Below the pieces are notes generated by a model. The model searched no databases, was not told where the DNA came from, and worked only from the letters and a program-made list of their open reading frames with translations. The position numbers and the translations under genes are program-made. From positions 12,419 to 76,418 of the forward strand of contig CAKQWE010000003.1 in assembly GCA_934277975.1 (NCBI GenBank): a DNA stretch of 64,000 nt, in the 5' to 3' direction. This document shows positions 1 to 64,000 of the stretch, piece by piece (the first letter of the stretch is position 1; every line of letters begins with the position of its first letter). The stretch is from an uncultured Spirochaetales bacterium. GTDB lineage: Bacteria; Spirochaetota; Spirochaetia; Sphaerochaetales; Sphaerochaetaceae.

Positions 1-497
1 TTCTATGTGGCAACATTTCAAAGGAAATCATGGATAATGACGGAACTACGGATATGTTCTGCGAACTCCCGGCGGTATTCCATGAATCAGCACTTATAGA
101 AAGATTCCACGGATTCATCAAAGGCTGGAATATTCCGAGGATGAACGATGATTTGAAAATATCCGGGTGGGCGCTCAACTCCGAATATTTCTGCTCGATT
201 CTTCACGAATTAAGGGATGATACAACCTACAGATCTATCGTCGATGCCTTGGTTGTTGTCCCGACTGGAGCAGATACAAGAGATACGGAAGCTGTAAAGA
301 GAATTGCTACGGCATATTTGAAGCTTCTATTTCCTAATGCCAGAAAACCTGAAGACATTGATAGCCGCGATTTCAACAGGTATTGCCTTCGCAGAGCTTG
401 TAATATGCGAGCAACGATAAAAATGCAGCTTGGAATAATGGACAGCGAGTATCGCGGAAAAGATATTCCTGCCTTTAAAGTAGCGGAGATAAACTAA
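1..497 (+). CDS. 3' part of a BrxL-like gene (BREX-associated Lon-like ATPase/protease family); 5' end outside the window
   Basis: The frame is open from position 3 to the TAA at 495-497, with no stop upstream of the Met at 30, so the gene is cut by the window edge. Segments HESALIERFHGFIKGWNIPRM and GADTRDTEAVKRIATAYLKLLFP match my recollection of the conserved C-terminal region of BrxL/TIGR02688-type proteins. This is recognition from memory only. Confidence 0.4.
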   Translation, partial: LCGNISKEIMDNDGTTDMFCELPAVFHESALIERFHGFIKGWNIPRMNDDLKISGWALNSEYFCSILHELRDDTTYRSIVDALVVVPTGADTRDTEAVKRIATAYLKLLFPNARKPEDIDSRDFNRYCLRRACNMRATIKMQLGIMDSEYRGKDIPAFKVAEIN

Positions 498-700
498 TGG
501 CAAAATCACACTCTTGTAAAATATGCTTTAAAGAGAATCTGACCAAAGATGAAATCGGAGCTACGAGAAAACTAATCGATAAGGATGCAAAAGAGTTCTT
601 TTGTATTAACTGTCTTGCAGATTTCTTGGGCTGCACGGTAGATGAACTGTTAGAAAAAATCGAAGAATTCAAAGAAGAGGGCTGCACTCTCTTTAAGTGA
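497..700 (+). CDS. small Cys-rich (CxxC...CxxC) zinc-ribbon-like protein, function unknown
   Basis: 67 aa ORF. Its ATG overlaps the upstream stop (TAATG at 495-499), suggesting translational coupling. It has CKIC and CINC pairs plus an acidic C-terminal helix. Confidence 0.45.
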   Translation: MAKSHSCKICFKENLTKDEIGATRKLIDKDAKEFFCINCLADFLGCTVDELLEKIEEFKEEGCTLFK

Positions 701-763
701 AAAATCACGTAATGACAGTCTCCGTTGGATTGGCATGTATCGCGTTTTGAATGAGGACAAGTC

Positions 764-1894
764 ATGAAGCAATATATCTACGCCGATAATGCGGCAACAA
801 CAAAACTGGATATCAATGCTTTTGAAGCAATGAAGCCGTATCTTTTAGAGTTCTACGGAAACGCTTCGCAGCCTTACTTTTTCTCCTTGAAGTCGAAGCG
901 GGCCCTTAAAGAGGCTCGGAAGACGATTGCCGATTGTATTGGAGCTCTACCAGAGGAACTTTACTTTACCTCTGGTGGAACCGAGAGCGACAACTGGGCA
1001 ATTAAATGCTTTGGACCCCGTAACGTTGTCCGTAAAGTCTATACTTCCGAAATTGAGCACCATGCTATTCTAAACTCTGACGAAAACGCTACTCGTCTGT
1101 CGGTCGACTCGAAAGGTATTGTTTTGCCGGATGTGTTGGAAGAAGCATTTATCTCGGATGACTCTCCTGTGCCGAGTTGCTTTTCCACTCTTGTTTCAAT
1201 CATGCTTGTAAACAATGAGATAGGTACAATTGAGCCAATCAAAGAACTTGCAGCTATTGCTCATACGCATCATGCGTTGTTCCATACAGATGCCGTTCAA
1301 GCAGTCGGTCATATACCGATTGACGTCAACGAATTAGGCATTGACATGCTTTCAGCTTCGGCTCACAAATTCAACGGCCCCAAAGGGATTGGTTTTCTAT
1401 ACGTGCGAAAGGGTACTGTTTTCTCTTCCTACGCCAACGGCGGTGCACAGGAGCATGGGATGCGTGCTGGTACGGAAAATGTCGCTGGCATTGTGGGAAT
1501 GGCCATGGCTCTAAAAAAGAACTGCGACGAGATGCAGCAGACTAGAGAGAAACTGCACTCTATGGAAATGGCTTTTATTGACACACTTCGAAGGGAGAAG
1601 ATTGATTTTGTGAGAAACGGTTCCGACAACAGGGTTCCCGGTAATATCAATATCTCATTCCGAGGTGCAAGTGGCGAAATGCTCCTTCATCGTCTGGATT
1701 TGATGGGTATATGTATATCAACCGGTTCGGCATGCAACTCGGCCAATACGCAGGTATCTCATGTGATTAAGGCAATCGGCGTACCGCAGGAATATGCTGA
1801 GGGTACTATTAGAGTTAGCTTCGGGAGGGATAACAGATTGGAAGATTCTATAGAAGTTGCAAACGCAATTATAAAAGTTATAGCAAATAAGTAA
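764..1894 (+). CDS. cysteine desulfurase (class V aminotransferase, NifS/IscS family)
   Basis: PLP-lysine motif SASAHKFNGPKGIGFLYVR, catalytic Cys loop STGSACNS, and length of 376 aa. Confidence 0.85.
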   Translation: MKQYIYADNAATTKLDINAFEAMKPYLLEFYGNASQPYFFSLKSKRALKEARKTIADCIGALPEELYFTSGGTESDNWAIKCFGPRNVVRKVYTSEIEHHAILNSDENATRLSVDSKGIVLPDVLEEAFISDDSPVPSCFSTLVSIMLVNNEIGTIEPIKELAAIAHTHHALFHTDAVQAVGHIPIDVNELGIDMLSASAHKFNGPKGIGFLYVRKGTVFSSYANGGAQEHGMRAGTENVAGIVGMAMALKKNCDEMQQTREKLHSMEMAFIDTLRREKIDFVRNGSDNRVPGNINISFRGASGEMLLHRLDLMGICISTGSACNSANTQVSHVIKAIGVPQEYAEGTIRVSFGRDNRLEDSIEVANAIIKVIANK

Positions 1895-2173
1895 AACATC
1901 AAACAATAAGCTTGCTTTTCTTGTTCTCCTCGGAGGCTAAATTTCAGGCTTTGGGGACTGTGAGATGCCTCTTGCTTGTGAATGGATTGTCTACATCGTG
2001 TAGCTATAGTCATCCTTCTCGGCCGCACTTGTTTTGGTTCTCTCAAGGAAAAACTTCAGATGGAGTTGACATTTACTTGCAGGTCTCAATATTCAAAGAG
2101 TATTCACAAAAAGTACGTTTCAATTTTAGTAGTTCGTGATGTGCGTTACGTGTGAGTCATTGATGCTCGAAAA

Positions 2174-2295
2174 GTTTGATGCGTTCTGATGCATCGTAGT
2201 CCGCCGTAATGCGCCTTGGTCCGCCCGTAACCGTAGTATTCCCATATTCGTCTACATACGCCAACATAAGCCTACATGCGTCCGCATAGACTCGC
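2174..2295 (-). repeat. degenerate array of about 12 phased 10 bp units (CCGCC/GCG-rich on the + strand, GGCG-type on the - strand)
   Basis: Read in blocks of 10 the region gives gcgttctgat gcatcgtagt ccgccgtaat gcgccttggt ccgcccgtaa ccgtagtatt and so on. Positions 2174-2205, reverse-complemented, match 21089-21120 at 29 of 32 positions in my manual alignment. Confidence 0.6.
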
Positions 2296-2474
2296 AACGA
2301 AAACAAAACCAACAAAGGCATCGGTTTTTGTTGCAATTTGTTGCGTTTGGGGTATACTATCGTCATGCAGTGGAGCGGTGGCGCTGGGAAGGCTCAGGGA
2401 CATCGGTCTAGGGCGGATGTTGCAGGTGATGCAAGTACTGCAAGCAAGAGAAGTTATCAGGAGAGGATTAGGAT

Positions 2475-3410
2475 ATGTCTAAGATTGTCATTGCACTTGG
2501 TGGAAATGCGTTGGGAAGCACCCCGTATGAGCAGCTTGAGTTGGTAAGGGAGACCGCAAAGCCCATAGTGGACCTTATCGCTGCGGGAAATGAGGTCGTG
2601 ATCGCCCATGGAAACGGGCCTCAGGTTGGGATGATCAACCTTGGTATGGCCACCGCTGCGGAGGCGAAGGCCATCAAGAGCGATATGCCGTTTCCGGAGT
2701 GCGGTGCAATGAGCCAGGGCTACATAGGCTATCATCTTCAGAACGCAATTGGCAACGAGCTTGCCTCCCGTGGAATGGACAAGGAGGTTGCAACAGTCGT
2801 GACGCAGGTGCTTGTCGATGAGAACGACCAGGCCTTCTCCCATCCTACAAAGCCGGTTGGAGCCTTCTATGACAAGGAGACTGCTGACAGGATCGCCAAG
2901 GAGAAGGGCTACACGATGGTTGAGGATGCAGGTCGTGGCTACAGACAGGTCGTTCCATCTCCAAAGCCGATCGATGTAATAGAGAAGAGGGCCGTCGAAG
3001 GCCTCATTGCTCAGGGGTGTGTCGTAATCACAGTCGGTGGCGGTGGAATCCCTGTGGTGCGCAAGGACGGAAAACTCTACGGAACCCCTGCTGTCATAGA
3101 CAAGGACTTTGCATCAGAGAAGCTTGCAGAGCTCATAGATGCTGACCAGCTTGTAATCCTCACCGCCGTTGAGAAGGTTGCAATCAATTTCAGAAAGGAG
3201 AACGAAGAGTGGCTTTCTGAGCTCACTACGAGCAAGGCCAAGGAGCTTGCATCCCAGGGTCACTTCGCACCGGGCTCCATGCTTCCAAAGGTCCAGGCCT
3301 GCGTTCAGTTCGCAGAGAGCAAGAAGGGTAGGGTCGCAATCATCACATCCCTTGACAAGGCCCTTCAGGCACTCAATGGCGAGACTGGAACCAAGGTGGT
3401 TCTTGGTTGA
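2475..3410 (+). CDS. arcC: carbamate kinase
   Basis: N-terminus MSKIVIALGGNALG and the HGNGPQVG motif, 311 aa. An AGGAGAGGA Shine-Dalgarno-like run lies upstream. Confidence 0.85.
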   Translation: MSKIVIALGGNALGSTPYEQLELVRETAKPIVDLIAAGNEVVIAHGNGPQVGMINLGMATAAEAKAIKSDMPFPECGAMSQGYIGYHLQNAIGNELASRGMDKEVATVVTQVLVDENDQAFSHPTKPVGAFYDKETADRIAKEKGYTMVEDAGRGYRQVVPSPKPIDVIEKRAVEGLIAQGCVVITVGGGGIPVVRKDGKLYGTPAVIDKDFASEKLAELIDADQLVILTAVEKVAINFRKENEEWLSELTTSKAKELASQGHFAPGSMLPKVQACVQFAESKKGRVAIITSLDKALQALNGETGTKVVLG

Positions 3411-3452
3411 TATCAGGCTTTAGGCCGATATCCTTGAATTCTGGGTTTTGAA

Positions 3453-4076
3453 ATGCAGGAGCAGTTCCTATTGTTTGATGAATCTGAATTCGATGTCTGT
3501 GCAGACATCAATGCACTTGTAATAGGTGCTGACGAGGCGGGACGCGGGCCGTTGGCCGGTCCCGTCTGTGCTTCTGCGGTGGCGCTGCCGCAGGGTTTCC
3601 CCTTCGAGCTTTTGAACGACTCCAAGAAGATGACTGAGAGGAAGCGCCTTTTGGCCGAGCCTGTCATAAAGGAGAAGGCCCTTGCCTGGGCCGTGTGCTG
3701 GGCTACTCCCAAAGAGATTGATGAGATCAATATACTTCAAGCTTCGTTGCTCGCTATGAAAAGGGCCTTTGAAAGGGTTCGTTCACAGTTGGCGGGGTTG
3801 GGTTTGGATGCAGACATGCTTCTTGTCGATGGCAACAAGACCCCTGATGTTGATTTCCCATGCCAGGCGATAGTGAAGGGGGACTCCAAGGTCCCTGCCA
3901 TAATGGCGGCCTCCATCCTTGCAAAGAACGCAAGGGATAGGTTCATGGTATGTGCCGCTTCAAAATGGCCTGAGTATGGATTCGAGAAGCACAAAGGGTA
4001 TCCGTGCCCTTTGCATAAGCAAATGCTCTACAAGTATGGGCCGTGTCCCATACATAGAAAGACATTCAAGTATTAG
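3453..4076 (+). CDS. rnhB: ribonuclease HII
   Basis: GADEAGRGPLAGPV catalytic motif, DSK motif, 207 aa. Confidence 0.85.
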   Translation: MQEQFLLFDESEFDVCADINALVIGADEAGRGPLAGPVCASAVALPQGFPFELLNDSKKMTERKRLLAEPVIKEKALAWAVCWATPKEIDEINILQASLLAMKRAFERVRSQLAGLGLDADMLLVDGNKTPDVDFPCQAIVKGDSKVPAIMAASILAKNARDRFMVCAASKWPEYGFEKHKGYPCPLHKQMLYKYGPCPIHRKTFKY

Positions 4077-4113
4077 AATGCGCTGGTACGTTGCAAGAAG
4101 GAGGCTCTTTGCC

Positions 4114-4365
4114 TTACTGGGAATCCCTCTTGTTTGCGTGGACCTTCATGAAGTCGACTGACTTCTGGAACTCGCGGATGAACTCTCCAAGGTCCTCTGG
4201 GTAGACGATTACACTCTGGCGGATGAAACGGCCTTCGTCTGCGGTGACTTTGCTCTCGACTATGTTCAGGTACATGTCGCCTTTGTAGTTCTCCTTGACA
4301 TTGAAGAAATAGGTTCTGTCGTTCGTTACGAACTTGGTTGAGAAAACTTCACCGCGCTGACCCAT
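4114..4365 (-). CDS. PUR-alpha-like nucleic-acid-binding protein (DUF3276 family)
   Basis: 83 aa with RTYFFNVKENYKGDMYLNIVESK, the PUR-repeat signature seen in spirochaete and Bacteroidetes DUF3276 proteins. Confidence 0.65.
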   Translation of the reverse strand: MGQRGEVFSTKFVTNDRTYFFNVKENYKGDMYLNIVESKVTADEGRFIRQSVIVYPEDLGEFIREFQKSVDFMKVHANKRDSQ

Positions 4366-4421
4366 AGGAAAACCCCTCCGCTATGATAGTGTATTCGCAA
4401 TCCGCACACGAATGCACGAGC

Positions 4422-4452
4422 TTGGAAAACAAAAAACCACGCATGAGCGTGG
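4422..4452 (-). terminator. Rho-independent terminator downstream of tRNA-Gly
   Basis: On the - strand: CCACGC-TCAT-GCGTGG hairpin (4437-4452) followed by TTTTTTGTTTT. Confidence 0.7.
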
Positions 4453-4457
4453 TCTTA

Positions 4458-4528
4458 AGCGCCCGACGGGAGTCGAACCCGCTTCTTCAGCTTGGAAGGC
4501 TGAGGTAATACCATTATACCACAAGCGC
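4458..4528 (-). tRNA. tRNA-Gly (anticodon UCC)
   Basis: Manual cloverleaf: acceptor GCGCTTG/CGGGCGC, anticodon stem TCAGC/GCTGA with loop CTTCCAA, T-arm GCGGG-TTCGACT-CCCGT. It is 71 nt and CCA is not encoded. Confidence 0.85.
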
Positions 4529-4541
4529 ACGTACGAACGTA

Positions 4542-4571
4542 TTTATACCCAATAAGACGGGAAAACGTCAA
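4542..4571 (-). promoter_or_regulatory. candidate sigma70-type promoter for tRNA-Gly
   Basis: On the - strand: TTGACG, an 18 nt spacer, then TATAAA, ending about 14 nt before the tRNA 5' end. Confidence 0.4.
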
Positions 4572-4661
4572 GTAGGGCCTGACAAAAAACAAATCCTTAT
4601 GCTATATTTCTCCTGTTTGGGAAGTTGCTCTCTAGTCGAGTTAGTTCTTTGTGAGGTGAAC

Positions 4662-7463
4662 GTGTTTTTAAAATCTGTGGAGCTTTATGGTTTCAAGTCC
4701 TTTGCGGATAGGACCAAATTCGAATTCTCGGACGGCATAACGTCGTTGCTTGGACCGAACGGCAGCGGAAAGAGCAATGTCGTCGACTCCATAAAGTGGG
4801 TTCTTGGAACCCAGGCCTCAAGTGCGATAAGGGCTGCAAAGAGGGAGGACGTCATCTTCAACGGTACGGACTTCAGAAAGCCAATGCCCATGTGCGAGGT
4901 CATCCTCACATTGAACAACGAAGAACATCAGCTGAACATAGATGCAACCGAGGTTGAGATAAAGAGAAGGCTGTTTCGCAACGGCGACAACGAATACTAC
5001 ATAAACCGCAACAGAGTGCTCCTTAGGAACGTCAAGGAGCTTTTCATGGACACCGGTGTTGGAAAGGCCTCCTACAGCATTCTGGAACAGGGAAAGATAG
5101 ACCAGATCCTGTCCCTCAAGCCAGAGGACAGACGCTACATATTCGAAGAGGCATCTGGAATAAGCCGTTTCAAGCAGCAGAGCGACGAGGCGGCCAAGAA
5201 GCTTCAGAAGACTGATGAGAACATGGCCCAGGTGGAGCTCCTCCTAAGGGAGGCCGAGAAGGTCTACAACTCAAGGAAGGGGCAGCTGGACAAGGTTCTC
5301 AAGCATAGGGAGCTTTCTGCTAGGAAGGAGACGTTGGAGGTTGAGCTTCAGCTGTCGTACCTTCAGTCCCTTACCAAGCTCAAGGATTTCAGGCAGGAGC
5401 AGCAGACCAAGCTTGAGGACGAAGCGGCTGCAATAGACGCCGTCATGGACACCGCAAGGGAGGGCCTTGACAGGCAGCGGAACGAACTGGAGGAGCTCAG
5501 ACTCAAGCGCGACAGCATAAGCGCAAACATGCATAGGAACGAAGAGAAGGTCAATTCCATAAACACTGAGCTTGACTTCTACAACGAAAGGTTCAACGAA
5601 GTGTCCCAGCGTACCAAGGATGCCAAGGCAAAGGCTCAGCAGGTGCAGGACAGGATGGAGAAGGACCGCCAGAGGCTTGAGGAGAAGCAGGCGTCGTTGG
5701 ATTCCACCTTGGAGAACATTCGCCTTACGGACCAGAGCATAGAGAGGGCCACTGAGGAGATAGAGAAGCTCAAGGCCGACAGGATCAGGCATCAGCTTGA
5801 CATAGACGACCTGAACCATGAAATAGAGGCTTTGTCCCAGGAGAGGGTCGGAATCACCCAGCAGATAAGCGACCTTGCAAACGACATAGCCAACAGGCTT
5901 GAGGAGAACATCAAGGGAAGCGGCTACAGCTCCGCTCTTAGGGCGAAGGCTGAGAAGAAGCTCTTCGAGGAGCTAAGCAAGGCCAAGAAGATACTTGGCG
6001 AGAGGATGGAGTTCCTTAGAAACCTTGCTACGGTCGATTTTGACCCAAAGGTGTTCCAACAGGCGCTTGACGATGCGGACGAGTCCCTTCTTGAGGAGCT
6101 TGACGAGATAAAGGGACTTTTCCAGGAGTACAGCGGTACGATTCCAACGTTCCTGGATGAGTTCGTATCGCCTCAGGGGACGCTTGCAAAGAAAGTGGAG
6201 TTGGACAACAGGCTTGAAAGTTCGTATGCAAAGGAGACGGACTGCCGCAACAGGATCCAGGATTTCAATGCGGAGATCGAGAGGCTTTCCAGAATGCTCA
6301 TCTTGAAGGAATCGGACTTGAAGGACCTTGAGATGGATCGTGTCCAGTTCAAGGCGCAGGCCGATTCCACGAAGAGCTACATCATGGACCTCAAGCAGAG
6401 CCTCCAGCAGATGGAGTTCGATTTCTCCGATGCCTCCCATTCGTTCGAGGCCGAGCAGAGCAAGGTCAACGAGGTCCTTGAGAAGATAGACGATGCCAAG
6501 AACCGCAAGAAGGAGATGTTCGAGGACATACGGGCCCTCAGGGACGAGGTGGATGCCCTCAACGTTGCAATAGAGGAGAAGAACTCCCAGATGCTGGCGC
6601 AGAACTCCCAGTTCCAGGACAAGTTCAACCGCAGGCAGCAGCTCATTGGGGAGATTGCGACGGGGCGCGAGAACATAAGGAGCCTTGGGGAGCAGATCCA
6701 GAAGATCTATACGGACTTCTTCGACAGTACTGGAAAGAGCCTTAGGGAGTTCAACGACCACGAGATAACGGAGGCCGTTGAGGACCTCAAGAACGAGCTT
6801 GAGACCGTGAAGAAGAGGATCCAGGACCTTGGCTACATAAACTACATGGCTGAGGACGAATACAACGAGGCAAAGAAGAACTTCGACTTCTACAGCAAGA
6901 ACATGGACGACCTCACAAAGGCCAAGGACGACCTTGAGGAGGTCATAGCGGAGATAAAGCGCCGCAGCGAGGAGATGTTCCTTGATACCTACAAGCAGAT
7001 TGCGGAGAACTTCCAGGAGATGTATACGACGCTCTTTGGAGGTGGAAGGGCTGAGCTTAGGCTCACGGACGACGACAATGTGCTTGAGTCCGGTATAGAC
7101 ATATTCGCCCAGCCGCCGGGAAAGAAGCTGTTGAACATGCAGCTCCTCTCTGGAGGAGAGCGTTCCATGACGGCCGTTGCACTTCTGTTTGCAACATATA
7201 TGGTCAAGCCGTCGCCGTTCTGTATCCTTGACGAGATAGACGCCGCCTTGGATGCAAGGAACATTGGTGCGTTCCTAAGGGTGCTTGAGAAGTTCGACGA
7301 CAAGAGCCAGTTCATCATAATCACCCACAACAAGAACACCGTAATGGGTTCCAACAGCCTTCTTGGTGTGACTCAGCAGGAGCTTGGAGTCTCCAAGATG
7401 ATAGGCTACAGGCTTGAGGACATCAAGGACATAAACAAGACCTATGATGAGCTCAAGGGTTGA
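4662..7463 (+). CDS. smc: chromosome segregation protein SMC
   Basis: N-terminus (GTG)FLKSVELYGFKSFADRT, Walker A GPNGSGKSN, long coiled coils, signature LSGGERS and Walker B FCILDEIDAALD. I moved the start to the GTG at 4662, preceded by GAGGTG at 4653-4658, because the ORF-track Met at 4599 adds a non-conserved 21 aa. Confidence 0.9.
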   Translation: MFLKSVELYGFKSFADRTKFEFSDGITSLLGPNGSGKSNVVDSIKWVLGTQASSAIRAAKREDVIFNGTDFRKPMPMCEVILTLNNEEHQLNIDATEVEIKRRLFRNGDNEYYINRNRVLLRNVKELFMDTGVGKASYSILEQGKIDQILSLKPEDRRYIFEEASGISRFKQQSDEAAKKLQKTDENMAQVELLLREAEKVYNSRKGQLDKVLKHRELSARKETLEVELQLSYLQSLTKLKDFRQEQQTKLEDEAAAIDAVMDTAREGLDRQRNELEELRLKRDSISANMHRNEEKVNSINTELDFYNERFNEVSQRTKDAKAKAQQVQDRMEKDRQRLEEKQASLDSTLENIRLTDQSIERATEEIEKLKADRIRHQLDIDDLNHEIEALSQERVGITQQISDLANDIANRLEENIKGSGYSSALRAKAEKKLFEELSKAKKILGERMEFLRNLATVDFDPKVFQQALDDADESLLEELDEIKGLFQEYSGTIPTFLDEFVSPQGTLAKKVELDNRLESSYAKETDCRNRIQDFNAEIERLSRMLILKESDLKDLEMDRVQFKAQADSTKSYIMDLKQSLQQMEFDFSDASHSFEAEQSKVNEVLEKIDDAKNRKKEMFEDIRALRDEVDALNVAIEEKNSQMLAQNSQFQDKFNRRQQLIGEIATGRENIRSLGEQIQKIYTDFFDSTGKSLREFNDHEITEAVEDLKNELETVKKRIQDLGYINYMAEDEYNEAKKNFDFYSKNMDDLTKAKDDLEEVIAEIKRRSEEMFLDTYKQIAENFQEMYTTLFGGGRAELRLTDDDNVLESGIDIFAQPPGKKLLNMQLLSGGERSMTAVALLFATYMVKPSPFCILDEIDAALDARNIGAFLRVLEKFDDKSQFIIITHNKNTVMGSNSLLGVTQQELGVSKMIGYRLEDIKDINKTYDELKG

Positions 7464-7518
7464 TGGAAAGGGTTGATGAAATGGCTTGTGAAGGTTTGCC
7501 GGGAGGATTTACGAGGAG

Positions 7519-8568
7519 ATGGATATGAACGTGGATATGAACGAAGGATATGCAGGTCTTGCAATCGACTACACGAAGGAGCTTCTTGCCATAGACAGCC
7601 CAACGGGAATGACCGCAAAGGCGGAGCAGTACGTTGTGGACAAGCTCTCTGGTATGGGCTATGCGGTGAGGCACACAAACAAGGGCGGTGTTTTGGCTGA
7701 CCTTGGAGGAAATGGGGAGGGCTTGCTTTTCTCAGCCCACATAGACACTTTAGGAGCAATGGTGTGCGAGATAAAGGGCAGCGGAGCCCTCAGAGCCACC
7801 AATATAGGAGGACTCAACGCCAACAACGTGGAGACTGAGACCTGTAGGGTCTATACCCGCTCAGGTGTGGTTCTCGATGGTACGTTCCAGCTTTGCAATG
7901 CCTCCATACATGTGAACAAGGCCTACAACGATACGAAGAGGGATTTCTCAAGCATTGAGGTCCTTCTCGATTCCAAGACGAAAAGCGCCGCAGATACCAA
8001 GGCCCTTGGTGTGGATGTTGGAGACTTCATATGCGTCGAGCCAAGGACCATCGTCACAGGCGAAGGGTTCATAAAGAGCCGTTTCCTTGACGATAAGCTT
8101 TCAGCTGGAATGCTTCTTGCGTATGCGCGGTATATAAGGGACGAGAAGGTCGAGCTCAACCACCATGTATACCTCTATTTCACTGTGTACGAAGAGGTTG
8201 GCCATGGTGCGGCATCCAACATCCCTGACGATGTGGTGGAGATGGTGGCCGTAGACATGGGCTGTGTGGGCGACGGTCTCAGCTGCAGGGAGACTCAGGT
8301 TTCGATATGCGCAAAGGATTCCTCCGGTCCATACAGCAAGGCCGTTGTGGACAAGTTGGTCGAGGCAGCCAGGTCAAGTGGCTGCGACTATGCCATAGAC
8401 ATATATCCGTTCTATGGGTCTGACTGCGGGGCAATGCTTGGAAGCGGGCGTGATGTGAGGCACGGTCTCATTGGAAGCGGAGTGTATGCCTCCCATGGCT
8501 ATGAGAGAAGCCACAGGGACGGGGTGCTTAACACCCTGAAGACGATTGCCGCCTACGAAAGGCTGTGA
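7519..8568 (+). CDS. M42 family metallopeptidase (glutamyl aminopeptidase/FrvX-like)
   Basis: LLAIDSPTGM and SAHIDTLGAMV motifs, 349 aa. Several in-frame ATGs lie within the first 7 codons, so the exact start is uncertain. Confidence 0.7.
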   Translation: MDMNVDMNEGYAGLAIDYTKELLAIDSPTGMTAKAEQYVVDKLSGMGYAVRHTNKGGVLADLGGNGEGLLFSAHIDTLGAMVCEIKGSGALRATNIGGLNANNVETETCRVYTRSGVVLDGTFQLCNASIHVNKAYNDTKRDFSSIEVLLDSKTKSAADTKALGVDVGDFICVEPRTIVTGEGFIKSRFLDDKLSAGMLLAYARYIRDEKVELNHHVYLYFTVYEEVGHGAASNIPDDVVEMVAVDMGCVGDGLSCRETQVSICAKDSSGPYSKAVVDKLVEAARSSGCDYAIDIYPFYGSDCGAMLGSGRDVRHGLIGSGVYASHGYERSHRDGVLNTLKTIAAYERL

Positions 8569-8615
8569 AAGGCTAAATTGACATGATGAATTAAAATAAG
8601 GATAATCCAAAGGTT

Positions 8616-9953
8616 ATGTTCGATTCAATCAGCGATAAGTTTTCATCGATAATACGTTCCATCTCGGGAAAGTCCAAGATAAGCGAGAAGAACATCCAGG
8701 ATGCAATGGAGGAGATCAAGGTAGCCCTCCTAGATGCGGATGTGAATCTTCGTGTTGTAAGACGCTTTGTCAACCGGACCATGGAGGAGGCTCTTGGAGA
8801 CAAGGTCCTCAAGTCCGTGGATCCTGGCCAGCAGTTCGTCAAGATCGTCTACGACAAGATGGTCCAGTTGCTTGGAGACCCTGACAACCAGGCACTCAGG
8901 CTCAAGGGTCCTGACACGGTGACCGTCATCCTCATGATGGGACTTCAGGGCTCCGGTAAGACCACGACCAGCGCAAAGCTTGCACTCAACCTAAAGAAGC
9001 AGGGTAGACGTGTCATGCTGGCTGCATGCGACTTGGTAAGGCCCGCCGCAATCACGCAGCTTCAGGTCCTGGGAGAACAGATCGATGTCCCTGTGTATGC
9101 AGAGCTTGACACCAAGAACGCCGTTCAGGTGGCCCAGAACGCCCTCAAGAAGGCAAAGCGCGAGCAGTATGACGTGCTCATCGTGGATACATCCGGCAGA
9201 ATGCACCTTGACGAAGGTATGATGCAGGAGATCCAGGACATAGACAAGGCCCTGAACCCTGATGAGACGCTCTTTGTCGCAGATGCCATGACGGGCCAGA
9301 ACGCCGTGACCATTGCTCAGGAGTTCGAAAGCAAGGTTGGAATCACCGGCGTTGTGCTTACGAAGTTCGACTCCGACACAAGAGGCGGTGCAGCCCTGTC
9401 CCTCAGGGAGGTCGTTGGAAAGCCAATCAAGTTCATAGGCGTTGGCGAGAAGATGGACAACCTTGAGCCGTTCTATCCAGACAGGATGGCGAGCCGCATT
9501 CTTGGCATGGGCGACATAGTGACCCTTGTCGAGAAGGCTCAGGAGACATACGACCTCAAGCAGGCTGAGAAACTGCAGGAGAAGATGGCCAAGAACACCT
9601 TCGACCTCCAGGACTATCTTGAGCAGCTTGAGAACATGACGAAGATGGGTGGAGTGGGCAAACTCATAGATATGCTGCCTGGTGCGAAGGGAAATATATC
9701 GGAAGACGACATAAATACGGACGAATTGCGAAAAGAAAAGGCGATTATCCAGTCTATGACCTTCCAAGAAAGACAAAATATCTATATAATTGGTCCGGCC
9801 CGCAAGAAAAGGATTGCAAAGGGCAGTGGGACGTCGGTAGGTGAGGTAGGTCATCTATTGAAGAAGTTCGAAAAGATGCGGCTGAACATGAAGAAGCTCG
9901 CTAAGAATAAAAAGTACCAGGCTGCTTTGATGAAGCAGATGGGGATGAACTGA
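8616..9953 (+). CDS. ffh: signal recognition particle protein Ffh
   Basis: [29 protein letters not shown], and a Met-rich M domain. Confidence 0.95.
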
Positions 9954-9975
9954 GATTCGTTTAGGAGGAATTGAC

Positions 9976-10245
9976 GTGAGCGTTGGTATCAGATTGAAGA
10001 GATTCGGTACGAAGAAGAGACCCTACTACAGAGTAGTCGTCATGGATTCAAGAGAGTCCAACAAGGGCAGACCACTTGAGGAGATTGGCTACTATCATCC
10101 AGTCGAGTCGGAGAATCAGGTCAAGATCGATGCTGAGAGAGTCGCCTACTGGATTGGCGTTGGTGCAAAGCCATCGGATACCGTCAAGATGCTTTTGGCA
10201 AAGCAGGGTATCCCAACCACAGCAAAGGCTCCTGTAAAGGACTGA
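9976..10245 (+). CDS. rpsP: 30S ribosomal protein S16
   Basis: (GTG)[21 protein letters not shown], with AGGAGG upstream. Confidence 0.95.
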
Positions 10246-10249
10246 GCCC

Positions 10250-10483
10250 GTGGAGAAGGAACTGGTCGAATACATCGTCAGATCGCTCGTCGATCATCCT
10301 GACTGCGTAGAGGTCAATGTCGTGGAGGGCGAAAAGTCCACCATACTTGAGCTTAGGGTTTCGCAGGATGATCTGGGCAAGGTCATAGGCAAGCAGGGAA
10401 GGATAGCCAAGGCTCTCAGAACCATTCTGAGTGCAACGGCGACCAAGACCGGAAAGCATGCCAGCCTTGAAATTCTGGACTGA
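10250..10483 (+). CDS. KH-domain RNA-binding protein (YlqC family)
   Basis: 77 aa with the [17 protein letters not shown] motif, in the conserved position between rpsP and rimM. Confidence 0.85.
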
Positions 10484-10489
10484 CTGGGT

Positions 10490-10996
10490 ATGAAGCAGGT
10501 CCTTGCAACCGGAATAGTGAGATCCCCTCATGGTGTGAAAGGCTATGTCAAGGTCAGGCCGTTTTCGGATGATTTTGAGCATTTCTTTTCTCTGAAGGAA
10601 GTTGTCCTTCAGCGTGATGGGAAGAGCAGAAAAGGTGAGATTGAGCAGGTCCAAAGCCATGCCGGTGAGCTTCTTGTGAAGTTCCGAGGCATAGACAGTC
10701 CTGAGGACGCTCGTTTCATTTCTGGCTGGGACATTCTGGTACCCAGGGAGCAGGCCAGCAAACTAGGCGAGGGAGAGGTATACACAGCAGACCTTCCGGG
10801 TATGAAGCTGGTATATGGAGACGAAGAGGTTGGAGAGGTGGTGTCCACCATCGAAGGGGCGCAGGCGCTTCTGCTTGAGGTGCTCGCTTTGGATGGAAGG
10901 AAATACATGGTTCCGTACATGAAAGGTGTGTTCGTGGACGATGTGGATCCTGAAAAGGGGACCATGACGCTTCTTGTGAGAGAGCTGTTGGGATGA
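10490..10996 (+). CDS. rimM: 16S rRNA processing protein RimM
   Basis: GIVRSPHGVKGYVKV N-terminus, PRC-barrel C-terminus, and synteny. Confidence 0.85.
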   Translation: MKQVLATGIVRSPHGVKGYVKVRPFSDDFEHFFSLKEVVLQRDGKSRKGEIEQVQSHAGELLVKFRGIDSPEDARFISGWDILVPREQASKLGEGEVYTADLPGMKLVYGDEEVGEVVSTIEGAQALLLEVLALDGRKYMVPYMKGVFVDDVDPEKGTMTLLVRELLG

Positions 10997-11724
10997 AGAT
11001 CGAAGTCCTTACGCTTTTTCCACAGATGCTTGAAGGCTTCTTCACGAATTCTATCATGGCACGTGCCGTCAAGGCTGGGATAATATCCTATGACCTCCTT
11101 GATTGGAGGCAGTTCGCACTTGACAGGCATCACAAATGTGACGATTCACCCTTTGGTGGGGGTGCAGGCATGGTCATCAAACCTGAACCGCTCTTCAAAG
11201 CTCTGGATAGCGTTGATGCCATGAACAAGCGTGTTGTCTACGCTTCGCCGTCAGGCAGACGATTGACGCAGGACTATGCAAGGGATCTGAGCCGGGAACC
11301 TGAGCTGGTCTTCATCTGCGGTCATTACGAAGGTATAGACCAGCGGATCATAGATCGTTATGTGGACGATGAGATAAGCATAGGCGACTACGTGGTTTCT
11401 TCAGGGGAGGTAGCCACCCTGGTGATAATAGATGCGCTCTATAGGCTCATAGACGGCGTTATCACGGATTCCTCGCTCGACGAGGAGAGCTTCACCGGCC
11501 CGTTGCTGGAATACCCACAGTATACGCGTCCGGAGACCTATTGCGGAATGTCTGTTCCTGATATATTATTGTCAGGTCATCATGCCAACATAGAGAAGTG
11601 GAGGCTGCGAAAAAGGCTTGAGAAGACTTTGTCCAACAGGCCCGACCTGCTGGAATCTGCATCGCTTGACGAGAAGACCAGCAAGTTGCTACAAGAAATC
11701 AAATTGACCAAGGGGTTAGATTAA
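10993..11724 (+). CDS. trmD: tRNA (guanine37-N1)-methyltransferase TrmD
   Basis: [19 protein letters not shown], and [11 protein letters not shown] motifs. Confidence 0.95.
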
Positions 11725-11725
11725 A

Positions 11726-12085
11726 ATGGACTTGATTAAGGCTATTGAACAGGAACAGATGAAGCAGGATGCCGAGAACTTCCACGTTGGAGACACCGTC
11801 AAGGTTTACTTCAAGATCGTCGAAGGTGCAAACGAGAGAATACAGGCCTATGAAGGCACTGTCATTGCAAAGAACAACTCTGGCATCAGACGTACATTCG
11901 TCGTGAGAAAGATTTCCTACGGTGTTGGCGTTGAGAGGATATTCCCTCTCCACTCACCAAGAGTTGAGAAGATCGAGGTCATCAGACGCGGTCGTGTCAG
12001 AAGAGCCAAGCTCTACTACCTCAGAGACAAGATTGGTAAGGCAGCCAAGGTTCCTGAGCAGATCCGCGGACACAAGGGAATCTGA
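11726..12085 (+). CDS. rplS: 50S ribosomal protein L19
   Basis: [16 protein letters not shown]...RIQAYEG and RRAKLYYLR motifs. Confidence 0.95.
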
Positions 12086-12107
12086 GTTCTATAGGTTTTC
12101 TTATACA

Positions 12108-12146
12108 GGACGGAAAAGACCGGTTGGTCTTCTCCGTCTTTTTTGT
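12108..12146 (+). terminator. Rho-independent terminator after rplS
   Basis: GGACGGAAAAGACC-GGTT-GGTCTTCTCCGTC hairpin followed by TTTTTTGT. Confidence 0.75.
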
Positions 12147-12156
12147 TTAGGGATGT

Positions 12157-12495
12157 ATGGATAAAGGGAAGCAGTCTGAACAAGTGGTATCGGCCTATCT
12201 GGAAAACCTTGGATATTCTGTCTTGGAAAGGAATTACAGGTGTAGGTTCGGTGAGGTGGACATCATTGCATCCAAGGATGGCGTGCTGTGTTTCGTGGAG
12301 GTCAAATCCCTCACGTCAAGGTGGGATGAAAGCGAGATTTCAAGGATGGTGGGCCCTGCCAAGATGAGGCGCATAAGGTTGACTGCAATCGATTATTTGA
12401 ATACTGTTGACCACAAGGGGCGCTTTGATAACACGAGGTTCGACGTCGCTACTGTGACAAATGGATGCGTCTCCTACTACGAAGGAGTTTTCTGA
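12157..12495 (+). CDS. yraN: YraN family (UPF0102) predicted endonuclease
   Basis: 112 aa with GYSVLERNYRCRFGEVDIIASKDGVLCFVEVKS, the typical YraN core. Its last 49 codons lie inside the left 162 bp repeat. Confidence 0.85.
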   Translation: MDKGKQSEQVVSAYLENLGYSVLERNYRCRFGEVDIIASKDGVLCFVEVKSLTSRWDESEISRMVGPAKMRRIRLTAIDYLNTVDHKGRFDNTRFDVATVTNGCVSYYEGVF

Positions 12496-12508
12496 TGGAT
12501 AACAGAAA
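12347..12508 (+). repeat. left copy of the 162 bp direct repeat (attL-like)
   Basis: Identical at every base to 18737-18898 in my manual comparison. Flanking bases differ (12346 a vs 18736 g; 12509 t vs 18899 g). Confidence 0.95.
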
Positions 12509-12614
12509 TCTCACGAAGCTTTTTTGTAGACAGTAAGCTTAAAGCTGTATTGTTTTGTATTGCATTATATTGAAATCTCTTTGAAATGCAACTTAAGTGT
12601 AGTATGCTAGCACT

Positions 12615-13580
12615 ATGGAAGGCGACAAACTTTTCAAACATGTTTATGATTTGTCTCCGCTTCTTCTCGATACACTGCTCAGAGATCGTACAACTGGCCG
12701 TTATATCCTTTGGATGACGAATAACTACGAACAGTATGGCTCTGGGTATGGGGAGCTCTGTGAAATTACTCCAAAACTCATACTTAGAGATTCAATGTCC
12801 ATTATCAAGCCTCGTAACGAGAAATCAGTTGAGGAACAAAGCATTCGAATAAAGGGGAAAGCTGAGGTTTTTACCCCCTCGTGGGTCTGTAACTTCCAGA
12901 ACAATCTTGTAGATGAAGCGTTCTTCGGTCGGAAAAACGTCTTCAACGTTTCCGAAGGCACAATGTGGACAGCAACCGATCACGTCGATTTTTGCGAGTA
13001 TGACTGGCGGAAATACGTCACTGCCTGTCGATTGGAAATTTCATGTGGCGAAGCTCCTTATTTGGTATCTCGCTATGATACGACTACAGGACATCCCATT
13101 GATATTCATAAACGCATAGGGTTGCTTGACCGCAAGCTACGTGTGGTTGATGAGAACTGTTCTAATCAAAACTGGCACTGCTGGGTGAAGAAGGCTTTTC
13201 AGTCCATCTACGGGTATGAATGGTCAGGGGATAATTTGTTTCTCGCAAGACAGAATCTGATGTTTACATACATGGATTACTTCATTGCGCATTTCGGCAG
13301 ATTCCCGGAAGAGGCGAAATTGTCAGAAATAGCAGAGATTATTTCGTGGAATATCTGGCAGATGGATGGTATCAGGTTTGTCGTTCCATGTTCTTGTCAT
13401 GAAGAGATTGTTTGCGAATCTCTGTTCGATGATGATGTGATCAAACGGCCATGCGAAGGGTGTATGACTGAAAACGTCTGCCGTCACAACGGTGTATACA
13501 GTAACATAAGGGACTGGAAAAAGAACGAAGTTGTATCGGCAGTCAGTCTAATAGGGGGGCCGAATGCCAAACGACATTGA
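12615..13580 (+). CDS. methyltransferase-like protein lacking motif IV, with a C-terminal Cys cluster; function unknown
   Basis: 321 aa. AEVFTPSWVCNFQNNLVD (aa 83-100) resembles gamma-class N6A-MTase motif X. LEISCGEAPYL (aa 140-150) resembles motif I. IYGYEWSGDNLFLARQNL (aa 198-215) resembles the HsdM-like xYGxExxxxxxxLAxxNL element. I found no (D/N)PP(Y/F) anywhere. There is a CSCH...C...CEGC...C cluster at aa 259-289. The ORF overlaps the next gene by 17 nt. Confidence 0.6.
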   Translation: MEGDKLFKHVYDLSPLLLDTLLRDRTTGRYILWMTNNYEQYGSGYGELCEITPKLILRDSMSIIKPRNEKSVEEQSIRIKGKAEVFTPSWVCNFQNNLVDEAFFGRKNVFNVSEGTMWTATDHVDFCEYDWRKYVTACRLEISCGEAPYLVSRYDTTTGHPIDIHKRIGLLDRKLRVVDENCSNQNWHCWVKKAFQSIYGYEWSGDNLFLARQNLMFTYMDYFIAHFGRFPEEAKLSEIAEIISWNIWQMDGIRFVVPCSCHEEIVCESLFDDDVIKRPCEGCMTENVCRHNGVYSNIRDWKKNEVVSAVSLIGGPNAKRH

Positions 13581-16500
13581 ATTCAACTCGGCGTTCTCGA
13601 ATGTTCTCATATATGTATTCAGAATCAATGATGATGTCCACAAGGACTATCTCAAGATTGGAAAGACAACAATCAAGGCTGACAAGGCTACCGTTCCGAT
13701 GCTTGTACCCAACTGTTCGTTGCTTAACAAGGCAGCAAAAGCCAGGATTGACCAGTACACCAAGACTGCAAACATCACCTATGATTTGCTTCATACGGAG
13801 CTGGCCATAAGGCCGAAGAAGGATGATCCGACACGCAATGAGTATTTCACGGATTCAGATGTCCATAAGGTTCTGATTCATTCAAATATCAAACGCAAAG
13901 AGACCGATGGAGCCCGGGAATGGTTCAGGTGCAATCTTGAAACAGTGAAGAATGCCATCAGAGCAGCCAAACATCATGAAAACTCTCTGACACCAGGAGA
14001 AATCTCCATCAGTCGTGATCCTATAGTGTTCAGGCCAGAACAGCAGCAGGCCATTGCTGACACCAAAAAGTGTTTCAGAACCCACAACAAGATGCTGTGG
14101 AATGCAAAAATGCGTTTTGGTAAGACGTTGACATCCCTGCAGGTTGTCAAAGATTTGAAGTTCCGTAGGACAATCATTATCACTCATCGGCCTGTTGTGA
14201 AGAATTCCTGGGGTGAGGATTTTGAAAAGGTTTTCAACAACTCTTCAGACTGGCATTATATCAAGAAGGATGAGACTACGCCTGATGTTGAGCCTGAGGT
14301 CAACGGATACATCACAGGGGATAAGCCTTTCGTTTTGTTTGCCTCAATGCAGGATTTGCGCGGGTCCATGACTGTTGGAGGCAAGTTTGACAAGAATGAA
14401 CTGATATTCAAGACTGAGTGGGACTGCGTGATTGTTGACGAGGCCCATGAGGGTACGAAGACATCTCTGGGCGACAACGTACTGAAGACCATTATAAAGG
14501 CCGATTCATATGGTAAGACGAAGGTCTTATACCTCTCAGGAACCCCGTTCAATCTTGTCGAGGACTTTGATGAGGTAGAAGTCTTTACGTGGGACTATGT
14601 AATGGAGCAGTCAAGTAAGGCTAATTGGGATATCTGTCACAGGCTGGATTCCAACCCGTATGAAAATCTTCCAATGCTTTACATCTACACGTACGATCTA
14701 GCGCAAGAGATTCGTGGATTCATAGAGACTGAAGACAAATCCTTTAACTTCAAAGAGTTTTTCAGAGTTTGGACAGGAAAGGCCAAACAGGATGGTAAGG
14801 TTCTCAATGACGACAGCCTCATTGGTCGTTTCGTTCATGAAGATGAGGTGAAATCTTTTCTCAATCTGCTGGTAAACAAGGATGCCAATTCGAACTATCC
14901 GTATTCATGTGAAGTCTACCGCGATTATTTCAGACACTCGCTCTGGATTCTTCCTGGTGTGAAGGAAGCCAAAGCTCTCAGCGAGCTCCTTCGAGAACAT
15001 CCAATCTTCAGAGGTTTTGGAATCGCTAATGTTGCCGGTGATGGAGATGAAGAACAGGAAAGCAAAGATGCCTTAAAAGAGGTTAACGGAAAAATCACCA
15101 ATCACCCGGAGAAAACCTACACAATTACACTGTCATGTGGCCGCCTGACTACAGGTGTGACAGTCCCACCATGGACGGCGGTTCTCATGCTTTCAGGTTC
15201 ATATTCGGTCTCAGCATCCAACTACCTTCAAACGATATTTCGTGTCCAGTCTCCTGCCAATATTGATGGCCGAATTAAAGACAAGTGTTTCGTCTTCGAT
15301 TTTGCTCCCGATCGTACGCTGAAGATGGTCGCGGAGGCTGGAAAGCTCTCCACTCGACCTGGAAAGAATGATGAATCTTCAGAGAAACAAATGAGAGATC
15401 TCCTGAATTTCTGTCCAGTCATCTCCATTAAGGGATCTCTCATGAAGGCATATGATGTAGATTCGATGCTCCAGCAGATCAAGCACATCTATGCTGAACG
15501 TGTTGTAAGAAATGGATTCGACGATCCAAAACTCTACAACGACAAGTTGCTCCATCTGACAGACATCGAGAACGAAAAGTTCAAAGGCTTGAAGGAAATC
15601 GTTGGCGCATCGAAAGCCGTAGACATCAACAGGAACATTACGCTCTCCAATGTTGGACTGACGAAGGAAGAACGTGAGCTTATCGATAAGGCTGATAAAG
15701 GGAAGAAATCTGAACTGAGCGATGAAGATAAGGAACGACTTGAGAAATTGAAAAAGGCCAAGGAGGAACGCAGTAAGGCAATCAGTATCCTTCGTGCTAT
15801 TTCCATAAGAATTCCGCTCTTGATCTATGGGTCTGAAATTCCGTTCGATGAGGATATCTCTATTGAGAATTTCATCGACCTTGTGGACGATCAATCTTGG
15901 GAGGAATTCATGCCAAGCAAGGTAACAAAGGATCTGTTCCGCCAGTTTATTGAGTATTACGACAAGGACATTTTCATCGTTGCAGGGAAGTCCATCAGAG
16001 CTCTCGTGAAAGGTGCAGACGAACTAGATCCAACGACGCGCATCAAGCGCATCGCCGATGTGTTTAGGATGTTCAAGAACCCAGACAAAGAGACCGTTTT
16101 GACTCCGTGGCGAGTGGTTAACATGCATATGTCTAATACTCTTGGTGGTTGGGATTCCTTTGCCGAGGATAATCGGGAACTGCTTGAAAATCCAAGGTTC
16201 GTGGATAACGGCGATGTTACAAGGAAGTGTTTGTCTCCTGATTCCAAAGTTTTGGAAATCAATTCGAAATCTGGTTTGTATCCATTGTATATAACATATT
16301 CGATTTTTAGGGAGCGATGCAAGAATATTCCTGATAGCATCCTTACTCCAGATAAAATGGACGAACTGTGGAGTCTTACGGTTGCCGAGAATGTGTATGT
16401 TGTATGCAAGACCAAGATGGCAAGAGCGATAACTAAGCGCACATTGCTTGGATACGAAAAGGGTAGGATTAATGCTCATGCATTTGAGGATTTAATCAAC

Positions 16501-17613
16501 CAGTTCAAAAGCAAGGCAGATCAGGTGTGTGAGAGAATCAAGGGAAGCAGCTTCTGGGAAAAGAAAGGAGTGAATAAAGATATGAAGTTCGATGCAGTTG
16601 TAGGAAATCCTCCGTACGATGAAGAAGGTAACAACACAAGAAAAACTCCAATTTATCAATACTTTTATGATGCAAGTTTCAAGCTTGCTCCAATTGTATC
16701 TTTAATTACACCTGCAAGATTCCTTTTTGACGCAGGACAAACATCTTCTGAATGGAATCATAAAATGCTTGCTGACGAGCATTTTAAAGTTGTTCGGTTC
16801 TTTGTAAATTCACAAGAAGTTTTTCCATCAGTCAGCATAAAAGGTGGTGTTGCAATAACGTATTGGTGTGAATATGAGAAGTTTGGAGCAATCGGGACTT
16901 TTACTTCTTTCAGTGAATTGAACAACATTCTTCAGAAGTCGACTTCTGATATCGAAGGGAAATCTACCATGGAGTCGATTATTCAGGCGCAAGGACTTTA
17001 TAGGTTCTCTGATGTATTCATGAATAAGCATCCTGAGATATCTGAGAAAATGGGTAAAGGAACCGGAGCAAAAATTACTTCTAAAATTGTTGATCAAATG
17101 GATAACTTGTTCCCAGAAAGTTCTGACAACATCGATGGAGATGCTGTCAAGCTTCTAATACGAACGAAAACTGGAAAGAGAGCATATCGATACATAAAAA
17201 GGGAGTATTTGCAGAATAACAGATATCTTGATTCATATAACGTGATTGTTCCAGAGTCAAATGGAACAGGTGCTATCGGAGAGGTGTTATCGACTCCCCT
17301 GATCGGGGAGCCCCTGATCGGGCATACAGATACCTTCCTGAGTATTGGTGCTTTTTCGACAGAAGAAGAAGCTTCCAATTGTATGAAGTATATCAAAACA
17401 CGATATGCAAGAGTGATGCTGGGTATCCTTAAGGCAACACAGCATAATTCGCCTTCCACATGGAAATACGTTCCGATGCAGAATTTCACCGCTTCTTCCG
17501 ACATCGACTGGTCACAGTCGGTGTCGGAAATCGACCAACAACTCTACAAAAAGTACAATCTGTCACCGTATGAAATCGCATTCATTGAAGAGAATGTTCA
17601 GCCCATGGAGTGA
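13564..17613 (+). CDS. 1349 aa multidomain protein: T5orf172/GIY-YIG-like N-terminus + SF2 (SNF2/res-like) helicase + Eco57I/TaqI_C-like NPPY methyltransferase module
   Basis: aa 14-130: LKIGKT...DVHKVL...GAREWF (T5orf172-like). Helicase motifs: AKMRFGKT (aa 181-188), VIVDEAHEG (289-297), LYLSGTPF (322-329), RLTTGVTVP (527-535), QTIFRVQS (556-563). MTase-like motifs: TVLTPWRVVNMHM (844-856), VLEINSKSGLYPLY (896-909, degenerate motif I), FDAVVGNPPY (1009-1018; NPPY at nt 16606-16617). The C-terminal ...TDTFLSIGAFSTEEEASNCMKYIKTRYARVML...LYKKYNLSPYEIAFIEENV resembles TaqI_C-type target-recognition tails. Confidence 0.75.
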   Translation: MPNDIEFNSAFSNVLIYVFRINDDVHKDYLKIGKTTIKADKATVPMLVPNCSLLNKAAKARIDQYTKTANITYDLLHTELAIRPKKDDPTRNEYFTDSDVHKVLIHSNIKRKETDGAREWFRCNLETVKNAIRAAKHHENSLTPGEISISRDPIVFRPEQQQAIADTKKCFRTHNKMLWNAKMRFGKTLTSLQVVKDLKFRRTIIITHRPVVKNSWGEDFEKVFNNSSDWHYIKKDETTPDVEPEVNGYITGDKPFVLFASMQDLRGSMTVGGKFDKNELIFKTEWDCVIVDEAHEGTKTSLGDNVLKTIIKADSYGKTKVLYLSGTPFNLVEDFDEVEVFTWDYVMEQSSKANWDICHRLDSNPYENLPMLYIYTYDLAQEIRGFIETEDKSFNFKEFFRVWTGKAKQDGKVLNDDSLIGRFVHEDEVKSFLNLLVNKDANSNYPYSCEVYRDYFRHSLWILPGVKEAKALSELLREHPIFRGFGIANVAGDGDEEQESKDALKEVNGKITNHPEKTYTITLSCGRLTTGVTVPPWTAVLMLSGSYSVSASNYLQTIFRVQSPANIDGRIKDKCFVFDFAPDRTLKMVAEAGKLSTRPGKNDESSEKQMRDLLNFCPVISIKGSLMKAYDVDSMLQQIKHIYAERVVRNGFDDPKLYNDKLLHLTDIENEKFKGLKEIVGASKAVDINRNITLSNVGLTKEERELIDKADKGKKSELSDEDKERLEKLKKAKEERSKAISILRAISIRIPLLIYGSEIPFDEDISIENFIDLVDDQSWEEFMPSKVTKDLFRQFIEYYDKDIFIVAGKSIRALVKGADELDPTTRIKRIADVFRMFKNPDKETVLTPWRVVNMHMSNTLGGWDSFAEDNRELLENPRFVDNGDVTRKCLSPDSKVLEINSKSGLYPLYITYSIFRERCKNIPDSILTPDKMDELWSLTVAENVYVVCKTKMARAITKRTLLGYEKGRINAHAFEDLINQFKSKADQVCERIKGSSFWEKKGVNKDMKFDAVVGNPPYDEEGNNTRKTPIYQYFYDASFKLAPIVSLITPARFLFDAGQTSSEWNHKMLADEHFKVVRFFVNSQEVFPSVSIKGGVAITYWCEYEKFGAIGTFTSFSELNNILQKSTSDIEGKSTMESIIQAQGLYRFSDVFMNKHPEISEKMGKGTGAKITSKIVDQMDNLFPESSDNIDGDAVKLLIRTKTGKRAYRYIKREYLQNNRYLDSYNVIVPESNGTGAIGEVLSTPLIGEPLIGHTDTFLSIGAFSTEEEASNCMKYIKTRYARVMLGILKATQHNSPSTWKYVPMQNFTASSDIDWSQSVSEIDQQLYKKYNLSPYEIAFIEENVQPME

Positions 17614-17616
17614 CTT

Positions 17617-17796
17617 ATGCCAAAAAAGACGAAAGACAGCGTAGCTATCTCCATGAGATTGGAGAAGACTGTTTATGAGAGGCTGAGAGCTTATGCAGAA
17701 GATAAGGGACAAACGTATACGACCGCCCTTGAACGTATTATCACAGCTTACCTAGATGAGCGAGAACAGAAACTAAAGGAAAAAGAGGAAAGGTAA
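17617..17796 (+). CDS. 59 aa ribbon-helix-helix (CopG/Arc/MetJ-like) protein
   Basis: Not in the ORF track because it is under 60 aa. Translation: MPKKTKDSVAISMRLEKTVYERLRAYAEDKGQTYTTALERIITAYLDEREQKLKEKEER. This gives a beta strand (ISMRLEK) followed by two helices. GGAG lies 6 nt upstream of the ATG. Its TAA overlaps the next ATG (TAATG at 17794-17798). Confidence 0.6.
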   Translation: MPKKTKDSVAISMRLEKTVYERLRAYAEDKGQTYTTALERIITAYLDEREQKLKEKEER

Positions 17797-18689
17797 TGGG
17801 AATATTCTACAACATATCCGTTGAAGGGGATGACTCAAACGGTATCAAGGTTATCGAGAACCCAACGAAGACTTTAAAGGCTCTTTTGTTTCCTAGAGAG
17901 TGTATACACGAGTTCAACCTTCGACCAGAGGCAGAACAGGCAGGTGTATACATTCTCTACAACTCGATGGATAGGAATGAACAGCCCCACATCTATATTG
18001 GACAGACTGGATACGGAATCACATCTAGATTGTCGAACCACAACAGGACGAAGGATTTTTGGAACCAGGCACTTGTTTTCGTTGAGAAGGGTGATTTCCT
18101 TAACCTAAATGGCTCTCATGCAAAGATAATCGAATCTAGGCTCATCTCTAAAGCAGGGGAATGCGGTGCTGTTGTTATGGAAAACAACACTGGATCGAGA
18201 GCTCCAAGAGTACAACCTTCAGATCAAATGGCTGCCGATACTTGGGCAGAAGAAGTTGTGACTATCACTAGACTTCTTGGCCTTGCATTCTTCCATGGAA
18301 CTAAATCTCAGATTCCAGATGCTAGTACAGCAGCTATCTCCGTTCAGGCTGTCAAAAGTGATGTTCCAAATGGAACATACACACTTACCAAAAATAAGAA
18401 GGTCGATGGGAAAACGATAAAGGCGACTGCTGTAGTTAAAGATGGAGAGTGGGTTATTAAGAAAGGCTCTGTTTTGAGTGTTTGTGAACATCCTAAAGTT
18501 TCAGAAGGGAATAAGGAACTGAGGAAAAAGCTGGAGCTTGATTTTCAAGGCAACCTTCTTGAGGATTTCAATCTTGGTAGTGTGTCGCCAAGCACCGCAG
18601 GATGCGTTGTTTTAAACCAACCGTCATGCAATGGTTGGACTAGCTGGTTTACAGAGGATAATAAACCCATAGACATATTTAGAAATTAA
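17796..18689 (+). CDS. GIY-YIG nuclease-family protein with a DUF4357-like C-terminal domain
   Basis: GVYILYN...HIYIGQTGYGITSRLSNH...FWNQALVF...AKIIESRLI matches the GIY-YIG core. The C-terminal SPSTAGCVVLNQPSCNGWTSWFTEDNKPIDIFR matches my recollection of DUF4357. Confidence 0.7.
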   Translation: MGIFYNISVEGDDSNGIKVIENPTKTLKALLFPRECIHEFNLRPEAEQAGVYILYNSMDRNEQPHIYIGQTGYGITSRLSNHNRTKDFWNQALVFVEKGDFLNLNGSHAKIIESRLISKAGECGAVVMENNTGSRAPRVQPSDQMAADTWAEEVVTITRLLGLAFFHGTKSQIPDASTAAISVQAVKSDVPNGTYTLTKNKKVDGKTIKATAVVKDGEWVIKKGSVLSVCEHPKVSEGNKELRKKLELDFQGNLLEDFNLGSVSPSTAGCVVLNQPSCNGWTSWFTEDNKPIDIFRN

Positions 18690-18736
18690 AAATTGGATGC
18701 AAAAGAGTTCAACTGTTCTGTCCTTATATGCAGCAG

Positions 18737-18885
18737 TGGTGGGCCCTGCCAAGATGAGGCGCATAAGGTTGACTGCAATCGATTATTTGAATACTGTTGA
18801 CCACAAGGGGCGCTTTGATAACACGAGGTTCGACGTCGCTACTGTGACAAATGGATGCGTCTCCTACTACGAAGGAGTTTTCTGA
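18737..18885 (+). pseudogene. duplicated 3' fragment of yraN (last 49 codons)
   Basis: It encodes VGPAKMRRIRLTAIDYLNTVDHKGRFDNTRFDVATVTNGCVSYYEGVF, identical to the end of yraN. ORF 18697-18885 fuses it to unrelated island sequence. The YraN catalytic core is missing. Confidence 0.85.
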
Positions 18886-18898
18886 TGGATAACAGAAA
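18737..18898 (+). repeat. right copy of the 162 bp direct repeat (attR-like)
   Basis: Identical to 12347-12508. Confidence 0.95.
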
Positions 18899-19283
18899 GA
18901 AAAGAAAGCCAAAGTCTAAGAGATCGGTCCCTGCTGCTCCTCAGCAGAAACCCAGGTCCAGAATGATATTCGATGACGTGGAGGTCCCTCAGGTGGTAGA
19001 GCCAAGGCCTGACTGCAGTATATGCGGCCAGCCCATAGAGTCCATCATAGAGGCCATAAGCGAGCCAGACGGAGGCCTCAGTCATTTCGACTGCGTGCTT
19101 GAGAAGCTCAGGGAGCGCGAGCATGTACAGGAGCCGGATTCCATTTCATACATAGGACATGGGAATTTCGCCGTAGTCACCAAGGACGAAGAGGGCAGGT
19201 ACTCCATAAAATACAGAATCCAGTATGAGAGCAACGATGACTATGCCAACGTGAAGAGGCAGGTGGAGGAGTCCAAGAAATGA
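18885..19283 (+). CDS. hypothetical protein (basic N-terminus, CxxC...HxxC element)
   Basis: I prefer the ATG at 18885, because TGATG overlaps the yraN-type stop, over the track start at 18855. Translation begins MDNRKKRKPKSKR, with ...CSICGQPIES...SHFDCVLEKL further in. It is followed immediately by coaD. Confidence 0.6.
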   Translation: MDNRKKRKPKSKRSVPAAPQQKPRSRMIFDDVEVPQVVEPRPDCSICGQPIESIIEAISEPDGGLSHFDCVLEKLREREHVQEPDSISYIGHGNFAVVTKDEEGRYSIKYRIQYESNDDYANVKRQVEESKK

Positions 19284-19765
19284 GGAAGAACTGCGCTATG
19301 CTTCCAGGGACGTTCGATCCCCCAACGCTTGGGCATTTGGACATCATCACCCGCAGCGCCGCTTTGTACGATGAACTCTATGTCGTCATTGCCGACAACA
19401 TTGCAAAGAAGACGTTGTTCTCCGCTTTGGAGAGAAAGGCGATGCTTGAAGATGTACTCAAGGATTATGACAATATACATGTACTTTGCTGGCAAGGACT
19501 TGTCGTTGATTTTGCACGCAAGTACGATGTTGGCGTAATGATCCGCGGTGTGCGCGCTTTGGTTGACTTTGGCTATGAGTTCGAGCTTGCCGAGACCAAT
19601 AAGCAGCTGTGTCCTGAAGTGGAGATACTCTTCATGCCAACGAACCCCAACTTCTTCCTTCTAAGGAGCTCCGCCATAAAGGAGATGGCCGCCTTTGGTG
19701 CTGACATTTCCTCAATGGTGCCGCAGGTCGTGATAGACGCCCTCAAGGACAAGTTGGATAAATAA
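19280..19765 (+). CDS. coaD: phosphopantetheine adenylyltransferase
   Basis: PGTFDPPTLGHLDII motif, 161 aa. Confidence 0.9.
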   Translation: MRKNCAMLPGTFDPPTLGHLDIITRSAALYDELYVVIADNIAKKTLFSALERKAMLEDVLKDYDNIHVLCWQGLVVDFARKYDVGVMIRGVRALVDFGYEFELAETNKQLCPEVEILFMPTNPNFFLLRSSAIKEMAAFGADISSMVPQVVIDALKDKLDK

Positions 19766-19791
19766 GCTGGATAAATAAGTATTGGGCACTG

Positions 19792-19820
19792 TTGACTTAA
19801 ACAATGTTTTTCTATATGCT
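19792..19820 (+). promoter_or_regulatory. candidate promoter for rpmF-acpP-rnc
   Basis: TTGACT (19792-19797), a 17 nt spacer, then TATGCT (19815-19820). TATATG at 15 nt spacing is an alternative. Confidence 0.3.
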
Positions 19821-19855
19821 CACAATGTTGTTAAAATAAGACTAAGAGGTAGAAT

Positions 19856-20038
19856 ATGGCGACACCAAAATATAAGACATCAAAAGCTAAGGCTGCTGCA
19901 AGGAAATCCGCTAACATGAAGCTTCAGGCTCCTACACTTTCAAAGTGCACAAAGTGCGGTCAGCTCATTCTCCCACACCGCGTATGTCCACAGTGCGGAT
20001 ACTACAAGGGTGTTCAGATCATCAATCCGGAGGACTAA
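19856..20038 (+). CDS. rpmF: 50S ribosomal protein L32
   Basis: MATPKYKTSKAKAAARKS...CTKCGQLILPHRVCPQCGYYKG. Confidence 0.9.
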   Translation: MATPKYKTSKAKAAARKSANMKLQAPTLSKCTKCGQLILPHRVCPQCGYYKGVQIINPED

Positions 20039-20041
20039 TCC

Positions 20042-20281
20042 ATGGATAAGAACGTTGTTTTTGACAAAGTCAAGGCAATCATCGCTGATAAGCTTGCTAT
20101 AGACGAGGATTCCATCACTCTCGATTCCTCATTCGTCAACGACCTCAAGGCTGACAGTATGGACATCCTTGACCTCGTGAGTGGTTTTGAAGAGGAGTTC
20201 GACCTCACCGTTCCAGATGAGAAGGGAAGAACCTTCGAGACCGTCAGGGACGCTGTCGACTACTTGGCGAAAGTGCTTTGA
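20042..20281 (+). CDS. acpP: acyl carrier protein
   Basis: 79 aa with the LKADSMDILDLV phosphopantetheine-attachment motif. Confidence 0.9.
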   Translation: MDKNVVFDKVKAIIADKLAIDEDSITLDSSFVNDLKADSMDILDLVSGFEEEFDLTVPDEKGRTFETVRDAVDYLAKVL

Positions 20282-21024
20282 GCATGTCTGACAAAAAGAC
20301 AATTGAAGCTCCTGCAATCCCCCAAGAGAGGATGAAGGAGCTTTTGCTTTTTCAAGAGAACGTTGGACTCAGTTTCAATGACATATCCATTCTGGATAAT
20401 GCCTTCATACATTCCTCCTATGCAAACGAATGCAGGGGATCCGGCATCAAGGACAATGAGAGGCTTGAATTCCTTGGTGACAGCGTCCTGTCCATAGTCG
20501 TGTCCCAGTGGCTCTACAGAAACCTTGAGGGAGATGAGGGGGAGTGTACGAGGGTAAGAAGCGCTGTCGTAAGCGAAGACTCCCTTTCGATCGTTGCAAA
20601 GAGGCTTGAGCTTGACAGATACCTCATAATTGGACGAGGCGAGGAGCTGACAGGCGGCCGTTTCAAGAAGGCCATCCTTGCAGACTGCACAGAGGCCGTA
20701 TTCGCCGCCATTTTCCTTGACCAGGGCTTTGAGGTCGTAAGCGATTTCATCCTTAGGAACCTGATGCCAATAATGCAGGATGTCATAGACTACAGGTTCA
20801 AGCGGGACTACAAGACCCTTCTGCAGGAGTATGTGCAAAAACGCTACAAGAAGGTTCCAACATACACCCTTGTCAAATCCACAGGTCCAGAGCACAACCA
20901 AATGTTCTACTATACCGTTTCGTTCCACGGAAAGACGTTTGGACCTGAGGGCGGACACAACAAGAAAGATGCCGAGCAGAACGTTGCAAAGCTTGCCTGG
21001 ACGCAGGTGACGCAGGCGCATTAG
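20278..21024 (+). CDS. rnc: ribonuclease III
   Basis: NERLEFLGDSVL signature and a C-terminal dsRBD (KDAEQNVAKLAW). Confidence 0.9.
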   Translation: MSMSDKKTIEAPAIPQERMKELLLFQENVGLSFNDISILDNAFIHSSYANECRGSGIKDNERLEFLGDSVLSIVVSQWLYRNLEGDEGECTRVRSAVVSEDSLSIVAKRLELDRYLIIGRGEELTGGRFKKAILADCTEAVFAAIFLDQGFEVVSDFILRNLMPIMQDVIDYRFKRDYKTLLQEYVQKRYKKVPTYTLVKSTGPEHNQMFYYTVSFHGKTFGPEGGHNKKDAEQNVAKLAWTQVTQAH

Positions 21025-21029
21025 TAAGT

Positions 21030-21120
21030 GTTTGATGCATTGGAGTTCTGCCTATGATGGCGTACCAAGGCGTATGTCGGCGTACTATGGCGGACTACGG
21101 CGCATCAGGACGCATCAAAC
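21030..21120 (+). repeat. intergenic element made of phased 10 bp GGCG-type units, bounded by 9 bp inverted termini
   Basis: GTTTGATGC (21030-21038) and GCATCAAAC (21112-21120) are reverse complements. Between them lie the blocks cgtaccaagg cgtatgtcgg cgtactatgg cggactacgg cgcatcagga cgcatcaaac. The element is related to 2174-2295 on the opposite strand. Confidence 0.6.
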
Positions 21121-22491
21121 GGCAGTCATTTGATTGTAAATTACAAGTGCTTGCTTTGTAAGTATTTCCTTGTCGTTTAGAGTAGGGTAGTCCACCACCA
21201 TTTCAAGAAGCTTTCCAAGAACATCACCCATGGCTTTGGACTTGGGGATGCCTGCTTTTGCAAGGTCCTCGCCTGTGACGGCAAGGTCCTTGAGTGTCAT
21301 TGGCTGGTCCTCAAGTTCCTTTATCCTCTTCATGAAGGCCTCGTACTCATCCGTATTGGGTGCGCCTGTGGATGCTATCTGGTCGCAGCGCTGCAGTTCG
21401 AACAGCATATCAAGGTTCTGTCTGCCAACTCTGCGTATGAAACGCTTTACGGCACCATCCGTCCAGTCTGGGGTGTAGCGGGTCATGTGCTCAGCAATGA
21501 TAAGTCCAACGTCGTCAATGGTCTTGTTGGAGCATTTCAGACGACGCAGGATGTCCTTTGCCATCTTTGAGCCTTGGACATCGTGGCCGTGAAAGCGCAT
21601 CATTCCGTACTGGTTGAAAGACATTGTCGAAGGCTTTCCTATGTCGTGTAGAAGGGCGGCAAGCCTTACGGCGAGGCCGTAGTCGTTTGCAGCCGCTGCA
21701 TCTATGCAGTTGTATGAGTGCTCAAGGACATTGCAGGAGCCAACCTTGTCCTGTTTTATCGTCCTACAAGCAGTGAGTTCTGGAAGTATCACATCAAGGA
21801 TTCCTGTCTGTTCGAGTATTGAAAGTCCAACTGACGGAACCTTTGTCATAATCGTTTTGGACAATTCGTCGTATATCCTTTCCTGCGAAACGTTTGCAAT
21901 GGTAGGGGCAAGCTCCTTGGCAGCTTGGAAGGTTTCCTCTTCAGGCTTGAAGTTGAGCTTTGAACAGAAGCGGGCAAGCCTCATGAGCCTTAGGGCATCC
22001 TCCTTGAAACGTTCACGGGGGGTTCCTATTGCACGCACAAGGCCTTTTTCAAGGTCTCCAAGTCCGTCGAAGTCGTCCGTGACGTTGCCTTGTATGCAGT
22101 CCGCAGCCAGGGCGTTTATTGTGAAGTCCCTGCGCGAGAGGTCTTCGTGGAGATCCGTTATGTACGTGACATTGTCTGGGTGGCGGCCGTCCGAGTAGTC
22201 GGATTCGCAACGGAACGTCGTGACTTCGTAGCTTTCACCCCTAAAGAGAACCGTAACCGTTCCGTGCTTTATGCCTGTTGGGATGACCTTCCTGAACAAC
22301 GAGACGACTTGCTGAGGCTTTGCGTCCGTACAGAAGTCGTAGTCGCTGTTTTCCGTTCCAAGGAAATAATCGCGCACGGCTCCACCTACGATGTACAGTC
22401 TGTAGCCGTTTTCTGCAAATATCTTTGCAAAGGCCTTTATCTCATCTGAAACAGGGTATCTCTTCATGGCTTTGAATATAGCAGAAAACAT
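21115..22491 (-). CDS. cca: CCA-adding enzyme / tRNA nucleotidyltransferase with an HD domain
   Basis: YIVGGAVRDYFLG, DYDFCT, RRDFTINALA, and an HD region (LLHDIGKP). Confidence 0.85.
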   Translation of the reverse strand: MFSAIFKAMKRYPVSDEIKAFAKIFAENGYRLYIVGGAVRDYFLGTENSDYDFCTDAKPQQVVSLFRKVIPTGIKHGTVTVLFRGESYEVTTFRCESDYSDGRHPDNVTYITDLHEDLSRRDFTINALAADCIQGNVTDDFDGLGDLEKGLVRAIGTPRERFKEDALRLMRLARFCSKLNFKPEEETFQAAKELAPTIANVSQERIYDELSKTIMTKVPSVGLSILEQTGILDVILPELTACRTIKQDKVGSCNVLEHSYNCIDAAAANDYGLAVRLAALLHDIGKPSTMSFNQYGMMRFHGHDVQGSKMAKDILRRLKCSNKTIDDVGLIIAEHMTRYTPDWTDGAVKRFIRRVGRQNLDMLFELQRCDQIASTGAPNTDEYEAFMKRIKELEDQPMTLKDLAVTGEDLAKAGIPKSKAMGDVLGKLLEMVVDYPTLNDKEILTKQALVIYNQMTAV

Positions 22492-22547
22492 TGAAAAGAT
22501 ATATAATCTCCTAAAATTGCATACACTGTATCCTATGGAGAAGAAAA

Positions 22548-25500
22548 ATGTTCAAAAGCGTTGATCCAAGACAGGATTTCCCAAAGATGGAGGAGCGAAT
22601 CCTTGATTTTTGGAAGGAGAACGACATCTTCAAGAAGTCGATTGAAAGCCGCCCGGAGGACAATGAGTTCTCGTTCTACGACGGCCCTCCGTTCGCAACC
22701 GGTCTGCCTCACTACGGGCACCTCGTTCCGGGAACGATCAAGGACATCATTCCAAGATACAGGACCATGAAGGGCCAAAGGGTCGTGAGGAACTGGGGAT
22801 GGGACTGCCATGGGCTTCCCGTAGAGAACCTCATGAAGAAGAAACTTGGAATCTCCAGTGCAAAGGAGATTCAGGAATACGGCGTCGAGAACTACAACAA
22901 CCAGTGCCGCGCAAGCGTCCTGCAGTTCACAAACGAATGGAAGCATACCATAACCAGAATGGGAAGGTGGGTTGACTTCGACCACGGCTACAAGACCATG
23001 GACAAGTCCTTCATGGAGAGCATATGGTGGGTGTTCAAGACACTCTACGACAAGGGTTTGATATACAAAGGATACAACATCCTTCCATACAGTCCTGGTC
23101 TTGGATGTCCCCTTTCGAACATGGAGGTCAACCTTGGCGGCTACAAGGATGTGACGGACCCTGCCATAACGGTCAGGTTCAAGGTAAGAGATATGGAGAA
23201 CACCTATTTCCTGGCATGGACCACGACTCCTTGGACCCTTCCTTCCAATCTGGCGTTGGCTTTGGGCCCTGAGATAGACTACGTCCTTATCTTGGACAAG
23301 GCCACAGGCGACAAGTACTACCTTGGACAATCAAGGCTTGAAGCGTACTACAAGGATCCATCCTCCTATGAAATCCTTGAACACCACAAGGGAAGCGAGC
23401 TCAAGGGAATGCGCTATGAGCCGCTTTTCGACTACTTTGCAGACCTCTATGACAAAGGTGCATTCGTAACGGTCCTTGGCGACTATGTCACAACCGTAGA
23501 TGGCTGTGGAATCGTACATACGGCCCCTGGCTTTGGAGAGGATGACTACAACGTCCTCAAGGGAACCGGGATCCCTGTCGTATGCCCCATAGACGATGAA
23601 TGCAAGTTCACGGACGAAGTGCCTGACTACAAGGGAGTGTTCGTCAAGGATGCAGACAAGGCAATAATCGCAAGGCTCAAGGAGGAGGGCAAGCTTGTGA
23701 AGAAGGAGAACTACCTTCACAGCTACCCGTTCTGCTGGAGGACGGGAACCCCTCTCATATATAGGGCAATGGACTGTTGGTATGTGGATGTCCAGAAGAT
23801 AAAGGGAAGGATGGTTGCAAACAACCAGAAGATAACCTGGATTCCAGAGCACCTCAAGGACGGGCGCTTTGGAAAGTGGTTGGAAGGGGCCAGAGACTGG
23901 GCCATCTCCAGAAACAGGTTCTGGGGAAATCCAATACCTGTATGGAAATGCGATGGTTCTGACTACGTTGAGGTTATGGGTTCCATAGCAGAGCTCGAAG
24001 AAAAGTGCGGCCAAAAGGTGGACGACATCCACAAGCACAACGTTGATAAGCTCACATGGCCAAGTCCTGATGGAAAGGGTACCATGAGAAGGGTTCCGGA
24101 CGTTCTTGACTGTTGGTTCGAAAGCGGAAGCATGCCATATGCGCAGCTTCACTACCCGTTCGAGAACAAGGAGAGGTTCGCCCGCACTTTCCCTGCGGAC
24201 TTCATCTGCGAAGGACTTGACCAGACAAGAGGCTGGTTCTACACGCTCACCATCATGGCAAGCGCACTTTTCGACGAGCCTGCCTTCAAGCACTGTGTCG
24301 TCAACGGAATCATCCTTGCAGAGGACGGAGAGAAGATGTCCAAGAGCAAGGGCAACTTCACCGACCCCATGCTCCTTGTGAACCAGTATGGCGCCGATGC
24401 CCTTAGGTTCGCCCTCATGAACAGCGCAGCCGTACATGCAGACGACCTCAAGTTCTCCGACCAAATGGTCAAGGACGTGCTCAAGTCAATAATCCTTCCT
24501 CTCTGGAACGCCTATTCGTTCTTCGTGACGTACGCCAACATTGACGGTTACGTTCCAAGCGAGACTCCTTTCGAGCAGCTCAAGAATCCATTGGACAGAT
24601 GGATGATATCCACGCTTGAGGCTCTGACCTGCGAAATGGACGATGCCTTGGACAAGTACGACATCCAAAGGGCCTGCACGAGCCTCCTTAGGTTCATGGA
24701 CAGCCTGAACAACTGGTACATAAGAAGAAGCAGAAGAAGATTCTGGAAGAGCGAGAACGACGGCGACAAGAAGATGGCCTACGACACACTGTACAAGGTG
24801 CTTGTGACCTTCGTGAAGCTTGCATGTCCAATCCTTCCTTTCATATGCGAGGAGATATACCAGAACCTCAGGTCCAAGGACGACCCTGAAAGCGTGCATC
24901 TTTGCACCTATCCAAAGTACGATGCCTCCCACAGGGACTACGCCCTTGAGAGGATGATGGAGCTCACCGTCCAGGCGATTACCATGGGAAGGTCCCTGAG
25001 GAGCGCCAACAACCTCAAGAACAGGCAGCCTCTCAAGAAGCTCTTCCTTGTGGATAGGAACGACCAGGACAGGAAGATACTCAACGACATGGCCTCGATA
25101 ATCGCAGAGGAGCTCAACGTCAAGGCCGTTGAGATACATGGGGACGAGTCTTCGCTTGTAGATTACACTGCAAAGGCCAACTTCAAGGTGCTTGGTTCCA
25201 AGCTTGGAAAGGCCATGAAGGACGTGGCGTCCAAGATACAGGCCTTCAAGTCCGATAGCATTGCGACCATCCTTGAAGGCATGAAGCACAAGGTGGAGTA
25301 TGGCGACGGACAGTCCATTGACATTGGAAAGGACGACCTTGTAATCCAGCGCAACGAGAAGGAGAACCTCAAGATCCTCAACGAAGGGGAGCTTACCGTT
25401 GGATTCGACACAGAGGTCACAGAGAGCCTCCTCCACGAAGGAATAGCAAGGGATGTCGTAAGAAGCATCCAGACCATGCGAAAGGACATGGGTCTTGACG

Positions 25501-25676
25501 TAAGCGATAGGATAGTCCTTGTCATTGGTGGAGACGATGTCATGAAGAAGGTCTACGACCAGTTCAAGTCGTTCATAGAATCGGAGACCCTTGCAGTCTG
25601 TTCTTCGTTCAATCCAGAGCTTGATGCTCCTGAGACGGAGTCAGGTGCAAGAATAAGGATAGAGAAAAGCATCTGA
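22548..25676 (+). CDS. ileS: isoleucine--tRNA ligase (long, type-2-like form)
   Basis: PPFATGLPHYGHL (HIGH) and KMSKSKGN (KMSKS) motifs, 1042 aa. Confidence 0.95.
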   Translation: MFKSVDPRQDFPKMEERILDFWKENDIFKKSIESRPEDNEFSFYDGPPFATGLPHYGHLVPGTIKDIIPRYRTMKGQRVVRNWGWDCHGLPVENLMKKKLGISSAKEIQEYGVENYNNQCRASVLQFTNEWKHTITRMGRWVDFDHGYKTMDKSFMESIWWVFKTLYDKGLIYKGYNILPYSPGLGCPLSNMEVNLGGYKDVTDPAITVRFKVRDMENTYFLAWTTTPWTLPSNLALALGPEIDYVLILDKATGDKYYLGQSRLEAYYKDPSSYEILEHHKGSELKGMRYEPLFDYFADLYDKGAFVTVLGDYVTTVDGCGIVHTAPGFGEDDYNVLKGTGIPVVCPIDDECKFTDEVPDYKGVFVKDADKAIIARLKEEGKLVKKENYLHSYPFCWRTGTPLIYRAMDCWYVDVQKIKGRMVANNQKITWIPEHLKDGRFGKWLEGARDWAISRNRFWGNPIPVWKCDGSDYVEVMGSIAELEEKCGQKVDDIHKHNVDKLTWPSPDGKGTMRRVPDVLDCWFESGSMPYAQLHYPFENKERFARTFPADFICEGLDQTRGWFYTLTIMASALFDEPAFKHCVVNGIILAEDGEKMSKSKGNFTDPMLLVNQYGADALRFALMNSAAVHADDLKFSDQMVKDVLKSIILPLWNAYSFFVTYANIDGYVPSETPFEQLKNPLDRWMISTLEALTCEMDDALDKYDIQRACTSLLRFMDSLNNWYIRRSRRRFWKSENDGDKKMAYDTLYKVLVTFVKLACPILPFICEEIYQNLRSKDDPESVHLCTYPKYDASHRDYALERMMELTVQAITMGRSLRSANNLKNRQPLKKLFLVDRNDQDRKILNDMASIIAEELNVKAVEIHGDESSLVDYTAKANFKVLGSKLGKAMKDVASKIQAFKSDSIATILEGMKHKVEYGDGQSIDIGKDDLVIQRNEKENLKILNEGELTVGFDTEVTESLLHEGIARDVVRSIQTMRKDMGLDVSDRIVLVIGGDDVMKKVYDQFKSFIESETLAVCSSFNPELDAPETESGARIRIEKSI

Positions 25677-25696
25677 TGCTGCATTGGAGACTGTAG

Positions 25697-26635
25697 ATGA
25701 AAAAAGGCATCCGTTCATCATTTCTGATTGTAATGGCTTCGTTCGTCCTTGTATTGGCATCGTGTGCACACACGACACCATTTAAGGACAGGATGTACAT
25801 ACAGTCGTTTGGAACGGATGGACAGCTTGTCCTCACTGTCAATGCACAAAGCTTTGACGTAGAAGGATTTGCATCTGAGAACGATGTGGCTTTGGATTCT
25901 CAGGTGCAGTATATTGCAGATAGGATGACAAGGCTCTCACTCGTCCTTTTCGATAGGTCGGGGGAGTACAACGACTATCCTGCAGACTACCGCACCCTTG
26001 ATTTCGATGGGGCTATAGAGGGAAACTACTCGAAGGCCCTTCTCAATGCGGCACTCAAGCTTGGCGGAGCCTTGACCGAACAGAAAGGTGAAAGCGGCCT
26101 TAGGTTCTTCACCGACGAGCAGTCTGGAATCCAGGCTGCCGTTCCAAAGAACGGTGTCATCCTTTTTTCCTCAAGCGACGTCGAGGCAAACTACGGGAAG
26201 GCTTTTGGAGCCGGGGCTTCAGGCAATGGCCCTGACAAGGTGATATCCGACGAGAAGGCCCAGAAGCTTGCCTCCAGCATGTTTGGAGTATATGTCTCCA
26301 ATCCAAAGACGATGCTTGACATTGGACTTGACGTTCCAAAGAGCGCCTTGGAGAACATAGAATACATTCTGATCATGATTGATACGGAGACGCTTTCAGT
26401 GGACTTCAAGCTCAAGAGCGAGTCCTTGGCAAAAAGCTTCTCGGTGATAGTGAAGGCCTCCTATGTTGGAGACCTCAGAAGAGAGGGTCTTGCGATAGAC
26501 TTCGAACAGCTTAAGAGTCAGTTCGTCCAGGAGCTCGATATGGTGTACATAAGGGATCTTGGACTTACGGACCAGCAGCGCGATGCCGTCAAGGCTGTGG
26601 CATTGCAGCTTCTTGACGTATTCAAGGGGATTTGA
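25697..26635 (+). CDS. lipoprotein, function unknown
   Basis: Signal peptide with lipobox: MKKGIRSSFLIVMASFVLVLASC. Confidence 0.65.
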   Translation: MKKGIRSSFLIVMASFVLVLASCAHTTPFKDRMYIQSFGTDGQLVLTVNAQSFDVEGFASENDVALDSQVQYIADRMTRLSLVLFDRSGEYNDYPADYRTLDFDGAIEGNYSKALLNAALKLGGALTEQKGESGLRFFTDEQSGIQAAVPKNGVILFSSSDVEANYGKAFGAGASGNGPDKVISDEKAQKLASSMFGVYVSNPKTMLDIGLDVPKSALENIEYILIMIDTETLSVDFKLKSESLAKSFSVIVKASYVGDLRREGLAIDFEQLKSQFVQELDMVYIRDLGLTDQQRDAVKAVALQLLDVFKGI

Positions 26636-26636
26636 A

Positions 26637-27653
26637 ATGAAAAGGATACTAACAGGTGATAGGACCACAGGAAGGCTTCATCTTGGGCACTTCGTGGGTT
26701 CCCTTCAGAGCAGGGTCGCGCTTCAGAACGACTACGACACGTTCATTCTGCTTGCAGACGTCCAGGCGCTTACAACTCACTTCCAGAACCCTGAGCTCAT
26801 TAACGACAGCATATATCAGGTTGCAATGGACAACCTTGCCGTTGGACTCGATCCTGAGAAGATAACGCTTGTGCAGCAGTCCCAGATTACCGCAATAGCG
26901 GAGCTTACGGTCTTCTATTCCATGATCACGACCGTGAACCACCTTCTTATCAACCCAACGATAAAGAGCGAATCAAGGAACTATGGCTTTGGCGAGAACG
27001 ATGGAGATTTCCAGTACGATTTCTCAAAGCTCACATACGGCTTTCTTGGCTATCCTGTATCACAGACTGCAGACATCACGTTCTGCAATGCAGACTTGGT
27101 TCCTGTTGGAGAGGACCAGCTTCCCCATATAGAGTTCTCCAGAAAGCTTGTGCGTCGTTTCAACGAGATGTACGGCACTAGCATAACGGAGCCTCAGGCC
27201 AAGCTTTCCTCTACTGGAAGGCTCTGCGGCCTTGATGGGAACGCCAAGATGGGAAAGAGCCTTGGAAATGCAATATACCTTTCAGACGATGCCAAGACGG
27301 TCTCCCAAAAGGTGATGCAGGCTGTGACGGACACCAACAGGATAAGCGTGAAGATTCCTGGAAACCCAGATGTCTGCACCATCTTCACCTATCATAAGAC
27401 GTTCAATCCAGACGAAGCCGGCAACGTGTGCTCCATGTGCAGAAACGCCCAGATTGGATGCGTTGCGTGCAAGAGGATGCTCTCTGAGAAGCTCAATGCA
27501 ATCATGGATCCAATACGTGAGAAGAGGGCCTTCTACGAAAGCCATAGATCTGATGTGAAGGACCTCATCGTATCAGGTACGGCAAAGGCCAATTCAATTG
27601 GAAACGAGATGATCGCAGACGTAAAGGACCACATGCATGTGGTTTTGAAATAG
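26637..27653 (+). CDS. trpS: tryptophan--tRNA ligase
   Basis: MKRILTGDRTTGRLHLGHFVGSL (HIGH-type) and KMGKS motifs. I moved the start to the ATG at 26637, directly after the upstream stop at 26633-26635. Confidence 0.9.
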   Translation: MKRILTGDRTTGRLHLGHFVGSLQSRVALQNDYDTFILLADVQALTTHFQNPELINDSIYQVAMDNLAVGLDPEKITLVQQSQITAIAELTVFYSMITTVNHLLINPTIKSESRNYGFGENDGDFQYDFSKLTYGFLGYPVSQTADITFCNADLVPVGEDQLPHIEFSRKLVRRFNEMYGTSITEPQAKLSSTGRLCGLDGNAKMGKSLGNAIYLSDDAKTVSQKVMQAVTDTNRISVKIPGNPDVCTIFTYHKTFNPDEAGNVCSMCRNAQIGCVACKRMLSEKLNAIMDPIREKRAFYESHRSDVKDLIVSGTAKANSIGNEMIADVKDHMHVVLK

Positions 27654-27664
27654 GCGGGTTCTCC

Positions 27665-28675
27665 ATGACAGATGGAAGGACTTCAGTTGGCATTCTGGGT
27701 GCAGGTACCTGGGGCATGGCGTTGGCCAGGCTCCTTGCCAATTCCGGCAAGGATGTCGTTGTGTGGTCCGCATTGGAAAGCGAGATAGAGGAGCTTTCAA
27801 GGACGAACTCCTATGCTCGTCTTCCACAAATGAAGCTTCCGGAATGCGGAATAGAGTATACGACTTCGATCGAACATGCTTGCGAAGGCAAGGATATAGT
27901 GCTGTTCGCAGTGCCATCGGTCTATGTAAGGGAGACTGCTCGCGAGGCCGCACCTTTCGTGCCAAGTGGGCAGATCGTGGTGGATGTGGCCAAGGGGATC
28001 GAGGACAGGACCTTCAAGACCCTATCTGAGGTTCTGTGCGATGAGCTTGGAGACGATGTGAAGGTCGTCGTGCTGTCAGGCCCCACCCATGCGGAGGAGG
28101 TTGCGGTCGACCTGCCAACGACGATAATGGCGGCCTCCAAGGACCAGGATGCGGCGGACTTCGTGAAACGGGTCTTCTCCACGGGTTGCATGAAGGTCTA
28201 TACAAGCACTGATGTGAGAGGCACTGAGATTTGCGGTGCAATAAAGAACATCTTTGCGCTGGCTGCGGGGATATCGGACGGGCTTGGATTTGGAGACAAC
28301 GCCAAGGCTGCCATAATGACGCTTGGCATCCATGAAATGAACAACCTTGGAAGACATCTTGGATGCCAACCTGAGACGTTCTTTGGTCTTGCAGGTCTTG
28401 GAGACCTCATAGTCACGTGCATGAGCCCCCATAGCCGCAACAACAGGTGTGGTCGCCTCATAGGGCAGGGAGTCCCGGTCGATGAAGCTGTGAAGCGAAT
28501 TGGAATGGTTGTGGAGGGCATAAACGCACTTACCCCCGTAGTAAGGATGGCCAAGAAGTACGATTTGGACATGCCAATGGTGCTGTTGCTGTTCAAGATA
28601 ATCAAGGGTCAGATCACACCCCGCAAGGCTGTGGACATAATCTTTTCAGAAAACATGGACAACGAGCTGGATTGA
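27665..28675 (+). CDS. gpsA: NAD(P)H-dependent glycerol-3-phosphate dehydrogenase
   Basis: ILGAGTWGMALA Rossmann motif, GAIKNIFALAAG, 336 aa. Confidence 0.9.
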   Translation: MTDGRTSVGILGAGTWGMALARLLANSGKDVVVWSALESEIEELSRTNSYARLPQMKLPECGIEYTTSIEHACEGKDIVLFAVPSVYVRETAREAAPFVPSGQIVVDVAKGIEDRTFKTLSEVLCDELGDDVKVVVLSGPTHAEEVAVDLPTTIMAASKDQDAADFVKRVFSTGCMKVYTSTDVRGTEICGAIKNIFALAAGISDGLGFGDNAKAAIMTLGIHEMNNLGRHLGCQPETFFGLAGLGDLIVTCMSPHSRNNRCGRLIGQGVPVDEAVKRIGMVVEGINALTPVVRMAKKYDLDMPMVLLLFKIIKGQITPRKAVDIIFSENMDNELD

Positions 28676-28710
28676 GGCTCGTTGTTTTCGTTTTGGTGCA
28701 TTTTTCGCCG

Positions 28711-28827
28711 GCGGTTGTGGCGGTTGTGGCGGTTGTGGCGGTTGTGGCGGTTGTGGCGCTTGTGGCGCTTGTGGCGGTTGTGGCGCTTGTGGCGCTTGTG
28801 GCGCTTGAGACGGTTGTGGACGCTTGA
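28711..28827 (+). repeat. tandem array of 13 x 9 bp (GCGGTTGTG / GCGCTTGTG)
   Basis: Manual split: 5x gcggttgtg, 2x gcgcttgtg, gcggttgtg, 2x gcgcttgtg, gcgcttgag, acggttgtg, gacgcttga. It lies between the convergent stops of gpsA and thpR. Confidence 0.95.
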
Positions 28828-28856
28828 AATCTGTTGGATTTCAAACGGCTTTGCGC

Positions 28857-29429
28857 TTAGGTGAAGGGTACGAACGCCAGACTTTCGTAGATAGGCCCTG
28901 TTGGACGAAGGGTGCTTTTGTATAGGGTTACGCCGGAAATGGGGAACTGGATTGGATCCACTTCGATTGCGTCTAGCCTTATGCCTCGTGTGTCTATCCT
29001 TCTTCCCAACGTCATATGAGCCCTGAACTTCTTTGCATCGAAGTCTATGCCGCAGTCCCATGCAGCGCGGTAGGTCAGGGCCGCAAGCTCATCAAGCCTT
29101 GGTTCCTTTGCAGTCGAGCAGAACACTGTTGCGCTTTCAGGTTGGGCGAAGTACCCAAGACGGCATAGAGTGAGCTGGAAAGGGGAGACTCCTTCAAGCT
29201 CTCCTTCAAGTACATCAATGAGTGTTTCCGCTTCGTCCTGTGTTATTTCACCAAGGAAAGCAAGTGTCATGTGGTATGACTGCGGGGTGCAGAACGAGCC
29301 GTGGCAGCCGCCTTTGAGGACGCATGAAAGCCTGGAAAGCTCAGTCCTTGCTGCTTCTGATACGTCCAAAGCCAGGAACGTCCTCATGGTCTGTGGTTCT
29401 TGAGTTTGAAATGATGGATTCCTACGCAT
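28857..29429 (-). CDS. thpR: RNA 2',3'-cyclic phosphodiesterase / 2'-5' RNA ligase family
   Basis: Two HxTx motifs (HMTLAFLGE and HMTLGR). The start could instead be the Met 14 codons downstream (MRTFLALDV). Confidence 0.8.
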   Translation of the reverse strand: MRRNPSFQTQEPQTMRTFLALDVSEAARTELSRLSCVLKGGCHGSFCTPQSYHMTLAFLGEITQDEAETLIDVLEGELEGVSPFQLTLCRLGYFAQPESATVFCSTAKEPRLDELAALTYRAAWDCGIDFDAKKFRAHMTLGRRIDTRGIRLDAIEVDPIQFPISGVTLYKSTLRPTGPIYESLAFVPFT

Positions 29430-29433
29430 AGTC

Positions 29434-30606
29434 CTATACGTTGTATCCTATTGGAAACTCCTCTACGGAGTCTATTGCCTTTGCAAGGAGCTCTTCTATG
29501 CCCATCTCCGTGTATGAGACCGTCTGTGCCTGCACATCAGGTCTTACCAAAGGATGCTTTGGGCTGAACACCACGCAGCAGTCGTCGTAGGGGAGGATGC
29601 TCGTCTCGTATGTCCCAATGGCACGTGCCGTGTCTATGATCTCTCCCTTGTCCATTGCCACAAGCGGGCGCAGAACCGGCAGCTCAGACATGCTGTTTGT
29701 GAAGCAAATGCTTTCAAGCGTCTGGGATGCAACCTGGCCCAGAGCCTCACCTGTGACGAGCACCTTGCAGTCGCGCTTTCTTGCAATGGCGTTTGCAACC
29801 TTCATCATGCAGGCGCGCATCATGAGGGTGTGCTCCTCCTCCTTTGAATGCTCCTTTATCCAAAGCTCGCACTCGGTGAAGTTGACCACGACAAGGTTCG
29901 TCCCCATGTTGTACGGGGCGATGAGACGTGCAAGGTCCTTGACCTTCTGGAGGGCCTGCTCTGAAGTATAGGGATAGGCGTGGAAGTAAAGGCAGTCTTG
30001 CTTGAGACCACGCTTTGCCATCCTCCATCCCGCAACAGGAGAGTCTATTCCTCCTGACAGCAGGAGAAGTCCCTTTCCAGCTGTTCCAACAGGAAGTCCG
30101 CCAGGTCCGTCTACAGGGGATGTGTACATGTAGACCTTGTCGCGGACCTCCACCATGAGCTCCTTCTGCGGCTTGTGGACATCAACCTTCATGGAAGGAT
30201 GGCGGTCCAGCACTATGCCTCCAAGGTTGGCCTCTATCTGGTAGCTGTTCATTGGAAACGACTTGTCTCCACGCCTTGCCTCGACCTTGAAGGTTCCGGT
30301 TCCATCTGCAAACGGCTCCTTTTCGATGAGGGTCTTTGCACAGCGGCACATCTCGTCCCAGTCCTTGCTGCACACAAGCGCCCTTGAGAAGCCCACGACC
30401 CCAAACGTCGTCTTGAGCGTCCTTTCTACATGTTCGTCAGGGCACGACGGGTCCACATAGAGGTAGAAACGCCCCTTTTCCCGTGTAAGGACGCTTCTGT
30501 ATGGGTGTATCTTGAGCTTAATGTTGTTCTTGAGCTTCTTCTCGAAGAAACCTCTGTTAAGCCCCTTGAGGCTTATCTCCCCAAGCTTTATGAGATAGAG
30601 GGCCAT
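29434..30606 (-). CDS. thiI: tRNA 4-thiouridine synthase ThiI
   Basis: MALYLIKLGEISLKG N-terminus, THUMP region, and PP-loop LLLSGGIDSPVA. I chose the start at 30606, with GGAGGGG upstream. The longer track ORF would overlap the upstream gene. Confidence 0.85.
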   Translation of the reverse strand: MALYLIKLGEISLKGLNRGFFEKKLKNNIKLKIHPYRSVLTREKGRFYLYVDPSCPDEHVERTLKTTFGVVGFSRALVCSKDWDEMCRCAKTLIEKEPFADGTGTFKVEARRGDKSFPMNSYQIEANLGGIVLDRHPSMKVDVHKPQKELMVEVRDKVYMYTSPVDGPGGLPVGTAGKGLLLLSGGIDSPVAGWRMAKRGLKQDCLYFHAYPYTSEQALQKVKDLARLIAPYNMGTNLVVVNFTECELWIKEHSKEEEHTLMMRACMMKVANAIARKRDCKVLVTGEALGQVASQTLESICFTNSMSELPVLRPLVAMDKGEIIDTARAIGTYETSILPYDDCCVVFSPKHPLVRPDVQAQTVSYTEMGIEELLAKAIDSVEEFPIGYNV

Positions 30607-30625
30607 CCCCTCCGTTTCGCTTTTC

Positions 30626-31780
30626 CTACCTTCCATATCCAAGCTCCTTGTAGGTCGTCCTGAGCGCCTCGCACAAAAGGTCCACATCCTCCTCTGTCGT
30701 GCCGCTTCCACAGGATATCCTTATGCTGGACCTCCTGTCCATAGGCTCCACGTTCATTCCAGCAAGCACACCCTCCGCCTTGCCCTTCGCATTGGACGAG
30801 CACGCACTTCCCGCAGACAGACAGAACCCCTTGTCTGCCATCACCCTAAGGAACACCTCAGACGGCACTGGCTTTACAGATGCACACACTATGTATGGGG
30901 AGAAATCCTTTCCCGTCCCGTTTTCCGGTGACAGCATCTTTAGACCGATGTCCTTGAGAGTTGTCTGAATTTTGTATCTAAATGCCAAAATTTGGTCGTG
31001 TCTTTCATCCAAAGAGGACAAAGCATCTTCAAGCGCCCTGTTCATTGCACATATCCCTGCAAGGTTCTCGGTCCCCGGTCTCAGACCTTTCTCCTGACCG
31101 CCGCCTCGTGAGAGTGCGGTTGTTGACGGGTTGCGGTTGTATAGGATTCCAACACCCCGTGGTCCGTTGAACTTGTGGGCGCTGAAAGCCGCAGAGTCCA
31201 GATCCTCCTCGTCAAGCCTGAACGGTATCTTTCCAAGAGCCTGGACCGCATCGCAGTGGAAGTGGATTGGACGTCCGTATTGTACAGACTTGCTTCTTAT
31301 GAGCTTTGCCATGGCCTTGGTGTCCTGGACCGTTCCCGTGACGTTGTTGACCTTCATGACGCACACCATCCTGACCCTTTCGTTCATTGCCTTGTCCAAG
31401 GTCTCAAGGGACAGGTATCCGTTGGGGCAGGGGAGGGCCGTGAACCTCCATCCTGCGGATTCGAGCGTCTTTCTCCACTCAAGGACCGCAGAGTGCTCTA
31501 TTGCCGTCGTGATGACCTCTCCCGGCGTTGGGCTTTTTAGAAGCGAAGCAAGCACTATGGAGTCGCTTTCAGTGCCTCCTGATGTGAAGAACACGTTCTG
31601 CATCTTCGTTCCAAGAAGAGATGCCGTCCTCCTCCTCTCCTGGTCAAGCCTTTGGCCTGCAGCAAGTCCAAGCGGGTGCGTGGATGAGGGGTTTCCTGTA
31701 TATTCCTGGGCGCAGCGCACATATTCGTCTATTGCGTTCTGGCTCATGGGGGATGTAGCCGTCCAATCAAAGTAATGCAT
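30626..31780 (-). CDS. cysteine desulfurase (NifS/IscS family), adjacent to thiI
   Basis: FSAHKFNGPRGVGILY PLP-lysine motif and SAGSACSS catalytic Cys loop. Confidence 0.85.
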   Translation of the reverse strand: MHYFDWTATSPMSQNAIDEYVRCAQEYTGNPSSTHPLGLAAGQRLDQERRRTASLLGTKMQNVFFTSGGTESDSIVLASLLKSPTPGEVITTAIEHSAVLEWRKTLESAGWRFTALPCPNGYLSLETLDKAMNERVRMVCVMKVNNVTGTVQDTKAMAKLIRSKSVQYGRPIHFHCDAVQALGKIPFRLDEEDLDSAAFSAHKFNGPRGVGILYNRNPSTTALSRGGGQEKGLRPGTENLAGICAMNRALEDALSSLDERHDQILAFRYKIQTTLKDIGLKMLSPENGTGKDFSPYIVCASVKPVPSEVFLRVMADKGFCLSAGSACSSNAKGKAEGVLAGMNVEPMDRRSSIRISCGSGTTEEDVDLLCEALRTTYKELGYGR

Positions 31781-31846
31781 GACAAGGATTATAGTTGAAA
31801 AGAAGGTAATGATAAAGTTGCAGGACCCTCAAATATGTCCAATGCA

Positions 31847-32890
31847 TCAGAACGACGGCATCATCACAAGCTTCTTTATGAGGTCGTCTGAAAGCTCCAT
31901 CTGCTTTATCTCCCCTTGGCCTGTGAGAAGCACGAACTTGACTACTTTCATGACGGCCTTCTTGTCCCTTTGCAGGTGGCGTCTGTAGTCCATCCAGTCG
32001 CTGCGGCTTATGCGGTACTTGGTGTCATAGCCGTAGAACTGTACAAGCTTCTCCACCCCTTGGGCGAAGTCTGCAGAGCAAAGGCCCATCTCAAGGCTTG
32101 CCTGCATTGCCCTGCATATACCCCAAGCCACGGCCTGTCCATGCGTCCACTGCAGCCTTGAAAGGCTTTCAAGTGCATGTGCAAAGGTATGTCCAAGGTT
32201 GAGTGCCGCTCTGATCCCAAGCCTGTCGTATGGATCCGGCTCCACGTATGAGCGTTTGACCTCAAGTGACATCCTCACAAGCTCTCCAAGCGTTTGGGTG
32301 TCCTTATCCAGAATCCTCTGCCTGGATGTGGCAAGCATGTTGAAAAGCCCGTCGTCCTTTGAAAGCAGACTGTGCTTTATAACCTCTGCAAGTCCACAGG
32401 AGAGGTCCTTGTTAGGAAGGGACTTGAGACAGTCTGCGCATATGAGGACCTCGTTTGCGGGGAAGAACGTCCCAATGAGGTTCTTGGTGTACCTGAAATC
32501 CACGCACGTCTTGCCTCCAATGGAGGCGTCCGTCATGGCTATGAGCGTCGTTGGTATGAGTACTACCCTGCATCCTCTCATGTAGATGGATGCTGCGAAC
32601 GCCGTTATGTCGCTCACGACTCCTCCTCCAAGGGCTATGAACGTACAGTCCCTGCCAAGGGAGTTCTCGACTGCAGTGCTTATTATCCTTTCCACCGACG
32701 CATAGTTCTTCGATCCCTCTCCGCTTTCCATGACCACGTTTGGAACGGGAAGAGGCCTAACCATCTTGGAAGTGTTTGTGTCGCAGACCCAAAGGGTGTT
32801 GCTGCCAAGGGCACCCACGTGATACGAAAGGTCCTTGAAGTCGGAGGCAACGAGAACTTTGGTTCCAAGACAAGTCAACATTTCCTGCAT
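31847..32890 (-). CDS. aroB: 3-dehydroquinate synthase
   Basis: GGGVVSDITAFAASIYMRGCRVVLIPTTLIAMTDASIGGKT. Confidence 0.9.
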   Translation of the reverse strand: MQEMLTCLGTKVLVASDFKDLSYHVGALGSNTLWVCDTNTSKMVRPLPVPNVVMESGEGSKNYASVERIISTAVENSLGRDCTFIALGGGVVSDITAFAASIYMRGCRVVLIPTTLIAMTDASIGGKTCVDFRYTKNLIGTFFPANEVLICADCLKSLPNKDLSCGLAEVIKHSLLSKDDGLFNMLATSRQRILDKDTQTLGELVRMSLEVKRSYVEPDPYDRLGIRAALNLGHTFAHALESLSRLQWTHGQAVAWGICRAMQASLEMGLCSADFAQGVEKLVQFYGYDTKYRISRSDWMDYRRHLQRDKKAVMKVVKFVLLTGQGEIKQMELSDDLIKKLVMMPSF

Positions 32891-32939
32891 GTCTATGTTG
32901 TACCATCATTGGACGTTTCAAATCAAGGAAGTCCCACCT

Positions 32940-35492
32940 TTAGTCGAGCATTCTCAGAATCCTGTTGTACGCCTTGTTGAAGTCCTTGCACTCAGGCCTT
33001 TCGTCGCCTGCTACAAGGAGGGAGTAGGCTGTATTGTTCAAGGCTTCCGTGAAGCTTGCGTTCACATGGAGGAACATGCTGTTTCTGTTGGCTAGGAGCT
33101 CTATGAATCCAAGACGGGATTTGTCCTTCATTGGGGACAGTTTCATGAGCTGTCCTAGGTATGGAACGAGGGACTTTAGGTTTTCAAGCGTGAACACGTC
33201 CTGACATGGTCTTTCCACAAGGCCGCTCTCCGTAAGGTCTAGCCTTCCGTTGAGCCCCACAAGTTCCTGAAGCTTTGCTCCAAGGCACACATAGCAGCCG
33301 TTGAAGAGGATTGTACCATAGACCCCCTTTGGATGCCTTGAGGCCTTTCTGTACGACGATGCAAGGCGCGGAAGATCCTTTGCAGGAACCACGACCACGG
33401 GTTTAGGCTTCTTCTTTCCAATGTCGATTACATCAAGCTCCAAGCCGTAGAGGTTGTAGGTCTTTGGCTTTTCGTCATTTCTGGACCTTGGCCTTTCGTC
33501 CCTTGAACCTTTCTCGTGTCCTTCCATGTCCCTTTGCATGCTTCTTATCTTGGACGACAGGGAAGGTGAGATCTCCTCAAGCCACTCCTTCCTGAGCGGC
33601 GACACCGTCCTTGCATACATCTTGGTCGTGAACACTATCTCGCCTGCAAGAAGGAACTGCGGTGCTGTTCTGAACCATGCGGAGCCAGGGTGTATGAACA
33701 CTTCGTTGGCCGTTATCGTTCTGTATTCGGACCCCCTTGCCTTGGTCTTCATGCACACGTACTGCACAAGGCCGGATCCCAGGCAAAGCATGAGTCTGTG
33801 CGTAAGCTCCTCATGTGTAAGCCCTGGCTTCTTCTCTGGAACAGGGATCCCTAGATCTCGTGTTATCTGTGCAAGCTGATCTGCGACATGAACAATCTCG
33901 TCCATGCTCTGCATGTCAAGGTAGCTGTTGCCACAGAAGACCTCGCGCTCTTCCTTTGTCTTTATTCCTAGATACCTCTTGTACAGCTTCTGGTAGCTCA
34001 GGAAGTCTCCGTATTCGTCGAAGAACGCCCTATGGGCGCTTCGAGCAAGATCCTCTTCACCCGGGGGAAGCAGGAAAGGTGTCTTGCATGAAAGGAAGCT
34101 CACTGCAATGAACACTGGCATGAGCATCTCAGGATGCTTGGAGATGGCTTCGTATATGCATCTTGAGTGTCGAGGAAGAAGAGGGTAGTGCACCATGACC
34201 TCTCCAATTCCGGTGAGGTGCCTGTCCTTGTCTATTGCCCCTATGAGGCGCAGGGTGTCTTCCCCGCTTCCGAGGGCATCGGGATCTGGCTTGGTTATGA
34301 ACGGGAAGTTCTCGAAGTCGTATATCCCAAGGTCCACCATCCTGAGAACGACTTCTGAAAGGTCCGTCCTTAGGATCTCCTCCTGCGTCCAGCGGGGACG
34401 GGATGCAAAGTCCTCTTTGGTGTAGAGCCTATAGCACGTGCCGTTGGATGTCCTGCCCGCACGTCCCTTGCGCTGCTCTGCAGAGGCCTTGCTCACGGGC
34501 CTTTGGACAAGGGCCGATGTGAAGTCCTTTTGGTTGTAGTAGTTTATCTTGGCATAGCCTGAGTCTATGACGACCTTTATGTTGTCTATCGTAAGGCTCG
34601 TCTCTGCTATGTTCGTGGCAAGGACCACCTTCATCTTCTCAGGTTTGGTCTTTTCGAACACCTGCTCCTGCTCCTCCTTGTTGAGCCGCCCATAAAGAGG
34701 GTATATCTGAAGGTGCCTCCTGTCGCATTGGGCGTACAATGCGTTCATGCATGTGACTATGGCAAGCTCGCCAGGGAGGAATACAAGCGTATCCTCGTTG
34801 TCCTTGTATCCGCTTGATCTGAAGCGCTTGAGAAGCTGGGTGACGATTTGGCATACGGCATAGGCCGTTTCGTCCACGTTGCCTGCATGTTGAAGGGGAA
34901 AGTACTTGACCTGTACGTCGTAGATGCGCGCCTTTATGCTTATGATGGGTGCAGGGGAGCCGTCCTTGGCTGTGAAGAACCTTGCGAACGAGGATGTGTT
35001 GATCGTTGCTGACGATATTATGACCCTAAGGTCGTCCCTGTGTTGGAGGATCTGCTTGAGAAGTCCAAGTATGAGGTCTATGTTGAGGCTCCTTTCGTGT
35101 GCCTCATCGACCATTATGACGCTGTAGCGCGAAAGGTATGGATCCGTCTTGAGCTCCTGCAAAAGCATTCCGTCCGTCAGTATCTTTATCTTTGTGTCTT
35201 CATCCGTAGTGTCGTGGAAGCGCATCTTGTAGCCGCAGTACGAAGGAGGAAGCCCCTTTGTCGAGATCTGCTGCTGGATGTAAGAGCACACTCCAACAGT
35301 GGCTATCCTCCTTGGCTGCGTTATGCCAATGAGGCCTTTCTCCGCAAAGCCCGCTTCGTTGAGTATAAGGGGTATCTGGGTGGTCTTGCCTGATCCCGTT
35401 GGGCTCTCCACCACGACTACTTGGTTCTGGGAGACTGCATCTAGTATCTCCTGTCTGTGCAGATAGACCGGAAGCGTCCTGGGGTCCGTCAT
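32940..35492 (-). CDS. DEAH-box ATP-dependent helicase (HrpA/HrpB family)
   Basis: ESPTGSGKTTQIP, VMVDEAHERS, SATI, QRKGRAGR motifs, 850 aa. Confidence 0.85.
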   Translation of the reverse strand: MTDPRTLPVYLHRQEILDAVSQNQVVVVESPTGSGKTTQIPLILNEAGFAEKGLIGITQPRRIATVGVCSYIQQQISTKGLPPSYCGYKMRFHDTTDEDTKIKILTDGMLLQELKTDPYLSRYSVIMVDEAHERSLNIDLILGLLKQILQHRDDLRVIISSATINTSSFARFFTAKDGSPAPIISIKARIYDVQVKYFPLQHAGNVDETAYAVCQIVTQLLKRFRSSGYKDNEDTLVFLPGELAIVTCMNALYAQCDRRHLQIYPLYGRLNKEEQEQVFEKTKPEKMKVVLATNIAETSLTIDNIKVVIDSGYAKINYYNQKDFTSALVQRPVSKASAEQRKGRAGRTSNGTCYRLYTKEDFASRPRWTQEEILRTDLSEVVLRMVDLGIYDFENFPFITKPDPDALGSGEDTLRLIGAIDKDRHLTGIGEVMVHYPLLPRHSRCIYEAISKHPEMLMPVFIAVSFLSCKTPFLLPPGEEDLARSAHRAFFDEYGDFLSYQKLYKRYLGIKTKEEREVFCGNSYLDMQSMDEIVHVADQLAQITRDLGIPVPEKKPGLTHEELTHRLMLCLGSGLVQYVCMKTKARGSEYRTITANEVFIHPGSAWFRTAPQFLLAGEIVFTTKMYARTVSPLRKEWLEEISPSLSSKIRSMQRDMEGHEKGSRDERPRSRNDEKPKTYNLYGLELDVIDIGKKKPKPVVVVPAKDLPRLASSYRKASRHPKGVYGTILFNGCYVCLGAKLQELVGLNGRLDLTESGLVERPCQDVFTLENLKSLVPYLGQLMKLSPMKDKSRLGFIELLANRNSMFLHVNASFTEALNNTAYSLLVAGDERPECKDFNKAYNRILRMLD

Positions 35493-36784
35493 CTTCCCTC
35501 TTTGGAACCAAGGGCCAGGGCTGCAAGCTCATCTACGGTGATGCCTTCGATCATTTTCCTTGTGGCTATCTCCTTGGCTGTGAGCCTGTCGCCGTCCTGG
35601 GCTGTGACCACGTATGCTATGCCGTTCTTCTGGGCGTATGCATACTGTTGGCCCATGGATTTTTCGCCCACGTAGCAATCGGTCCTGACTCCGCGGCTTC
35701 TAAGGTCCATTGCGACTTTCTGCGACCAACCGGCGTCCTTGCCTGTGTTGGCCACCATGACATCGGCATATGAGGAGTCCATGACAAGCGGGCTTCCAAG
35801 CTCTTCAAGGGCTGCGATGAGTCTGTCAAGGCCTATGCACGATCCCACGCCGGGAAGGTTCTCCTTCGTATAGAGGCCCGCCAGGTTGTTGTAGCGGCCG
35901 CCTGAGCAGATGGACCCTATCTGGGGCATGTCGAGAAGCAGCGTCTCGTAGACGATTCCCGTGTAGTAGTCGAGCCCTCGCGTGATGGATGTGTCAAGGA
36001 TGAAGTCCCCGTCTATGGCGCACGATTCCATCATGGTGTAGATGGCCTTGAGCCTTTCCATTTCAGGACAGTCGCCGAACATGCCTTCAAGGGTCGAGAG
36101 CGTCTTTCCAAAGTCGTCCTTCTCTATGGATATGAACTTCACTATTCCATCTATTGCCTCTTCCGATAGCCCCTCGTCCCTAAGGCACTGCTTGACGCCT
36201 TCGCTTCCAATCTTGGACAGCTTGTCTATGGCCCTTAGTACCTGAGGGCATGTGGATTCAAGCCCCATGGTGGCTAGGAACCTGTTGAGAAGCCCTCTGT
36301 GGGACACGCTTACCTTGAAGGATCCAACCTTCATCTGGCTCAGGCATGTGTGTATGAGAAGAAGGATCTCGAAGTCGCTTTGGGCGTTGTCCGCCCCCAC
36401 TATGTCGAAGTCGCACTGGATGAATTCGCGGAACCTTCCCTTCTGTGGCTTCTCGCCACGCCATACCTTGCTTATGTGGTACCTTTTGAAAGGGAAGGAG
36501 AGGCTTGCGTAGTTTGCGGATACGTAGCGTGCAAGCGGGACTGTGAGGTCGAACCTCAGGGCTACGTCGCGCCCTCCGTTGTCGGTGAAGCGGAACATCT
36601 GCTTGTCCGTCTCTCCTCCGCCTTTGCCAAGGAGCACCTCCGTGTACTCAAGCGCCGGGGTGTCTATTGGAACGAATCCAAACGACCTGAATATGCCCTG
36701 GACCTTGCCTATGAGCTTTTGTCTTGCTATCTCCTGACCTGGAAGGCTATCCCTGAATCCTTTGAGTACCTTTGGTTCTATCAT
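35489..36784 (-). CDS. hisS: histidine--tRNA ligase
   Basis: MIEPKVLKGFRDSLP, class II motifs (RYHISKVWRGEKPQKGRFREF, GGRYNNL), 431 aa. Confidence 0.9.
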   Translation of the reverse strand: MIEPKVLKGFRDSLPGQEIARQKLIGKVQGIFRSFGFVPIDTPALEYTEVLLGKGGGETDKQMFRFTDNGGRDVALRFDLTVPLARYVSANYASLSFPFKRYHISKVWRGEKPQKGRFREFIQCDFDIVGADNAQSDFEILLLIHTCLSQMKVGSFKVSVSHRGLLNRFLATMGLESTCPQVLRAIDKLSKIGSEGVKQCLRDEGLSEEAIDGIVKFISIEKDDFGKTLSTLEGMFGDCPEMERLKAIYTMMESCAIDGDFILDTSITRGLDYYTGIVYETLLLDMPQIGSICSGGRYNNLAGLYTKENLPGVGSCIGLDRLIAALEELGSPLVMDSSYADVMVANTGKDAGWSQKVAMDLRSRGVRTDCYVGEKSMGQQYAYAQKNGIAYVVTAQDGDRLTAKEIATRKMIEGITVDELAALALGSKEGR

Positions 36785-36985
36785 GTTGTCTCCTGCATTG
36801 TTTGTTTTCCATTCTGCTTTCCATAATGCTTTCCATGCTGTCTCCCCTTAGGGATGCCGGGGCGCTCCCCGGTGTTGTTTTTTTATGGAAAATCTGCATA
36901 ATCAATTATATAGAAAAAAAACGATTGTTCAACGGAGGGGCCTGCAAAACCTTGGAGGCCTTCCAATGGCTGGCGAATACTTGAT

Positions 36986-38137
36986 ATGTTTACTAGATAC
37001 AAGAAGAAGGCCGGCGCACTTGAAGCAGTAGCGAAGGTCTATTCCCAGCAGGAGCATGGGATCGACCCCAGTCTGATCGACAGTGACGCCGTCAGCGTGA
37101 TTGAAAGGCTCGTTTCCAGAGGATACGAGTCGTATATTGTGGGTGGGGCCGTGAGGGACCTTATCCTTGGACGTGTTCCAAAGGACTTCGATGTCGCTAC
37201 GGCGGCGTCCCCTCGCGTCGTTCACAACATGTTTGGGCGTAGGTCCATGATAATAGGGCGTAGGTTCAAGATAGTCCACGTCGTGTTTGGCAAGAAGATA
37301 ATCGAAGTCACCACATTCCGCAGCCTTGAGGACCACGCAGACGACAACGACAATGTCTTTGGCACCATAGAGGAGGACTGCAGACGCCGCGACTATTCCA
37401 TAAACAGCCTGTACTACAATCCATTGGACTGCACGGTGATAGATTTCACCGGTGCAATGGAGGATTTCAGGAAAAAGCGCCTTGTATCCCTCATTCCTCT
37501 CAGCAAGACGTTCATAGAGGATCCCGTGCGTATGGTGCGCGGTGTGAAATACTCCGTGACAACCGGCTTTTCCATGTCGCTTGCCCTTAGGCGTTCCATA
37601 AAGAAGTATGCACCCCTCCTTCAGAATGTGAGCACCTCGCGCATGACGGAGGAGATAAACAAGATACTTTCCTGCGGCATGAGCTCCCCAATCTTCAAGG
37701 CCTTGTATGACTTTGGACTTCTTTCCTACATGCTTCCATGCCTTGCTGTGTATGGCAGGTACCCGCAGCTGTACGAATCCCTCCAGAAGCTTGACACCAA
37801 GGTCAATGAGACGACGGACGATGCACGCCGCAAGAGCCTTCCAAAGGCCATCATGTACCTGTCGCTTGTAAACCCGTTCATAGCCGACAATCCCGATATG
37901 ACCGATGTCCGCGAGGTCTTTCAGGATACTTTGCGCCAGACGAAGGTGTTGCTGAGCCCCATGACCCCTCCTAGGTTCGAACTGGAATCCACCAGCGTCA
38001 TGCACATGCGTATGCGTGGCATAAACGTTCCGAAGGGGTCGGTGAAGGGGAAGAAGCGCAATGGCCCTGGTGGGCAGTCTGGACGCTCTGGGCAGTCTGG
38101 GCGCTCTAGCCGCTCTGGCCAATCTAAAACGGTCTAG
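36986..38137 (+). CDS. pcnB: poly(A) polymerase / tRNA nucleotidyltransferase family protein
   Basis: YIVGGAVRDLILGRVPKDFDVAT and RRDYSINSLYY motifs. The C-terminus is a basic GQSGRS-repeat tail. Confidence 0.8.
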   Translation: MFTRYKKKAGALEAVAKVYSQQEHGIDPSLIDSDAVSVIERLVSRGYESYIVGGAVRDLILGRVPKDFDVATAASPRVVHNMFGRRSMIIGRRFKIVHVVFGKKIIEVTTFRSLEDHADDNDNVFGTIEEDCRRRDYSINSLYYNPLDCTVIDFTGAMEDFRKKRLVSLIPLSKTFIEDPVRMVRGVKYSVTTGFSMSLALRRSIKKYAPLLQNVSTSRMTEEINKILSCGMSSPIFKALYDFGLLSYMLPCLAVYGRYPQLYESLQKLDTKVNETTDDARRKSLPKAIMYLSLVNPFIADNPDMTDVREVFQDTLRQTKVLLSPMTPPRFELESTSVMHMRMRGINVPKGSVKGKKRNGPGGQSGRSGQSGRSSRSGQSKTV

Positions 38138-38149
38138 ATTTGGATGGCC

Positions 38150-39019
38150 CTACCACGCAAGGGCTATCACGGTTGCCTTGTGTATTAGGATTCCACCGTA
38201 TTTTTCAAGGGAATCCGATATGTACTCTTCAAGTTCGAGCCTTGCCTGGATGGAAAGTTTCTGAGGTGTCTTTATGGTTATTTCAAGGTCGTAGCCTTCG
38301 TTTCCCTTCGTGTAGGTGACTTTTTCCACTTTCAGTGTGGTTCCGTATTCGTTCAGGCAGTGGTTGACCATTTGGGTTATGGCCACTTCGCTTATGGAGG
38401 TTGCCTCCTGCTTGCTGAACTCTGGACACACAAGAGTCTTCTCGACTGTCTGGAGCCTTGTCTTGAAAGGTAGGAACGGCAGACGCTTCTTCAGCCCTAC
38501 CAGTATGGAGTCGTAGACTATGGAAGGATAGTTCCTCGTTATCTGAAGAGGGGGGACCGGAATGACATGCTTGCCCTCCGTGTAGCGGATTCGCATTGCC
38601 GTGTCGATCTCCTCCTTTGTGGCTATGTCCTCTATGTGTATTATGGTGCTTGGATCCGGGAGATTTAGCCTTCTTGCTATCTTGACGGCCATTTTGTCCG
38701 ATGTCCCTATTATCAGGATCTTCTTGAACTTTTCGTTCTGAAGTGCTGTGAGTACCTCCTGCAGGTGCTCAGGATCCTGGAACAGGGCCCTCTTGACGGC
38801 TGTGAGGAAGTTGGTCTCCTGCTTTGCGCTCTTTCCTGATATTATCCTGTCGTTTCGTATGAGAAGCCCATCGTCCACTATGAGCGGTATGTGGTATTTG
38901 TCTGCAACCAGCTGCGCCCTGAAGCTCTTTCCCGTGCCGCTGCGGCCTACAAGGGCGTAGACCTTTATGGGGGATGGTTTGAACAAAGCTGCAAGCGATG
39001 GCGTTTTCATGGTTAACAT
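38150..39019 (-). CDS. P-loop NTPase fused to an Asp23/Gls24-like C-terminal domain; function unknown
   Basis: I trimmed the start to the ATG at 39019 (MLTMKTPSL), because the 429 aa track ORF would run through the rnfC start region. Walker A is VGRSGTGKS. The C-terminal ISEVAITQMVNHCLNEY...LEITIKT...LEEYISDSLEKYGGILI is Asp23-like. Confidence 0.55.
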   Translation of the reverse strand: MLTMKTPSLAALFKPSPIKVYALVGRSGTGKSFRAQLVADKYHIPLIVDDGLLIRNDRIISGKSAKQETNFLTAVKRALFQDPEHLQEVLTALQNEKFKKILIIGTSDKMAVKIARRLNLPDPSTIIHIEDIATKEEIDTAMRIRYTEGKHVIPVPPLQITRNYPSIVYDSILVGLKKRLPFLPFKTRLQTVEKTLVCPEFSKQEATSISEVAITQMVNHCLNEYGTTLKVEKVTYTKGNEGYDLEITIKTPQKLSIQARLELEEYISDSLEKYGGILIHKATVIALAW

Positions 39020-39107
39020 TATAGGGAAAGTGATATAGAATGAAAAGGATAGAACAAAAGGGAACCTGCTTTGGACTGCAGGTTCTGAAGAAACCGGAGG
39101 AGTAGAT

Positions 39108-40412
39108 TTGAATCTTTCAACATTTAGGAAGGGGGGAGTGCACCCTCCTGAGAGGAAGGAGTATGCCAACTCCAAGGCTTTGGTGCGCCTGCCCATCCCC
39201 TCTGAGCTTGTTGTTTCCATGTCCCAGCATCTGGGCGCTCCTGCAAAGCCAATCAAGGAGAAGGGCGACCATGTCGAGAAGGGAGAGAAGATAGCACAGG
39301 CGTCGAGCTTCATATCGGCTGACGTCCACAGCCCTGTCTCAGGGACGATAAAGGACATAAGAAAGGCCACTATGGCCAACAGCGTCACCTGCGATGCATT
39401 CGTCATAGAACCTGATTCCCAACAGTCTGAGATGTTCACCAGGAAGATCGACTATCAGGACTACAGCAAGGAGAAGCTCCTTGAGGAGATAAAGGACAAA
39501 GGCATAGTGGGTCTTGGAGGAGCCACGTTCCCCCTTCATGTCAAGATAACGATCCCTGCGGGAAGGAAGGTCGATGCCCTTGTGATAAACGGGGTGGAGT
39601 GCGAACCTTACCTTGCTGCAGACCATAGGCTCATGTTGGAGAGGACCAAGGAGGTCCTTGAGGGCATAATGATCTGCAACAGGATCCTCTGCCCGGCCAG
39701 GACGATAATTGGCATAGAGGAGAACAAGAAGGATGCGGCTTTGGCATTGGAGAAGGAGATTGAGCTCCGGTCCCTTCCAATAGAGGTGCGCCTTCTTAGG
39801 ATGAAGTATCCTCAAGGCGACGAAAAGCAGCTCATAAATGCAACGATAGGGCGGGAGATTCCATCAGGAAAGCTTCCTCTGGATGTTGGAGCTGTGGTCG
39901 TCAACGTTGGAACGACCTATGCCGTATATGAGGCTTTGGCATACGGAAAGCCTTTGTATGAGAGGATTGTGACCGTTTCTGGCGACTGCATTGCACAGCC
40001 GTGCAACGTGATAGCTCCAATTGGAACCAAGGTCAAGGACATCATCGCATTCGCAGGCGGATTCTCGAAGGAGCCTGACAAACTCGTATCCGGCGGCCCA
40101 ATGATGGGATTCGCTTTCTATGACGAGGAGACTCCAATTGCAAAGGGTACGAGCGGAATCCTTGCCATAACGGATGAGAAGGACTATAGGAAGTCCGCAT
40201 GCCTCAACTGCGGGAAATGTGTTGCGGCATGTCCCATTGGGCTTGTTCCAACAAAGCTCTATTCGCTTATAACCCATGCAAGGTTCGAAGAGGCCATGGC
40301 AGACCACCTGATGGACTGCAAGGAATGCGGATGCTGTTCTTTCTCGTGTCCGGCTCATCTTGACCTTGTCCATGCAATGAAGTTTGGAAAGAGAATGGGG
40401 AGGAGGAAATGA
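39108..40412 (+). CDS. rnfC: Rnf electron transport complex subunit C
   Basis: TTG start 6 nt after GGAGGAG. Two CxxCxxCxxxCP ferredoxin motifs (CLNCGKCVAACP, CKECGCCSFSCP) and a GLGGATFP NADH-binding region. Confidence 0.9.
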   Translation: MNLSTFRKGGVHPPERKEYANSKALVRLPIPSELVVSMSQHLGAPAKPIKEKGDHVEKGEKIAQASSFISADVHSPVSGTIKDIRKATMANSVTCDAFVIEPDSQQSEMFTRKIDYQDYSKEKLLEEIKDKGIVGLGGATFPLHVKITIPAGRKVDALVINGVECEPYLAADHRLMLERTKEVLEGIMICNRILCPARTIIGIEENKKDAALALEKEIELRSLPIEVRLLRMKYPQGDEKQLINATIGREIPSGKLPLDVGAVVVNVGTTYAVYEALAYGKPLYERIVTVSGDCIAQPCNVIAPIGTKVKDIIAFAGGFSKEPDKLVSGGPMMGFAFYDEETPIAKGTSGILAITDEKDYRKSACLNCGKCVAACPIGLVPTKLYSLITHARFEEAMADHLMDCKECGCCSFSCPAHLDLVHAMKFGKRMGRRK

Positions 40413-41473
40413 GGACCGTATCTACATCCCCGCACCTTCACAGCGGTGCGGATACACAAAAGATAATGCTCTATGTCGTCTATGCCCTTCTGCCTTCCTG
40501 TGCATGGGGTGTATTCGCATTTGGGTTAAGGGCCGCTTTGGTCCTTGCCGTCGCCTTGGGGGTTGCAGTGCTTACGGAGTACCTTTTGGACCTTGTATCC
40601 AAGGAAAGTACGTTGTGGGACTGCTCGGCGGTAGTCACAGGGCTTTTGGTTGGCATGAACATGCCGCCGGCGATTCCCCTATACATACCCGCAATTGCAT
40701 CGGCCTTCGCCATAGCCATCGTCAAATGGACATTTGGAGGGCTTGGTGCGAACTGGGCCAACCCTGCCATGGCAGGTCGTGTATTCGTGTTCTTTTCGTT
40801 CACGTCCCAGATGAGCACGTTCTCTCTTCCAAGGACGGTCAAGGCCGTCGAGGTGGCAAGCCAGGCATCGCCTCTGTCTCTTGTCAAGACTGTTGCATCG
40901 TCAGGTCAGAGCGTAGGGCTTTCGTCCATTCAGATCCTTGCACAGCAGGGCGTAGCTACGTCGTCGTTTGCCGACAAGGTCCAGGCTGCAACAGGGATAA
41001 GCGCCTACAACATTGATGCGTTCATTGGAAACATCCCGGGGTGCATTGGAGAGGTCTCAAAGTTGCTTCTTGTTCTGGGTGGCGTATACCTTATTGTCAA
41101 GAAAGTCATTACATGGCATATCCCCGTATCGTTCATAGGGTCGTTCGCCGTCCTTACATGGGTGTTCGGCGGTCTTCCTCTTGGTCTTGGGTTCTTCCAT
41201 GGAGAGGTCTTGGCCTCCATTCTTAGGGGAGGTCTCATCCTTGGTGCGTTCTTCATGGCAACGGATATGGTTACATCTCCTGTGACCCACAAGGGCATGG
41301 TCGTCTTTGGCTGCGGCTGTGGAGCCTTCACGTTCCTCTTCAGGACCTTTGGCTCCTTGCCTGAGGCTACGAGCGTTGCCATACTCCTTATGAACATAGT
41401 GACGCCTACGATAGACAGGTACATGAAGCCACGTCTCTTCGGAGAGGTAGGAAAGGGAGGTGCGCAAGGATGA
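40409..41473 (+). CDS. rnfD: Rnf complex subunit D
   Basis: Polytopic membrane protein with the FFMATDMVTSP motif. It shows overlap coupling with rnfC and rnfG. Confidence 0.9.
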   Translation: MRTVSTSPHLHSGADTQKIMLYVVYALLPSCAWGVFAFGLRAALVLAVALGVAVLTEYLLDLVSKESTLWDCSAVVTGLLVGMNMPPAIPLYIPAIASAFAIAIVKWTFGGLGANWANPAMAGRVFVFFSFTSQMSTFSLPRTVKAVEVASQASPLSLVKTVASSGQSVGLSSIQILAQQGVATSSFADKVQAATGISAYNIDAFIGNIPGCIGEVSKLLLVLGGVYLIVKKVITWHIPVSFIGSFAVLTWVFGGLPLGLGFFHGEVLASILRGGLILGAFFMATDMVTSPVTHKGMVVFGCGCGAFTFLFRTFGSLPEATSVAILLMNIVTPTIDRYMKPRLFGEVGKGGAQG

Positions 41474-42030
41474 AAGGATACATAAGGACAGCGGTCGTTC
41501 TTGCCTGCATATGCGCAGTTGCAGCCGTACATCTTGCGGTCGTCAACTCCGTAACCACCCCATACATAGAGGCTTATGAGAGCGAAAAGGTGACAAAGGC
41601 GCTTACTGAGGTCTCCAACGGCCTTTCGATAGGTGAGAAGTCCGTTGTAGAAGAGGGTTGCATCGACTACATGCATCCGTTGTATGAAAACGGAGATCCC
41701 GCCGGTTATATCCTTGGCCTTACTACAAGAGGCTACGGCGGTGACATAACGCTGCTTGCCGGCTACGACGCAGACGGAGCGGTGACGGCAGTCACGATCG
41801 TAAGCGACAGCGAAACCCCTGGTGTTGGAAAGAAGGCCCACAACGATGGGTATATGGACAAATTCATTGGAAAGGGCGGATCCGGTGAGGCTGTGCCTAC
41901 ATCCAAGAGCATGCTCTCTGAGACCGATTCCGCAGCTGTCAGCGGTGCAACGATGACGTTCTCCGGCATTTCGTCTGCACTCAAGGAAGGATCGGACTAC
42001 ATCCGTGCAATGAAGGAGGCTTCAAGATGA
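41470..42030 (+). CDS. rnfG: Rnf complex subunit G (FMN-binding)
   Basis: N-terminal TM helix and SGATMTFSG FMN-attachment motif. Confidence 0.85.
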   Translation: MKGYIRTAVVLACICAVAAVHLAVVNSVTTPYIEAYESEKVTKALTEVSNGLSIGEKSVVEEGCIDYMHPLYENGDPAGYILGLTTRGYGGDITLLAGYDADGAVTAVTIVSDSETPGVGKKAHNDGYMDKFIGKGGSGEAVPTSKSMLSETDSAAVSGATMTFSGISSALKEGSDYIRAMKEASR

Positions 42031-42710
42031 GCGGACATATCAAGGAACTCACCAAAGGACTGTTCAAGGAGAACCCAACCTTCATCATCATGCTTGGCAT
42101 GTGCCCAACCCTTGCCGTAACTACACAGCTTGTGAATGCATTGGGAATGGGGGCCGGCGTTCTCTTCGTACTTCTTTTCAGCAACATATTCATCTCCCTT
42201 TTGAAGAACATGATTCCAAACAGCGTAAGGATTCCGTGCTACGTCGTGGTCATTGCGTCGTTCGTGACGGTTGTTGAGATGGTGTTCCACGCCTTCCTTC
42301 CAAGCGTCTACGAGGCGTTGGGTGTGTACCTTCCACTCATAGTCGTCAACTGCATAATCCTTGGAAGGGCGGAGGCCTTCGCCAGCAAGAATTCAGTGCT
42401 TGACTCGGCGTTGGATGCAATAGGGATGGGGCTTGGCTTCACCATGTCGCTTTCCCTAATCTCCGTGATAAGGGAGGTCCTTGGAGCCGGAACCATAACG
42501 TTCATACCAATAGGAAGCTGGGACGGGGTGATACACATTCCGTTCATGGAAAGCTCTCCTGTAAGGGTCATGACCCTTGCAGCCGGAGCGTTGCTCCTCA
42601 TGGGCTACCTCAAGGCGTTCTTCCAGTGGGTGACAGAGCGGAATGCGACGAAGGCCAAGGCATTGCAGAATCCCGTTCAGCTGTCCATGGAAGAGGAGGT
42701 GACCGAATGA
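42027..42710 (+). CDS. rnfE: Rnf complex subunit E
   Basis: FKENPTFIIMLGMCPTLAVT and LPLIVVNCIILGRAEAFA motifs. Confidence 0.9.
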   Translation: MSGHIKELTKGLFKENPTFIIMLGMCPTLAVTTQLVNALGMGAGVLFVLLFSNIFISLLKNMIPNSVRIPCYVVVIASFVTVVEMVFHAFLPSVYEALGVYLPLIVVNCIILGRAEAFASKNSVLDSALDAIGMGLGFTMSLSLISVIREVLGAGTITFIPIGSWDGVIHIPFMESSPVRVMTLAAGALLLMGYLKAFFQWVTERNATKAKALQNPVQLSMEEEVTE

Positions 42711-43300
42711 GCTACATTGGAATAATCGTAACTTATGTATTCATAAGCAACTTCATACTCGTTCAGTTCATGGGCCTGTGTCCGTTCATTGGAGTTTCCA
42801 AGAACAGCGAAAGCGCCATTGGAATGGGTCTTGCCGTAACGTTCGTAACCGGTGTTGCATCCGTCGTGTGCTGGTGCGTCTACGAGGGGCTTCTTGTTCC
42901 TCTTGGTCTCCAGTATCTCAAGACCATAGCGTTCATACTCGTCATAGCTGCGCTCGTCCAGCTTGTTGAGATGGTCCTCAAGAAGATGAGCCCTGCGTTG
43001 TACAAGGCCCTTGGCATATTCCTTCCCCTTATAACGACGAACTGTGCGGTCTTGGGAATAGCCCTCATAAACGTTGACGAATCGTTCAACCTTCTTGAGT
43101 CCTTTACAGCCGGTGTGTCTGCAGGACTTGGCTTTACGATGGCCATAGTCCTGATGAGCAACATAAGGGAACGCCTTGAGCTCAAGCCTGTCAGAAGGCT
43201 CTTCAAAGGTGTACCAATAGCGTTCATATCTGCAGGTCTCATGGCCCTTGCATTCATGGCGTTCGACAAGACCCTTCTATACAACCTTGGTCTTGTGTGA
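42707..43300 (+). CDS. rnfA: Rnf complex subunit A
   Basis: I chose the start at ATG 42707, which forms an ATGA overlap with the rnfE stop. FILVQFMGLCPFIGVS and LPLITTNCAVLG motifs. Confidence 0.9.
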   Translation: MSYIGIIVTYVFISNFILVQFMGLCPFIGVSKNSESAIGMGLAVTFVTGVASVVCWCVYEGLLVPLGLQYLKTIAFILVIAALVQLVEMVLKKMSPALYKALGIFLPLITTNCAVLGIALINVDESFNLLESFTAGVSAGLGFTMAIVLMSNIRERLELKPVRRLFKGVPIAFISAGLMALAFMAFDKTLLYNLGLV

Positions 43301-43303
43301 TAG

Positions 43304-44113
43304 GTGGATTTTATGACAGCGATTCTTAATGCTTTTTTGATAATAGCCGGTCTTGGCGCAATTCTTGGGCTTGGACTTGCAATAGCGGAGCGCAAGCTTA
43401 CCTCTCCAAAGGACAGCAAGCTTGAGGAGCTTGAAGGCATGATGCCTGGAGCCAACTGCGGAGGATGCGGCTTTGCAGGATGCTCGGCCTATGCCAATGC
43501 CGTGTACCAGGGCAAGGTCCTTCCAGGTCTTTGCGCACCTGGCGGAGAAGAACTTGCAAAGCGCATGGCCCAGGTCCTTGGAGTTGAAGTGAAGATGGCA
43601 CAGAGGAAGGTGGCGTACATATTCTGCAGCGGAGACTGCGAGAGCACTACGAAGGAGTTCGACTACAAGGGGATTCAGGACTGCAACGCCGCTTCCATCC
43701 TATTCAAGGGCGACAATGGATGCAAGTCTGGATGCCTTCATCTTGGTTCCTGCATGTCCGTATGCACCACAGGTGCAATAAAGAGAAGGGAGAACGGAAC
43801 CCTTGAGGTTGACGCCTCATTGTGCCAAGGATGTGGAAGCTGCACCAAAGTGTGTCCAAACGGGGTCATCAAACTCATCCCTGCGGACAGCCAGTACGTT
43901 GTGGCCTGCAACAGCCATGAAAGGGGCGCAAATGTGAGAAAGGTGTGCAAAGTAGGGTGCATTGGATGCAGAATATGCGAAACAAAGTTCCCACAAGCCG
44001 GTTTCACTGTTGACCAGAACCTTGCAACGTTGGATTATGATAAGGCATCCTTGGAAGAGGTTTGCAAAGCGGCCCAGGCCTGTCCTAGGCACATAATCAG
44101 AAAGAGAGTGTAG
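43304..44113 (+). CDS. rnfB: Rnf complex subunit B
   Basis: N-terminal TM helix, CGGCGFAGC cluster, and several 4Fe-4S CxxCxxCxxxCP motifs. Confidence 0.9.
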   Translation: MDFMTAILNAFLIIAGLGAILGLGLAIAERKLTSPKDSKLEELEGMMPGANCGGCGFAGCSAYANAVYQGKVLPGLCAPGGEELAKRMAQVLGVEVKMAQRKVAYIFCSGDCESTTKEFDYKGIQDCNAASILFKGDNGCKSGCLHLGSCMSVCTTGAIKRRENGTLEVDASLCQGCGSCTKVCPNGVIKLIPADSQYVVACNSHERGANVRKVCKVGCIGCRICETKFPQAGFTVDQNLATLDYDKASLEEVCKAAQACPRHIIRKRV

Positions 44114-44143
44114 CCAAATACGGAACACTGAAGGAAGTGGAAG

Positions 44144-45958
44144 ATGCAGTACATCCTTGGAGCATACAGCCAACTGCCGTTTGGGTCGTCCCCGGAGGAA
44201 TACGAGGCTTTGCTGTCTTCGCAGCTCAAACCGTTGCTTACGACTGTATACCAGAACCCGGGATACAAGCTGCTTTTCCATCTGAGCGCCAGCGAGTATG
44301 AGTACTACGAGGCCAACCATCCAGAGATAAACATGCTCATCTGCGACCTTTGCCGCAAGGGTCAGATGGAGATACTGTCGTCAGGATACTACGATGTCGT
44401 GCTTTCATTGCTTCCCGCCCACGAGAGGTCGGCCCATGTCGAGAAGACCACGACCTACATAAGAAAGAGGTTCACGAAGAAGCCAAAAGGGCTTTGGTGC
44501 TACAACCAAATCTTCACACCTTCGCTCATTCCAATGATGAGCGTAAGCGGTTTGGACTACATCCTCATCTCTACATACAACCAAATGGTCAACGGACAGC
44601 TCATGAACAAGCCGTTCTACATGGATGAAATGGGAAAGACATCGCTTGTCATACCATTCGACGATAGGTTCTCAAGGGAGACCTGGGATTTCTCAAGGGG
44701 TGCTTCGTCATTGGACAAGTATTTGGCAGATATTGAGAAGCTTGCACTTGGAGTTTCCGGTCTCATCAATACGATAATGATTGACCTTGACCAACTTGTA
44801 GCCCAGGAGGGTTCCAATGCCGTATTCCCCTTGCTGTATTCAAAGCTTGGCTCCAACAGCACCCTTCCATCCATCTACCTTTCACAGAACGAGGTCAAGC
44901 GTTCGTTCTACCTGCCTGCCGGCGTCTATGGTAGGGATATCTCCATAGGCAAGGCCCTTTCGATAAACCAGTACATACTGGAGAACCCCGTCCTTTCCAG
45001 AAACCTTGGAATACTCAATCTCTTGAGGGAGGCCATGAGGGAGTGCAAGAAGAACACAGACGAAAGGAAGAACATGGAGAAGCTCTTCCTCAAGGCCTGT
45101 GCCTGCGGCCTTTATATCCCGGAGCAGGGAATGAGCCCTGCCATAAGGAGGGTTTCGAACCGCTGTCTGTGCGAGATTGAATCCATACTTGCAAAGACGC
45201 AGGGGTCTATGATCCCTCAGATGGCTTATCTTGATTCTGCAAAGCACGGCGAGTACATAGTGGCGGGAAAGTCAAACGTATGCTATCTGAACACGAAGGG
45301 AGCTGTCATAAGCAGACTCAACATGTCGTCCGTTTCGTATGACATGGCCATGCACACGGGCGAAGGTCTTTTTGCAGACAGCTTCATCGACTGCAGCACT
45401 GGCAAGGAGACGAAGCTTTCGTCCAAGATATACGAAGTGACTCCTTTGGACAGAAGAAGGGTCGATTTCTTTGCAAAGGGCCCAGCCTTGGAGCTTAGGA
45501 AGATACCGGTAAACATCACAAAGCGCTTCAAGTTCAGGCAGTCCACAATAATGGTGGAGGTGGAGATCGAGAACCTTGACAACTCAAGGCTCGACGGCTT
45601 TGAATACTGCTGTACACTTGACATTGCCTTGCCAAAGGCCTATGAGGTGAAGGATGGAGACGGTACGGTCATAGATGAGAGCCCCGTTGAGACGAACATG
45701 CTGTCCATTGCGGATAAGGCCGCTCCTTTCTGCATATCCATTGCGTTGAGCGATTCCTCCTTTGTGTCCAGCGAGAATTACGAACAAAATGTCAGAACCT
45801 GTCTTGGAGACAAGTCCGTTTACGAGTATACTCAACTAAAGATTCGAAGAAGGCTTTCTTTGGAGCCTCTTCAGGACACTCGTTTGACGATTGGTCTGCG
45901 AATGGAAAAAAGAAAGGAGAAGAACAACAATGACACTTCAGAACAGAGCTCTACTTGA
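44144..45958 (+). CDS. glycoside hydrolase family 57-like protein, probably catalytically degenerate
   Basis: It aligns by eye to GH57 conserved regions. Region I HQP appears here as SQL (aa 9-11). Region II GQLEIV appears as GQMEIL (aa 73-78). Region III WLTERV appears as WCYNQI (aa 118-123). Confidence 0.55.
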   Translation: MQYILGAYSQLPFGSSPEEYEALLSSQLKPLLTTVYQNPGYKLLFHLSASEYEYYEANHPEINMLICDLCRKGQMEILSSGYYDVVLSLLPAHERSAHVEKTTTYIRKRFTKKPKGLWCYNQIFTPSLIPMMSVSGLDYILISTYNQMVNGQLMNKPFYMDEMGKTSLVIPFDDRFSRETWDFSRGASSLDKYLADIEKLALGVSGLINTIMIDLDQLVAQEGSNAVFPLLYSKLGSNSTLPSIYLSQNEVKRSFYLPAGVYGRDISIGKALSINQYILENPVLSRNLGILNLLREAMRECKKNTDERKNMEKLFLKACACGLYIPEQGMSPAIRRVSNRCLCEIESILAKTQGSMIPQMAYLDSAKHGEYIVAGKSNVCYLNTKGAVISRLNMSSVSYDMAMHTGEGLFADSFIDCSTGKETKLSSKIYEVTPLDRRRVDFFAKGPALELRKIPVNITKRFKFRQSTIMVEVEIENLDNSRLDGFEYCCTLDIALPKAYEVKDGDGTVIDESPVETNMLSIADKAAPFCISIALSDSSFVSSENYEQNVRTCLGDKSVYEYTQLKIRRRLSLEPLQDTRLTIGLRMEKRKEKNNNDTSEQSST

Positions 45959-47034
45959 ACAGCTGAACGAAGACTCCCAAGCAATATGGAGGGGACTTTG
46001 ACCCGGAAGGGTTGAAATCTAAACTCGCTGAACTTGAAAAGCAGACACTTGAACCCGATTTCTGGGGCGACAAGCAAAAAGCCGATTCTGTCTTTTCCCA
46101 TATAAACGCAATAAAGGATACTATAAATCCTTTTGAAAAACTGCTCTCTGACATAGCCGAGGTCTACGACCTCATTGATCTATATGAGGAAGAGGACGAT
46201 GGCAACGAGGAATACGCCGCAGAGGTGGATGCAAAGATCCTTGAAATAGAAGCGGAGTACAAACCTCTCAAACTCAAGACCCTTCTCAATGGAAAGTACG
46301 ACAAGGGTGACATGTTCCTGACGATCCATGCAGGAGCAGGTGGAACAGAAGCGTGCGATTGGACCTCCATGCTCATGAGAATGTATCTTAGATGGTGCGA
46401 AAGGCACAAGTTCAAGACTGAGATCCTTGACACCCTGGAGGACGAAGGCGGCTACAAGAGCGTGACCATACAGGTAACCGGTCCGTATGCTTTTGGATAC
46501 CTTAAGGGAGAGGCTGGAGTCCACAGACTTGTCAGGATATCCCCGTTCGATTCCAATGCAAGGCGGCACACATCGTTCTCGTCCGTGTATGCGTCTCCTG
46601 TCGTGGACGACAACATTGACATTGAGATAAAGCCTGAGGACATAAGGATAGACACCTACAGGGCTGGTGGTGCCGGCGGGCAGCATGTCAACAAGACCGA
46701 TTCCGCTGTGCGTATAACACACTATCCAACCGGAATCGTCGTTCAGTGCCAGAACGAACGCTCCCAGATAATGAACAAGGACAAGTGCTTCAAGATGCTC
46801 AAGAGCCGCCTGTACGACTATTACAGCGAGAAGCTTGCAGAGGAGCACAAGGCCGAAGCCATTGAAAAGAAGGACATCTCCTGGGGCTCACAGATACGCA
46901 GCTATGTGTTCCAGCCGTATACCATGGTCAAGGATGCAAGGACCGGCGAACAGACCGGAAACATCCAGGCCGTCATGGACGGAGACATAGACAACTTCAT
47001 AGAAGCCTTCCTGAGGTGGAATCAGGAGAAATAG
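45930..47034 (+). CDS. prfB: peptide chain release factor 2, with a programmed +1 ribosomal frameshift
   Basis: ORF0 runs 45930-45998 (MTLQNRALLEQLNEDSQAIWRGL) and ends at CTT TGA C (45996-46002), preceded by GGAGGGG (45988-45994). The +1 frame continues DPEGLKSKLAELE... with SPF and GGQ motifs. Confidence 0.9.
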
Positions 47035-48315
47035 GTGAAGAGGTCCTTTGCTCTTCTTGTAGTCCTTGTCTTGTCCCTGTGCGCCCTTGCACAGGTCTGG
47101 GCCAAGGACTACAGCATTCTGATCATTCCTCAAAACCAGGAACTGTCTTCGTATATGGAGGCATTCTTCCCATTGGTTTCTTACGATGACACAGTGGTGC
47201 GTGATTGGGCCAACGATGATAGGACATCTCAGCTCAAGACACTTGGCGAGGCCTTGGACAAGGCATATTCAAGCGAAGACGGGAGTGCTATTGAAAAGGC
47301 CCGTTCATCCTACGATGAGGCCGTTGGGAATGATTATTCTTCCAATCCTCCCATTGCAGCGGACAACGAGGCCGTTGAAGGCTTCCCTGTCAGGTACGTT
47401 GGAGTTCCAAGTTCGCTAGGCGGGGATTTCGATGTTTCAAGGGCGGTTTCTGAAAAGGACACCATTTCGCTTAAACTCGTGTGCAGCCTATCTGGTGCCG
47501 ATATGCTCGTGATTCCTGTAACGGACAGCATTGGAGGATTTTGCCATGCTGCAATCTATGTTTACAGAAAGGCCTATGATTCGCTTGAACTGTGCTTCGA
47601 GAGCATATCCCAGCAGTCAAACGTCATTCCTGTCAAGGCAGTCCTTTCCTTGTCCGGATTCTTCATTTCGTACCCTGTATCCTTGGTGAGCTTCAATGGG
47701 ATTCCACAAGGCTCTCAGGTGGTTGTAGACGGTAATCAGGTCTCCATCGTGGATGGATACATGCTTGTTTCCTCAGGGGAGCACACATTTGAGATATCCA
47801 AGCAAGGGTATGGCCTGCGGCGTTTCAAGGCTGTGATTCCAGAGAACGAAGTCTGCACCATAGAGACCAGCCTGGTTGCTCCAGAATACAGCCAAGTGAA
47901 CGTGGATTCCCATCCTGCATCCAACGTCTACTACGAAGGACAGCTGCTTGGAAGTACTCCTCTTGTCGTTGAAGGGTATACGATTCCGCTTGTCCTTAGG
48001 TTCTCGGCTGATGGATATGCCAACAAAACAATAAGCCTTGCAGAACCTGCGGAGGATCTTTTCGTGGAGCTCAAGCCCCAGTGGATGGATGATACGAGCC
48101 TTTACGAGAAGGCAAGGGACGACTTCTACGGCTCGTTTGCACGAAGTCTCCTGGTGTTTGGCCTTAGGATAGCGTCTGGTTCGCTTGGAGGTTCCGGCGG
48201 CCAGTGGTATGAGATTGCAGGAATCGCCCTTGACGGAGCTTTGGTACTGTCATTGACCGACTTGGCCGCAAAGCTTATAGAATACTATAGATGTTCTGAA
48301 TACATCTCACCTTGA
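47035..48315 (+). CDS. secreted/membrane-anchored PEGA-domain protein
   Basis: GTG start, signal peptide MKRSFALLVVLVLSLCALAQVWA, two PEGA-like modules (PQGSQVVVDGNQV...ISKQGY; PASNVYYEGQLLGSTPL...ADGY), and a C-terminal hydrophobic helix. Confidence 0.6.
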   Translation: MKRSFALLVVLVLSLCALAQVWAKDYSILIIPQNQELSSYMEAFFPLVSYDDTVVRDWANDDRTSQLKTLGEALDKAYSSEDGSAIEKARSSYDEAVGNDYSSNPPIAADNEAVEGFPVRYVGVPSSLGGDFDVSRAVSEKDTISLKLVCSLSGADMLVIPVTDSIGGFCHAAIYVYRKAYDSLELCFESISQQSNVIPVKAVLSLSGFFISYPVSLVSFNGIPQGSQVVVDGNQVSIVDGYMLVSSGEHTFEISKQGYGLRRFKAVIPENEVCTIETSLVAPEYSQVNVDSHPASNVYYEGQLLGSTPLVVEGYTIPLVLRFSADGYANKTISLAEPAEDLFVELKPQWMDDTSLYEKARDDFYGSFARSLLVFGLRIASGSLGGSGGQWYEIAGIALDGALVLSLTDLAAKLIEYYRCSEYISP

Positions 48316-48325
48316 AGGAGCAAAT

Positions 48326-49180
48326 ATGTTCAAATTTGGATTGGGAGCAAAGCTCAAGGCGCTCTTTGGATTCAAGAAGACACTGGATTCCCAGTTCTTC
48401 GAAGACCTTGAGGATCTTCTCATAGAAGGGGATTTCGGTGCAAAGAACGCCATGTTGATAAGCGATGAAGTCAAGGAGCGCAAGCCGCAGACCCAGGAGG
48501 AGTTCCTTGGTATTGTAAAGGAGCTCCTTGGTGACAAAGTGGGCGGTACTGAGCTCGTTCCAAAGAAAGGCAAGCTCAACGTCTATCTCATACTTGGAGT
48601 CAACGGAGTTGGAAAGACGACCTCCATTGCAAAGATGGCGTCGTACTATGGAAAGCAGGGCTATAAGGTCGTGATGGCGGCAGCCGATACTTTCAGGGCT
48701 GCGGCTATAGACCAGCTTGACCTTCATGCCCAAAGGACGGGGACTAGAATCGTAAGGCAGGAGAATGGAAGCGACCCCGGTGCTGTCGTCTATGATGCAA
48801 TCTCCAGCGCTTTGGCCAAAGGCGACGACCTTATCCTTTGCGATACCGCTGGAAGGATGCACAACAAGGAGAACCTCGTAAAGGAGCTTCAGAAGATAGA
48901 CAAGATAATACGCAGCCGCATAGAGCCCGATTGCTACAAGAAGATCCTCGTCGTGGATGCTACTACGGGACAGAACTCCATAAGCCAGGCCCAGATATTC
49001 AACGATGCGGTTGGTCTTGATGCCCTCATCCTGACCAAGTACGACTCCGCCTCAAAGGCCGGTGCATTGGTTCAGATAGGCATTCCAATCGCATTCGTTG
49101 GAACCGGCGAGCACTACGAGGACATCCATGTATTCGACAAGGACGAGTTCCTCACAGGTCTTGCAGGGCTGGACAAATAG
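48326..49180 (+). CDS. ftsY: signal recognition particle receptor FtsY (short form)
   Basis: GVNGVGKTTSIAKMA, DTAGR, TKYDSASKAG motifs. Confidence 0.9.
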   Translation: MFKFGLGAKLKALFGFKKTLDSQFFEDLEDLLIEGDFGAKNAMLISDEVKERKPQTQEEFLGIVKELLGDKVGGTELVPKKGKLNVYLILGVNGVGKTTSIAKMASYYGKQGYKVVMAAADTFRAAAIDQLDLHAQRTGTRIVRQENGSDPGAVVYDAISSALAKGDDLILCDTAGRMHNKENLVKELQKIDKIIRSRIEPDCYKKILVVDATTGQNSISQAQIFNDAVGLDALILTKYDSASKAGALVQIGIPIAFVGTGEHYEDIHVFDKDEFLTGLAGLDK

Positions 49181-49184
49181 ATAG

Positions 49185-49958
49185 ATGGGACGTTGCTCGT
49201 ACCTTGCAGCTGCATTCGCAGTGTTCTTTCTCTTTGCTTCGCATCTTCCAGCCTTTGCGGAAGGCTCCAGGGATGTGGTTGTCAGGGAGTATCAGGACGA
49301 AACACTGACTCTTGAATATGAGGATGGCTATCTCGTCAAGGAGACAAGTTCACGAAATGGAGAGGAGACTACGACCACCTATCAGTACATAGACGGTAGG
49401 CTTGTCATGTGCACTACTGCGGACTCGTCGTCAGGTGAGTCCCACATTGTGTTCTTCCTAAGAAGTCCGTATGGCAACGAACTTGTCGCAGTCAAGAGGG
49501 ATGGCGTTCTTACCTATACCGAGGATTCCTTTGTTGTCCAGAATGGGCGAATGATAGACACTTCCTCCTTGGCGCAGCTTCTTTCCAAAAACTATGATAC
49601 CAACGAGGATGGGAACATCGTAATTATTGACGAGGATTTAACATACGAGTATTCGAAAGAGGGGGCTCTTCTCAGAAGAATCGGTCTTGGTTCGACTACG
49701 GAGTACTTGTATGAAGAGGATGTCTTGGTTGGTGTTAGGACTACCTTGGAGGATGGAAGCTTCTCGTATGGCGTGTATGAAGCAGGCGTACTTTCCTCAT
49801 TGGATGAGTTCGATGCAAATGGGACTATCTTGTCAAGGACCGTCTATGGAAAGGACGGTGCGGGCATGGTCAGGACTTTGTTCGATTCGGGAAGGCCGGT
49901 TGCCGATGTCTATTACCGTGAAGACAACAGAAGGGTTGATAGGATAGAATACCTTTGA
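49185..49958 (+). CDS. exported hypothetical protein
   Basis: Signal peptide ...FASHLPAFA/EGS and repeated Y-x-Y/E-rich beta-like segments. No family recognised. Confidence 0.5.
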   Translation: MGRCSYLAAAFAVFFLFASHLPAFAEGSRDVVVREYQDETLTLEYEDGYLVKETSSRNGEETTTTYQYIDGRLVMCTTADSSSGESHIVFFLRSPYGNELVAVKRDGVLTYTEDSFVVQNGRMIDTSSLAQLLSKNYDTNEDGNIVIIDEDLTYEYSKEGALLRRIGLGSTTEYLYEEDVLVGVRTTLEDGSFSYGVYEAGVLSSLDEFDANGTILSRTVYGKDGAGMVRTLFDSGRPVADVYYREDNRRVDRIEYL

Positions 49959-49974
49959 GCGCAAGAGGTTTTTG

Positions 49975-51192
49975 ATGTTCATTTTAAGGACGGCTTTGAG
50001 ATATGCATTCTCCAAAGGAAGGGGGCAAAGGACCTCAAGTGTGGTCATTGTCCTTGGCATTGCCTTGGGTCTTGCCGCTCTTCTAGTCATTTCTTCCGTG
50101 ATGAACGGCCTTCAGACTGCGCAGCTGGATCAGCTTAGGGCTTTGGAGTCGTTCGATGTCTCCGTTGAACCTGATTTGAGTGGATCTGACGGTTTCGCCC
50201 TTGGTTTGGATGGCATATCCGAGATTCAAGGCGTTGATTTTGCGTTCGAGTACATAGAGACGTATGCCCTCATAGTGGACAAGACAAGTGGAAGGAGCAC
50301 AAGTGCAAGGGTCAGGGCCTACAGCAATGATGCATACTACAACGAGCGAATGTCCCAAAGCCTTCATTTCATTGCAGGAGAACCTGTTGGCATGGATGGC
50401 GTCGCCGTTTCATACACCATGATGAACGCCCTTTCCCTACACAGTGGAGACGATGTTGAGGTTACGTTCCTAAAGCCTGGAAGGACTGCAACGGTCGTTC
50501 CTTATTCTACAAGGATGCCAATAAGCGCACTCTATGGTTCATCCATGACGGAGTTCAGTTCAAGCACCGTCTTCGTGGACTATCAGTGGCTTCTTTCGTT
50601 GATGGGGGAGTCATCTGTCAGGATTGGCATATACACACAGGTTCCTGAACTTGTGGCTTCCTGTATAGCAGAGCTTTCTCCTGGCAGCAAGGCCACCACC
50701 TGGAAGGAGTACAATAGGGCTTTGTATTCTGCGCTCATGCTGGAGAAGGCCCTCATGTACATCTTCCTTGCGTTCATGTTCCTGATAATATGCGTGAACC
50801 TCAAGAACAGCACTAGAAGGCTTTTGAGGAATAGGCAGCATGAAGGTGCCATGCTTAGAGCTCTAGGGTGTACCAGAGCTACCGTCAATTCCATATTCGT
50901 GCTGCAGGGAGTCCTTGTGTGTCTCATAGGGGAGGTCCTTGGAGTCTTCCTTGGAGTCCTTGCCGTGGACAACCTTCAGGTTCTCTTGGATTTTGCAGAT
51001 GCCGTAGCTCGGTTCTTCTCCGGAAGTGCGACCGTTCTTGGATTTCTTCAGTTTCAGACAAATACATCTCCTTTGGAGATAACGCTTTCATGCGGATTCG
51101 TATTCTTCCTTGCTGTGGTGTTCACCTATATGGGGTGCAGAAGGACGTACAGACATGAAATCATGGAGGTGATACTCAATGAATCCTATTGA
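49975..51192 (+). CDS. ABC transporter permease, FtsX/LolC/E-like
   Basis: N-terminal TM helix, a large periplasmic domain, and a C-terminal FtsX-type 3-TM bundle. I prefer the ATG at 49975 (AGAGG 6 nt upstream) over the TTG at 49972. Confidence 0.75.
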   Translation: MFILRTALRYAFSKGRGQRTSSVVIVLGIALGLAALLVISSVMNGLQTAQLDQLRALESFDVSVEPDLSGSDGFALGLDGISEIQGVDFAFEYIETYALIVDKTSGRSTSARVRAYSNDAYYNERMSQSLHFIAGEPVGMDGVAVSYTMMNALSLHSGDDVEVTFLKPGRTATVVPYSTRMPISALYGSSMTEFSSSTVFVDYQWLLSLMGESSVRIGIYTQVPELVASCIAELSPGSKATTWKEYNRALYSALMLEKALMYIFLAFMFLIICVNLKNSTRRLLRNRQHEGAMLRALGCTRATVNSIFVLQGVLVCLIGEVLGVFLGVLAVDNLQVLLDFADAVARFFSGSATVLGFLQFQTNTSPLEITLSCGFVFFLAVVFTYMGCRRTYRHEIMEVILNESY

Positions 51193-51943
51193 TGGACATT
51201 TTGATATTCATTTCGACAGCCATGCAGACGGCAAGATGGATAGGCCCATCCAGCTTATTGATATAACCAAGCGTTTCAAGGCCGCTCAGGAAGGAGAAGG
51301 GGAGATAACCATTCTTGAAGGTGTTGACCTTTGCATCGAGCGTGGTCGGTCAACGGCTATAATTGGAAAGAGCGGAAGCGGCAAGAGTACGCTCCTTCAT
51401 ATTGCGGGTGGATTGGACAGTCCAACGTCCGGAAAGGTGATCTGCAATGGAGTCGATTTTGCAAGTCTTGATGACAAAAGGAAATCCTCTCTTAGAAACC
51501 TCCATATTGGCTTCATTTTCCAAGCCAATCTTCTTCTAGAGGATTTCACCGCACTTGAGAACGTGATGGCTCCTGCCATGATAGCGGGTAGGAGCCCTAG
51601 GGATTGCAAGCCCAGGGCCCTTTCCCTTTTGGAGCGGCTTGGCCTTGGAGACAGGATCCATCATCTTCCAAGCCAGCTTTCAGGAGGTGAGAAGCAGCGC
51701 ATTGCGATATGCCGGGCCCTTATGAACGAGCCAGATGTCATAATGGCGGACGAGCCTACCGGTGCCTTGGATGAAGAGAATGCACAGGAGGTGGAGCGCC
51801 TTCTCCTTGATCTTTCCAAAGAAGAGGGCAGGAGCCTTCTTCTTGTGACCCATAACAACGACTTCGCATATAGATGCGACAACGTATATCTTCTCAAGAA
51901 TCATGCCCTTAACCTTGAAAAAGGTCTTGGCTTGGATGTATGA
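51179..51943 (+). CDS. ABC transporter ATP-binding protein (LolD/MacB-type)
   Basis: GKSGSGKSTLLH, LSGGEKQRIAICRAL, ADEPTGALD motifs. The true start may be the Met at 51236. Confidence 0.85.
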   Translation: MNPIDGHFDIHFDSHADGKMDRPIQLIDITKRFKAAQEGEGEITILEGVDLCIERGRSTAIIGKSGSGKSTLLHIAGGLDSPTSGKVICNGVDFASLDDKRKSSLRNLHIGFIFQANLLLEDFTALENVMAPAMIAGRSPRDCKPRALSLLERLGLGDRIHHLPSQLSGGEKQRIAICRALMNEPDVIMADEPTGALDEENAQEVERLLLDLSKEEGRSLLLVTHNNDFAYRCDNVYLLKNHALNLEKGLGLDV

Positions 51944-53142
51944 ACTTGGAGTACGTCGTGAATCCATTCGTCAAGTTCTGGAGTGCAAAGAGGGTATTCA
52001 AGAAAGGAAGGCTGCTTGGATGTCTCATCCTCATAGCCCTTGTAATGGCCCCTCTTGTATGTGCCCTCATATTTTCAGAAAGCATGATCGCTGGAATAAC
52101 AAACAAATACATATACCTCTCAGACGGACATATACAGATCCAAGGTGTTTCAAACGATGGCTTGGCCTTGGATGATGCAATGGTCCTTCATGCAGATCCC
52201 GTTGTGTCAGGCTATGCTTTGGTCTATTCTTCAAGTTCTACGTCCTCATTGCTAGTGAAGGGCGTATCAGAGGACTACTTCAACGAAAGCCGCATTTCCC
52301 AGGTGTCGTTTGAGACCGTTGAGCTTGAGCCTTCCAACCTGAAGGGCATAGCACTAAGCCGTGCCACGGCTTCAAAGCTTGGCGTCTCCATTGGGGACAG
52401 GGTTGCACTCATGATAGTTCCTGACGATGCCTCTAGGTCTCCAAGGCCTGTCCTTGTGAGGGTTGAGTCCATATTCCATAGCGGCTACGACCAGCTTGAT
52501 TCGATGATCTCCTTTGTGGACAAGGGATACGCTCAGACCCTTTTCACTTCAACCTCTTCGACGAGCATTGAAGTTCTCGTAAAGGACGACTATATCGAGC
52601 GTCTTGACGCTGTGATAGCCAGTCTTCTTTCAAAGAACGATGGGCTTTCCTTGAGTGGGGTTTCGACTTGGGACGAACATAATGAATCTGTATACAACAA
52701 CTTCGTCACCAGCAAGCAGATGATTCTCATAATCCTTTTGATTGTGATAGTGGTCGCCGCTTTCTACACATCGTCTGTAGCCCAGCAGATGATGCAGGAC
52801 GACATGAAGCCAATCTCCATTGCAAAGCTCATTGGAATGTCTGATTCACAGGTACGGCTATCTGCTTTCATAAGCGTGAGCTCCGTGACGATTGCGGGCA
52901 TAGTGCTTGGTATAGGATTGGGTATTGGGATTGGCTATGGTCTTGGTCCAGTTCTAAGTGCGTTGTCGAACAAAGGTCTTCAAAGCCTTTCGTTCTACCT
53001 TTTGGATTTCGTCGTGGACATTCCGTGGAGTTCCGTGCTTCTCATATCCGTATGTCTAATGGTCCTTTCCGCAGCATCGGTCTGGATTGCATTGAGGAAG
53101 ACTCGCCGCATAACGCCAATGCGCCTTTTCACCTCCTTGTAA
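51940..53142 (+). CDS. ABC transporter permease, FtsX/LolC/E-like (second copy)
   Basis: Same architecture as 49975-51192, with an ATGA-type overlap with the ATPase gene. Confidence 0.75.
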   Translation: MNLEYVVNPFVKFWSAKRVFKKGRLLGCLILIALVMAPLVCALIFSESMIAGITNKYIYLSDGHIQIQGVSNDGLALDDAMVLHADPVVSGYALVYSSSSTSSLLVKGVSEDYFNESRISQVSFETVELEPSNLKGIALSRATASKLGVSIGDRVALMIVPDDASRSPRPVLVRVESIFHSGYDQLDSMISFVDKGYAQTLFTSTSSTSIEVLVKDDYIERLDAVIASLLSKNDGLSLSGVSTWDEHNESVYNNFVTSKQMILIILLIVIVVAAFYTSSVAQQMMQDDMKPISIAKLIGMSDSQVRLSAFISVSSVTIAGIVLGIGLGIGIGYGLGPVLSALSNKGLQSLSFYLLDFVVDIPWSSVLLISVCLMVLSAASVWIALRKTRRITPMRLFTSL

Positions 53143-53161
53143 AACTGATAGTATTGAGACC

Positions 53162-54085
53162 ATGAGTCTGGAAGTTTTCGTACTTGGTACAAGCGGAATG
53201 CAGCCCCTACCGGGGAGGTTCCTTACATCTGCAATGGTCAGGAGAAACGGAGAGCTTATGCTCTTTGACTGCGGGGAGGGCACCCAGGTGTCCCTCAAGA
53301 TGCTGAACCTGCATTGGAAGCGTATAAACCGCATATTCATAAGCCATATGCACGCTGACCACGTGACAGGACTTCCTGGTCTGCTCATGCTGTCGTCTCA
53401 GGTGGACAGGACCGAGCCTCTTTATATCTATGGCCCTGACATGCTGAAGGAATACATTGACGCAAACAGGCGAATCCTTGATATGTACATAAACTATGAG
53501 ATACGTTTCGTCCCTGTGAAGCCGGGTCTGATAATAGACGACGAGGACTTCACTGTCGAAGCCGTACCTCTGCTTCATACAAAGCCATGCTTTGGCTATG
53601 TGCTTACGGAGAAGGACAGGGCAGGGGAGTTCAGCGTTGAAAACGCAAAGTCACTTGGAGTCCCATGCGGCCCAATGTGGGGACAACTCCAAAGAGGTAT
53701 GTCAGTGGAACTGGATGATGGCCGAGTCATTGAGCCACAGCAGGTTCTAGGTGCCCCTAGAAGGGGCGTGAAGTTCGCCTATGTTACAGATACGATGTAT
53801 TTGGGGTACATTGCCAAGCATGTTGAGGATGCGGACCTTCTGCTTTGCGAAGGTATGTTCACAAGGGATTTGGCACAGGATGCATACGAAAAGAAGCATA
53901 TGACAAGCTCTCAGGCGGCAACCATAGCCTTGAATGCTGGTGTAAAAAAACTGGGGCTGATCCATTACAGCCCCAGATACACTGACAAGGAATTGAATCT
54001 TCTCAAGGACGAAGCCCGTGAGATCTTCGAGAACACGGTTCTTTGCAGAGACCGCTACTCCTTTGAACTCAACAACCCGGATTGA
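53162..54085 (+). CDS. rnz: ribonuclease Z
   Basis: Metallo-beta-lactamase motif ISHMHADHVTGLPGLL and N-terminus VLGTSGMQP, 307 aa. Confidence 0.85.
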   Translation: MSLEVFVLGTSGMQPLPGRFLTSAMVRRNGELMLFDCGEGTQVSLKMLNLHWKRINRIFISHMHADHVTGLPGLLMLSSQVDRTEPLYIYGPDMLKEYIDANRRILDMYINYEIRFVPVKPGLIIDDEDFTVEAVPLLHTKPCFGYVLTEKDRAGEFSVENAKSLGVPCGPMWGQLQRGMSVELDDGRVIEPQQVLGAPRRGVKFAYVTDTMYLGYIAKHVEDADLLLCEGMFTRDLAQDAYEKKHMTSSQAATIALNAGVKKLGLIHYSPRYTDKELNLLKDEAREIFENTVLCRDRYSFELNNPD

Positions 54086-54108
54086 TTCTCCTTTCAGGGT
54101 TGTTTTTT
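54071..54108 (+). terminator. possible terminator after rnz
   Basis: AACAACCC (54071-54078) pairs with GGGTTGTT (54097-54104) and is followed by a T-run. The 18 nt loop is large, so this is only moderately convincing. Confidence 0.35.
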
Positions 54109-54119
54109 GGTATTCAGTT

Positions 54120-55427
54120 TTATTCCACGATTCCGCTTGCAAGCTCATCGAAGTCCATGTCGCTTCCCGCTGTGTAGGTGTTGGACCTATACGTAGCTTC
54201 AAGCTTGTCAAGCTCAGCCTTGGCTTCCTCTTCGTCTGCAAAAGGTATGATTGCAAGCGTCTTGCCTTCAACGTCAACGAAGTCGCCTATCTCTCCAAGA
54301 GCAAGGGCGACCTGTGAAAGCGAGAGGTCAACAAGTGCAAGTGTGAGGTCATAGCCAAACTCCTTTGCACTGTCGTACTCAGCCATGGCTTTCTTCTTTG
54401 CATCGCTTCCTTCATAGCTTCTATAGAGCATGTCTCCCGTGTCGTCGCTTGAAACCACTGTAGGCTGCACTGGTTCGCTTGGCGTTGCCTGTGCTACAGG
54501 AGTCTCCTCCTGTGTCTCTTCTGCTTCTTCGACTTCCTGTGGCTGGATTGTTTCCACCTGTGCTGCAGATGCTACAGCCTGTGGTGCAACGACAAGGTTC
54601 CCCTGGAGGTTCTCAGACATCTGGGAGATCGTTTGGGTAAGCTTTTCAAGCTGTGCTTCTATTCTGTCGAGTCCTTCATAGATTGGATCTTCCTCTTCCT
54701 CTCCATCGTAGTACTCTTCATCATCTTCGTCTTCTTCGCTGTCCTCGGTTCCGTATACCACTGCTGCGGCAAAGTCGTCTATCTTGTCTGACAGTGCCTT
54801 GATTGCATCAATAAGCGGTTTGTTGAAGTCTTCCTTTGTCTGTTCTTCGACTTTCTCTTCTTCAACCTTTGTTTCCGTTTCTTCCACCGGTTCTGAGGTT
54901 TCCTCGGCTTCTGTGGATTCCTCTGATTCCTCAGGTGTCTCCTCAGATGCTTTTTCCAAAACCGTTTCATTGGCGGCAGCTTCTTCCTCTGCTTCTACAT
55001 TCTTGGAATCCTTTGAATCCTTGGAAGCGCCTTCTTCCTGATACGTCTCGAATACCGATACGAACGGTGTGTCCTCCTGTTTTGCAGGCTCTCCCGTTTC
55101 GTTGTCCTGTGAGGACGCAGAGTCACCGGCCTTTGCCGTTGGGTCGTCTTTGGGCTCATCGAAGAGCGTAGCGTCGTAGGCATTGGGAGGGAGTTTGTCG
55201 TCCTCGTCCTCTTCATCGTCTCCGCTTGCAAGCACTGAAGCTATGGCTATGAGCGTAATCCCCAAAACAAGGGGGAACACTTTGACGGCGACCTGGTATA
55301 TCTTGTTCTGATTCAGCTGGTAGGCCGGCGCAATGTACTTGAGTGTGGCATACGAAAGAGCCGCCAGTATTACAAGCGTGACGATGACCGTTGCAACTAC
55401 AGTCCTAAAACCTTTTTTCCTGCTCAT
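54120..55427 (-). CDS. membrane-anchored, highly acidic low-complexity protein
   Basis: I chose the start at 55427 (MSRKKGF), with GGGAGG 6 nt upstream. It has two N-terminal TM helices and a long E/D/T-rich central region. Confidence 0.6.
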   Translation of the reverse strand: MSRKKGFRTVVATVIVTLVILAALSYATLKYIAPAYQLNQNKIYQVAVKVFPLVLGITLIAIASVLASGDDEEDEDDKLPPNAYDATLFDEPKDDPTAKAGDSASSQDNETGEPAKQEDTPFVSVFETYQEEGASKDSKDSKNVEAEEEAAANETVLEKASEETPEESEESTEAEETSEPVEETETKVEEEKVEEQTKEDFNKPLIDAIKALSDKIDDFAAAVVYGTEDSEEDEDDEEYYDGEEEEDPIYEGLDRIEAQLEKLTQTISQMSENLQGNLVVAPQAVASAAQVETIQPQEVEEAEETQEETPVAQATPSEPVQPTVVSSDDTGDMLYRSYEGSDAKKKAMAEYDSAKEFGYDLTLALVDLSLSQVALALGEIGDFVDVEGKTLAIIPFADEEEAKAELDKLEATYRSNTYTAGSDMDFDELASGIVE

Positions 55428-55536
55428 TGAGGACCTCCCAATAGGCCTTGTGTTTCTTTGTTGGCATGGGGGAACGCAAAAAGCTTTCTTTTGCATTTTC
55501 CCCGATTAATCGCTATTATAGTCGAAAGGATGTGAG

Positions 55537-56034
55537 ATGGCAAGGAAATACGTAGTCCTATTTGTAGTGATAACCCTATGTTTGTTCAGTTTAATGTCCG
55601 CTTTCATGGGGGAGCGAGGTTTTTTTGCCAATAAAGAGCTCGAGAGGCAATTGAAGGCCAACGAGTACCGTCTTGACAGGGATAGGGTCGAATTGGAAAA
55701 TCTAAAAATCCAGGAACAGGAGCTTTCTACGGAGGATGGCATACGTTCCGCCGCCATGAACCTTGGCTACAAGGTGGAGGGTGACGATGTCTACAGGTTT
55801 GAGACCCAGGATGCCGTTCCCAACCAAGGGAATGAGCTGGCGCAAACAACGGTTCCGTCCAATGTGTCCAAACCTTTCACTCCTTGGAGCTCTGCTGCGT
55901 GCCTTGGTCTTGCATCAGGTGCTTCCATGGTGATAACGCTTCTTGTCTGGATAATTGGAAGGAAAGGGAAAGACAGCGATGATTCTGAACAAGACGAATC
56001 CGGAAACTTTGGAAACAATTTCAACTTTGATTAG
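55537..56034 (+). CDS. FtsB/DivIC-like septum formation initiator family protein
   Basis: N-terminal TM helix followed by a coiled coil (ELERQLKANEYRLDRDRVELENLKIQEQEL), and a second hydrophobic segment near the C-terminus. Confidence 0.55.
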   Translation: MARKYVVLFVVITLCLFSLMSAFMGERGFFANKELERQLKANEYRLDRDRVELENLKIQEQELSTEDGIRSAAMNLGYKVEGDDVYRFETQDAVPNQGNELAQTTVPSNVSKPFTPWSSAACLGLASGASMVITLLVWIIGRKGKDSDDSEQDESGNFGNNFNFD

Positions 56035-56545
56035 GGATGGAGGGGTTGTCGTTCTTCCTTGCGACACCATATATGGGTTGTGTGCAGCCTATTGCATTGG
56101 GGACAAAGCCCTCATGGACTTGAAAGGCAGACCTGAGAACAAGCCGTTTCTTATTCTTGCCACGATTGAACAGGCAAGGAATCTATGCGTTTCCATTCCT
56201 TCTGATATCCTTGCTTGTTGGCCTGCACCCCTTACTGTGATCCTTGATACCAAGGATGGAAAGAAGACCGCCATAAGGGTTCCTGCGGACCCTTTCCTCC
56301 AAAAGCTTTTGGAACTGACAGGAATGCCCATCTATTCCACCAGCGTGAACATGGCAGGGGAGCCGTCCCTTCTGAACTTTACGGATATTTGCCGCCGCTT
56401 CGAGGCTTTGGTCGATGGCCTTGTCCGTGACAAGGAAGTGCAGGGTACTGTTCCGTCCACTCTGATCGATGCCACTGCAAGGCCTTATGTTGTTGTGAGG
56501 CAGGGCGCATTCGATGCAACCCCATTGGTTGAAGGGTCAAAGTGA
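55979..56545 (+). CDS. tsaC: L-threonylcarbamoyladenylate synthase (TsaC/YrdC family)
   Basis: GGVVVLPCDTIYGL, KGRPENKPFLIL, and SVNMAGEP motifs. The start is uncertain (55955 or 55979), and either overlaps the upstream gene. Confidence 0.8.
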   Translation: MILNKTNPETLETISTLIRDGGVVVLPCDTIYGLCAAYCIGDKALMDLKGRPENKPFLILATIEQARNLCVSIPSDILACWPAPLTVILDTKDGKKTAIRVPADPFLQKLLELTGMPIYSTSVNMAGEPSLLNFTDICRRFEALVDGLVRDKEVQGTVPSTLIDATARPYVVVRQGAFDATPLVEGSK

Positions 56546-56636
56546 ACCTTGGTTTTGTTTTGTAATGTCTCAGTGGTCAATCCACACAAAGCATAGTTTT
56601 GAAAGCTACTCTCTAAAATGGCTTTTTCCCGGTGGC

Positions 56637-57011
56637 TCAGGTGGTTTCCGTGCTGCCTTCGCTCAAATCAGGGCGAAGCTTGGCAGTTTCACCTAGGTAG
56701 ACGTGCATGACCGTCTCCAACGAAGGCTTTTCCACAAACATCATCATTCTAACCACGCAAGGCATTGAGCCTTCTATGTCCGCCTCCTGGACGCAGAAGA
56801 GTGGAACGTCCTTGCATTTTCCAGCGCGGCGCAGAGCAGTCGCACTGTTGAGCGAGCGCAGGTCCTTCGTATGGGAGATGATGAGGCTTACTACGTTTTC
56901 TTCATCCAAGCCGTTGCATGAAAGCATCTTGGAAAAGAGCTCGTTTGCAGCAAGCGAGATGGCCTCTGGAGCATCGGCCTTGACGGAGTTGGCACCGCGT
57001 ATGGCCTTCAT
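56637..57011 (-). CDS. aroH: chorismate mutase, AroH class
   Basis: MKAIRGANSV N-terminus and ...CVVRMMMFV, collinear with my recollection of B. subtilis AroH. 124 aa. Confidence 0.8.
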   Translation of the reverse strand: MKAIRGANSVKADAPEAISLAANELFSKMLSCNGLDEENVVSLIISHTKDLRSLNSATALRRAGKCKDVPLFCVQEADIEGSMPCVVRMMMFVEKPSLETVMHVYLGETAKLRPDLSEGSTETT

Positions 57012-57352
57012 AGGCGTACCTCAAGTCCTGTCGTCGTGATGGCTGCGAACGTGTAGACTGCGACCATCATGGCTATGCAGAGGGCTCCACGCAGTAGCGA
57101 CCACATGGCCAGTCCTACACGTGGGTGTCCATCCAGGATCCAGAACACGACTGCAACGATGAAGAGGACAACCGAGGCTGCAGCCACTGAGCAATCCATG
57201 ATGCCACAGGAAATCACAAGGAAATGCATGAATTTGGCGTCGAGGCTGAACCAGAGGGATGCTGCGTAGAGAGCACAGAGCAATAGGCATACCATGAACG
57301 TGTAGTTTGTTATCATGTTGGTGATGTCGAAGACCCTTCTGCGTTGCAACAT
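57008..57352 (-). CDS. small hydrophobic membrane protein
   Basis: I trimmed it to the Met at 57352, because the 213 aa track ORF would cross the divergent promoter region and the DUF1015 gene start. It has three predicted TM segments and no clear Shine-Dalgarno sequence. Confidence 0.4.
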   Translation of the reverse strand: MLQRRRVFDITNMITNYTFMVCLLLCALYAASLWFSLDAKFMHFLVISCGIMDCSVAAASVVLFIVAVVFWILDGHPRVGLAMWSLLRGALCIAMMVAVYTFAAITTTGLEVRL

Positions 57353-57394
57353 GATTTTATGATAACAAATCGGCCACAAAAAAGGAACAATGTT

Positions 57395-57423
57395 GTTGCG
57401 ATTCTTGTTTCTAAGACGTAGAA
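57395..57423 (+). promoter_or_regulatory. candidate promoter for the DUF1015 gene
   Basis: TTGCGA (57395-57400), a 17 nt spacer, then TAGAAT (57418-57423), about 50 nt upstream of the ATG. Confidence 0.4.
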
Positions 57424-57476
57424 TGAACCCTAGTGCGCATTGAGGCACTCGAAAACAAAGAACAAGAGGACGAAAA

Positions 57477-58781
57477 ATGAGCGACATCAATAGTAGACTC
57501 AAGCCAATGGGCCTTATGGCATCTGATATCATGATTCCAAAGAAGGGTACTGACCTTTCCAAGTGGGCGGTCGTGGCATGCGACCAGTACACATCCGAGA
57601 GGGGATACTGGGAGGATGTCTCCAAACTTGTTGGAGATGCACCTTCCACACTGCGCCTTATCTTCCCTGAGTGCTATCTTGAAGACGGCGACTCCAAGGA
57701 GAGGATCGAAAACATAAACAAGACGATGAAGTCCTATGTTGATGCCAATCTCTTCGACACATACGCAAGGACCTTCTTCCTTGTAAAGCGTACATGCTCA
57801 GGTGTCTCAAGGTGGGGCCTTATTGTCGCCCTTGACCTTGACCGCTACAGCTGGGAGAAGGATTCCAAGAGCCTCATAAGGGCTACTGAGGGTACGATCC
57901 TTTCCAGAATCCCGCCAAGAAAGGAGATAAGAAAGGATGCTCCTCTTGAAATCCCTCATATCATGGTTCTCATAAGCGATGAGAAGAGGTCCGTCATAGA
58001 GCCTCTTGCTGCAAAGACGAGCGGTCTCAAGGAAGTGTACGACTTCGACCTCATGATGAACGGCGGACATCTTCAGGCTTGGGCTGTGGATGCTTCCAAC
58101 GACATGGATGCCGTTGCAGATGCATTCGAAGCCCTCACCAATGGTTTGGACAAGTCGAATCCTCTCCTCTTTGCAATGGGTGATGGAAACCATAGCTTTG
58201 CAACCGCAAAGAGCTGCTGGGAGGACATAAAGGCGAACCTTACGGAAGAGGAGAGGAAGAACCATCCTGCAAGGTTCTGTCTTGTGGAGCTTGAGAACAT
58301 ATTCGACCCAGGCCTTGTATTCGAGCCTATCCATAGGGTCCTTTTCAACGTTCCGGAGGATGTGTTCATGGAGGAGCTTTCCAGGAATGCAGCGAAGGTC
58401 AATGTCGAGAAGGTTGGATGCCGCAACTGCATTGCAAAGAAGATAGAGAACCAGGATGTTCAGAGCTTTGGGTACTGCACCAAGGACAAGCATGTTGTCG
58501 TGACGCTTGAGAAACCGTCTGCGAACATAGCAGCGGGAACGCTCCAGAAGGTCATAGATGCACTCATTGCAAAGGGTTACAGCGTTGACTACATACATGG
58601 TGCAGATGTCACGGACAAGCTTGGAAGCGAGGACGGCAACATTGGGCTGTTCCTTCCTGCAATAGACAAAGGGACGTTCTTTGAGACCATAGTCAAGGAT
58701 GGTGCCCTTCCAAGGAAGACCTTCAGCATGGGTGAAGCCAATGAGAAGCGCTTCTACATGGAAGCGAGGAAGATAAAGTAG
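57477..58781 (+). CDS. DUF1015 family protein
   Basis: KWAVVACDQYTSERGYWEDV and LIFPECYL motifs as I remember them for DUF1015, 434 aa. Confidence 0.55.
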   Translation: MSDINSRLKPMGLMASDIMIPKKGTDLSKWAVVACDQYTSERGYWEDVSKLVGDAPSTLRLIFPECYLEDGDSKERIENINKTMKSYVDANLFDTYARTFFLVKRTCSGVSRWGLIVALDLDRYSWEKDSKSLIRATEGTILSRIPPRKEIRKDAPLEIPHIMVLISDEKRSVIEPLAAKTSGLKEVYDFDLMMNGGHLQAWAVDASNDMDAVADAFEALTNGLDKSNPLLFAMGDGNHSFATAKSCWEDIKANLTEEERKNHPARFCLVELENIFDPGLVFEPIHRVLFNVPEDVFMEELSRNAAKVNVEKVGCRNCIAKKIENQDVQSFGYCTKDKHVVVTLEKPSANIAAGTLQKVIDALIAKGYSVDYIHGADVTDKLGSEDGNIGLFLPAIDKGTFFETIVKDGALPRKTFSMGEANEKRFYMEARKIK

Positions 58782-58782
58782 T

Positions 58783-58815
58783 TTTTGAATCTATTTTGAA
58801 TCTATTTTGAATCTA
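58783..58815 (+). repeat. three perfect tandem copies of TTTTGAATCTA (11 bp)
   Basis: Units at 58783-58793, 58794-58804 and 58805-58815, in the 44 bp gap upstream of the permease gene. Confidence 0.9.
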
Positions 58816-58825
58816 TAGAGATAAA

Positions 58826-60232
58826 GTGGACGCGATGGACAACAGACTTGAAAAAAGATACGACCTGAAGACTGCAGTCTCAATGGTCATAGGCATCGTG
58901 ATTGGTTCAGGGGTCTTCTTCAAGGCCGTAAAGGTCCTGAGCCTTACGGGTGGCAGCATGGGGCACAGCCTTCTTGTCATTGGAGCCGTTGGACTTATAT
59001 GTGTGGTTTGCTCATGTGTTTTTGCAGAGATGGGCACGAAATACGTAAAGTGCAACGGTGTTGTGGACTATGCCGAGGCATCCTTGGGGCAGGGCTTTGC
59101 ATACTGCATGGGATGGTTCATGTCTGCCATATACTATCCTGTCATAGGCTCGACTCTTGCGTATATTTCCGCACGCTACACATGCATGCTGCTTGGCCTT
59201 GAGTCCTTTGGTCAGGCCAATATGTCCATTGCAATCCTCTATTTGGTGTTGGCCGTCGTAATAAACTCCCTTTCTCCAAGGATTGCCGGAAAGATGCAGG
59301 TGAGCATGACGGTTGCAAAGCTTGTGCCGCTCGTTGTGATGGGCGTGGTGGGTACGATCGTTGGCCTTGTCAACGGAAATGGAATACGCATATTCACGGA
59401 CACCTCCGCAGCTGGCATATCACAGGGTGGAGGGTTCTTTGCAGCCGTGTGTGCCTTTGCATTCTCCTACGAAGGCTGGATCATTGCAACGACGATAAAC
59501 TCAGAGCTCAAGAATCCAAAGAGAGACCTCCCTTTGGCTTTGGTGGGTGGTGCCTTGTTCTGTACGATCATCTATATGCTCTACACCTATTCCATGAGCG
59601 CCACGATGAACGCCGCCCAGATCGTCGAAGCCGGAGACTGGCTTCCAAAGATTGCATTCTCAAGGCTTTTCCATAGCAATGCAGCAGGGACCATTGTGTT
59701 CGTATTCATCATCGTCTCATGCCTTGGCACCACGAACGGTGTCATTCTTGGCTGCATGAGAGGATTCTACTCCATAGCAGTAAGAGGGCAGGGGCCAAAG
59801 CCATCCTTCATTGCGGAGGTCGATAAGTCCACGGGAATGCCTTTGAAGTCCTGTCTCCTTGGACTTGCCGTATGTGCATTCTGGCTGTTCCAGTGCGGAG
59901 CCCTCTTCTTCAACGGGCCTCTTGTCATGAACACTACGGGCAATCCCCTTTGGCTCATGGCCTGGGAGGCCGATGAAATAGTCATAGTCACCCAATATGC
60001 ACTCTACATTCCAATCTTCGTGCACCTTATAGTCAGGGAAAGGCAGTTCAGCCCGTTCAAGAGGTTCGTACTTCCCACGCTTGGAATAGGAGCGTGCCTT
60101 TTCATGTGCTTCTGCTGCTGGAAGTCGTATGGAACGTATCTTACCGTCTCATACCTAGTCGTGTTTGCCATAATCATGGGCATTGGAGCTTTCTTCTACA
60201 GAAAGAATCCAAACAGGGAGCTTTTGCAGTAG
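58826..60232 (+). CDS. APC-superfamily amino acid permease
   Basis: About 12 TM segments, the N-terminal GSGVFF motif and a FSYEGW motif. The start is the GTG at 58826 or the ATG at 58835. Confidence 0.75.
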   Translation: MDAMDNRLEKRYDLKTAVSMVIGIVIGSGVFFKAVKVLSLTGGSMGHSLLVIGAVGLICVVCSCVFAEMGTKYVKCNGVVDYAEASLGQGFAYCMGWFMSAIYYPVIGSTLAYISARYTCMLLGLESFGQANMSIAILYLVLAVVINSLSPRIAGKMQVSMTVAKLVPLVVMGVVGTIVGLVNGNGIRIFTDTSAAGISQGGGFFAAVCAFAFSYEGWIIATTINSELKNPKRDLPLALVGGALFCTIIYMLYTYSMSATMNAAQIVEAGDWLPKIAFSRLFHSNAAGTIVFVFIIVSCLGTTNGVILGCMRGFYSIAVRGQGPKPSFIAEVDKSTGMPLKSCLLGLAVCAFWLFQCGALFFNGPLVMNTTGNPLWLMAWEADEIVIVTQYALYIPIFVHLIVRERQFSPFKRFVLPTLGIGACLFMCFCCWKSYGTYLTVSYLVVFAIIMGIGAFFYRKNPNRELLQ

Positions 60233-60345
60233 ATCGTTGCAGTTTGTTGTTTTTTGCTGAATTTTCAAAAAAAGAGATTTGAGGGGTTTTCACTGTTGGA
60301 GTTTTCTGTTAGTCTCCACCAGAAAAGAAGAGCGGAGGTTCACCT

Positions 60346-60468
60346 ATGAAGTGGGTTTTCTTAAATTCCCTGCGAAAAAGGAAGTTCAAGACCATAGGGG
60401 TTTCTTTTTCCCTTCAATCGTTTTTGTTTTGGAATCGTGTCAGCCATTTTTGGCTGACTTTTTTTTGA
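60346..60468 (+). CDS. candidate 40 aa leader ORF upstream of the uracil permease gene
   Basis: GGAGG (60334-60338) lies 7 nt before the ATG at 60346. Translation: MKWVFLNSLRKRKFKTIGVSFSLQSFLFWNRVSHFWLTFF. The reading frame runs through the terminator hairpin, and its TGA lies in the T-run. It is not in the ORF track because it is under 60 aa. Confidence 0.3.
   Translation: MKWVFLNSLRKRKFKTIGVSFSLQSFLFWNRVSHFWLTFF
60439..60466 (+). terminator. intrinsic terminator / attenuator about 30 nt upstream of the uracil permease start
   Basis: GTCAGCCA-TTTT-TGGCTGAC hairpin followed by 8 T. Confidence 0.7.
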
Positions 60469-60495
60469 CCTTTTGCCAAGGTATCGCCAAGGAGG

Positions 60496-61896
60496 ATGAC
60501 AATGGGCAATTTGGAAAAACAACAGGGCAATGGAAAGGCAATCAGGGACGCACGGCAGCTTGGAACTCCAAAGATGCTGGTATTGGGGCTGCAGCACATG
60601 TTCGCGATGTTTGGTGCAACGGTGCTTGTACCAATTCTCGTAAACGGGTACGGACTTCCTTTGTCCATACAGACAACGCTCTTCATGGCTGGTCTTGGAA
60701 CGCTCATGTTCCACTTCATAACCAAGTGGAAGGTTCCGGCCTTCTTGGGTTCATCGTTCGCCTTCCTTGGCGGATATGCAGCGGTTGCAGCCCTGTCGGT
60801 TGGAAAATATGCAGGTATGAGCGGTGCTGAGAAGCTCCAGTACGCAGGCGGCGGAATAGTGGTTGCCGGAATCCTCTACATGGTTCTGGCCCTTGTGATA
60901 AAGGTCGTAGGGGTCAAGAAGGTCATGAGGTTCCTCCCCCCAATCGTCACAGGTCCAATCATAATTCTAATAGGTCTCAACCTTGCACCGTCTGCAGTGT
61001 CCAATGCATCAACATGCTGGCCTCTTGCGCTTGCCGCAATGGCAATAGTGGTGGCCGCCAACATATGGGGCAAGGGGATGGTCAAGATAATCCCAATCCT
61101 TCTTGGTGTAGTAGGGTCCTACATAATAGCCGTGATAGCCAACGCTTTTGGAGCAACGACGGCAACCGGCTCTCCTTTGGTTGATTTCAGCGCCCTTGCA
61201 GGTGCAAAGCTCATAGGACTGCAGCCGTTTGTGACCAACTTTGCAGGCAGCGTGTGCAAGTTCGACCTCACCGCAATCCTTGTCATGGCTCCTATCTCCA
61301 TAGCATCCATGATGGAGCATATAGGGGATGTCTCCGCCATATCCGCAACGGTTGGAGAGAAGTTCATAGAGGATCCAGGCCTTCACAGAACCCTCATAGG
61401 CGATGGTCTTGCAACATCCTTCGCCGCTGCGTTCGGTGGCCCTGCGAACACCACATACGGTGAAAACACTGGTGTTTTGGTACTCTCAGGCGTCTATGAC
61501 CCAAGAGTGATACGCCTTGCCGCCATCTACGCAATAGTGCTTTCATTTTCACCGGCCTTCGCAGCGCTTGTGAACTCAATGCCCGCTGCAATCATAGGAG
61601 GTGTGTCCTTCATACTGTACGGGATGATATCTGCAATAGGAATCAGGAACGTGGTCGAGAACAGGGTCGACTTCACGCAGTCCAGAAACCTCATCATTGG
61701 AGCCGTCATCCTGGTGTGCGGCCTTGGCTTCACAAACGGCATCACGTTCAGCATTGGAAGCGCACACATCACGCTCACATCCCTTGCAATCGCATCAATA
61801 GCAGGAATCCTCCTCAATGCAATCCTTCCCGGCAAGGACTATGAGTTTGGGTCCGATATCTCTGAGGGTAGGTCTGGGGACTTTGGAAGGTATTGA
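60496..61896 (+). CDS. uraA: uracil permease (NCS2 family)
   Basis: LGLQHMFAMFGATVLVPIL is the UraA/PyrP-type signature. 466 aa with many TM segments. The second ATG (60502) has better spacing from AAGGAGG. Confidence 0.85.
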   Translation: MTMGNLEKQQGNGKAIRDARQLGTPKMLVLGLQHMFAMFGATVLVPILVNGYGLPLSIQTTLFMAGLGTLMFHFITKWKVPAFLGSSFAFLGGYAAVAALSVGKYAGMSGAEKLQYAGGGIVVAGILYMVLALVIKVVGVKKVMRFLPPIVTGPIIILIGLNLAPSAVSNASTCWPLALAAMAIVVAANIWGKGMVKIIPILLGVVGSYIIAVIANAFGATTATGSPLVDFSALAGAKLIGLQPFVTNFAGSVCKFDLTAILVMAPISIASMMEHIGDVSAISATVGEKFIEDPGLHRTLIGDGLATSFAAAFGGPANTTYGENTGVLVLSGVYDPRVIRLAAIYAIVLSFSPAFAALVNSMPAAIIGGVSFILYGMISAIGIRNVVENRVDFTQSRNLIIGAVILVCGLGFTNGITFSIGSAHITLTSLAIASIAGILLNAILPGKDYEFGSDISEGRSGDFGRY

Positions 61897-61968
61897 TTGC
61901 AAAGCCATCCTAGGTTGGCAATCCTGGAATTGCTTCCTGGAATGGCGCAAAAAAGTTTTCGTAGGTAC

Positions 61969-61997
61969 TTGAAAAAGTCCACGAACTTTTGTACAGT
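61969..61997 (+). promoter_or_regulatory. candidate promoter for tRNA-Thr
   Basis: TTGAAA (61969-61974), a 17 nt spacer, then TACAGT (61992-61997), about 30 nt upstream of the tRNA. Confidence 0.35.
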
Positions 61998-62027
61998 GGC
62001 ATCTGTCGCAAGACGAATGCCACCTTA

Positions 62028-62101
62028 GCTCAGTTGGCCAGAGCACGTGACTTGTAATCTCGGGGTCGTCAGTTCGAATCCGACAGGTGGCTAAGCACAG
62101 G
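62028..62101 (+). tRNA. tRNA-Thr (anticodon UGU)
   Basis: Acceptor GCCACCT/AGGTGGC, D-arm GCTC-AGTTGGCCA-GAGC, anticodon loop CTTGTAA, T-loop TTCGAAT. There is one U-U mismatch in the anticodon stem and one A-C mismatch in the T stem. CCA is not encoded. Confidence 0.8.
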
Positions 62102-62108
62102 GAACCTT

Positions 62109-62137
62109 TTTCAAGGTTCCCTTTTTTCTTGGTCCTT
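62109..62137 (+). terminator. Rho-independent terminator after tRNA-Thr
   Basis: GGGAACC-TTTTTCAA-GGTTCCC followed by TTTTTTC. Confidence 0.75.
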
Positions 62138-62246
62138 TGGTCATCTACTGCGTCGGTTCACTCAGGTCGTACATCTCAGTACTGCCCTTCGTTCCCGTCC
62201 TTGTAGCTGAGCCAAAATACCGGCGAAAAGCTTCTTGGTCCTTTGA

Positions 62247-62723
62247 TTACTTGATGTTGTTGACCTCTTCAACGCTCATGTTGGCAGCCTTGGCTATGAT
62301 CTCAGCGGGAACACCTTGTTCCTTGAGGCTCTTTGCCATACGGTTTATCTCGTTGGTCTCACCAATGGAGACACCTTCAGCTCTGCCAATGGAGATTCCT
62401 TCATTGATTCCTTCAGACTTTCCATCCTTGTATTTCTCAATGAGGTTCAGTTCGTATTTCATATAGCCCTGCCTCCAATCTTCGTCCCCGTTTATGTCAA
62501 GGACGTACCTGTCCAGCCTCTTCACGAATTCGTCGCCGCTGTCCTCTCAGGTGCCTATCGAGGACACCCCTCCGTTGAGGTACCTGAAGAATGCATCCAT
62601 CGCACGGCTGGAGTCTCCTACGGAGCCTTTCGTGTTCACGAATATAGTATACCTGCCGTCGTCCAAAGGCAATGATGTCAGAAGCAGGCTTAGAAATACC
62701 GGATTGTTCAATACTCTGCTGGA
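62247..62723 (-). pseudogene. 3' remnant of an Rpn/YhgA-like (PD-(D/E)XK putative transposase) gene with an in-frame stop
   Basis: The - strand reads ...DDGRYTIFVNTKGSVGDSSRAMDAFFRYLNGGVSSIGT*EDSGDEFVKRLDRYVLDINGDEDWRQGYMKYE...EGINEGISIGRAEGVSIGE...LKEQGVPAEIIAKAANMSVEEV. The TGA is at 62547-62549, the frame is closed upstream by TAA at 62724-62726, and the N-terminal nuclease domain is absent. Confidence 0.55.
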
Positions 62724-63019
62724 TTACCTAAGTCCTGACATAATTCTGGTTTCCACGAATAGAGCAGTTTTCGATGAAGTGTTTGGAGATTTCGCCTTCG
62801 AAGGTGAAAGATATCAGAACCCTGATAATCCAACCATTCTTTATGTCCGGAAGTATAGACGAGGGTCTCAGGTTCTGTTTTGGATTTTCAACAACCGAGG
62901 TATGGCGTTTGGACCTAGGTTTGATTTCATAGCAAATAGCATCAAGGATTTGGAATAGCTCGTTTTTCCGTCTGTTTGATTGGAAAAGCGAAATTAGATA
63001 GTGATAAGGAGAAGAAAGA

Positions 63020-63622
63020 ATGTCAGAGACTTTACATGACAGATTGTTTGAGGACTTGGTCTTTTTGTATTCAACGGAGTGCAGGTTCAGCGATGAGATG
63101 AAAGACCAGATAAAGAAAGACATGGCTTGGATGTGGACGGATCATGCGAACTTTCAAGAAAAGAGAAAAGCCAAGTATCTAGGATGTGGCTTCTGGTCCA
63201 AGGAAGCTTTGGATGTATTGTATGAAATGGACTGGAAAACACTTAAACCTAACAGAAGGAAAACAAGAGTCAACTATCAAAGTATTCTTCGTCATGACCA
63301 TGTTTACCCAAGAAAAGACTTCAAAGAATCCTGCGATGCATTTTTCAAACACGACCATTCGGAGAATGATTTGCACGAATTCAAGGAAAAGCTTGAAGAG
63401 TTCTTCTGTGGATGTGTCATCACGAAGGAAGAAGATCGCCGTTTGCCACGAGGTGCCAGTGAACACATAGATGTTTGTTCTCTTTCTCCAAATGAGTATT
63501 GGTCAAGATATAGAAACTACAACGAAGCCCATAAAGACAAGCCAGTCGAAGTCTATAAATGCGAATGGGAGCTCAACGGCAGGAGTTGGAATCTGGTATG
63601 CGTAAGCAAGGTGGAGATGTAA
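63020..63622 (+). CDS. hypothetical protein (orphan)
   Basis: 200 aa ORF with AAGGAGAAGAAAGA upstream of the ATG. It contains ILRHDHVYPRKDF and CGCVITKEEDRRL segments. No family confidently recognised. Confidence 0.45.
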   Translation: MSETLHDRLFEDLVFLYSTECRFSDEMKDQIKKDMAWMWTDHANFQEKRKAKYLGCGFWSKEALDVLYEMDWKTLKPNRRKTRVNYQSILRHDHVYPRKDFKESCDAFFKHDHSENDLHEFKEKLEEFFCGCVITKEEDRRLPRGASEHIDVCSLSPNEYWSRYRNYNEAHKDKPVEVYKCEWELNGRSWNLVCVSKVEM

Positions 63623-63745
63623 TATTTCTATATCGAACATTTTTGCGGGTATACGCAGTTTTGTTCGATGGAACGGCGGGGTAGGGCAACCTCTCCGCCC
63701 GTTCTGTAATCTCTCTGCAACCTTTTGATTTTGTCTATTTTGTAA

Positions 63746-64000
63746 CTACATTTCCAAACTTGCAGGATTCAGCAAGAAGTCGAAGATGCTCATGACCAGT
63801 ACACCTCTGTCATTGTAGTACGGTGCTGGCGCATCCTTGGTGACTATGATTTTCTTGAAGGCATCTCCTGTCATCATCAGGGATCGTTGCTCCTGCTCTA
63901 TTTTCGCCTGGTCCGGAACGGAATAGGCTGACTGGATGTAGTAACGCCTGGAGCCTTTGTTGCATACGAAATCTATTTCATACTGCCTGCGGGTGCTTCT
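63746..64000 (-). CDS. 3' end of an AAA-ATPase/DUF4143-type (COG1373-like) gene; 5' part outside the window
   Basis: The - strand frame is open from 64000 to the TAG at 63746-63748: ...YEIDFVCNKGSRRYYIQSAYSVPDQAKIEQEQRSLMMTGDAFKKIIVTKDAPAPYYNDRGVLVMSIFDFLLNPASLEM. This matches my recollection of the C-terminus of that family. It is absent from the ORF track because it has no start in the window. Confidence 0.5.
   Translation of the reverse strand, partial: RSTRRQYEIDFVCNKGSRRYYIQSAYSVPDQAKIEQEQRSLMMTGDAFKKIIVTKDAPAPYYNDRGVLVMSIFDFLLNPASLEM

What the first reader, a model, noticed from the sequence alone, without database searches (positions are those of the whole stretch)
12347..18898. 6.2 kb insertion in the yraN 3' end, bracketed by perfect 162 bp direct repeats, with no recombinase gene
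Positions 12347-12508 and 18737-18898 are identical base for base in my manual comparison. The repeat comprises the last 49 codons of yraN, its stop, and the first 14 nt (ATGGATAACAGAAA) of the downstream gene, whose start overlaps the yraN stop (TGATG). The left copy completes an intact yraN. The right copy supplies the native start of the 18885-19283 gene. Both flanking genes therefore survive the insertion. By-products are a 13-codon stub (12495-12536) and a yraN tail fused to island DNA (ORF 18697-18885). A 162 bp duplication is far too long for a transposase target-site duplication. It looks like attL/attR of a site-specific integration, or like a single-crossover (Campbell) insertion of a circle carrying the yraN tail. 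However, none of the four island ORFs resembles a tyrosine or serine recombinase or a transposase. Perfect identity of the copies argues for a recent event. Sampled sequence lines inside the island look more A+T rich than the flanks, but I did not compute this.
Basis: partly seen in the sequence, partly recalled or inferred. Interest (0 to 1): 0.75.

Follow-up and report, generated by a model that had tools for sequence, protein, structure and literature searches.

The report
Restriction-modification cassette flanked by duplicated target
A 6.2 kb foreign block of anti-phage (restriction-modification) genes sits between two identical 162 bp copies of the host's own yraN gene end; this layout is already known for such genes, which carry no insertion enzyme and appear to be lost and regained through the cell's ordinary recombination.

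Summary
Positions 12347-12508 and 18737-18898 are identical over 162 nt. They bracket a 6,228 bp block with 43.0% G+C against 50.4% for the rest of the window, and none of its four genes resembles a recombinase. Fourteen contigs from related strains carry the empty site, yraN followed directly by the next gene with one repeat copy. One of them is 99.8% identical to the window.

The cargo is two defence modules. The first is a methylase-like gene plus a 1349 aa nuclease-like/helicase/Eco57I-methylase fusion. The second is a ribbon-helix-helix gene plus a GIY-YIG/DUF4357 gene.

The layout meets every published criterion for [quoted passage not shown] (Nobusato 2000; Furuta 2010). It is therefore a new member of a known kind.

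First, the founding insertion is not recent. An 88%-identical copy of the island has the same junctions, carries a sister lineage's yraN-tail allele, and differs by dS of about 0.5. The perfect repeat identity therefore reflects gene conversion or re-integration. Second, two independent assemblies contain the path island end, one repeat, island start. That is the junction of a circle or tandem array, but it could be a graph artefact.

Interest is moderate.

The parts
12157..12495 (+). yraN (UPF0102 family predicted endonuclease), intact. Its last 149 nt, including the stop codon, lie in the left repeat.
   Evidence: Pfam PF02021 E 3.4e-22. ORF. Orthologues at 87-91% identity sit in empty-site contigs.
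12347..12508 (+). Left copy of the 162 bp direct repeat (R): yraN tail, the TGATG stop/start overlap and 14 nt of the next gene.
   Evidence: 100% identical to 18737-18898. A single copy is present in 14 empty-site contigs.
12495..12536 (+). 13-codon stub: the duplicated start of the downstream gene running into island DNA. A by-product of the insertion.
   Evidence: Read directly from the sequence.
12509..18736 (+). Inserted island, 6,228 bp. All four genes are co-oriented with the host operon. It has no terminal inverted repeats, and no terminator-like site lies on the + strand between the last island gene and the right repeat.
   Evidence: G+C 43.0% against 50.4%; tetranucleotide outlier. 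Absent from empty-site contigs. Inverted-repeat and terminator scans.
12581..12608 (+). Promoter-like site (TTGAAA-16-TATGCT) upstream of the first island gene. It lies in the non-coding island end that is conserved in L093.
   Evidence: Consensus scan only; the number of sites found is not above the shuffled expectation. Conservation seen in the alignments. Weak evidence.
12615..13580 (+). 321 aa methyltransferase-like companion protein with no Pfam family. Its end overlaps the start of the next gene by 17 nt.
   Evidence: PADLOC MTase_II E 4.5e-104. No Pfam or NCBIfam hit. AlphaFold model pLDDT 88 matches predicted viral 'N-6 DNA methylase' structures at E 1.2e-11. No significant PDB match. 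Adjacent to the fusion gene in about 75 of 80 related loci.
13564..17613 (+). 1349 aa fusion protein: N-terminal T5orf172 (GIY-YIG-like) domain, SF2 helicase (ResIII), Eco57I-type N6-adenine methylase (NPPY motif) and a C-terminal region. It is a Type IIG / Type ISP-like restriction-modification enzyme.
   Evidence: Pfam Eco57I 2.5e-27, ResIII 1.9e-14, T5orf172 1.1e-3 (borderline). PADLOC REase_MTase_IIG 3.1e-48. 230 relatives across many phyla. No PDB sequence match.
17617..17796 (+). 59 aa ribbon-helix-helix protein. It is a probable transcription regulator or antitoxin-like partner of the next gene.
   Evidence: Pfam RHH_10 2.1e-4 and NCBIfam RelB-like 1.8e-3, both below the curated cut-offs. 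Conserved next to the fusion gene in L093, L099, L101 and L094.
17796..18689 (+). 297 aa GIY-YIG nuclease-like protein with a C-terminal DUF4357/RAMA region. It belongs to candidate defence family PDC-S14.
   Evidence: PADLOC PDC-S14 2.5e-51. Pfam DUF4357, RAMA and GIY-YIG hits are all below the cut-offs. Linked to the RM pair only in the closest relatives L093, L099 and L101, not in the 80 distant loci.
18697..18885 (+). 62 aa chimeric ORF: 14 codons of island DNA fused in frame to the duplicated yraN tail. A by-product. Its ATG lies in a 36 bp segment that L093 lacks.
   Evidence: Called as a gene in the metagenome scaffold.
18737..18898 (+). Right copy of the 162 bp direct repeat. It supplies the native upstream context and start of the downstream gene.
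18885..19283 (+). Downstream host gene (132 aa, no known family), intact. Next come coaD, rpmF, acpP and rnc.
   Evidence: Orthologues directly follow yraN in all empty-site contigs.

Best explanation
This is a restriction-modification/defence cassette inserted 'with long target duplication'.

Foreign DNA of 6,228 bp lies between two copies of a 162 bp piece of the host chromosome. It carries a methylase-like gene, a nuclease-like/helicase/methylase fusion enzyme, and a ribbon-helix-helix plus GIY-YIG/DUF4357 module. The duplicated piece spans the yraN stop codon and the start of the next gene, so both host genes and the operon stay intact.

The cassette has no recombinase of its own. The two long identical repeats are substrates for the host's general recombination, and the proposed consequences are:
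- It deletes the cassette precisely, producing the empty-site strains.
- It keeps or makes the two copies identical, by gene conversion or by excision and re-integration through the repeat.
- It lets empty-site strains regain the cassette, either by recombination through the flanks or by single crossover of an excised circle.
- It may produce tandem arrays or circles.

The founding insertion is old. It is shared, with the same junctions, by two host lineages that differ by about 9-11% in DNA sequence. It persists as a rare presence/absence polymorphism. It is probably stabilised by the addictive, post-segregational-killing behaviour of restriction-modification systems.

Shown here: the architecture, the empty sites, the foreign composition, the lack of a recombinase, the shared junctions, the co-divergence, and the excess of flanking repeats in this enzyme family.

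Inferred: that host homologous recombination is the agent, that conversion or re-integration explains the repeat identity, and how the first duplication arose.
For: - Perfect 162 nt repeats bracket the island.
- Composition is foreign: G+C 43.0% against 50.4%, and the tetranucleotide distance is twice the largest value elsewhere in the window.
- R and M homologues are present and no recombinase family is hit. No recombinase is called within about 10 kb on either side.
- There are no terminal inverted repeats and no tRNA nearby.
- The empty site with one repeat copy is seen in L002 (3 mismatches in 1860 nt), L115 (96.8%) and the sister-lineage contigs L105-L114, L116 and L117.
- L093 carries the same island at 87.9% nt identity. 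Its left junction is at the same position to within one ambiguous base and its right junction is homologous, apart from a 36 bp indel. Its repeat matches the native yraN tail of the empty-site contig L109 at 163 of 164 positions.
- Island dS is 0.51-0.56. Neighbouring core genes range from 0.05 to 0.67: coaD 0.55, the downstream 132 aa gene 0.67, yraN 0.40.
- Closer relatives of the cassette sit at other sites. L099 is in a mobilisable element with a Mob_Pre relaxase. L094 lies beside CRISPR-Cas. L101 lies between IS elements. L100 has a diverged repeat of about 160 bp at another gene's tail. The yraN site is therefore not a fixed target of the cassette.
- Flanking direct repeats of 40 bp or more occur at 5 of 41 relatives of the RM pair and at 0 of 40 control segments. 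In L006 the two RM genes alone are flanked by a 47 bp duplication of an isocitrate/isopropylmalate dehydrogenase gene tail.
- Published criteria and precedent are in PMC2853133.
Against: - No read-level data were available. The integrated path crosses a repeat longer than typical short reads, so it rests on the assembler's repeat resolution.
- The agent of recombination is inferred, not observed. The host species and its recombination or competence genes were not identified.
- The same nucleotide-level junction in two lineages is also what a site-specific mechanism acting in trans would give.
- Only 5 of 41 relatives have flanking repeats. At least three of those five are tRNA-linked or contain a resolvase, so the class signal for this enzyme family is modest.
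- How a 162 bp duplication first arises is not explained by this model, nor by the literature.
Confidence: 0.6

Rival explanations
1. The island is a non-autonomous site-specific integrative element. The 162 bp repeats would be attL and attR, and integration and excision would be carried out by a tyrosine or serine recombinase encoded elsewhere: a helper element, or a host enzyme as for Xer-exploiting elements. On this view the two diverged island variants entered each host lineage independently at the same site.
For: The junction positions are the same in the window and in L093, although the islands differ by 12%. Each variant carries its host lineage's allele of the repeat. Other relatives of the enzyme pair do ride in recombinase-bearing or tRNA-linked elements: L046 has a resolvase, and L013, L033 and L057 are tRNA-linked. 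L099 has a relaxase and an excisionase-like gene.
Against: No recombinase lies in the island or within about 10 kb of it. Identity runs over the whole 162 bp and stops abruptly, rather than forming a short core with diverged arms. The island dS of about 0.5 lies inside the range of the core genes, as expected for co-divergence after a single insertion. No other cargo was seen at this site in 14 empty-site contigs. The closest other cassettes sit at unrelated sites. The site lies in a stretch of uniform positive GC skew, so it is not at a replication terminus where a dif site would be.
Confidence: 0.15
2. The island is a static relic. A single ancient illegitimate insertion is now immobile. The repeats stay identical only through intrachromosomal gene conversion. 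Empty sites are either ancestral or one-way deletions, and there is no re-acquisition, circle or amplification.
For: The junctions are shared between lineages and the dS is comparable to core genes. The island has no mobility or replication genes. The circle-like contigs can be explained as graph artefacts, because the repeat is longer than k.
Against: With only one-way loss, a presence/absence polymorphism would be unlikely to persist in both lineages over dS of about 0.5. Empty-site and island-bearing sequences share the same unusual repeat allele within the sister lineage (L109 and L093), and they are 99.8% identical in the window lineage (L002). Both facts point to recent gain or loss events. 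Two independent assemblies give the island-repeat-island path.
Confidence: 0.15
3. The second repeat copy is an assembly artefact. Either it is not real, or the island is an extrachromosomal circle carrying one repeat copy that the assembler threaded into an empty chromosomal site.
For: The assembly graph of 'chromosome plus circle sharing R' is identical to that of the integrated form. L089 and L093 show the circle-type path. L087 is a loop contig.
Against: The island encodes no replication function. The integrated path is seen in a 134 kb scaffold. The index lists three blocks with contigs of 50-200 kb, and the proteins are also on record from NCBI. An assembler that resolves a 162 bp repeat normally does so with read pairs.
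Confidence: 0.05

Closest known systems
Restriction-modification gene insertion with long target duplication (Nobusato et al. 2000, Gene 259:99; Furuta, Abe and Kobayashi 2010, NAR 38:2428, PMC2853133)
   Same: R and M homologues lie in a short insert. It is flanked by a long direct duplication of host sequence, 30 to more than 400 bp in published cases. A related genome has an empty site with one copy. There are no mobility genes. The repeats often span a stop or start codon so the target genes survive, and insertion into an operon has been described. G+C differs from the host.
   Different: The host is an uncultured human-gut bacterium, not one of the published taxa. The cargo is a helicase-methylase fusion with a companion methylase-like gene plus an extra GIY-YIG/DUF4357 module. 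Here the same insertion is traceable in two diverged host lineages, with each carrying its own allele of the repeat. I did not see that reported in the parts of the paper I read.
Amplification of an RM gene complex flanked by long direct repeats (BamHI in Bacillus subtilis; Sadykov et al. 2003, cited as ref. 84 in PMC2853133), and the 'virus-like life cycle' hypothesis
   Same: An RM unit between long direct repeats can form tandem arrays through the repeats. A tandem array or an excised circle has the junction island end, one repeat, island start, which is what contigs L089 and L093 show.
   Different: The published case was an engineered laboratory construct. Here the evidence is only assembly paths from metagenomes, where the repeat is longer than k. 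No copy-number data are available.
hpyIIRM cassette of Helicobacter pylori (Aras et al. 2001, Mol Microbiol; recalled from my own knowledge, not checked here)
   Same: An RM cassette flanked by direct repeats of about 80 bp. Strains lacking it have a single copy. It is lost by recombination between the repeats and regained by natural transformation.
   Different: A different organism, enzyme type and repeat. Competence of the present host is unknown.
H47 genomic island of E. coli (Azpiroz and Lavina 2017, PMC5426353)
   Same: A small island without a site-specific recombinase gene. It excises by recombination between its flanking direct repeats, using host functions.
   Different: In that case the repeats are short and excision is RecA-independent. 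The cargo is a microcin system, not restriction-modification.
Type ISP (LlaGI, LlaBIII) and Type IIG (Eco57I, MmeI) restriction-modification enzymes, as a comparison for the cargo only
   Same: A single polypeptide with nuclease-like, SF2 helicase-like ATPase, gamma-class N6-adenine methylase and C-terminal regions in that order, as in Type ISP. A separate companion methylase accompanies it, as in the Eco57I system.
   Different: The N-terminal domain is T5orf172/GIY-YIG-like and only a borderline hit, not the Mrr-type nuclease of Type ISP. There is no detectable sequence match to any solved structure, LlaGI and LlaBIII included. Activity and target are unknown.

Membership tests
[quoted passage not shown] 2010) | The inserted segment contains both restriction and modification gene homologues. 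| tested here: met
   PADLOC MTase_II 4.5e-104 and REase_MTase_IIG 3.1e-48. Pfam Eco57I and ResIII. The nuclease domain call (T5orf172) is borderline.
[quoted passage not shown] 2010) | The insert is shorter than 20 kb. | tested here: met
   6,228 bp between the repeats.
[quoted passage not shown] 2010) | The flanking direct repeat is longer than 30 bp and is a duplication of the target. A related genome has one copy that aligns with both repeats and lacks the insert. | tested here: met
   162 bp at 100% identity. The single copy in L002 differs from both window copies at one position. L105-L117 also have a single copy.
[quoted passage not shown] 2010) | There are no mobility-related genes in or beside the unit, and the repeat is not a tRNA gene or a multicopy element. 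| tested here: met
   No integrase, transposase or resolvase family is hit. There is no tRNA within 7 kb. The repeat occurs only twice in the window. Its genome-wide copy number is not testable here.
Site-specific integrative element (integrase-type genomic island) | An element-encoded tyrosine or serine recombinase. | tested here: not met
Site-specific integrative element (integrase-type genomic island) | Recombination at a defined core within the att sites. | not testable with these tools
   This needs excision products or crossover mapping. The two repeat copies are identical, so they carry no information on the crossover point.
DNA transposon / insertion sequence | A transposase, terminal inverted repeats, and a short target duplication of fixed length. 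| tested here: not met
   No transposase. No terminal inverted repeats. The duplication is 162 bp.
Xer-exploiting integrative element (IMEX) | Integration at the chromosomal dif site near the replication terminus, flanked by dif-like sites of about 28 bp. | tested here: not met
   The site lies inside a ribosomal-protein/yraN operon, with positive GC skew on both sides and no skew switch. The repeat is 162 bp of coding sequence. No dif model was run.
Type ISP restriction-modification enzyme (cargo) | A single polypeptide with an Mrr-family nuclease, SF2 ATPase, gamma N6-adenine methylase and target-recognition domain. It translocates on DNA using ATP and cleaves on head-on collision. | tested here: inconclusive
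   The domain order of helicase then methylase is met. The N-terminal domain is T5orf172-like, not Mrr. There is no sequence match to LlaGI or LlaBIII in the PDB. The biochemistry is not testable here.

The most novel reading that the evidence does not exclude
The cassette may be a self-sufficient mobile element without a recombinase. It would cycle between an integrated form and a circular or tandemly amplified form through its 162 bp target duplication. That is the 'virus-like life cycle' proposed for restriction-modification systems, whose release step has never been observed.

Contigs L089 and L093 would then be the first natural sightings of the released or amplified form. L089 is a MEGAHIT contig carrying the window-type island. 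L093 is a Logan contig carrying the 88% variant. It is a closed 6.35 kb cycle with no incoming branch from the yraN body.

The excess of flanking repeats in this enzyme family would then reflect DNA breakage by the enzyme itself promoting duplicative insertion.
Probability: 0.2. Interest if true: 0.65.

Novelty: new member of a known kind. Interest (0 to 1): 0.4.

Why it matters
How restriction-modification and other defence genes move when they carry no recombinase is still unsolved. 'Insertion with long target duplication' has been documented repeatedly, but never explained mechanistically.

This locus is a clean natural case with several useful properties:
- The repeat is long and perfect.
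- Near-identical empty-site strains exist in the same human-gut populations.
- A diverged sister copy has the same junctions.
- Public read sets may contain the circle or tandem junction.

These properties make it a practical system for testing whether such cassettes are lost, regained and amplified by host recombination alone. They also allow measurement of concerted evolution of the flanking repeats. Otherwise the finding is an ordinary defence-island polymorphism.

Tried and rejected
1. Transposon: rejected. There are no terminal inverted repeats and no transposase, and the duplication is far too long.
2. tRNA- or tmRNA-targeting island: rejected. The nearest tRNA genes are at 4458 and 62019.
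3. dif/Xer element: rejected on position and repeat length.
4. Homing by the GIY-YIG nucleases: considered, but homing does not create flanking duplications and nothing tests it here.
5. Search for the island's left end in JGI metagenomes: 0 hits. A scan for the yraN / next-gene junction gave 3 contigs, all empty sites.
6. Search for other cargo at the same site: none in 14 contigs.
7. Search for the donor. The best non-yraN-site relatives of the fusion protein are 84-85% identical in protein and about 75% in DNA, and the DNA similarity covers coding sequence only. The plasmid collection gave only 68-71% partial DNA matches on lactic-acid-bacteria plasmids. Viral contigs gave only 42-54% protein relatives. 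No donor was identified.
8. Naming the organism failed. Cluster look-up returned no names, and the species' representative genome did not appear among the loci carrying the enzyme. The samples are human gut metagenomes (Hadza and others, by record names).
9. PDB sequence searches returned nothing useful for the three larger island proteins. A PDB fold search for the 321 aa protein gave no significant match.
It is therefore unknown whether they also carry the circle-type junction.


Full report
OBSERVATION

The repeat finder returns two copies of 162 nt, at 12347-12508 and 18737-18898, identical at every position. The sequence occurs nowhere else in the 64 kb window. The chance expectation for such a repeat is about 6e-89.

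- The repeat begins at the second base of yraN codon 64. It runs through the last 48 codons and the stop, crosses the TGATG stop/start overlap, and ends 14 nt into the next gene.
- The left copy completes yraN (12157-12495; Pfam UPF0102, E 3.4e-22).
- The right copy supplies the start of the 132 aa gene at 18885-19283.
- The by-products are a 13-codon stub (12495-12536) and a 62 aa chimeric ORF (18697-18885).

The 6,228 bp between the repeats has 43.0% G+C against 50.4% for the rest of the window. No other 6.2 kb window falls below 48.4%. The island's tetranucleotide distance from the rest of the window is 0.344, against a maximum of 0.167 elsewhere. The host context is ffh-rpsP-KH-rimM-trmD-rplS-yraN-[island]-132 aa gene-coaD-rpmF-acpP-rnc.

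CARGO

All four island genes are co-oriented with the operon.

1. 12615-13580 encodes a 321 aa protein with no Pfam or NCBIfam family. It matches PADLOC 'MTase_II' strongly (E 4.5e-104). An AlphaFold model built on 52 homologues is confident (pLDDT 88, pTM 0.89). It matches predicted viral 'N-6 DNA methylase' structures (E 1.2e-11). It has no significant PDB match; the best hits, at E 0.38, are PglX, LlaGI and DrdV.
2. 13564-17613 encodes a 1349 aa fusion protein. It has a borderline T5orf172 (GIY-YIG-like) N-terminal domain, a ResIII/SF2 helicase and an Eco57I-type methylase. It also matches PADLOC 'REase_MTase_IIG'.
3. 17617-17796 encodes a 59 aa ribbon-helix-helix protein. The hits are weak.
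4. 17796-18689 encodes a 297 aa GIY-YIG/DUF4357-RAMA protein of candidate defence family PDC-S14 (E 2.5e-51).

None of the four resembles an integrase, resolvase or transposase. No such family is recorded for the called genes within about 10 kb on either side. The island has no terminal inverted repeats. No terminator-like site lies on the + strand between its last gene and the right repeat. The nearest tRNA genes are at 4458 and 62019.

The first two genes form a conserved pair. In 80 loci from many phyla that encode a 43-58% relative of the fusion protein, about 75 have the methylase-like gene immediately upstream. None has the last two island genes. The island is therefore two modules joined together.

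EMPTY SITE

A look-up of the exact yraN protein found L002, a 1,876 bp Hadza gut contig. It runs trmD-rplS-yraN and continues straight into the downstream gene with a single repeat copy. It differs from the window at 3 of 1860 positions, one of them inside the repeat at 12499.

A look-up of a common orthologue of the downstream gene returned ten distinct places from 23 contigs read. All have rplS-yraN-downstream gene-coaD with one copy and no insert. These contigs are about 91-92% identical to the window upstream of the site and about 89-90% downstream.

A pattern scan of JGI metagenomes found three more contigs, at 96.8%, 91% and 91% identity. All are empty sites.

No other cargo was seen at this site. 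The island is thus a rare insertion in a lineage whose normal state is the empty site.

WHAT KIND OF THING THIS IS

The literature search led to Furuta, Abe and Kobayashi (2010, PMC2853133), who extended Nobusato et al. (2000). They define 'insertion with long target duplication' for restriction-modification systems by four features:
- R and M homologues are present in the insert.
- The insert is shorter than 20 kb.
- The flanking direct repeat is longer than 30 bp.
- A related genome has an empty site whose single copy aligns with both repeats, with no other mobile-element genes.

They found cases for Types I to IV in several phyla, with repeats from about 46 to more than 400 bp. They noted that the repeats often span a start or stop codon, which leaves the target gene intact, and that insertion into operons occurs. 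The present locus meets each criterion (see the membership table).

The paper gives no mechanism. It suggests that DNA breakage by the enzymes may be involved. It also proposes a 'virus-like' cycle of insertion with duplication, amplification through the repeats (shown experimentally for BamHI), and release, which has never been observed.

IS THE PATTERN A PROPERTY OF THIS ENZYME FAMILY?

Among the 80 genome loci, 41 have at least 2.5 kb on both sides of the gene pair. Five of these have a direct repeat of 40 bp or more bracketing the pair. None of 40 same-size control segments placed in the flanks of the same loci has one.

Inspection shows a mixture:
- L006 (a Spirochaetales MAG) has only the two RM genes. 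They lie between 47 bp copies (45 of 47 identical) of the tail of an isocitrate/isopropylmalate dehydrogenase gene. It is a second clean case without a recombinase.
- L046 contains a small resolvase.
- L057 and L033 involve tRNA sequence. So does L013, which lay outside the 2.5 kb test.
- L029 has a diverged 54 bp repeat.

Outside the 2.5 kb test there are two further cases. L049 is a 14 kb defence island between perfect 61 bp repeats that carry the start of a gene. L100 encodes a 76% relative of the fusion protein and has a repeat of about 160 bp, 76.5% identical, that overlaps the tail of a tRNA-U5-methyltransferase-like gene.

The signal is real but modest. This enzyme pair also travels in ordinary mobile elements.

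HISTORY OF THE INSERTION

A search of the large protein collection found closer relatives of the fusion enzyme, at 92, 85, 84, 76 and 70% identity.

The relatives at 84-85%, 76% and 70% sit at unrelated sites:
- L099 has the same four-gene cassette inside a segment with a Mob_Pre relaxase and an excisionase-like gene.
- L094-L098 have the pair plus the ribbon-helix-helix gene beside a type I-F CRISPR-Cas locus.
- L100 is described above.
- L101 has the four genes between IS elements, with the GIY-YIG gene split by an IS256-type transposase.

DNA similarity of L099 and L094 to the window is confined to coding sequence, 12664-18647 and 12667-17789 respectively. The yraN site is therefore not a fixed target of the cassette.

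The 92% relative, L093 (Logan assembly of SRR22034759, 6,383 bp), is different. It is the same island at 87.9% nt identity, including the non-coding left end. It has the following features:
- Its left junction is at the same position, after GATARCAGAAA, to within one ambiguous base.
- Its right junction is homologous, except that the window has an extra 36 bp there.
- It ends in a yraN tail.

That tail is only 86.6% identical to the window's. It matches the native yraN tail of the empty-site contig L109, from the sister lineage, at 163 of 164 positions. It shares a block of variants that the other nine sister contigs lack.

Synonymous divergence between the two island variants is 0.51-0.56 for the three larger genes. 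Between the window and the sister lineage, the less codon-biased neighbouring core genes give 0.30-0.67: coaD 0.55, the downstream gene 0.67, yraN 0.40, rnc 0.30. Ribosomal protein genes give 0.05-0.08.

The simplest reading is one old insertion that has since diverged together with its hosts. A very long-standing association, in which each variant carries its own host's allele of the repeat, fits equally well.

If the right-hand yraN tail had drifted freely over that time, dozens of differences would be expected in 148 nt. None is seen. The two copies have therefore been homogenised, either by gene conversion or by excision and re-integration through the repeat. Alternatively, the present copy was regained recently from a conspecific donor.

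Empty-site and island-associated sequences are nearly identical within each lineage (L002 against the window; L109 against L093). This points to recent gain or loss events in both.

CIRCLE OR TANDEM JUNCTIONS

Three short contigs bear on this question.

- L087 (MEGAHIT, k=141; 6,510 bp) is the island with 141 nt of the repeat at each end. L004, from the same assembly, starts with the last 141 nt of the repeat. This is the expected graph break and says nothing either way.
- L089 (MEGAHIT assembly ERZ27287290; 3,283 bp) runs from 15985 through the island's right end. It then crosses one repeat copy and continues into the island's left end as far as 12877.
- L093 begins and ends with the same 30 nt, which is k-1 for Logan's k=31. 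It contains the whole repeat between the island's right and left ends. Its break lies exactly at the repeat's right boundary. There is no break where the yraN body should join.

The island end-repeat-island start path is what a circle or a tandem array would give. It requires the chromosomal junction k-mers to be absent, or much rarer than the island junction k-mers.

The caveat is serious. The repeat is longer than k in both assemblers, so neither path is supported by a k-mer spanning the whole repeat. L089 is short, which suggests low coverage. The two further contigs reported as similar to L089 could not be inspected. I rate a real circular or amplified form at roughly 35-45%. Read mapping would settle it.

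MECHANISM

Shown:
- A foreign RM/defence cassette lies between long identical copies of host sequence.
- Host genes are preserved.
- No recombinase is present.
- Empty sites exist in near-identical strains.
- The same junctions occur in a diverged lineage.

Inferred, at about 0.6 confidence overall: host general recombination acting on the 162 bp repeats and on the flanks accounts for precise loss, for repeat homogenisation, and for re-acquisition. Re-acquisition would be either by flank-mediated replacement or by Campbell-type insertion of an excised circle. Persistence despite easy deletion is plausibly helped by post-segregational killing by the restriction-modification system, an established property of such systems that was not tested here. 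The ribbon-helix-helix plus nuclease pair may also contribute.

The origin of the first duplication is unexplained. There are two candidates. One is duplicative joining of linear DNA at staggered breaks or at a broken replication fork. The other is aberrant excision that captured the yraN tail on a circle, followed by a single crossover into an intact site. The sequence does not discriminate between them.

Rivals:
- A recombinase acting in trans (0.15). It is favoured by the identical junctions. It is disfavoured by the lack of any candidate enzyme, by the co-divergence, and by the cassette's unrelated sites elsewhere.
- A static relic kept uniform by gene conversion alone (0.15).
- An assembly artefact or mis-threaded episome (0.05).

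VERDICT

[quoted passage not shown] It is not a new mobility mechanism.

It has two features of some value. One is trans-lineage persistence, with lineage-specific but internally identical repeats. The other is the possible natural circle or tandem junctions, which would make the long-standing 'release/amplification' hypothesis directly testable on public reads.

Interest is 0.4.

Noticed in passing
L089 (ENA ERZ27287290 k141_87898), equivalent to window 15985-18898 joined to 12347-12877: A metagenome contig runs from the island's right end, through one repeat copy, into the island's left end. This is the junction of an excised circle or a tandem array. Two further contigs reported as 'similar' could not be retrieved.
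   Followed up: partly
L093 (Logan SRR22034759_16085), 1-6383: An 88%-identical copy of the island assembled as a closed cycle with one yraN-tail copy. The two ends overlap by 30 nt (k-1). The break lies exactly at the repeat's right boundary, and no branch comes in from the yraN body.
   Followed up: partly
L109:8854-9015 compared with L093:6219-6383: One empty-site contig of the sister lineage carries the same unusual yraN-tail allele as the L093 island (163 of 164 identical). The other nine sister contigs have different alleles. This fits a strain that either lost or could receive that island.
   Followed up: partly
window 12420-12470 and its equivalents in L105-L114; proteins P0121-P0141: The C-terminal part of YraN (roughly residues 85-105) is hypervariable among close lineages, with several distinct alleles. 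Its dS and dN are higher than in the neighbouring ribosomal protein genes.
   Followed up: no
window 18694-18729: A 36 bp segment at the island's right end is absent from L093. It supplies the ATG of the 62 aa chimeric ORF that reads through the duplicated yraN tail up to the TGATG overlap. It may or may not restore translational coupling to the downstream gene.
   Followed up: no
window 12615-13580: The conserved 321 aa partner protein has no Pfam or NCBIfam family and no NPPY/DPPY-type motif. Its invariant motifs are FTPSW and EISCGEAPY. The predicted fold is confident, has no significant PDB neighbour, and matches only predicted viral 'N-6 DNA methylase' models. Whether it is an active methylase is open.
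   Followed up: partly
L006:6790-6836 and 12095-12140: In a Spirochaetales MAG, the two-gene RM pair alone is flanked by a 47 bp duplication (45 of 47 identical) of the tail of an isocitrate/isopropylmalate dehydrogenase gene. No recombinase is present. It is a second clean case of the same architecture.
   Followed up: partly
L049:7643-7703 and 21859-21919: A 14 kb defence island lies between perfect 61 bp direct repeats that contain the start of a gene, about 170 bp from a tRNA-Thr gene. It holds the RM pair, a PNP_UDP/receiver-domain protein, an RloB plus AAA_21 pair and a 1122 aa ORF. No integrase was found among the ORFs tested.
   Followed up: partly
L100:8713-8870 and 16950-17107: A 76% relative of the fusion enzyme lies in an 8 kb insert, together with a 403 aa protein and a radical-SAM-like protein. 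The insert is flanked by a repeat of about 160 bp, 76.5% identical, that overlaps the tail of a tRNA-U5-methyltransferase-like gene.
   Followed up: no
L099:3587-16157: The same four-gene cassette (85% fusion protein) sits in a segment with a Mob_Pre relaxase, an AAA_14/DUF4143 gene and an HTH_17/Cox-like gene. This is probably a mobilisable element and a possible vehicle for the cassette.
   Followed up: no
L101:9184-11413: In a 70% relative of the cassette, the GIY-YIG/DUF4357 gene is split by an IS256-family (Transposase_mut) insertion. The whole unit lies next to other IS elements.
   Followed up: no
L094:1-14233: An 84% relative of the RM pair plus the ribbon-helix-helix gene lies directly downstream of a type I-F CRISPR-Cas locus (Csy1-4, Cas3). 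An integrase gene lies about 9 kb further on.
   Followed up: no
L007, L015, L022, L023, L030, L042, L043, L048, L065, L072: Many genome-collection contigs carrying this RM pair are only 5-6.5 kb long and barely extend beyond the two genes. Assemblies therefore often break at the module's borders, as expected for strain-variable or repeat-flanked cassettes. None of them has terminal overlaps.
   Followed up: partly

Follow-up and report, generated by a model that had tools for sequence, protein, structure and literature searches.

Type ISP restriction–modification (R-M) enzymes, such as LlaGI and LlaBIII, act as single polypeptides (PMC3874165), in which a nuclease is followed by an SF2 motor, a γ-class N6-adenine methylase and a recognition domain; the nuclease is of the Mrr-type PD-(D/E)xK kind. 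DnmA(YeeA)–YeeB–YeeC brings together an MmeI-like methylase, an SF2 helicase and a GIY-YIG/T5orf172 protein. This cluster was predicted to be a type-I-like R-M system with single-strand modification (Morgan et al. 2009, PMC2731913) and occurs in defence islands (PMC9973331). In B. subtilis, DnmA–YeeB–YeeC methylates GACGAG and gives neither protection against three phages nor a barrier to transformation (PMC9973331); deletion of Vibrio homologues led to greater sensitivity to some phages (report cited by PMC9973331). Type IIG/IIL enzymes (Eco57I, MmeI and DrdV) and BREX PglX/BrxX combine an Eco57I-family catalytic half with a recognition domain; they lack an ATPase motor and have PD-ExK nucleases. 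In the split DNA methyltransferases M.AquI and M.EcoHK31I, both m5C enzymes, the fold is divided over two polypeptides, one N-part and one C-part, that must assemble.

The window analysed here is a stretch of 64,000 nucleotides from an uncultured Spirochaetales bacterium. It carries an island on the + strand (12509..18736), delimited by a drop in GC content and by flanking repeats and comprising 6,228 bp of unique sequence, or 6,390 bp including one repeat copy. According to a GC profile of the window, the GC fraction is about 0.44 at 12–19 kb and about 0.50 in the flanks. A repeat search found a 162-nt direct repeat, to which no strand applies; its left (12347..12508) and right (18737..18898) copies are 100% identical, spaced 6390 nt apart, and lie one on each side of four genes, termed here A, B, C and D. 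The left copy contains the 3′ end of yraN/UPF0102, then TGATG and the opening 14 nt of the gene that lies downstream. The earlier note had described a discrete, recently inserted island with restriction- or defence-type cargo; both points hold, and the GC dip and the perfect repeat sharpen the first. No integrase was found on the island.

All four ORFs, and the domains of B given below, are on the + strand. Direct reading of the sequence agrees with the junctions first reported (−17, +3 and −1 nt): A and B overlap by 17 nt, B and C are separated by 3 nt, and C and D overlap by 1 nt (TAATG). The first domain calls were likewise upheld by Pfam matches and invariant catalytic residues, as was the view that the locus is neither BREX (it lacks PglZ and BrxC) nor DISARM, and neither a classical type I nor a canonical Mrr-headed Type ISP system. 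The suggested PADLOC and Pfam check was run on the four proteins, and PADLOC assigned A to MTase_II (type II methylases) and B to REase_MTase_IIG (type IIG enzymes), two models derived from REBASE, and D to candidate PDC-S14. These assignments, together with the absence of C and D from 80 A+B loci, do not support the earlier view of the four genes as a single system without an assignable name. The island is, with moderate confidence, a composite R-M island of two stacked defence units rather than one four-part machine.

Protein B (1349 aa, 13564-17613) was analysed using Pfam, a family alignment, AlphaFold and Foldseek. Residues 1–140 (13564..13983) correspond to a T5orf172/GIY-YIG-like nuclease. 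The Pfam T5orf172 match is weak (E 1.1e-3); this call, like that of the GIY-YIG domain in D, stands because the catalytic residues are invariant in family alignments, being Y17, K31, G33, R61 and E119 in 20 homologues of B. A plasmid homologue of B carries the NCBI name ‘GIY-YIG nuclease family protein’. Residues 141–650 (13984..15513) form an SF2 helicase-like ATPase (Pfam ResIII 1.9e-14; SNF2 and DEAD match more weakly), in which GKT (186–188) and DEAH (292–295) are invariant; conservation within B is highest here, at a mean pairwise identity of 0.57. A K/E-rich linker of low conservation, seen in the translation (651–740, 15514..15783), leads to a helical connector and B's own methylase N-half (741–1005, 15784..16578), delineated by the AlphaFold model and invariant columns. 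The N-half has motif X (TVLTPWRVVN) and a motif I-like sequence (LEINSKSGLY), and the acidic residue of its motif II is absent. Strands β1–β3 of the model lie within residues 741–1005 and pack on β4–β7.

The catalytic half of the methylase (residues 1006–1100, 16579..16863) begins MKFDAVVGNPPY, matches Pfam Eco57I (2.5e-27) and contains NPPY at residues 1015–1018 (nt 16606-16617). In other genomes, a B-type catalytic half is a separate gene or is joined to A. The remainder of B (1101–1349, 16864..17610) comprises a hypervariable target-recognition domain and a conserved C-terminal tail, distinguished by pairwise identity, which averages 0.26 over residues 1101–1300 as against 0.54–0.57 elsewhere. 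One homologue (P0008) has a swapped recognition cassette, with 19% identity here and 82–90% upstream, the exchange point being at about residue 1005.

The AlphaFold model of residues 741–1349 (pLDDT 87, pTM 0.84) contains a complete 7-strand methylase with a recognition domain. Foldseek matched it to CamA (1e-13), BrxX (4e-10), LlaBIII (6e-10) and LlaGI (1e-9), and also to DrdV and MmeI; the C-terminus of B matches PADLOC REase_MTase_IIG (3e-48). B is thus modelled as a complete γ-class NPPY adenine methylase, preceded by a nuclease and an SF2 motor and followed by a recognition domain. This is the order of Type ISP enzymes in one polypeptide, and both Type ISP and the A+B family occur on lactococcal plasmids. 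However, B has a T5orf172/GIY-YIG-like domain where Type ISP has its Mrr-type nuclease, and a half-methylase partner, A, is always present in the A+B family. No sequence similarity was detectable between B and LlaGI, LlaBIII or any Protein Data Bank chain, so that it is domain order and fold that underlie the analogy in mechanism. B shares its Eco57I-family catalytic half and recognition domain with Type IIG/IIL enzymes and PglX/BrxX, which differ from it in lacking the motor and in nuclease type. DnmA–YeeB–YeeC resembles A+B by description, but consists of three separate proteins in the order methylase–helicase–nuclease, with no half-methylase partner described.

Protein A (321 aa, 12615-13580) had been described as methylase-like, without motif IV and with a Cys cluster, and alignments confirm this. 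Motifs X (AEVFTPSW), I (LEISCGEAPY), II (YGYEW) and III (WNIWQMDG) of a γ-class N-terminal half are present; neither motif IV (NPPY) nor a target-recognition domain was found. The C-terminus is a Cys/His zinc ribbon with conserved C261, C280, C283, H291 and C296. A matched no Pfam family, but did match PADLOC MTase_II (4.5e-104). A structure search with its AlphaFold model (pLDDT 85.5) gave no significant match (best E 1.4), and profile–profile comparison detected no similarity between A and B. A is homologous to plasmid partner proteins of 217–282 aa (blastp 1e-10, A profile 1e-13), which match positions 20–105 of 311 of Pfam N6_Mtase and, aligned with A, have textbook motifs (FLEPAAGDGNF, YGIE). 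A is therefore the N-terminal half of a γ-methylase with a zinc ribbon, ending before motif IV, and would bind SAM. In this it differs from the companion methylase of Eco57I, which is complete.

In proteins of 650–717 aa, A runs straight into MKFD..GNPPY, the equivalent of B residues 1005–1349; next downstream of one such fusion gene lies a T5orf172–helicase gene. Three-gene permutations occur in locus L093, Arthrobacter and Mycolicibacterium. Since A is fused elsewhere to a B-type catalytic half, the two presumably work together. In every permutation of the A+B family, a single catalytic half goes with two N-halves, namely A and the one carried by the helicase protein, unlike M.AquI and M.EcoHK31I. 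Because the methylase fold of B is complete by itself, there is no obvious need for A to complete it; moreover, where the catalytic half and recognition domain are exchanged, the sequence of A follows the constant part of B and not the swapped cassette, which argues against a cassette-specific contact.

Searches returned at least 8000 clusters for each of the A and B families. A relative of A is encoded in 589 of 600 scanned stretches of GTDB species genomes (at least 589 species), and of the 80 loci kept, 53 have a B-type gene (about 1300–1390 aa) directly after A. Most of the others are truncated or frameshifted, so that almost every complete locus shows this arrangement. The family is also present on dairy Lactococcus and Enterococcus plasmids. 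Judged by sequence and gene order, A and B constitute a conserved two-gene unit, probably an R-M enzyme, that is very widespread and little studied; no member with measured methylation or restriction was found in the literature, nor a biochemically characterised one, and the operon could not be traced to a prototype of any R-M type that is well characterised. The slot after B is hypervariable and accommodates Mrr, GmrSD, a Schlafen-type ATPase, an HD protein, an OLD/AriA-like ATPase, PDC-S31 or PDC-M30A. Gene-order conservation, a check raised earlier, thus holds for A+B, whereas the full A–B–C–D order was found only in the closest relatives (B about 70–85% identical), namely L094, L182 and the one contig with P0006, P0124 and P0243; it is lost in the equally close L004 and L095.

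Protein C (59 aa, 17617..17796) is a ribbon–helix–helix (RHH) protein matching Pfam RHH_10 (2e-4) and an NCBIfam RelB-like family (1.8e-3), both under the curated cut-offs. Its homologues stand after B in L004, L094, L095, L093 and L182 and after D in L087 and L089, and the gene accompanies B or D only in close relatives. Protein D (297 aa, 17796..18689) has a GIY-YIG nuclease domain (residues ~45–135; Pfam 1.5e-3) with Y52, Y67, R78, E113 and N130 conserved in the family alignment, and a DUF4357/RAMA domain (~220–297; 7e-5 / 5e-4) resembling the C-terminal domain of CcrM. It matches all five PADLOC candidate PDC-S14 models (best 2.5e-51). No sequence match was found between D and solved structures, including CMoRE, a GIY-YIG type IV enzyme from which D differs in its CcrM-tail-like domain. 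Homologues of about 55% identity sit behind type I hsdR-M-S operons, and the genes around members of the wider family vary, R-M genes being among them in some cases. D thus seems to be a separate passenger in the variable slot 3′ of B, and is a candidate defence nuclease.

The best explanation, which we consider reasonably probable, is that A+B form an ATP-dependent R-M unit of the Type ISP kind and D a second unit, with C as regulator. The C-terminal domain of B would read a short DNA site, and its methylase would mark the host adenine with SAM as donor; on unmarked DNA, the motor would translocate and the N-terminal domain would cut. A would be an obligatory small subunit, most likely binding SAM and docking on the methylase/recognition module, where it would either complete methylation or control whether the enzyme methylates or restricts. 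D would act as a stand-alone nuclease with a DNA-binding tail in a ‘passenger’ slot of R-M operons, and C as a small DNA-binding regulator accompanying the B/D junction in the local clade.

It is very unlikely that the four proteins form one obligate system, with A+B sensing and marking DNA, D as the true effector and C controlling D. None of the 80 A+B genome loci has C or D, the gene after B is interchangeable, and B retains its own invariant nuclease residues; L004 and L095 keep A–B–C with D replaced, while in L182 D is interrupted by a transposase and A–B–C is intact. D homologues, for their part, stand at type I operons and in unrelated contexts. The tight junctions do favour such a system, as do the A–B–C–D order in L094, L182 and the P0006 contig and the presence, beside the split L093 version, of an RHH gene and a D-like gene with 82% identity over its N-terminal 170 aa. 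Since C and D accompany A+B in several of the close relatives, and also the split version in L093, the two pairs may be functionally linked. A toxin–antitoxin-like addiction pair, in which C (RHH antitoxin) and D (GIY-YIG toxin) would stabilise the island and not attack phage DNA, is suggested by the RelB-family match, the TAATG overlap and the adjacency of C and D homologues in L087, L089, L094, L097 and L182. We regard it as improbable: besides the sub-threshold family matches of C, the RHH gene lies near wider-family D genes in only 1 of 80 loci, C remains behind B in L004 and L095 although D is missing there, and the order flips from C–D in the window to D–C behind type I operons.

A+B might also serve no restriction, being a methylation-only (epigenetic) system, a relic or a mobile-element anti-restriction methylase–helicase. 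DnmA–YeeB–YeeC, with the same three activities split, methylates without protecting (PMC9973331), and B homologues frequently occur on conjugative and mobilizable plasmids. This reading appears unlikely, given that the catalytic residues of both nuclease and ATPase do not vary within a very large family, that recognition cassettes are exchanged as in active R-M systems, that genes for type IV restriction enzymes and other defence genes often lie nearby, and that deletion of the Vibrio homologues reportedly raised sensitivity to some phages. The two-unit reading is therefore preferred.

The island with its repeats occurs as an identical copy in two samples (L001 and L002). A 62-aa ORF (18697..18885, + strand) overlapping the right repeat copy was rejected as a gene because it is chimeric, its 3′ part being the duplicated yraN tail.

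The four plus-strand ORFs of the island at 12615–18689 are A (12615–13580, 321 aa), B (13564–17613, 1349 aa), C (17617–17796, 59 aa) and D (17796–18689, 297 aa). As the earlier note described, they are real and tightly joined: A and B overlap by 17 nt, B and C are separated by a 3-nt gap, and C and D share 1 nt in TAATG. Together they form a stack comprising a widespread predicted Type ISP-like restriction–modification (R-M) variant (A+B), an RHH gene (C) and a member of the PADLOC candidate family PDC-S14 (D).

Protein B is a nuclease–motor–methylase fusion. Its Pfam matches are T5orf172 (weak), ResIII (1.9e-14) and Eco57I (2.5e-27), and the REBASE-derived models of PADLOC place it in REase_MTase_IIG (3e-48), mainly over residues 1000–1346. 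Across 20 aligned homologues, the GIY-YIG-type residues (Y17, K31, G33, R61 and E119), the helicase motifs GKT (186–188) and DEAH (292–295), and NPPY (1015–1018) are all invariant. In the AlphaFold model of residues 741–1349 (pLDDT 87, pTM 0.84), a helical connector is followed by a complete methylase of seven strands and then by the recognition domain; the model’s best Foldseek matches are CamA (1e-13), BrxX/PglX, LlaBIII, LlaGI, DrdV and MmeI. Residues 1101–1300 are hypervariable, with a mean identity of 0.26 versus 0.54–0.57 elsewhere. Compared with 16579–17610, the homologous protein P0008 and the related locus L182 have the catalytic half of the methylase (from residue about 1005, containing NPPY) and the recognition domain exchanged as one cassette, exactly at the MKFD boundary; identity is 82–90% upstream of this point and 19–39% downstream. 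Judged from these alignments, the hypervariable recognition domain and the cassette swap are the signature of a predicted target-diversifying, sequence-specific R-M enzyme.

The domains of B thus follow one another as in Type ISP enzymes (nuclease, SF2 motor, methylase, recognition domain), but the nuclease is of another kind and the sequence shows no similarity to the prototypes. The features shared with Type ISP enzymes (LlaGI/LlaBIII) are the SF2 ATPase, the gamma-class adenine methylase and the C-terminal recognition domain, all in one chain. The N-terminal nuclease of Type ISP, however, belongs to the Mrr family of PD-(D/E)xK enzymes, whereas that of B is of the T5orf172/GIY-YIG type, without an Mrr match. 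Searches of PDB chains, a set that includes LlaBIII (4xqk) and LlaGI (5ffj), gave nothing significant with either the single B sequence or the 20-homologue profile. In addition, Type ISP enzymes are single polypeptides that act without an accessory subunit, whereas B-type genes are accompanied by an A-type partner gene both in genome loci and on plasmids. Type ISP enzymes translocate by means of ATP, cut where enzymes arriving from head-to-head sites collide, and methylate one strand only. Type IIG enzymes (Eco57I/MmeI) fuse a nuclease, a methylase and a recognition domain, are ATP-independent and cut at a fixed distance; B differs in its SF2 ATPase of 500 aa, in which the GKT and DEAH motifs are intact. 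In its activities, B also resembles the DnmA–YeeB–YeeC cluster, in which a nuclease-free gamma-methylase occurs together with an SF2 helicase and a GIY-YIG/T5orf172 protein; B fuses all three, and split permutations are found in the A+B family as well. PglZ, BrxC, DrmA and DrmB had no match in the PADLOC scan of A–D, in agreement with the earlier exclusion of BREX and DISARM. Morgan et al. (PMC2731913) had earlier pointed to uncharacterised ‘large single polypeptides’ that combine nuclease, helicase, methylase and recognition domains, and to a split YeeA/B/C version with a GIY-YIG protein. A lactococcal defensome paper describes four active ‘I SP’ systems.

The searches with A and with B each reached at least 8000 clusters. 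In GTDB species genomes, at least 589 A-encoding stretches turned up, from which 80 loci were kept. These loci belong to Bacillota, Bacteroidota, Spirochaetota, Opitutales, Oxalobacter and Gastranaerophilales, mostly from gut or rumen. A gene of about 1300–1390 aa with the helicase and catalytic-half regions of B directly follows A in 53 of the 80; most of the others are truncated or frameshifted. B homologues with 43% identity reside on Lactococcus, Enterococcus and Lactobacillus plasmids; B and D seldom occur in phage records. The slot after B is hypervariable (41 clusters in 51 loci) and is often occupied by another defence gene, which may encode Mrr, GmrSD, DUF2971/PDC-S31, an HD protein, an ATPase of the Schlafen/AlbA_2 or OLD/AriA-like kind, or a TcmP-like PDC-M30A protein accompanied by a radical-SAM enzyme. 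With C and D present in none of the 80 kept loci and the slot after B interchangeable, the earlier reading of A–D as a single four-gene system is not borne out. The full A-B-C-D order was found only in the closest relatives (loci L094 and L182 and the contig encoding the homologue P0006), while L004 and L095 keep A-B-C and have other genes in place of D. The D homologue of L182 (9184–11413) is interrupted by an IS256-family (Transposase_mut) element. The A-B-C relative in L004 (1–5200), which is 84% identical, adjoins a type I-F CRISPR-Cas system with an array of about 26 repeats.

Pfam matches of the two distal proteins are weak: RHH_10 for C and GIY-YIG, DUF4357 and RAMA for D; NCBIfam gave spurious or weak matches only. 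D retains intact GIY-YIG residues, and its DUF4357/RAMA tail resembles the C-terminal domain of CcrM. Five PDC-S14 models match D, the best with 2.5e-51 over residues 11–292; PDC-S14 is a candidate system whose name occurs in only three papers, each of them a genome survey. Sequence and profile searches with D against PDB chains gave nothing significant. Homologues of D with about 55% identity lie 10 nt downstream of type I hsdR-M-S operons, with a 61-aa C homologue coming next; a D homologue with 37% identity lies after recA. The wider D family (80 loci) has mixed neighbours, including N6_Mtase, HsdR, HsdM, MmeI-type methylase and ResIII genes along with unrelated ones. An RHH gene lies near D in one of these 80 loci, so the idea that all members of the D family require it as a partner is rejected. 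The same frequency speaks against C and D as a fixed-order toxin–antitoxin pair, as do the order, which flips between contexts, and the occurrence of C without D. In all close relatives, C follows B, whatever comes next. The best interpretation is that C is a regulator and D a passenger nuclease, both riding on R-M operons; D may be a guard or, like CMoRE, a nuclease resembling type IV enzymes.

Protein A has no Pfam family match, and PADLOC assigns it over its full length to the REBASE-derived MTase_II (4.5e-104). The family is strongly conserved: members from different phyla are about 50% identical and share invariant blocks. The model of A (pLDDT 85.5) contains, in order, a motif-X helix, a hairpin, β1, two helices, β2, a helix, β3 and a zinc ribbon, and in the models this order is the same as in B’s own N-half, the SAM-binding part of the methylase. 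Descent of A as a paralogue of that N-half is not supported by hhalign; the agreement is confined to the order of secondary-structure elements. Foldseek gave no significant match to the A model (the best were gamma-methylases, E about 1.4), and a sequence search with A against PDB chains likewise gave nothing significant. A profile of A-type partners matched only type I HsdM in the PDB, with a non-significant E of about 0.9 and with motifs X and I correctly aligned. The partners of the plasmid-borne B homologues are ‘N-6 DNA methylase’ proteins of 230–236 aa, which have textbook motifs X (EVFTP), I (FLEPAAGDGNF) and II (YGIE) and lack NPPY; their Pfam N6_Mtase match covers positions 20–105 only. 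A, these plasmid proteins and the partners from E. faecium, Arthrobacter and Mycolicibacterium are all homologous to one another. Their alignment spans motifs X, I, II and III, and all of them end before motif IV; motif III is NIxxGDTL in the A-type partners and WNIWQMDG in A. From this homology, the shared motifs X–III and the missing motif IV, A is recognised as the N-terminal half of a gamma-methylase, the part predicted to bind the cofactor.

The gene arrangements bear on the role of such a half-enzyme. An A-type profile search yielded 2356 representatives, and about a fifth of the best 150 are proteins of 600–720 aa in which A is joined directly to MKFD..GNPPY, the equivalent of B 1005–1349. 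One such fusion gene has a T5orf172–helicase gene immediately after it in the gene order. Locus L093 encodes A, the catalytic half and the helicase as three genes; the order is A-like, helicase, catalytic half in Arthrobacter and A-like, catalytic half, GIY-YIG–helicase in Mycolicibacterium. The split version in L093 also adjoins the Tn7-like genes tnsA, tniQ and tniB (8776–14930). The helicase proteins of the split forms end in their own motif X and motif I-like segment: the stand-alone T5orf172–helicase proteins of L180 (Arthrobacter pJ349-116, 3285–6581) and L093 (3458–6832) carry a C-terminal N-half-like segment with VFTPxxVV (motif X) and FADxxxxxGLF (motif I-like). Every arrangement examined therefore contains two N-halves and one catalytic half.

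The gene fusions argue that A would act with the catalytic half; the structure model of B argues that its methylase would already be complete without A. Co-variation of A with the swapped cassette was rejected, as identity in A holds at 82% in cases where that of the cassette drops to 19–39%; the sequence of A tracks the constant part of B. A speculative scheme, which we consider improbable, is that the two SAM-binding N-halves alternate on, or compete for, the single catalytic half, forming a switch between modification and restriction. Free A with the catalytic half would then make a methylation-competent enzyme, and the motor-borne N-half with the catalytic half would couple site recognition to translocation and cutting. 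Such a split-enzyme switch could possibly be tuned by the SAM level, and D with the RHH protein might add a back-up nuclease attached to R-M operons.

Databases label the A+B family, present in at least 589 species from several phyla and also on Lactococcus and Enterococcus plasmids, by domain names only (‘Eco57I domain protein’, ‘restriction endonuclease subunit M’). If the prediction is true, A+B would add a second major lineage to the ATP-driven restriction enzymes that work as a single chain, differing from Type ISP in the GIY-YIG-type cutter and in an always-present half-methylase subunit. This subunit is the interesting part of A+B; understanding it could clarify how such enzymes choose between marking and cutting DNA and improve methylome-to-gene assignment in gut bacteria. 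For annotation, this means that closely spaced genes with which an R-M operon ends are often interchangeable passengers rather than subunits.

The flanks of the island are core chromosome, with smc, an M42 peptidase gene, ffh, rpsP, khpA, rimM, trmD, rplS and yraN upstream and coaD, rpmF, acpP and rnc downstream. GC content drops from about 0.50 to about 0.44 across 12–19 kb. The module is bracketed by a perfect 162-nt direct repeat (12347–12508 and 18737–18898, spacing 6390), in which the final ~149 nt of yraN are joined to the opening 14 nt of the gene that follows. A second sample (L002) contains the identical island, repeats included. In the related locus L095, an analogous direct repeat of 175 nt with 73% identity (6702–6876 and 14939–15113) lies at the 3′ end of a tRNA-U5-methyltransferase-like gene; the insertion style is the same and the target different, and the bracketed cargo is A-B-RHH, a TcmP-like gene and a radical-SAM gene. 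The GC drop, the repeat, the L002 copy and the L095 analogue confirm the proposal of a recently inserted island. The 6.4-kb island has no integrase inside and no further genes beyond A–D. Such a repeat-flanked island without an integrase suggests integration of a circle by a single crossover, or a recombinase acting in trans. Because the repeat duplicates the yraN 3′ end, the 62-aa ORF annotated by gene callers at 18697–18885, which joins island sequence to the duplicated yraN tail, is a chimera and not a gene.

The promoter and terminator scan gave nothing above shuffled expectation, and the region had no megablast match in E. coli genomes or phage records. The host gene directly downstream of the island (18885–19283, 132 aa) has its start codon inside the direct repeat and is called as 142 aa from an upstream start within the repeat; its product contains a CxxC motif and has no family match. 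An Rfam scan of the window found two tRNAs only. Two more low-GC stretches (0.42–0.45) at the window edges, 1–2000 and 63000–64000, accompanied by a tRNA-Gly (4458–4528) and a tRNA-Thr (62019–62092), may be other islands.

What the first reader, a model, noticed from the sequence alone, without database searches (positions are those of the whole stretch)
13564..17613. Type ISP-like single polypeptide with a T5orf172/GIY-YIG-like head in place of an Mrr/PD-(D/E)XK nuclease
Reading the 1349 aa product from N to C gives five parts. (1) aa 14-130: LKIGKT ... HKVL ... GAREWF, the T5orf172/MUG113 signature within the GIY-YIG superfamily. (2) aa 155-565: a complete SF2 helicase motif set, with GKT at 186-188, DEAH at 292-295, SGT at 325-327 and QxxxR at 556-560. 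(3) aa 700-740: a charged coiled linker. (4) aa 840-1020: a gamma-class N6-adenine MTase motif order. This comprises motif X-like TVLTPWRVVNMHM, a degenerate motif I (VLEINSKSGLYPLY, where only one Gly of the usual GxG is kept) and FDAVVGNPPY. (5) A C-terminal region resembling TaqI_C-type target-recognition domains. Nuclease, then translocase, then MTase, then TRD in one chain is the type ISP logic (LlaGI/LlaBIII), but with a different putative nuclease head. The weak SAM-binding motif raises the question of whether the MTase module is active, or needs the upstream partner.
Basis: partly seen in the sequence, partly recalled or inferred. Interest (0 to 1): 0.8.

Follow-up and report, generated by a model that had tools for sequence, protein, structure and literature searches.

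The report
GIY-YIG-headed helicase–methylase restriction enzyme with partner
The 1349-residue gene is real and encodes a predicted all-in-one restriction-modification enzyme (T5orf172/GIY-YIG nuclease, motor ATPase, adenine methylase and target reader); it belongs to a very large uncharacterised family that always comes with a small "half-methylase" partner gene, and here it sits on a 6.4-kb insertion.

Summary

- **Head:** it reaches Pfam T5orf172 above the curated cut-off when scanned alone. The family keeps Y17, R61 and E119 invariant.
- **Motor:** the SF2 (ResIII) motor motifs are invariant.
- **C-terminal third:** it models confidently as a gamma-class N6-adenine methyltransferase plus target-recognition domain (TRD). 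Foldseek matches are CamA, PglX/BrxX, LlaBIII, BpuSI, DrdV and MmeI.
- **TRD:** it is swapped between otherwise 80-90% identical homologues.

So [quoted passage not shown] holds.

Three corrections:
1. The enzyme is not self-contained. A 321-aa gene (12615-13580) overlaps its start and lies directly upstream in 74 of 74 genomes tested. It is the N-terminal, cofactor-binding half of an adenine MTase plus a zinc ribbon, and it has no NPPY.
2. There is no detectable sequence homology to LlaGI or LlaBIII. Existing R-M profiles (PADLOC Type IIG) are already collinear with this protein.
3. TaqI_C is not specifically supported.

The family occurs in at least 579 GTDB species and on lactic-acid-bacteria plasmids. 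I found no characterised member. I judge it a new variant of a known kind, of moderate interest.

The parts
12615..13580 (+). Obligate partner gene (321 aa). It is the N-terminal half of a gamma-class N6-adenine MTase (motif X EVFTP, motif I-like LEISCGEAPYL, motif II-like YGYEWSGD) followed by a Cys3His zinc ribbon. It has no catalytic (N/D/S)PP(Y/F/W). Its last 17 nt overlap the start of the large gene.
   Evidence: There is no Pfam or NCBIfam hit. PADLOC MTase_II PDLC03390 gives E=4.5e-104. It lies upstream on the same strand in 74 of 74 GTDB loci and in L003-L006. The AF2 model has pLDDT 88.4. Foldseek against BFVD finds short 'N-6 DNA methylase' proteins at E=1.7e-12. The weak PDB hits are all MTase modules. 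BLASTP to the pCV56A 230-aa 'N-6 DNA methylase' gives E=3e-11, and that protein hits Pfam N6_Mtase positions 20-105. None of 120 members has NPPY. C261, C280, C283 and H291 are invariant.
13564..17613 (+). Large gene, 1349 aa: T5orf172 head, SF2 ATPase, linker, N6A-MTase, TRD.
13564..14013 (+). aa 1-150: T5orf172 (GIY-YIG superfamily) nuclease-type head. Conserved elements are LIY(15-17), KIG(31-33), R61, H101 and E119-W-F.
   Evidence: Pfam T5orf172 gives 27.1 bits, E=6.1e-6 (cut-off 20), on the isolated head. Of 85 family heads, 46 hit T5orf172 and 16 hit MUG113. Y17, K31, G33, R61, E119 and W120 are invariant. T5orf172 is a GIY-YIG superfamily member with catalytic Arg and Glu, and the T5orf172 protein ICP1 Gp88 is described as an origin-directed nuclease (PMC8263062).
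14014..15483 (+). aa 151-640: SF2 helicase-like ATPase. Motifs are RPEQ, Walker A GKT 186-188, DEAH 292-295, SGT 325-327, motif V LTTG and motif VI QTIFRVQ.
   Evidence: Pfam ResIII E=1.9e-14. All motifs are invariant. PADLOC REase_MTase_IIG profile positions 158-305 align here.
15484..16053 (+). aa 641-830: linker or coupler, comprising a charged coiled stretch (about 700-740) and a helical bundle that precedes the MTase.
   Evidence: The sequence shows it directly. The helices at 741-836 are modelled at pLDDT of about 85-91.
16054..16863 (+). aa 831-1100: gamma-class N6-adenine MTase core. Motif X is TVLTPW, the variant motif I is LEINSKSGLYPLY, and motif IV is NPPY at 1015-1018.
   Evidence: Pfam Eco57I E=2.5e-27. 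The AF2 model has pLDDT 88.2, with strands at the expected motif positions. Foldseek matches are CamA, PglX/BrxX, LlaBIII, BpuSI, DrdV, MmeI, LlaGI, M.BseCI and HsdM. NPP(Y/F/W) is present in 125 of 125 homologues.
16864..17610 (+). aa 1101-1349: target-recognition domain with a conserved C-terminal tail. It is the variable module of the family.
   Evidence: Homologues P0005-7 are about 80% identical elsewhere but only 34-39% identical over aa 1131-1260. P0008 is 87-90% identical in the N-terminal parts but 13-28% identical after NPPY. The lowest GC of the island (0.37-0.39) falls at 16.2-17.2 kb. The PADLOC IIG profile aligns at positions 1003-1357. The Foldseek alignments to CamA and PglX span this region.
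12347..12508 (.). Left copy of a perfect 162-bp direct repeat (3' end of yraN/UPF0102) that bounds the 6.39-kb islet.
   Evidence: The empty-site contig L089 joins 12508 directly to 18899.
18737..18898 (.). Right copy of the 162-bp direct repeat.

Best explanation
This is a two-gene, ATP-dependent restriction-modification system. It works on the Type ISP principle but is built from different parts.

The large protein reads an asymmetric DNA target with its C-terminal TRD, and its NPPY methyltransferase marks host sites with N6-methyladenine. On unmodified sites, the SF2 ATPase pulls DNA past the enzyme. The N-terminal T5orf172/GIY-YIG domain nicks or cleaves the translocated DNA. Double-strand breaks probably arise when motors converge or stall.

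The co-translated 321-aa partner is an obligate accessory subunit. It is an MTase-derived cofactor-binding half-domain with a zinc ribbon and no catalytic motif IV. It most likely binds the MTase module and licenses or regulates methylation versus restriction, for example by binding or sensing SAM.

Shown here:
- domain identities
- conservation of the catalytic-type residues in all three enzymatic modules
- TRD swapping
- strict gene pairing
- insertion/deletion polymorphism of the islet

Inferred:
- the enzymatic activities themselves
- translocation-coupled cleavage
- the role of the partner
For: Domains:
- T5orf172 head
- ResIII/SF2 ATPase
- Eco57I MTase
- MTase+TRD fold with significant Foldseek matches to CamA, PglX, LlaBIII, BpuSI, DrdV and MmeI

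Residues that are invariant down to 39% identity:
- Y17, R61 and E119
- G186, K187 and T188
- D292, E293, A294 and H295
- N1015, P1016 and P1017

Modular TRD replacement between near-identical enzymes is the hallmark of specificity switching in R-M enzymes.

The PADLOC Type IIG R-M profile is collinear over the helicase and C-terminal regions.

The partner is directly upstream in 74 of 74 loci, and here it overlaps the large gene by 17 nt.

The family spreads horizontally:
- at least 579 species across at least 6 phyla
- on plasmids
- not found at full length in phages

The genes immediately downstream differ from genome to genome. Several carry domains I know from defence loci, such as Schlafen/AlbA_2, AAA_15/AAA_21 and DUF488.

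The islet has low GC, is flanked by 162-bp direct repeats, and is absent from a 97%-identical contig.

Precedents:
- Morgan et al. 2009 predicted MTase-TRD + helicase + GIY-YIG systems (PMC2731913).
- Deleting dnmA or yeeB of the split DnmA-YeeB-YeeC system in Vibrio increased phage sensitivity (as reported in PMC9973331).
Against: - No family member has been characterised, as far as I could find.
- No sequence homology to LlaGI or LlaBIII was detected.
- The head was not modelled, so its GIY-YIG fold rests on HMM scores and conserved residues only.
- MTase motif I lacks GxG, and there is no acidic residue at the end of the predicted beta-2 strand (VVCKT). SAM binding by the large protein is therefore not assured.
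- The partner's function is unknown.
- The B. subtilis DnmA-YeeB-YeeC homologue showed no restriction (PMC9973331).
Confidence: 0.62

Rival explanations
1. This is a Type IIG/IIL- or Type III-like enzyme. The ATPase serves only for long-range communication or a conformational switch, and cleavage occurs at a fixed position near the recognition site, as with Eco57I, MmeI, DrdV, EcoP15I or CglI. Cleavage does not occur at random translocation-collision sites.
For: The only R-M profile that matches is PADLOC/DefenseFinder 'REase_MTase_IIG'. The Pfam families are Eco57I and 'Type III restriction enzyme res subunit'. The MTase-TRD model matches BpuSI, DrdV and MmeI about as well as LlaBIII.
Against: A complete, invariant SF2 motor of about 490 aa is expensive for a switch. 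The nuclease sits at the far N-terminus next to the motor, as in Type ISP, and not next to the MTase, as in Type IIG/IIL.
Confidence: 0.15
2. The MTase-like module of the large protein is a catalytically inert DNA reader. The locus is then not a classical R-M system. It could be a methylation-independent (or partner-dependent) defence nuclease-translocase, or an orphan or relic epigenetic element, as proposed for B. subtilis DnmA-YeeB-YeeC.
For: Motif I has one Gly instead of GxG, and no acidic residue follows the predicted beta-2 strand. The partner carries the better cofactor-binding motifs but no motif IV. The B. subtilis DnmA cluster gave no restriction (PMC9973331).
Against: NPP(Y/F/W) is present in 125 of 125 homologues, and the variant motif I is itself almost invariant. 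That means purifying selection on the active-site loops. An unprotected sequence-directed nuclease would be self-toxic. TRD swapping only makes sense if modification and restriction specificity change together.
Confidence: 0.12
3. This is a mobile-element anti-restriction or establishment factor (a DarB-like MTase-helicase) that protects incoming DNA. It is not a host defence system.
For: Homologues occur on conjugative and mobilisable plasmids. Partial matches occur in a few phage contigs.
Against: No phage record contains a place covering 80% or more of the query. Most copies are chromosomal, in variable islands. A conserved nuclease head and a swappable TRD are not features of DarB-type proteins (this last point is from my own knowledge).
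Confidence: 0.05

Closest known systems
Type ISP restriction-modification enzymes (LlaGI, LlaBIII)
   Same: The N-to-C order is the same: nuclease, SF2 helicase-like ATPase, gamma-class N6A-MTase, TRD, all in one chain. The TRD is exchangeable while the rest stays near-identical (compare the LlaBIII/LlaGI abstract). The MTase-TRD model matches LlaBIII (E=2e-9) and LlaGI (E=1.6e-7).
   Different: The nuclease is T5orf172/GIY-YIG, not Mrr PD-(D/E)XK. No sequence homology is detectable, even profile against PDB. The protein is about 220 aa shorter. An obligate second gene is present, whereas Type ISP enzymes are self-contained.
DnmA(YeeA)-YeeB-YeeC type three-gene systems (MmeI-like MTase-TRD + SF2 helicase + T5orf172/GIY-YIG protein)
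   Same: It uses the same three activities and the same nuclease family, T5orf172 (PMC2731913; PMC9973331). It was predicted to be a helicase-dependent R-M system with single-strand modification.
   Different: Here the three activities are fused in one chain, in the order nuclease-helicase-MTase. The MTase hits Pfam Eco57I, not the MmeI_* families. An extra half-MTase partner is present.
Type IIG/IIL bifunctional enzymes (Eco57I, BpuSI, MmeI, DrdV) and the PADLOC/DefenseFinder 'REase_MTase_IIG' profile PDLC03626
   Same: The Eco57I-type MTase core and TRD are fused to a nuclease. The PADLOC profile of 1359 positions is collinear with this protein: our 156-308 align to profile 158-305, and our 1000-1346 align to profile 1003-1357. 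Existing pipelines would therefore call it Type IIG R-M.
   Different: Characterised Type IIG/IIL enzymes have a PD-(D/E)XK nuclease and no ATPase motor. The score here is only 162 bits, with no match over the head or over aa 320-1000.
CamA (Clostridioides difficile orphan N6A-MTase) and BREX PglX/BrxX
   Same: They are the best structural matches for the MTase+TRD module: CamA E=2.5e-13 and PglX E=2.7e-10.
   Different: Neither CamA nor PglX carries a nuclease or motor domain in the same chain.

Membership tests
Type ISP R-M enzymes | Nuclease, helicase-like ATPase, MTase and TRD in one polypeptide, in that order | tested here: met
   Pfam and HMM hits, plus the structure model
Type ISP R-M enzymes | N-terminal Mrr-family PD-(D/E)XK nuclease | tested here: not met
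   No Mrr_cat hit was found. The head is T5orf172 at 27.1 bits.
Type ISP R-M enzymes | Homology to LlaGI/LlaBIII | tested here: not met
   phmmer and a 36-sequence profile against all PDB chains gave no LlaGI or LlaBIII hit at E<=10. Only a generic MTase-TRD fold match exists, and it is weaker than the match to CamA or PglX.
Type ISP R-M enzymes | Self-sufficient: no further subunit is needed | tested here: not met
   The 321-aa partner is directly upstream in 74 of 74 loci, and here it overlaps the start codon. This is genomic evidence only.
Type ISP R-M enzymes | ATP-driven translocation with collision-dependent, non-specific cleavage, and hemimethylation of an asymmetric site | not testable with these tools
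   Needs biochemistry and methylome data.
GIY-YIG superfamily / Pfam T5orf172 (PF10544) | Score above the Pfam gathering threshold | tested here: met
   The isolated head scores 27.1 bits against a cut-off of 20. In the context of the whole protein it scores only 19.9 bits. 46 of 85 family members match at E<=0.01.
GIY-YIG superfamily / Pfam T5orf172 (PF10544) | Conserved catalytic Tyr, Arg and Glu | tested here: met
   Y17, R61 and E119 are invariant across 36 sequences. Their assignment to catalytic roles is by motif analogy (PMC8263062).
GIY-YIG superfamily / Pfam T5orf172 (PF10544) | GIY-YIG alpha/beta fold | not tested
The head profile found no PDB chain by sequence.
Gamma-class N6-adenine DNA MTase (Eco57I family, PF07669) | Pfam hit, motif order X-I-IV, and the NPPY catalytic motif | tested here: met
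   Eco57I E=2.5e-27. TVLTPW (844-849), then LEINSK.G (897-904), then NPPY (1015-1018). NPP(Y/F/W) is present in 125 of 125 homologues.
Gamma-class N6-adenine DNA MTase (Eco57I family, PF07669) | Canonical SAM-binding motif I (GxG) and an acidic motif II residue | tested here: not met
   The sequence shows a single Gly (G904), and VVCKT at the end of the predicted beta-2 strand. The variant is conserved, not decayed. Whether it binds SAM is open.
Gamma-class N6-adenine DNA MTase (Eco57I family, PF07669) | MTase + TRD fold | tested here: met
   AF2 pLDDT 88.2. 103 PDB matches at E<=0.001, and all 50 matches listed are DNA adenine-MTase enzymes or modules.
Type IIG R-M (Eco57I-like) | Nuclease-MTase-TRD fusion without an NTPase | tested here: not met
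   A complete SF2 ATPase is present, although the PADLOC IIG profile matches at 162 bits.
DnmA-YeeB-YeeC type system | MmeI-like MTase-TRD | tested here: not met
   The large protein has no MmeI_* Pfam hit at E<=1. Only the Lactococcus-type partner touches MmeI_Mtase weakly.
DnmA-YeeB-YeeC type system | Homology of the helicase and T5orf172 parts to YeeB and YeeC | not tested
   The YeeB and YeeC sequences were not obtainable with the tools used.

The most novel reading that the evidence does not exclude
The system is a heteromeric R-M enzyme in which cofactor handling and catalysis are divided between two polypeptides. The small partner keeps the cofactor-binding half of an MTase fold (motifs X, I and II) plus a zinc ribbon, but has no catalytic motif. 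It would act as a SAM-binding or SAM-sensing licensing subunit for a large GIY-YIG/motor/MTase protein whose own motifs I and II are non-canonical. That would define a new subtype of ATP-dependent R-M enzyme (GIY-YIG nuclease, obligate half-MTase subunit), present in hundreds of species.
Probability: 0.2. Interest if true: 0.7.

Novelty: new variant of a known kind. Interest (0 to 1): 0.55.

Why it matters
All characterised ATP-dependent R-M enzymes (Types I, ISP and III) use PD-(D/E)XK nucleases. A motor-coupled GIY-YIG/T5orf172 nuclease would be a different cleavage chemistry on a translocating enzyme.

The family is very common in gut, rumen and dairy bacteria. It occurs in at least 579 GTDB species and on Lactococcus and Enterococcus plasmids. 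It is therefore likely to shape phage resistance and transformation barriers in industrially and medically relevant strains.

The invariable half-methylase partner is an unexplained component. Current annotation ('restriction endonuclease subunit M', 'N-6 DNA methylase', PADLOC MTase_II) probably mislabels it as an active methyltransferase.

The swappable TRD also makes the family a potential source of new specificities.

Tried and rejected
1. Sequence searches of the whole protein, the head profile, the full-length profile and the MTase core against all PDB chains gave nothing significant. No direct homology to LlaGI or LlaBIII can therefore be claimed.

2. hhalign of the partner family against the large protein's MTase region gave a probability below 1%. 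The visual resemblance (EVFTPSW/VLTPWRV and LEISCGEAPYL/LEINSKSGLYPLY) is not statistically supported. The partner's MTase-half identity rests instead on the Lactococcus partner bridge and on the Foldseek BFVD hits.

3. I considered whether the partner could be the real PD-(D/E)XK nuclease (D155...D172-R-K174). I rejected this because the model shows a Rossmann-like half plus a zinc ribbon, and every structural neighbour is an MTase.

4. I looked for a conserved third gene downstream. There is none. The immediately downstream ORFs fall into mostly singleton clusters with unrelated domains.

5. phmmer of the head against 1.84 billion representatives found only 342 hits. Nearly all are the same ~1340-aa architecture or fragments of it. 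It therefore gave no bridge to other T5orf172 architectures.

6. Literature searches for T5orf172 or GIY-YIG together with Type ISP, and of the lactococcal defensome papers, found no description of this architecture.

7. NCBIfam and PHROGs gave no useful hits for the head or the partner.

8. Model coordinates are not exposed, so the SAM pocket could not be inspected.


Full report

An ATG-initiated ORF runs from 13564 to 17613 on the + strand and encodes 1349 aa. In a 36-sequence alignment that reaches down to 39% identity, the following are invariant:
- Y17, K31, G33, R61, E119 and W120 in the head
- G186, K187, T188, D292-E-A-H295 and S325-G-T327 in the motor
- Q556 and R560 in motif VI
- T844, T847 and P848 (motif X), L897, N900, K902, G904 and Y906 (motif I region), and F1009, N1015, P1016 and P1017 (motif IV) in the MTase

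More than 8000 database proteins match, with hundreds at full length and 53-92% identity. A scan of one genome per GTDB species found at least 579 species with a relative. They span Bacillota, Bacteroidota, Spirochaetota, Actinomycetota, Pseudomonadota, Ignavibacteriota and Mycoplasmatota. The feature is a real, widespread gene under selection.

**2. Domain by domain**

*Head (aa 1-150).* In the whole protein, Pfam T5orf172 is borderline (19.9 bits, E=1e-3). Scanned alone, the head scores 27.1 bits (E=6e-6, cut-off 20). Of 85 head sequences drawn from 50%-identity representatives, 46 match T5orf172 and 16 match the related MUG113.

T5orf172 belongs to the GIY-YIG endonuclease superfamily. It retains the catalytic Arg and Glu, and the T5orf172 protein ICP1 Gp88 is described as an origin-directed nuclease (PMC8263062). 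Here Y17 (LIY), R61 and E119 (EWF) are invariant.

phmmer of the head against 1.84 billion representatives gives only 342 hits. Nearly all are ~1340-aa proteins or fragments of them. The head is therefore a family-specific T5orf172 subgroup. I did not model the head, so the fold claim rests on HMM scores and motifs.

*Motor (aa 151-640).* Pfam ResIII gives E=1.9e-14, with weaker SNF2 and DEAD hits. All SF2 motifs are invariant.

*C-terminal 609 aa (741-1349).* The AlphaFold2 model has pLDDT 88.2 and pTM 0.82. Beta strands fall where motif I (896-899), motif II (944-948), motif III (970-973) and motif IV (1011-1014, followed by NPPY) are expected.

Foldseek against the PDB gives 103 matches at E<=0.001:

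| Match | E-value |
|---|---|
| CamA | 2.5e-13 |
| PglX/BrxX | 2.7e-10 |
| LlaBIII | 2e-9 |
| BpuSI | 1.4e-8 |
| DrdV | 5e-8 |
| MmeI | 1.3e-7 |
| LlaGI | 1.6e-7 |

M.BseCI and a Type I HsdM also appear. Pfam Eco57I covers 942-1087 (E=2.5e-27). No TaqI_C hit was found.

*The C-terminal domain is the specificity module.* Homologues P0005-P0007 are about 80% identical to the query everywhere except aa 1131-1260, where identity is 34-39%. P0008 is 87-90% identical through the head and motor, but only 13-28% identical after the NPPF motif. The same region has the lowest GC of the island, 0.37-0.39.

**3.

ORF 12615-13580 (321 aa) overlaps the large gene's start by 17 nt. A homologue lies directly upstream on the same strand in 74 of 74 GTDB loci that have more than 1 kb of upstream sequence. 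The same holds in the metagenomic loci inspected.

It has no Pfam or NCBIfam family. It matches PADLOC 'MTase_II' PDLC03390 at E=4.5e-104, and NCBI names it 'restriction endonuclease subunit M'.

Its AF2 model is confident (pLDDT 88.4, pTM 0.89). No PDB structure matches significantly, but seven of the ten best weak hits are MTase modules (LlaGI, BrxX/PglX, DrdV), with BsaXI, MmeI and LlaBIII further down the list. In BFVD it matches short 'N-6 DNA methylase' proteins of 153-199 aa, with the best at E=1.7e-12 and TM 0.85.

BLASTP links it (E=3e-11) to the 230-aa 'N-6 DNA methylase' that precedes the Lactococcus pCV56A homologue. That protein hits only the N-terminal third of Pfam N6_Mtase (positions 20-105 of 311) and of MmeI_Mtase (21-97 of 259). 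It has canonical EVFTP and LEPAAGDGNF motifs.

None of 120 partner-family members has an (N/D/S)PP(Y/F/W) motif. All 125 large proteins have NPP(Y/F/W). C261, C280, C283 and H291 are invariant, which suggests a zinc ribbon.

The partner is therefore the cofactor-binding half of an adenine MTase without a catalytic loop. It cannot plausibly be a second, independent MTase of the M.Eco57I kind. hhalign found no significant similarity between the partner and the large protein's own MTase N-half.

**4. Context**

The two genes lie in a 6.39-kb islet with GC of 0.43-0.45, against about 0.50 in the flanks. The islet is bounded by a perfect 162-bp direct repeat (12347-12508 and 18737-18898) that duplicates the 3' end of yraN/UPF0102.

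A 97%-identical metagenomic contig (L089) joins window position 12508 directly to 18899. It is an empty site. No integrase is present.

The islet also carries a 59-aa Arc/RelB-like ORF and a 297-aa protein. The 297-aa protein matches PADLOC candidate PDC-S14 (E=2.5e-51), with weak GIY-YIG and RAMA/DUF4357 hits.

That third gene is not part of the conserved core. Across genomes, the gene immediately downstream is variable and encodes Schlafen/AlbA_2-HATPase, DUF3644, AAA_15/21, DUF2971, DUF488 and others. This looks like the usual defence-island neighbourhood.

Homologues are on 89 plasmids. [quoted passage not shown] No phage record contains a place covering 80% or more of the query.

**5. Mechanism**

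The best-supported reading (confidence about 0.6) is a two-subunit, ATP-dependent R-M enzyme:
- The TRD and MTase recognise and hemimethylate an asymmetric site.
- The SF2 motor translocates from unmodified sites.
- The N-terminal GIY-YIG-type domain cuts the DNA.
- The partner is an accessory or licensing subunit.

The domain identities, residue conservation, TRD exchange, gene coupling and mobility are shown. All activities and the partner's role are inferred.

The 'weak' motif I (LEINSKSGLYPLY) is nearly invariant, so it is a conserved variant rather than decay. From memory, M.TaqI's motif I (LEPACAHGPF) also has a single Gly. However, no acidic residue follows the predicted beta-2 strand (VVCKT), so SAM binding by the large protein alone remains open.

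Rival explanations are listed with their tests:
- fixed-site cutting of the Type IIG or Type III kind
- a catalytically dead reader module or a relic system
- an MGE anti-restriction factor

**6. Comparison with what is known**

*Type ISP.* The protein works like a Type ISP enzyme in domain logic, but it fails three membership features:
- It has no Mrr nuclease.
- It shows no homology to LlaGI or LlaBIII.
- It is not self-sufficient.

*DnmA(YeeA)-YeeB-YeeC.* It uses the same parts list as these systems, which were predicted by Morgan et al. 2009 to be helicase-dependent R-M systems with a GIY-YIG nuclease (PMC2731913). PMC9973331 reports that they were partly tested. Here the parts are fused, the MTase is Eco57I/CamA-like rather than MmeI-like, and there is an extra partner.

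*Existing annotation.* A PADLOC profile labelled Type IIG (1359 positions) is collinear with the protein over the helicase N-lobe and the last 350 aa. Pipelines therefore already flag it as putative R-M.

I found no paper in the held library that describes or characterises this architecture.

**7. Verdict**

The thing is a new variant of a known kind: a very large, uncharacterised family of motor-driven R-M enzymes with a GIY-YIG-type nuclease and an invariable half-methylase partner. Interest is 0.55.

Noticed in passing
window 12347-12508 and 18737-18898; locus L089: A perfect 162-bp direct repeat (3' end of yraN/UPF0102 plus 13 nt) flanks a 6,390-bp low-GC islet that carries the R-M genes. 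A 97%-identical metagenomic contig (L089) joins 12508 directly to 18899, so it is an empty site. No integrase or transposase lies in the islet, so how it moves is unexplained.
   Followed up: partly
window 17796-18689 (297 aa) and 17617-17796 (59 aa): Just downstream of the large gene lie a 59-aa Arc/RelB-like ribbon-helix-helix ORF and a 297-aa protein. The 297-aa protein matches PADLOC candidate PDC-S14 (E=2.5e-51) and phrog_12629, with weak GIY-YIG (aa 49-94) and RAMA/DUF4357 (aa 263-296) hits. RAMA is a predicted m6A-discriminating domain (PMC4738411). A homologue sits in the same position in L063, and in L005/L006 the corresponding region is interrupted by a transposase gene. In most genomes it is absent.
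   Followed up: partly
loci L007-L086, first ORF after the large gene: About a third of the loci (22 of 66 examined) have an ORF starting 6-30 nt after the stop of the large gene, but these ORFs are unrelated to one another. Among those scanned were Schlafen/AlbA_2+HATPase_c_4, DUF3644, AAA_15/AAA_21, DUF2971 and DUF488, plus a 776-aa protein and a 1384-aa protein with no assigned domain. This may be a hot spot for variable cargo tightly coupled to the R-M pair.
   Followed up: partly
L087 (L. lactis CV56 plasmid pCV56A, NC_017483.1 3518-7876) and other Lactococcus/Enterococcus plasmids: A plasmid subfamily (about 43% identity, 1452 aa) carries an extra N-terminal DUF4145 domain in front of the T5orf172 head. 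Its partner is shorter (230 aa), with a canonical motif I (LEPAAGDGNF) and no zinc ribbon.
   Followed up: partly
L088 (Lactobacillus amylolyticus pL6-1, NZ_CP020458.1 27512-34343): Here the large gene is annotated as two CDSs (1297 + 190 aa), which may be a frameshift. The half-MTase partner (226 aa) lies downstream instead of upstream and is followed by a stand-alone Mrr_N+Mrr_cat restriction endonuclease.
   Followed up: no
window 16200-17200: The TRD-coding part has a GC of 0.37-0.39, clearly below the rest of the gene (0.43-0.45) and the chromosome flanks (about 0.50). This fits a recently imported specificity module.
   Followed up: partly
window 12157-12495: The gene just upstream of the islet (YraN/UPF0102) gives weak Mrr_cat and NERD hits. 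It is a conserved housekeeping neighbour that is also present at the empty site, so it should not be mistaken for the system's nuclease.
   Followed up: yes
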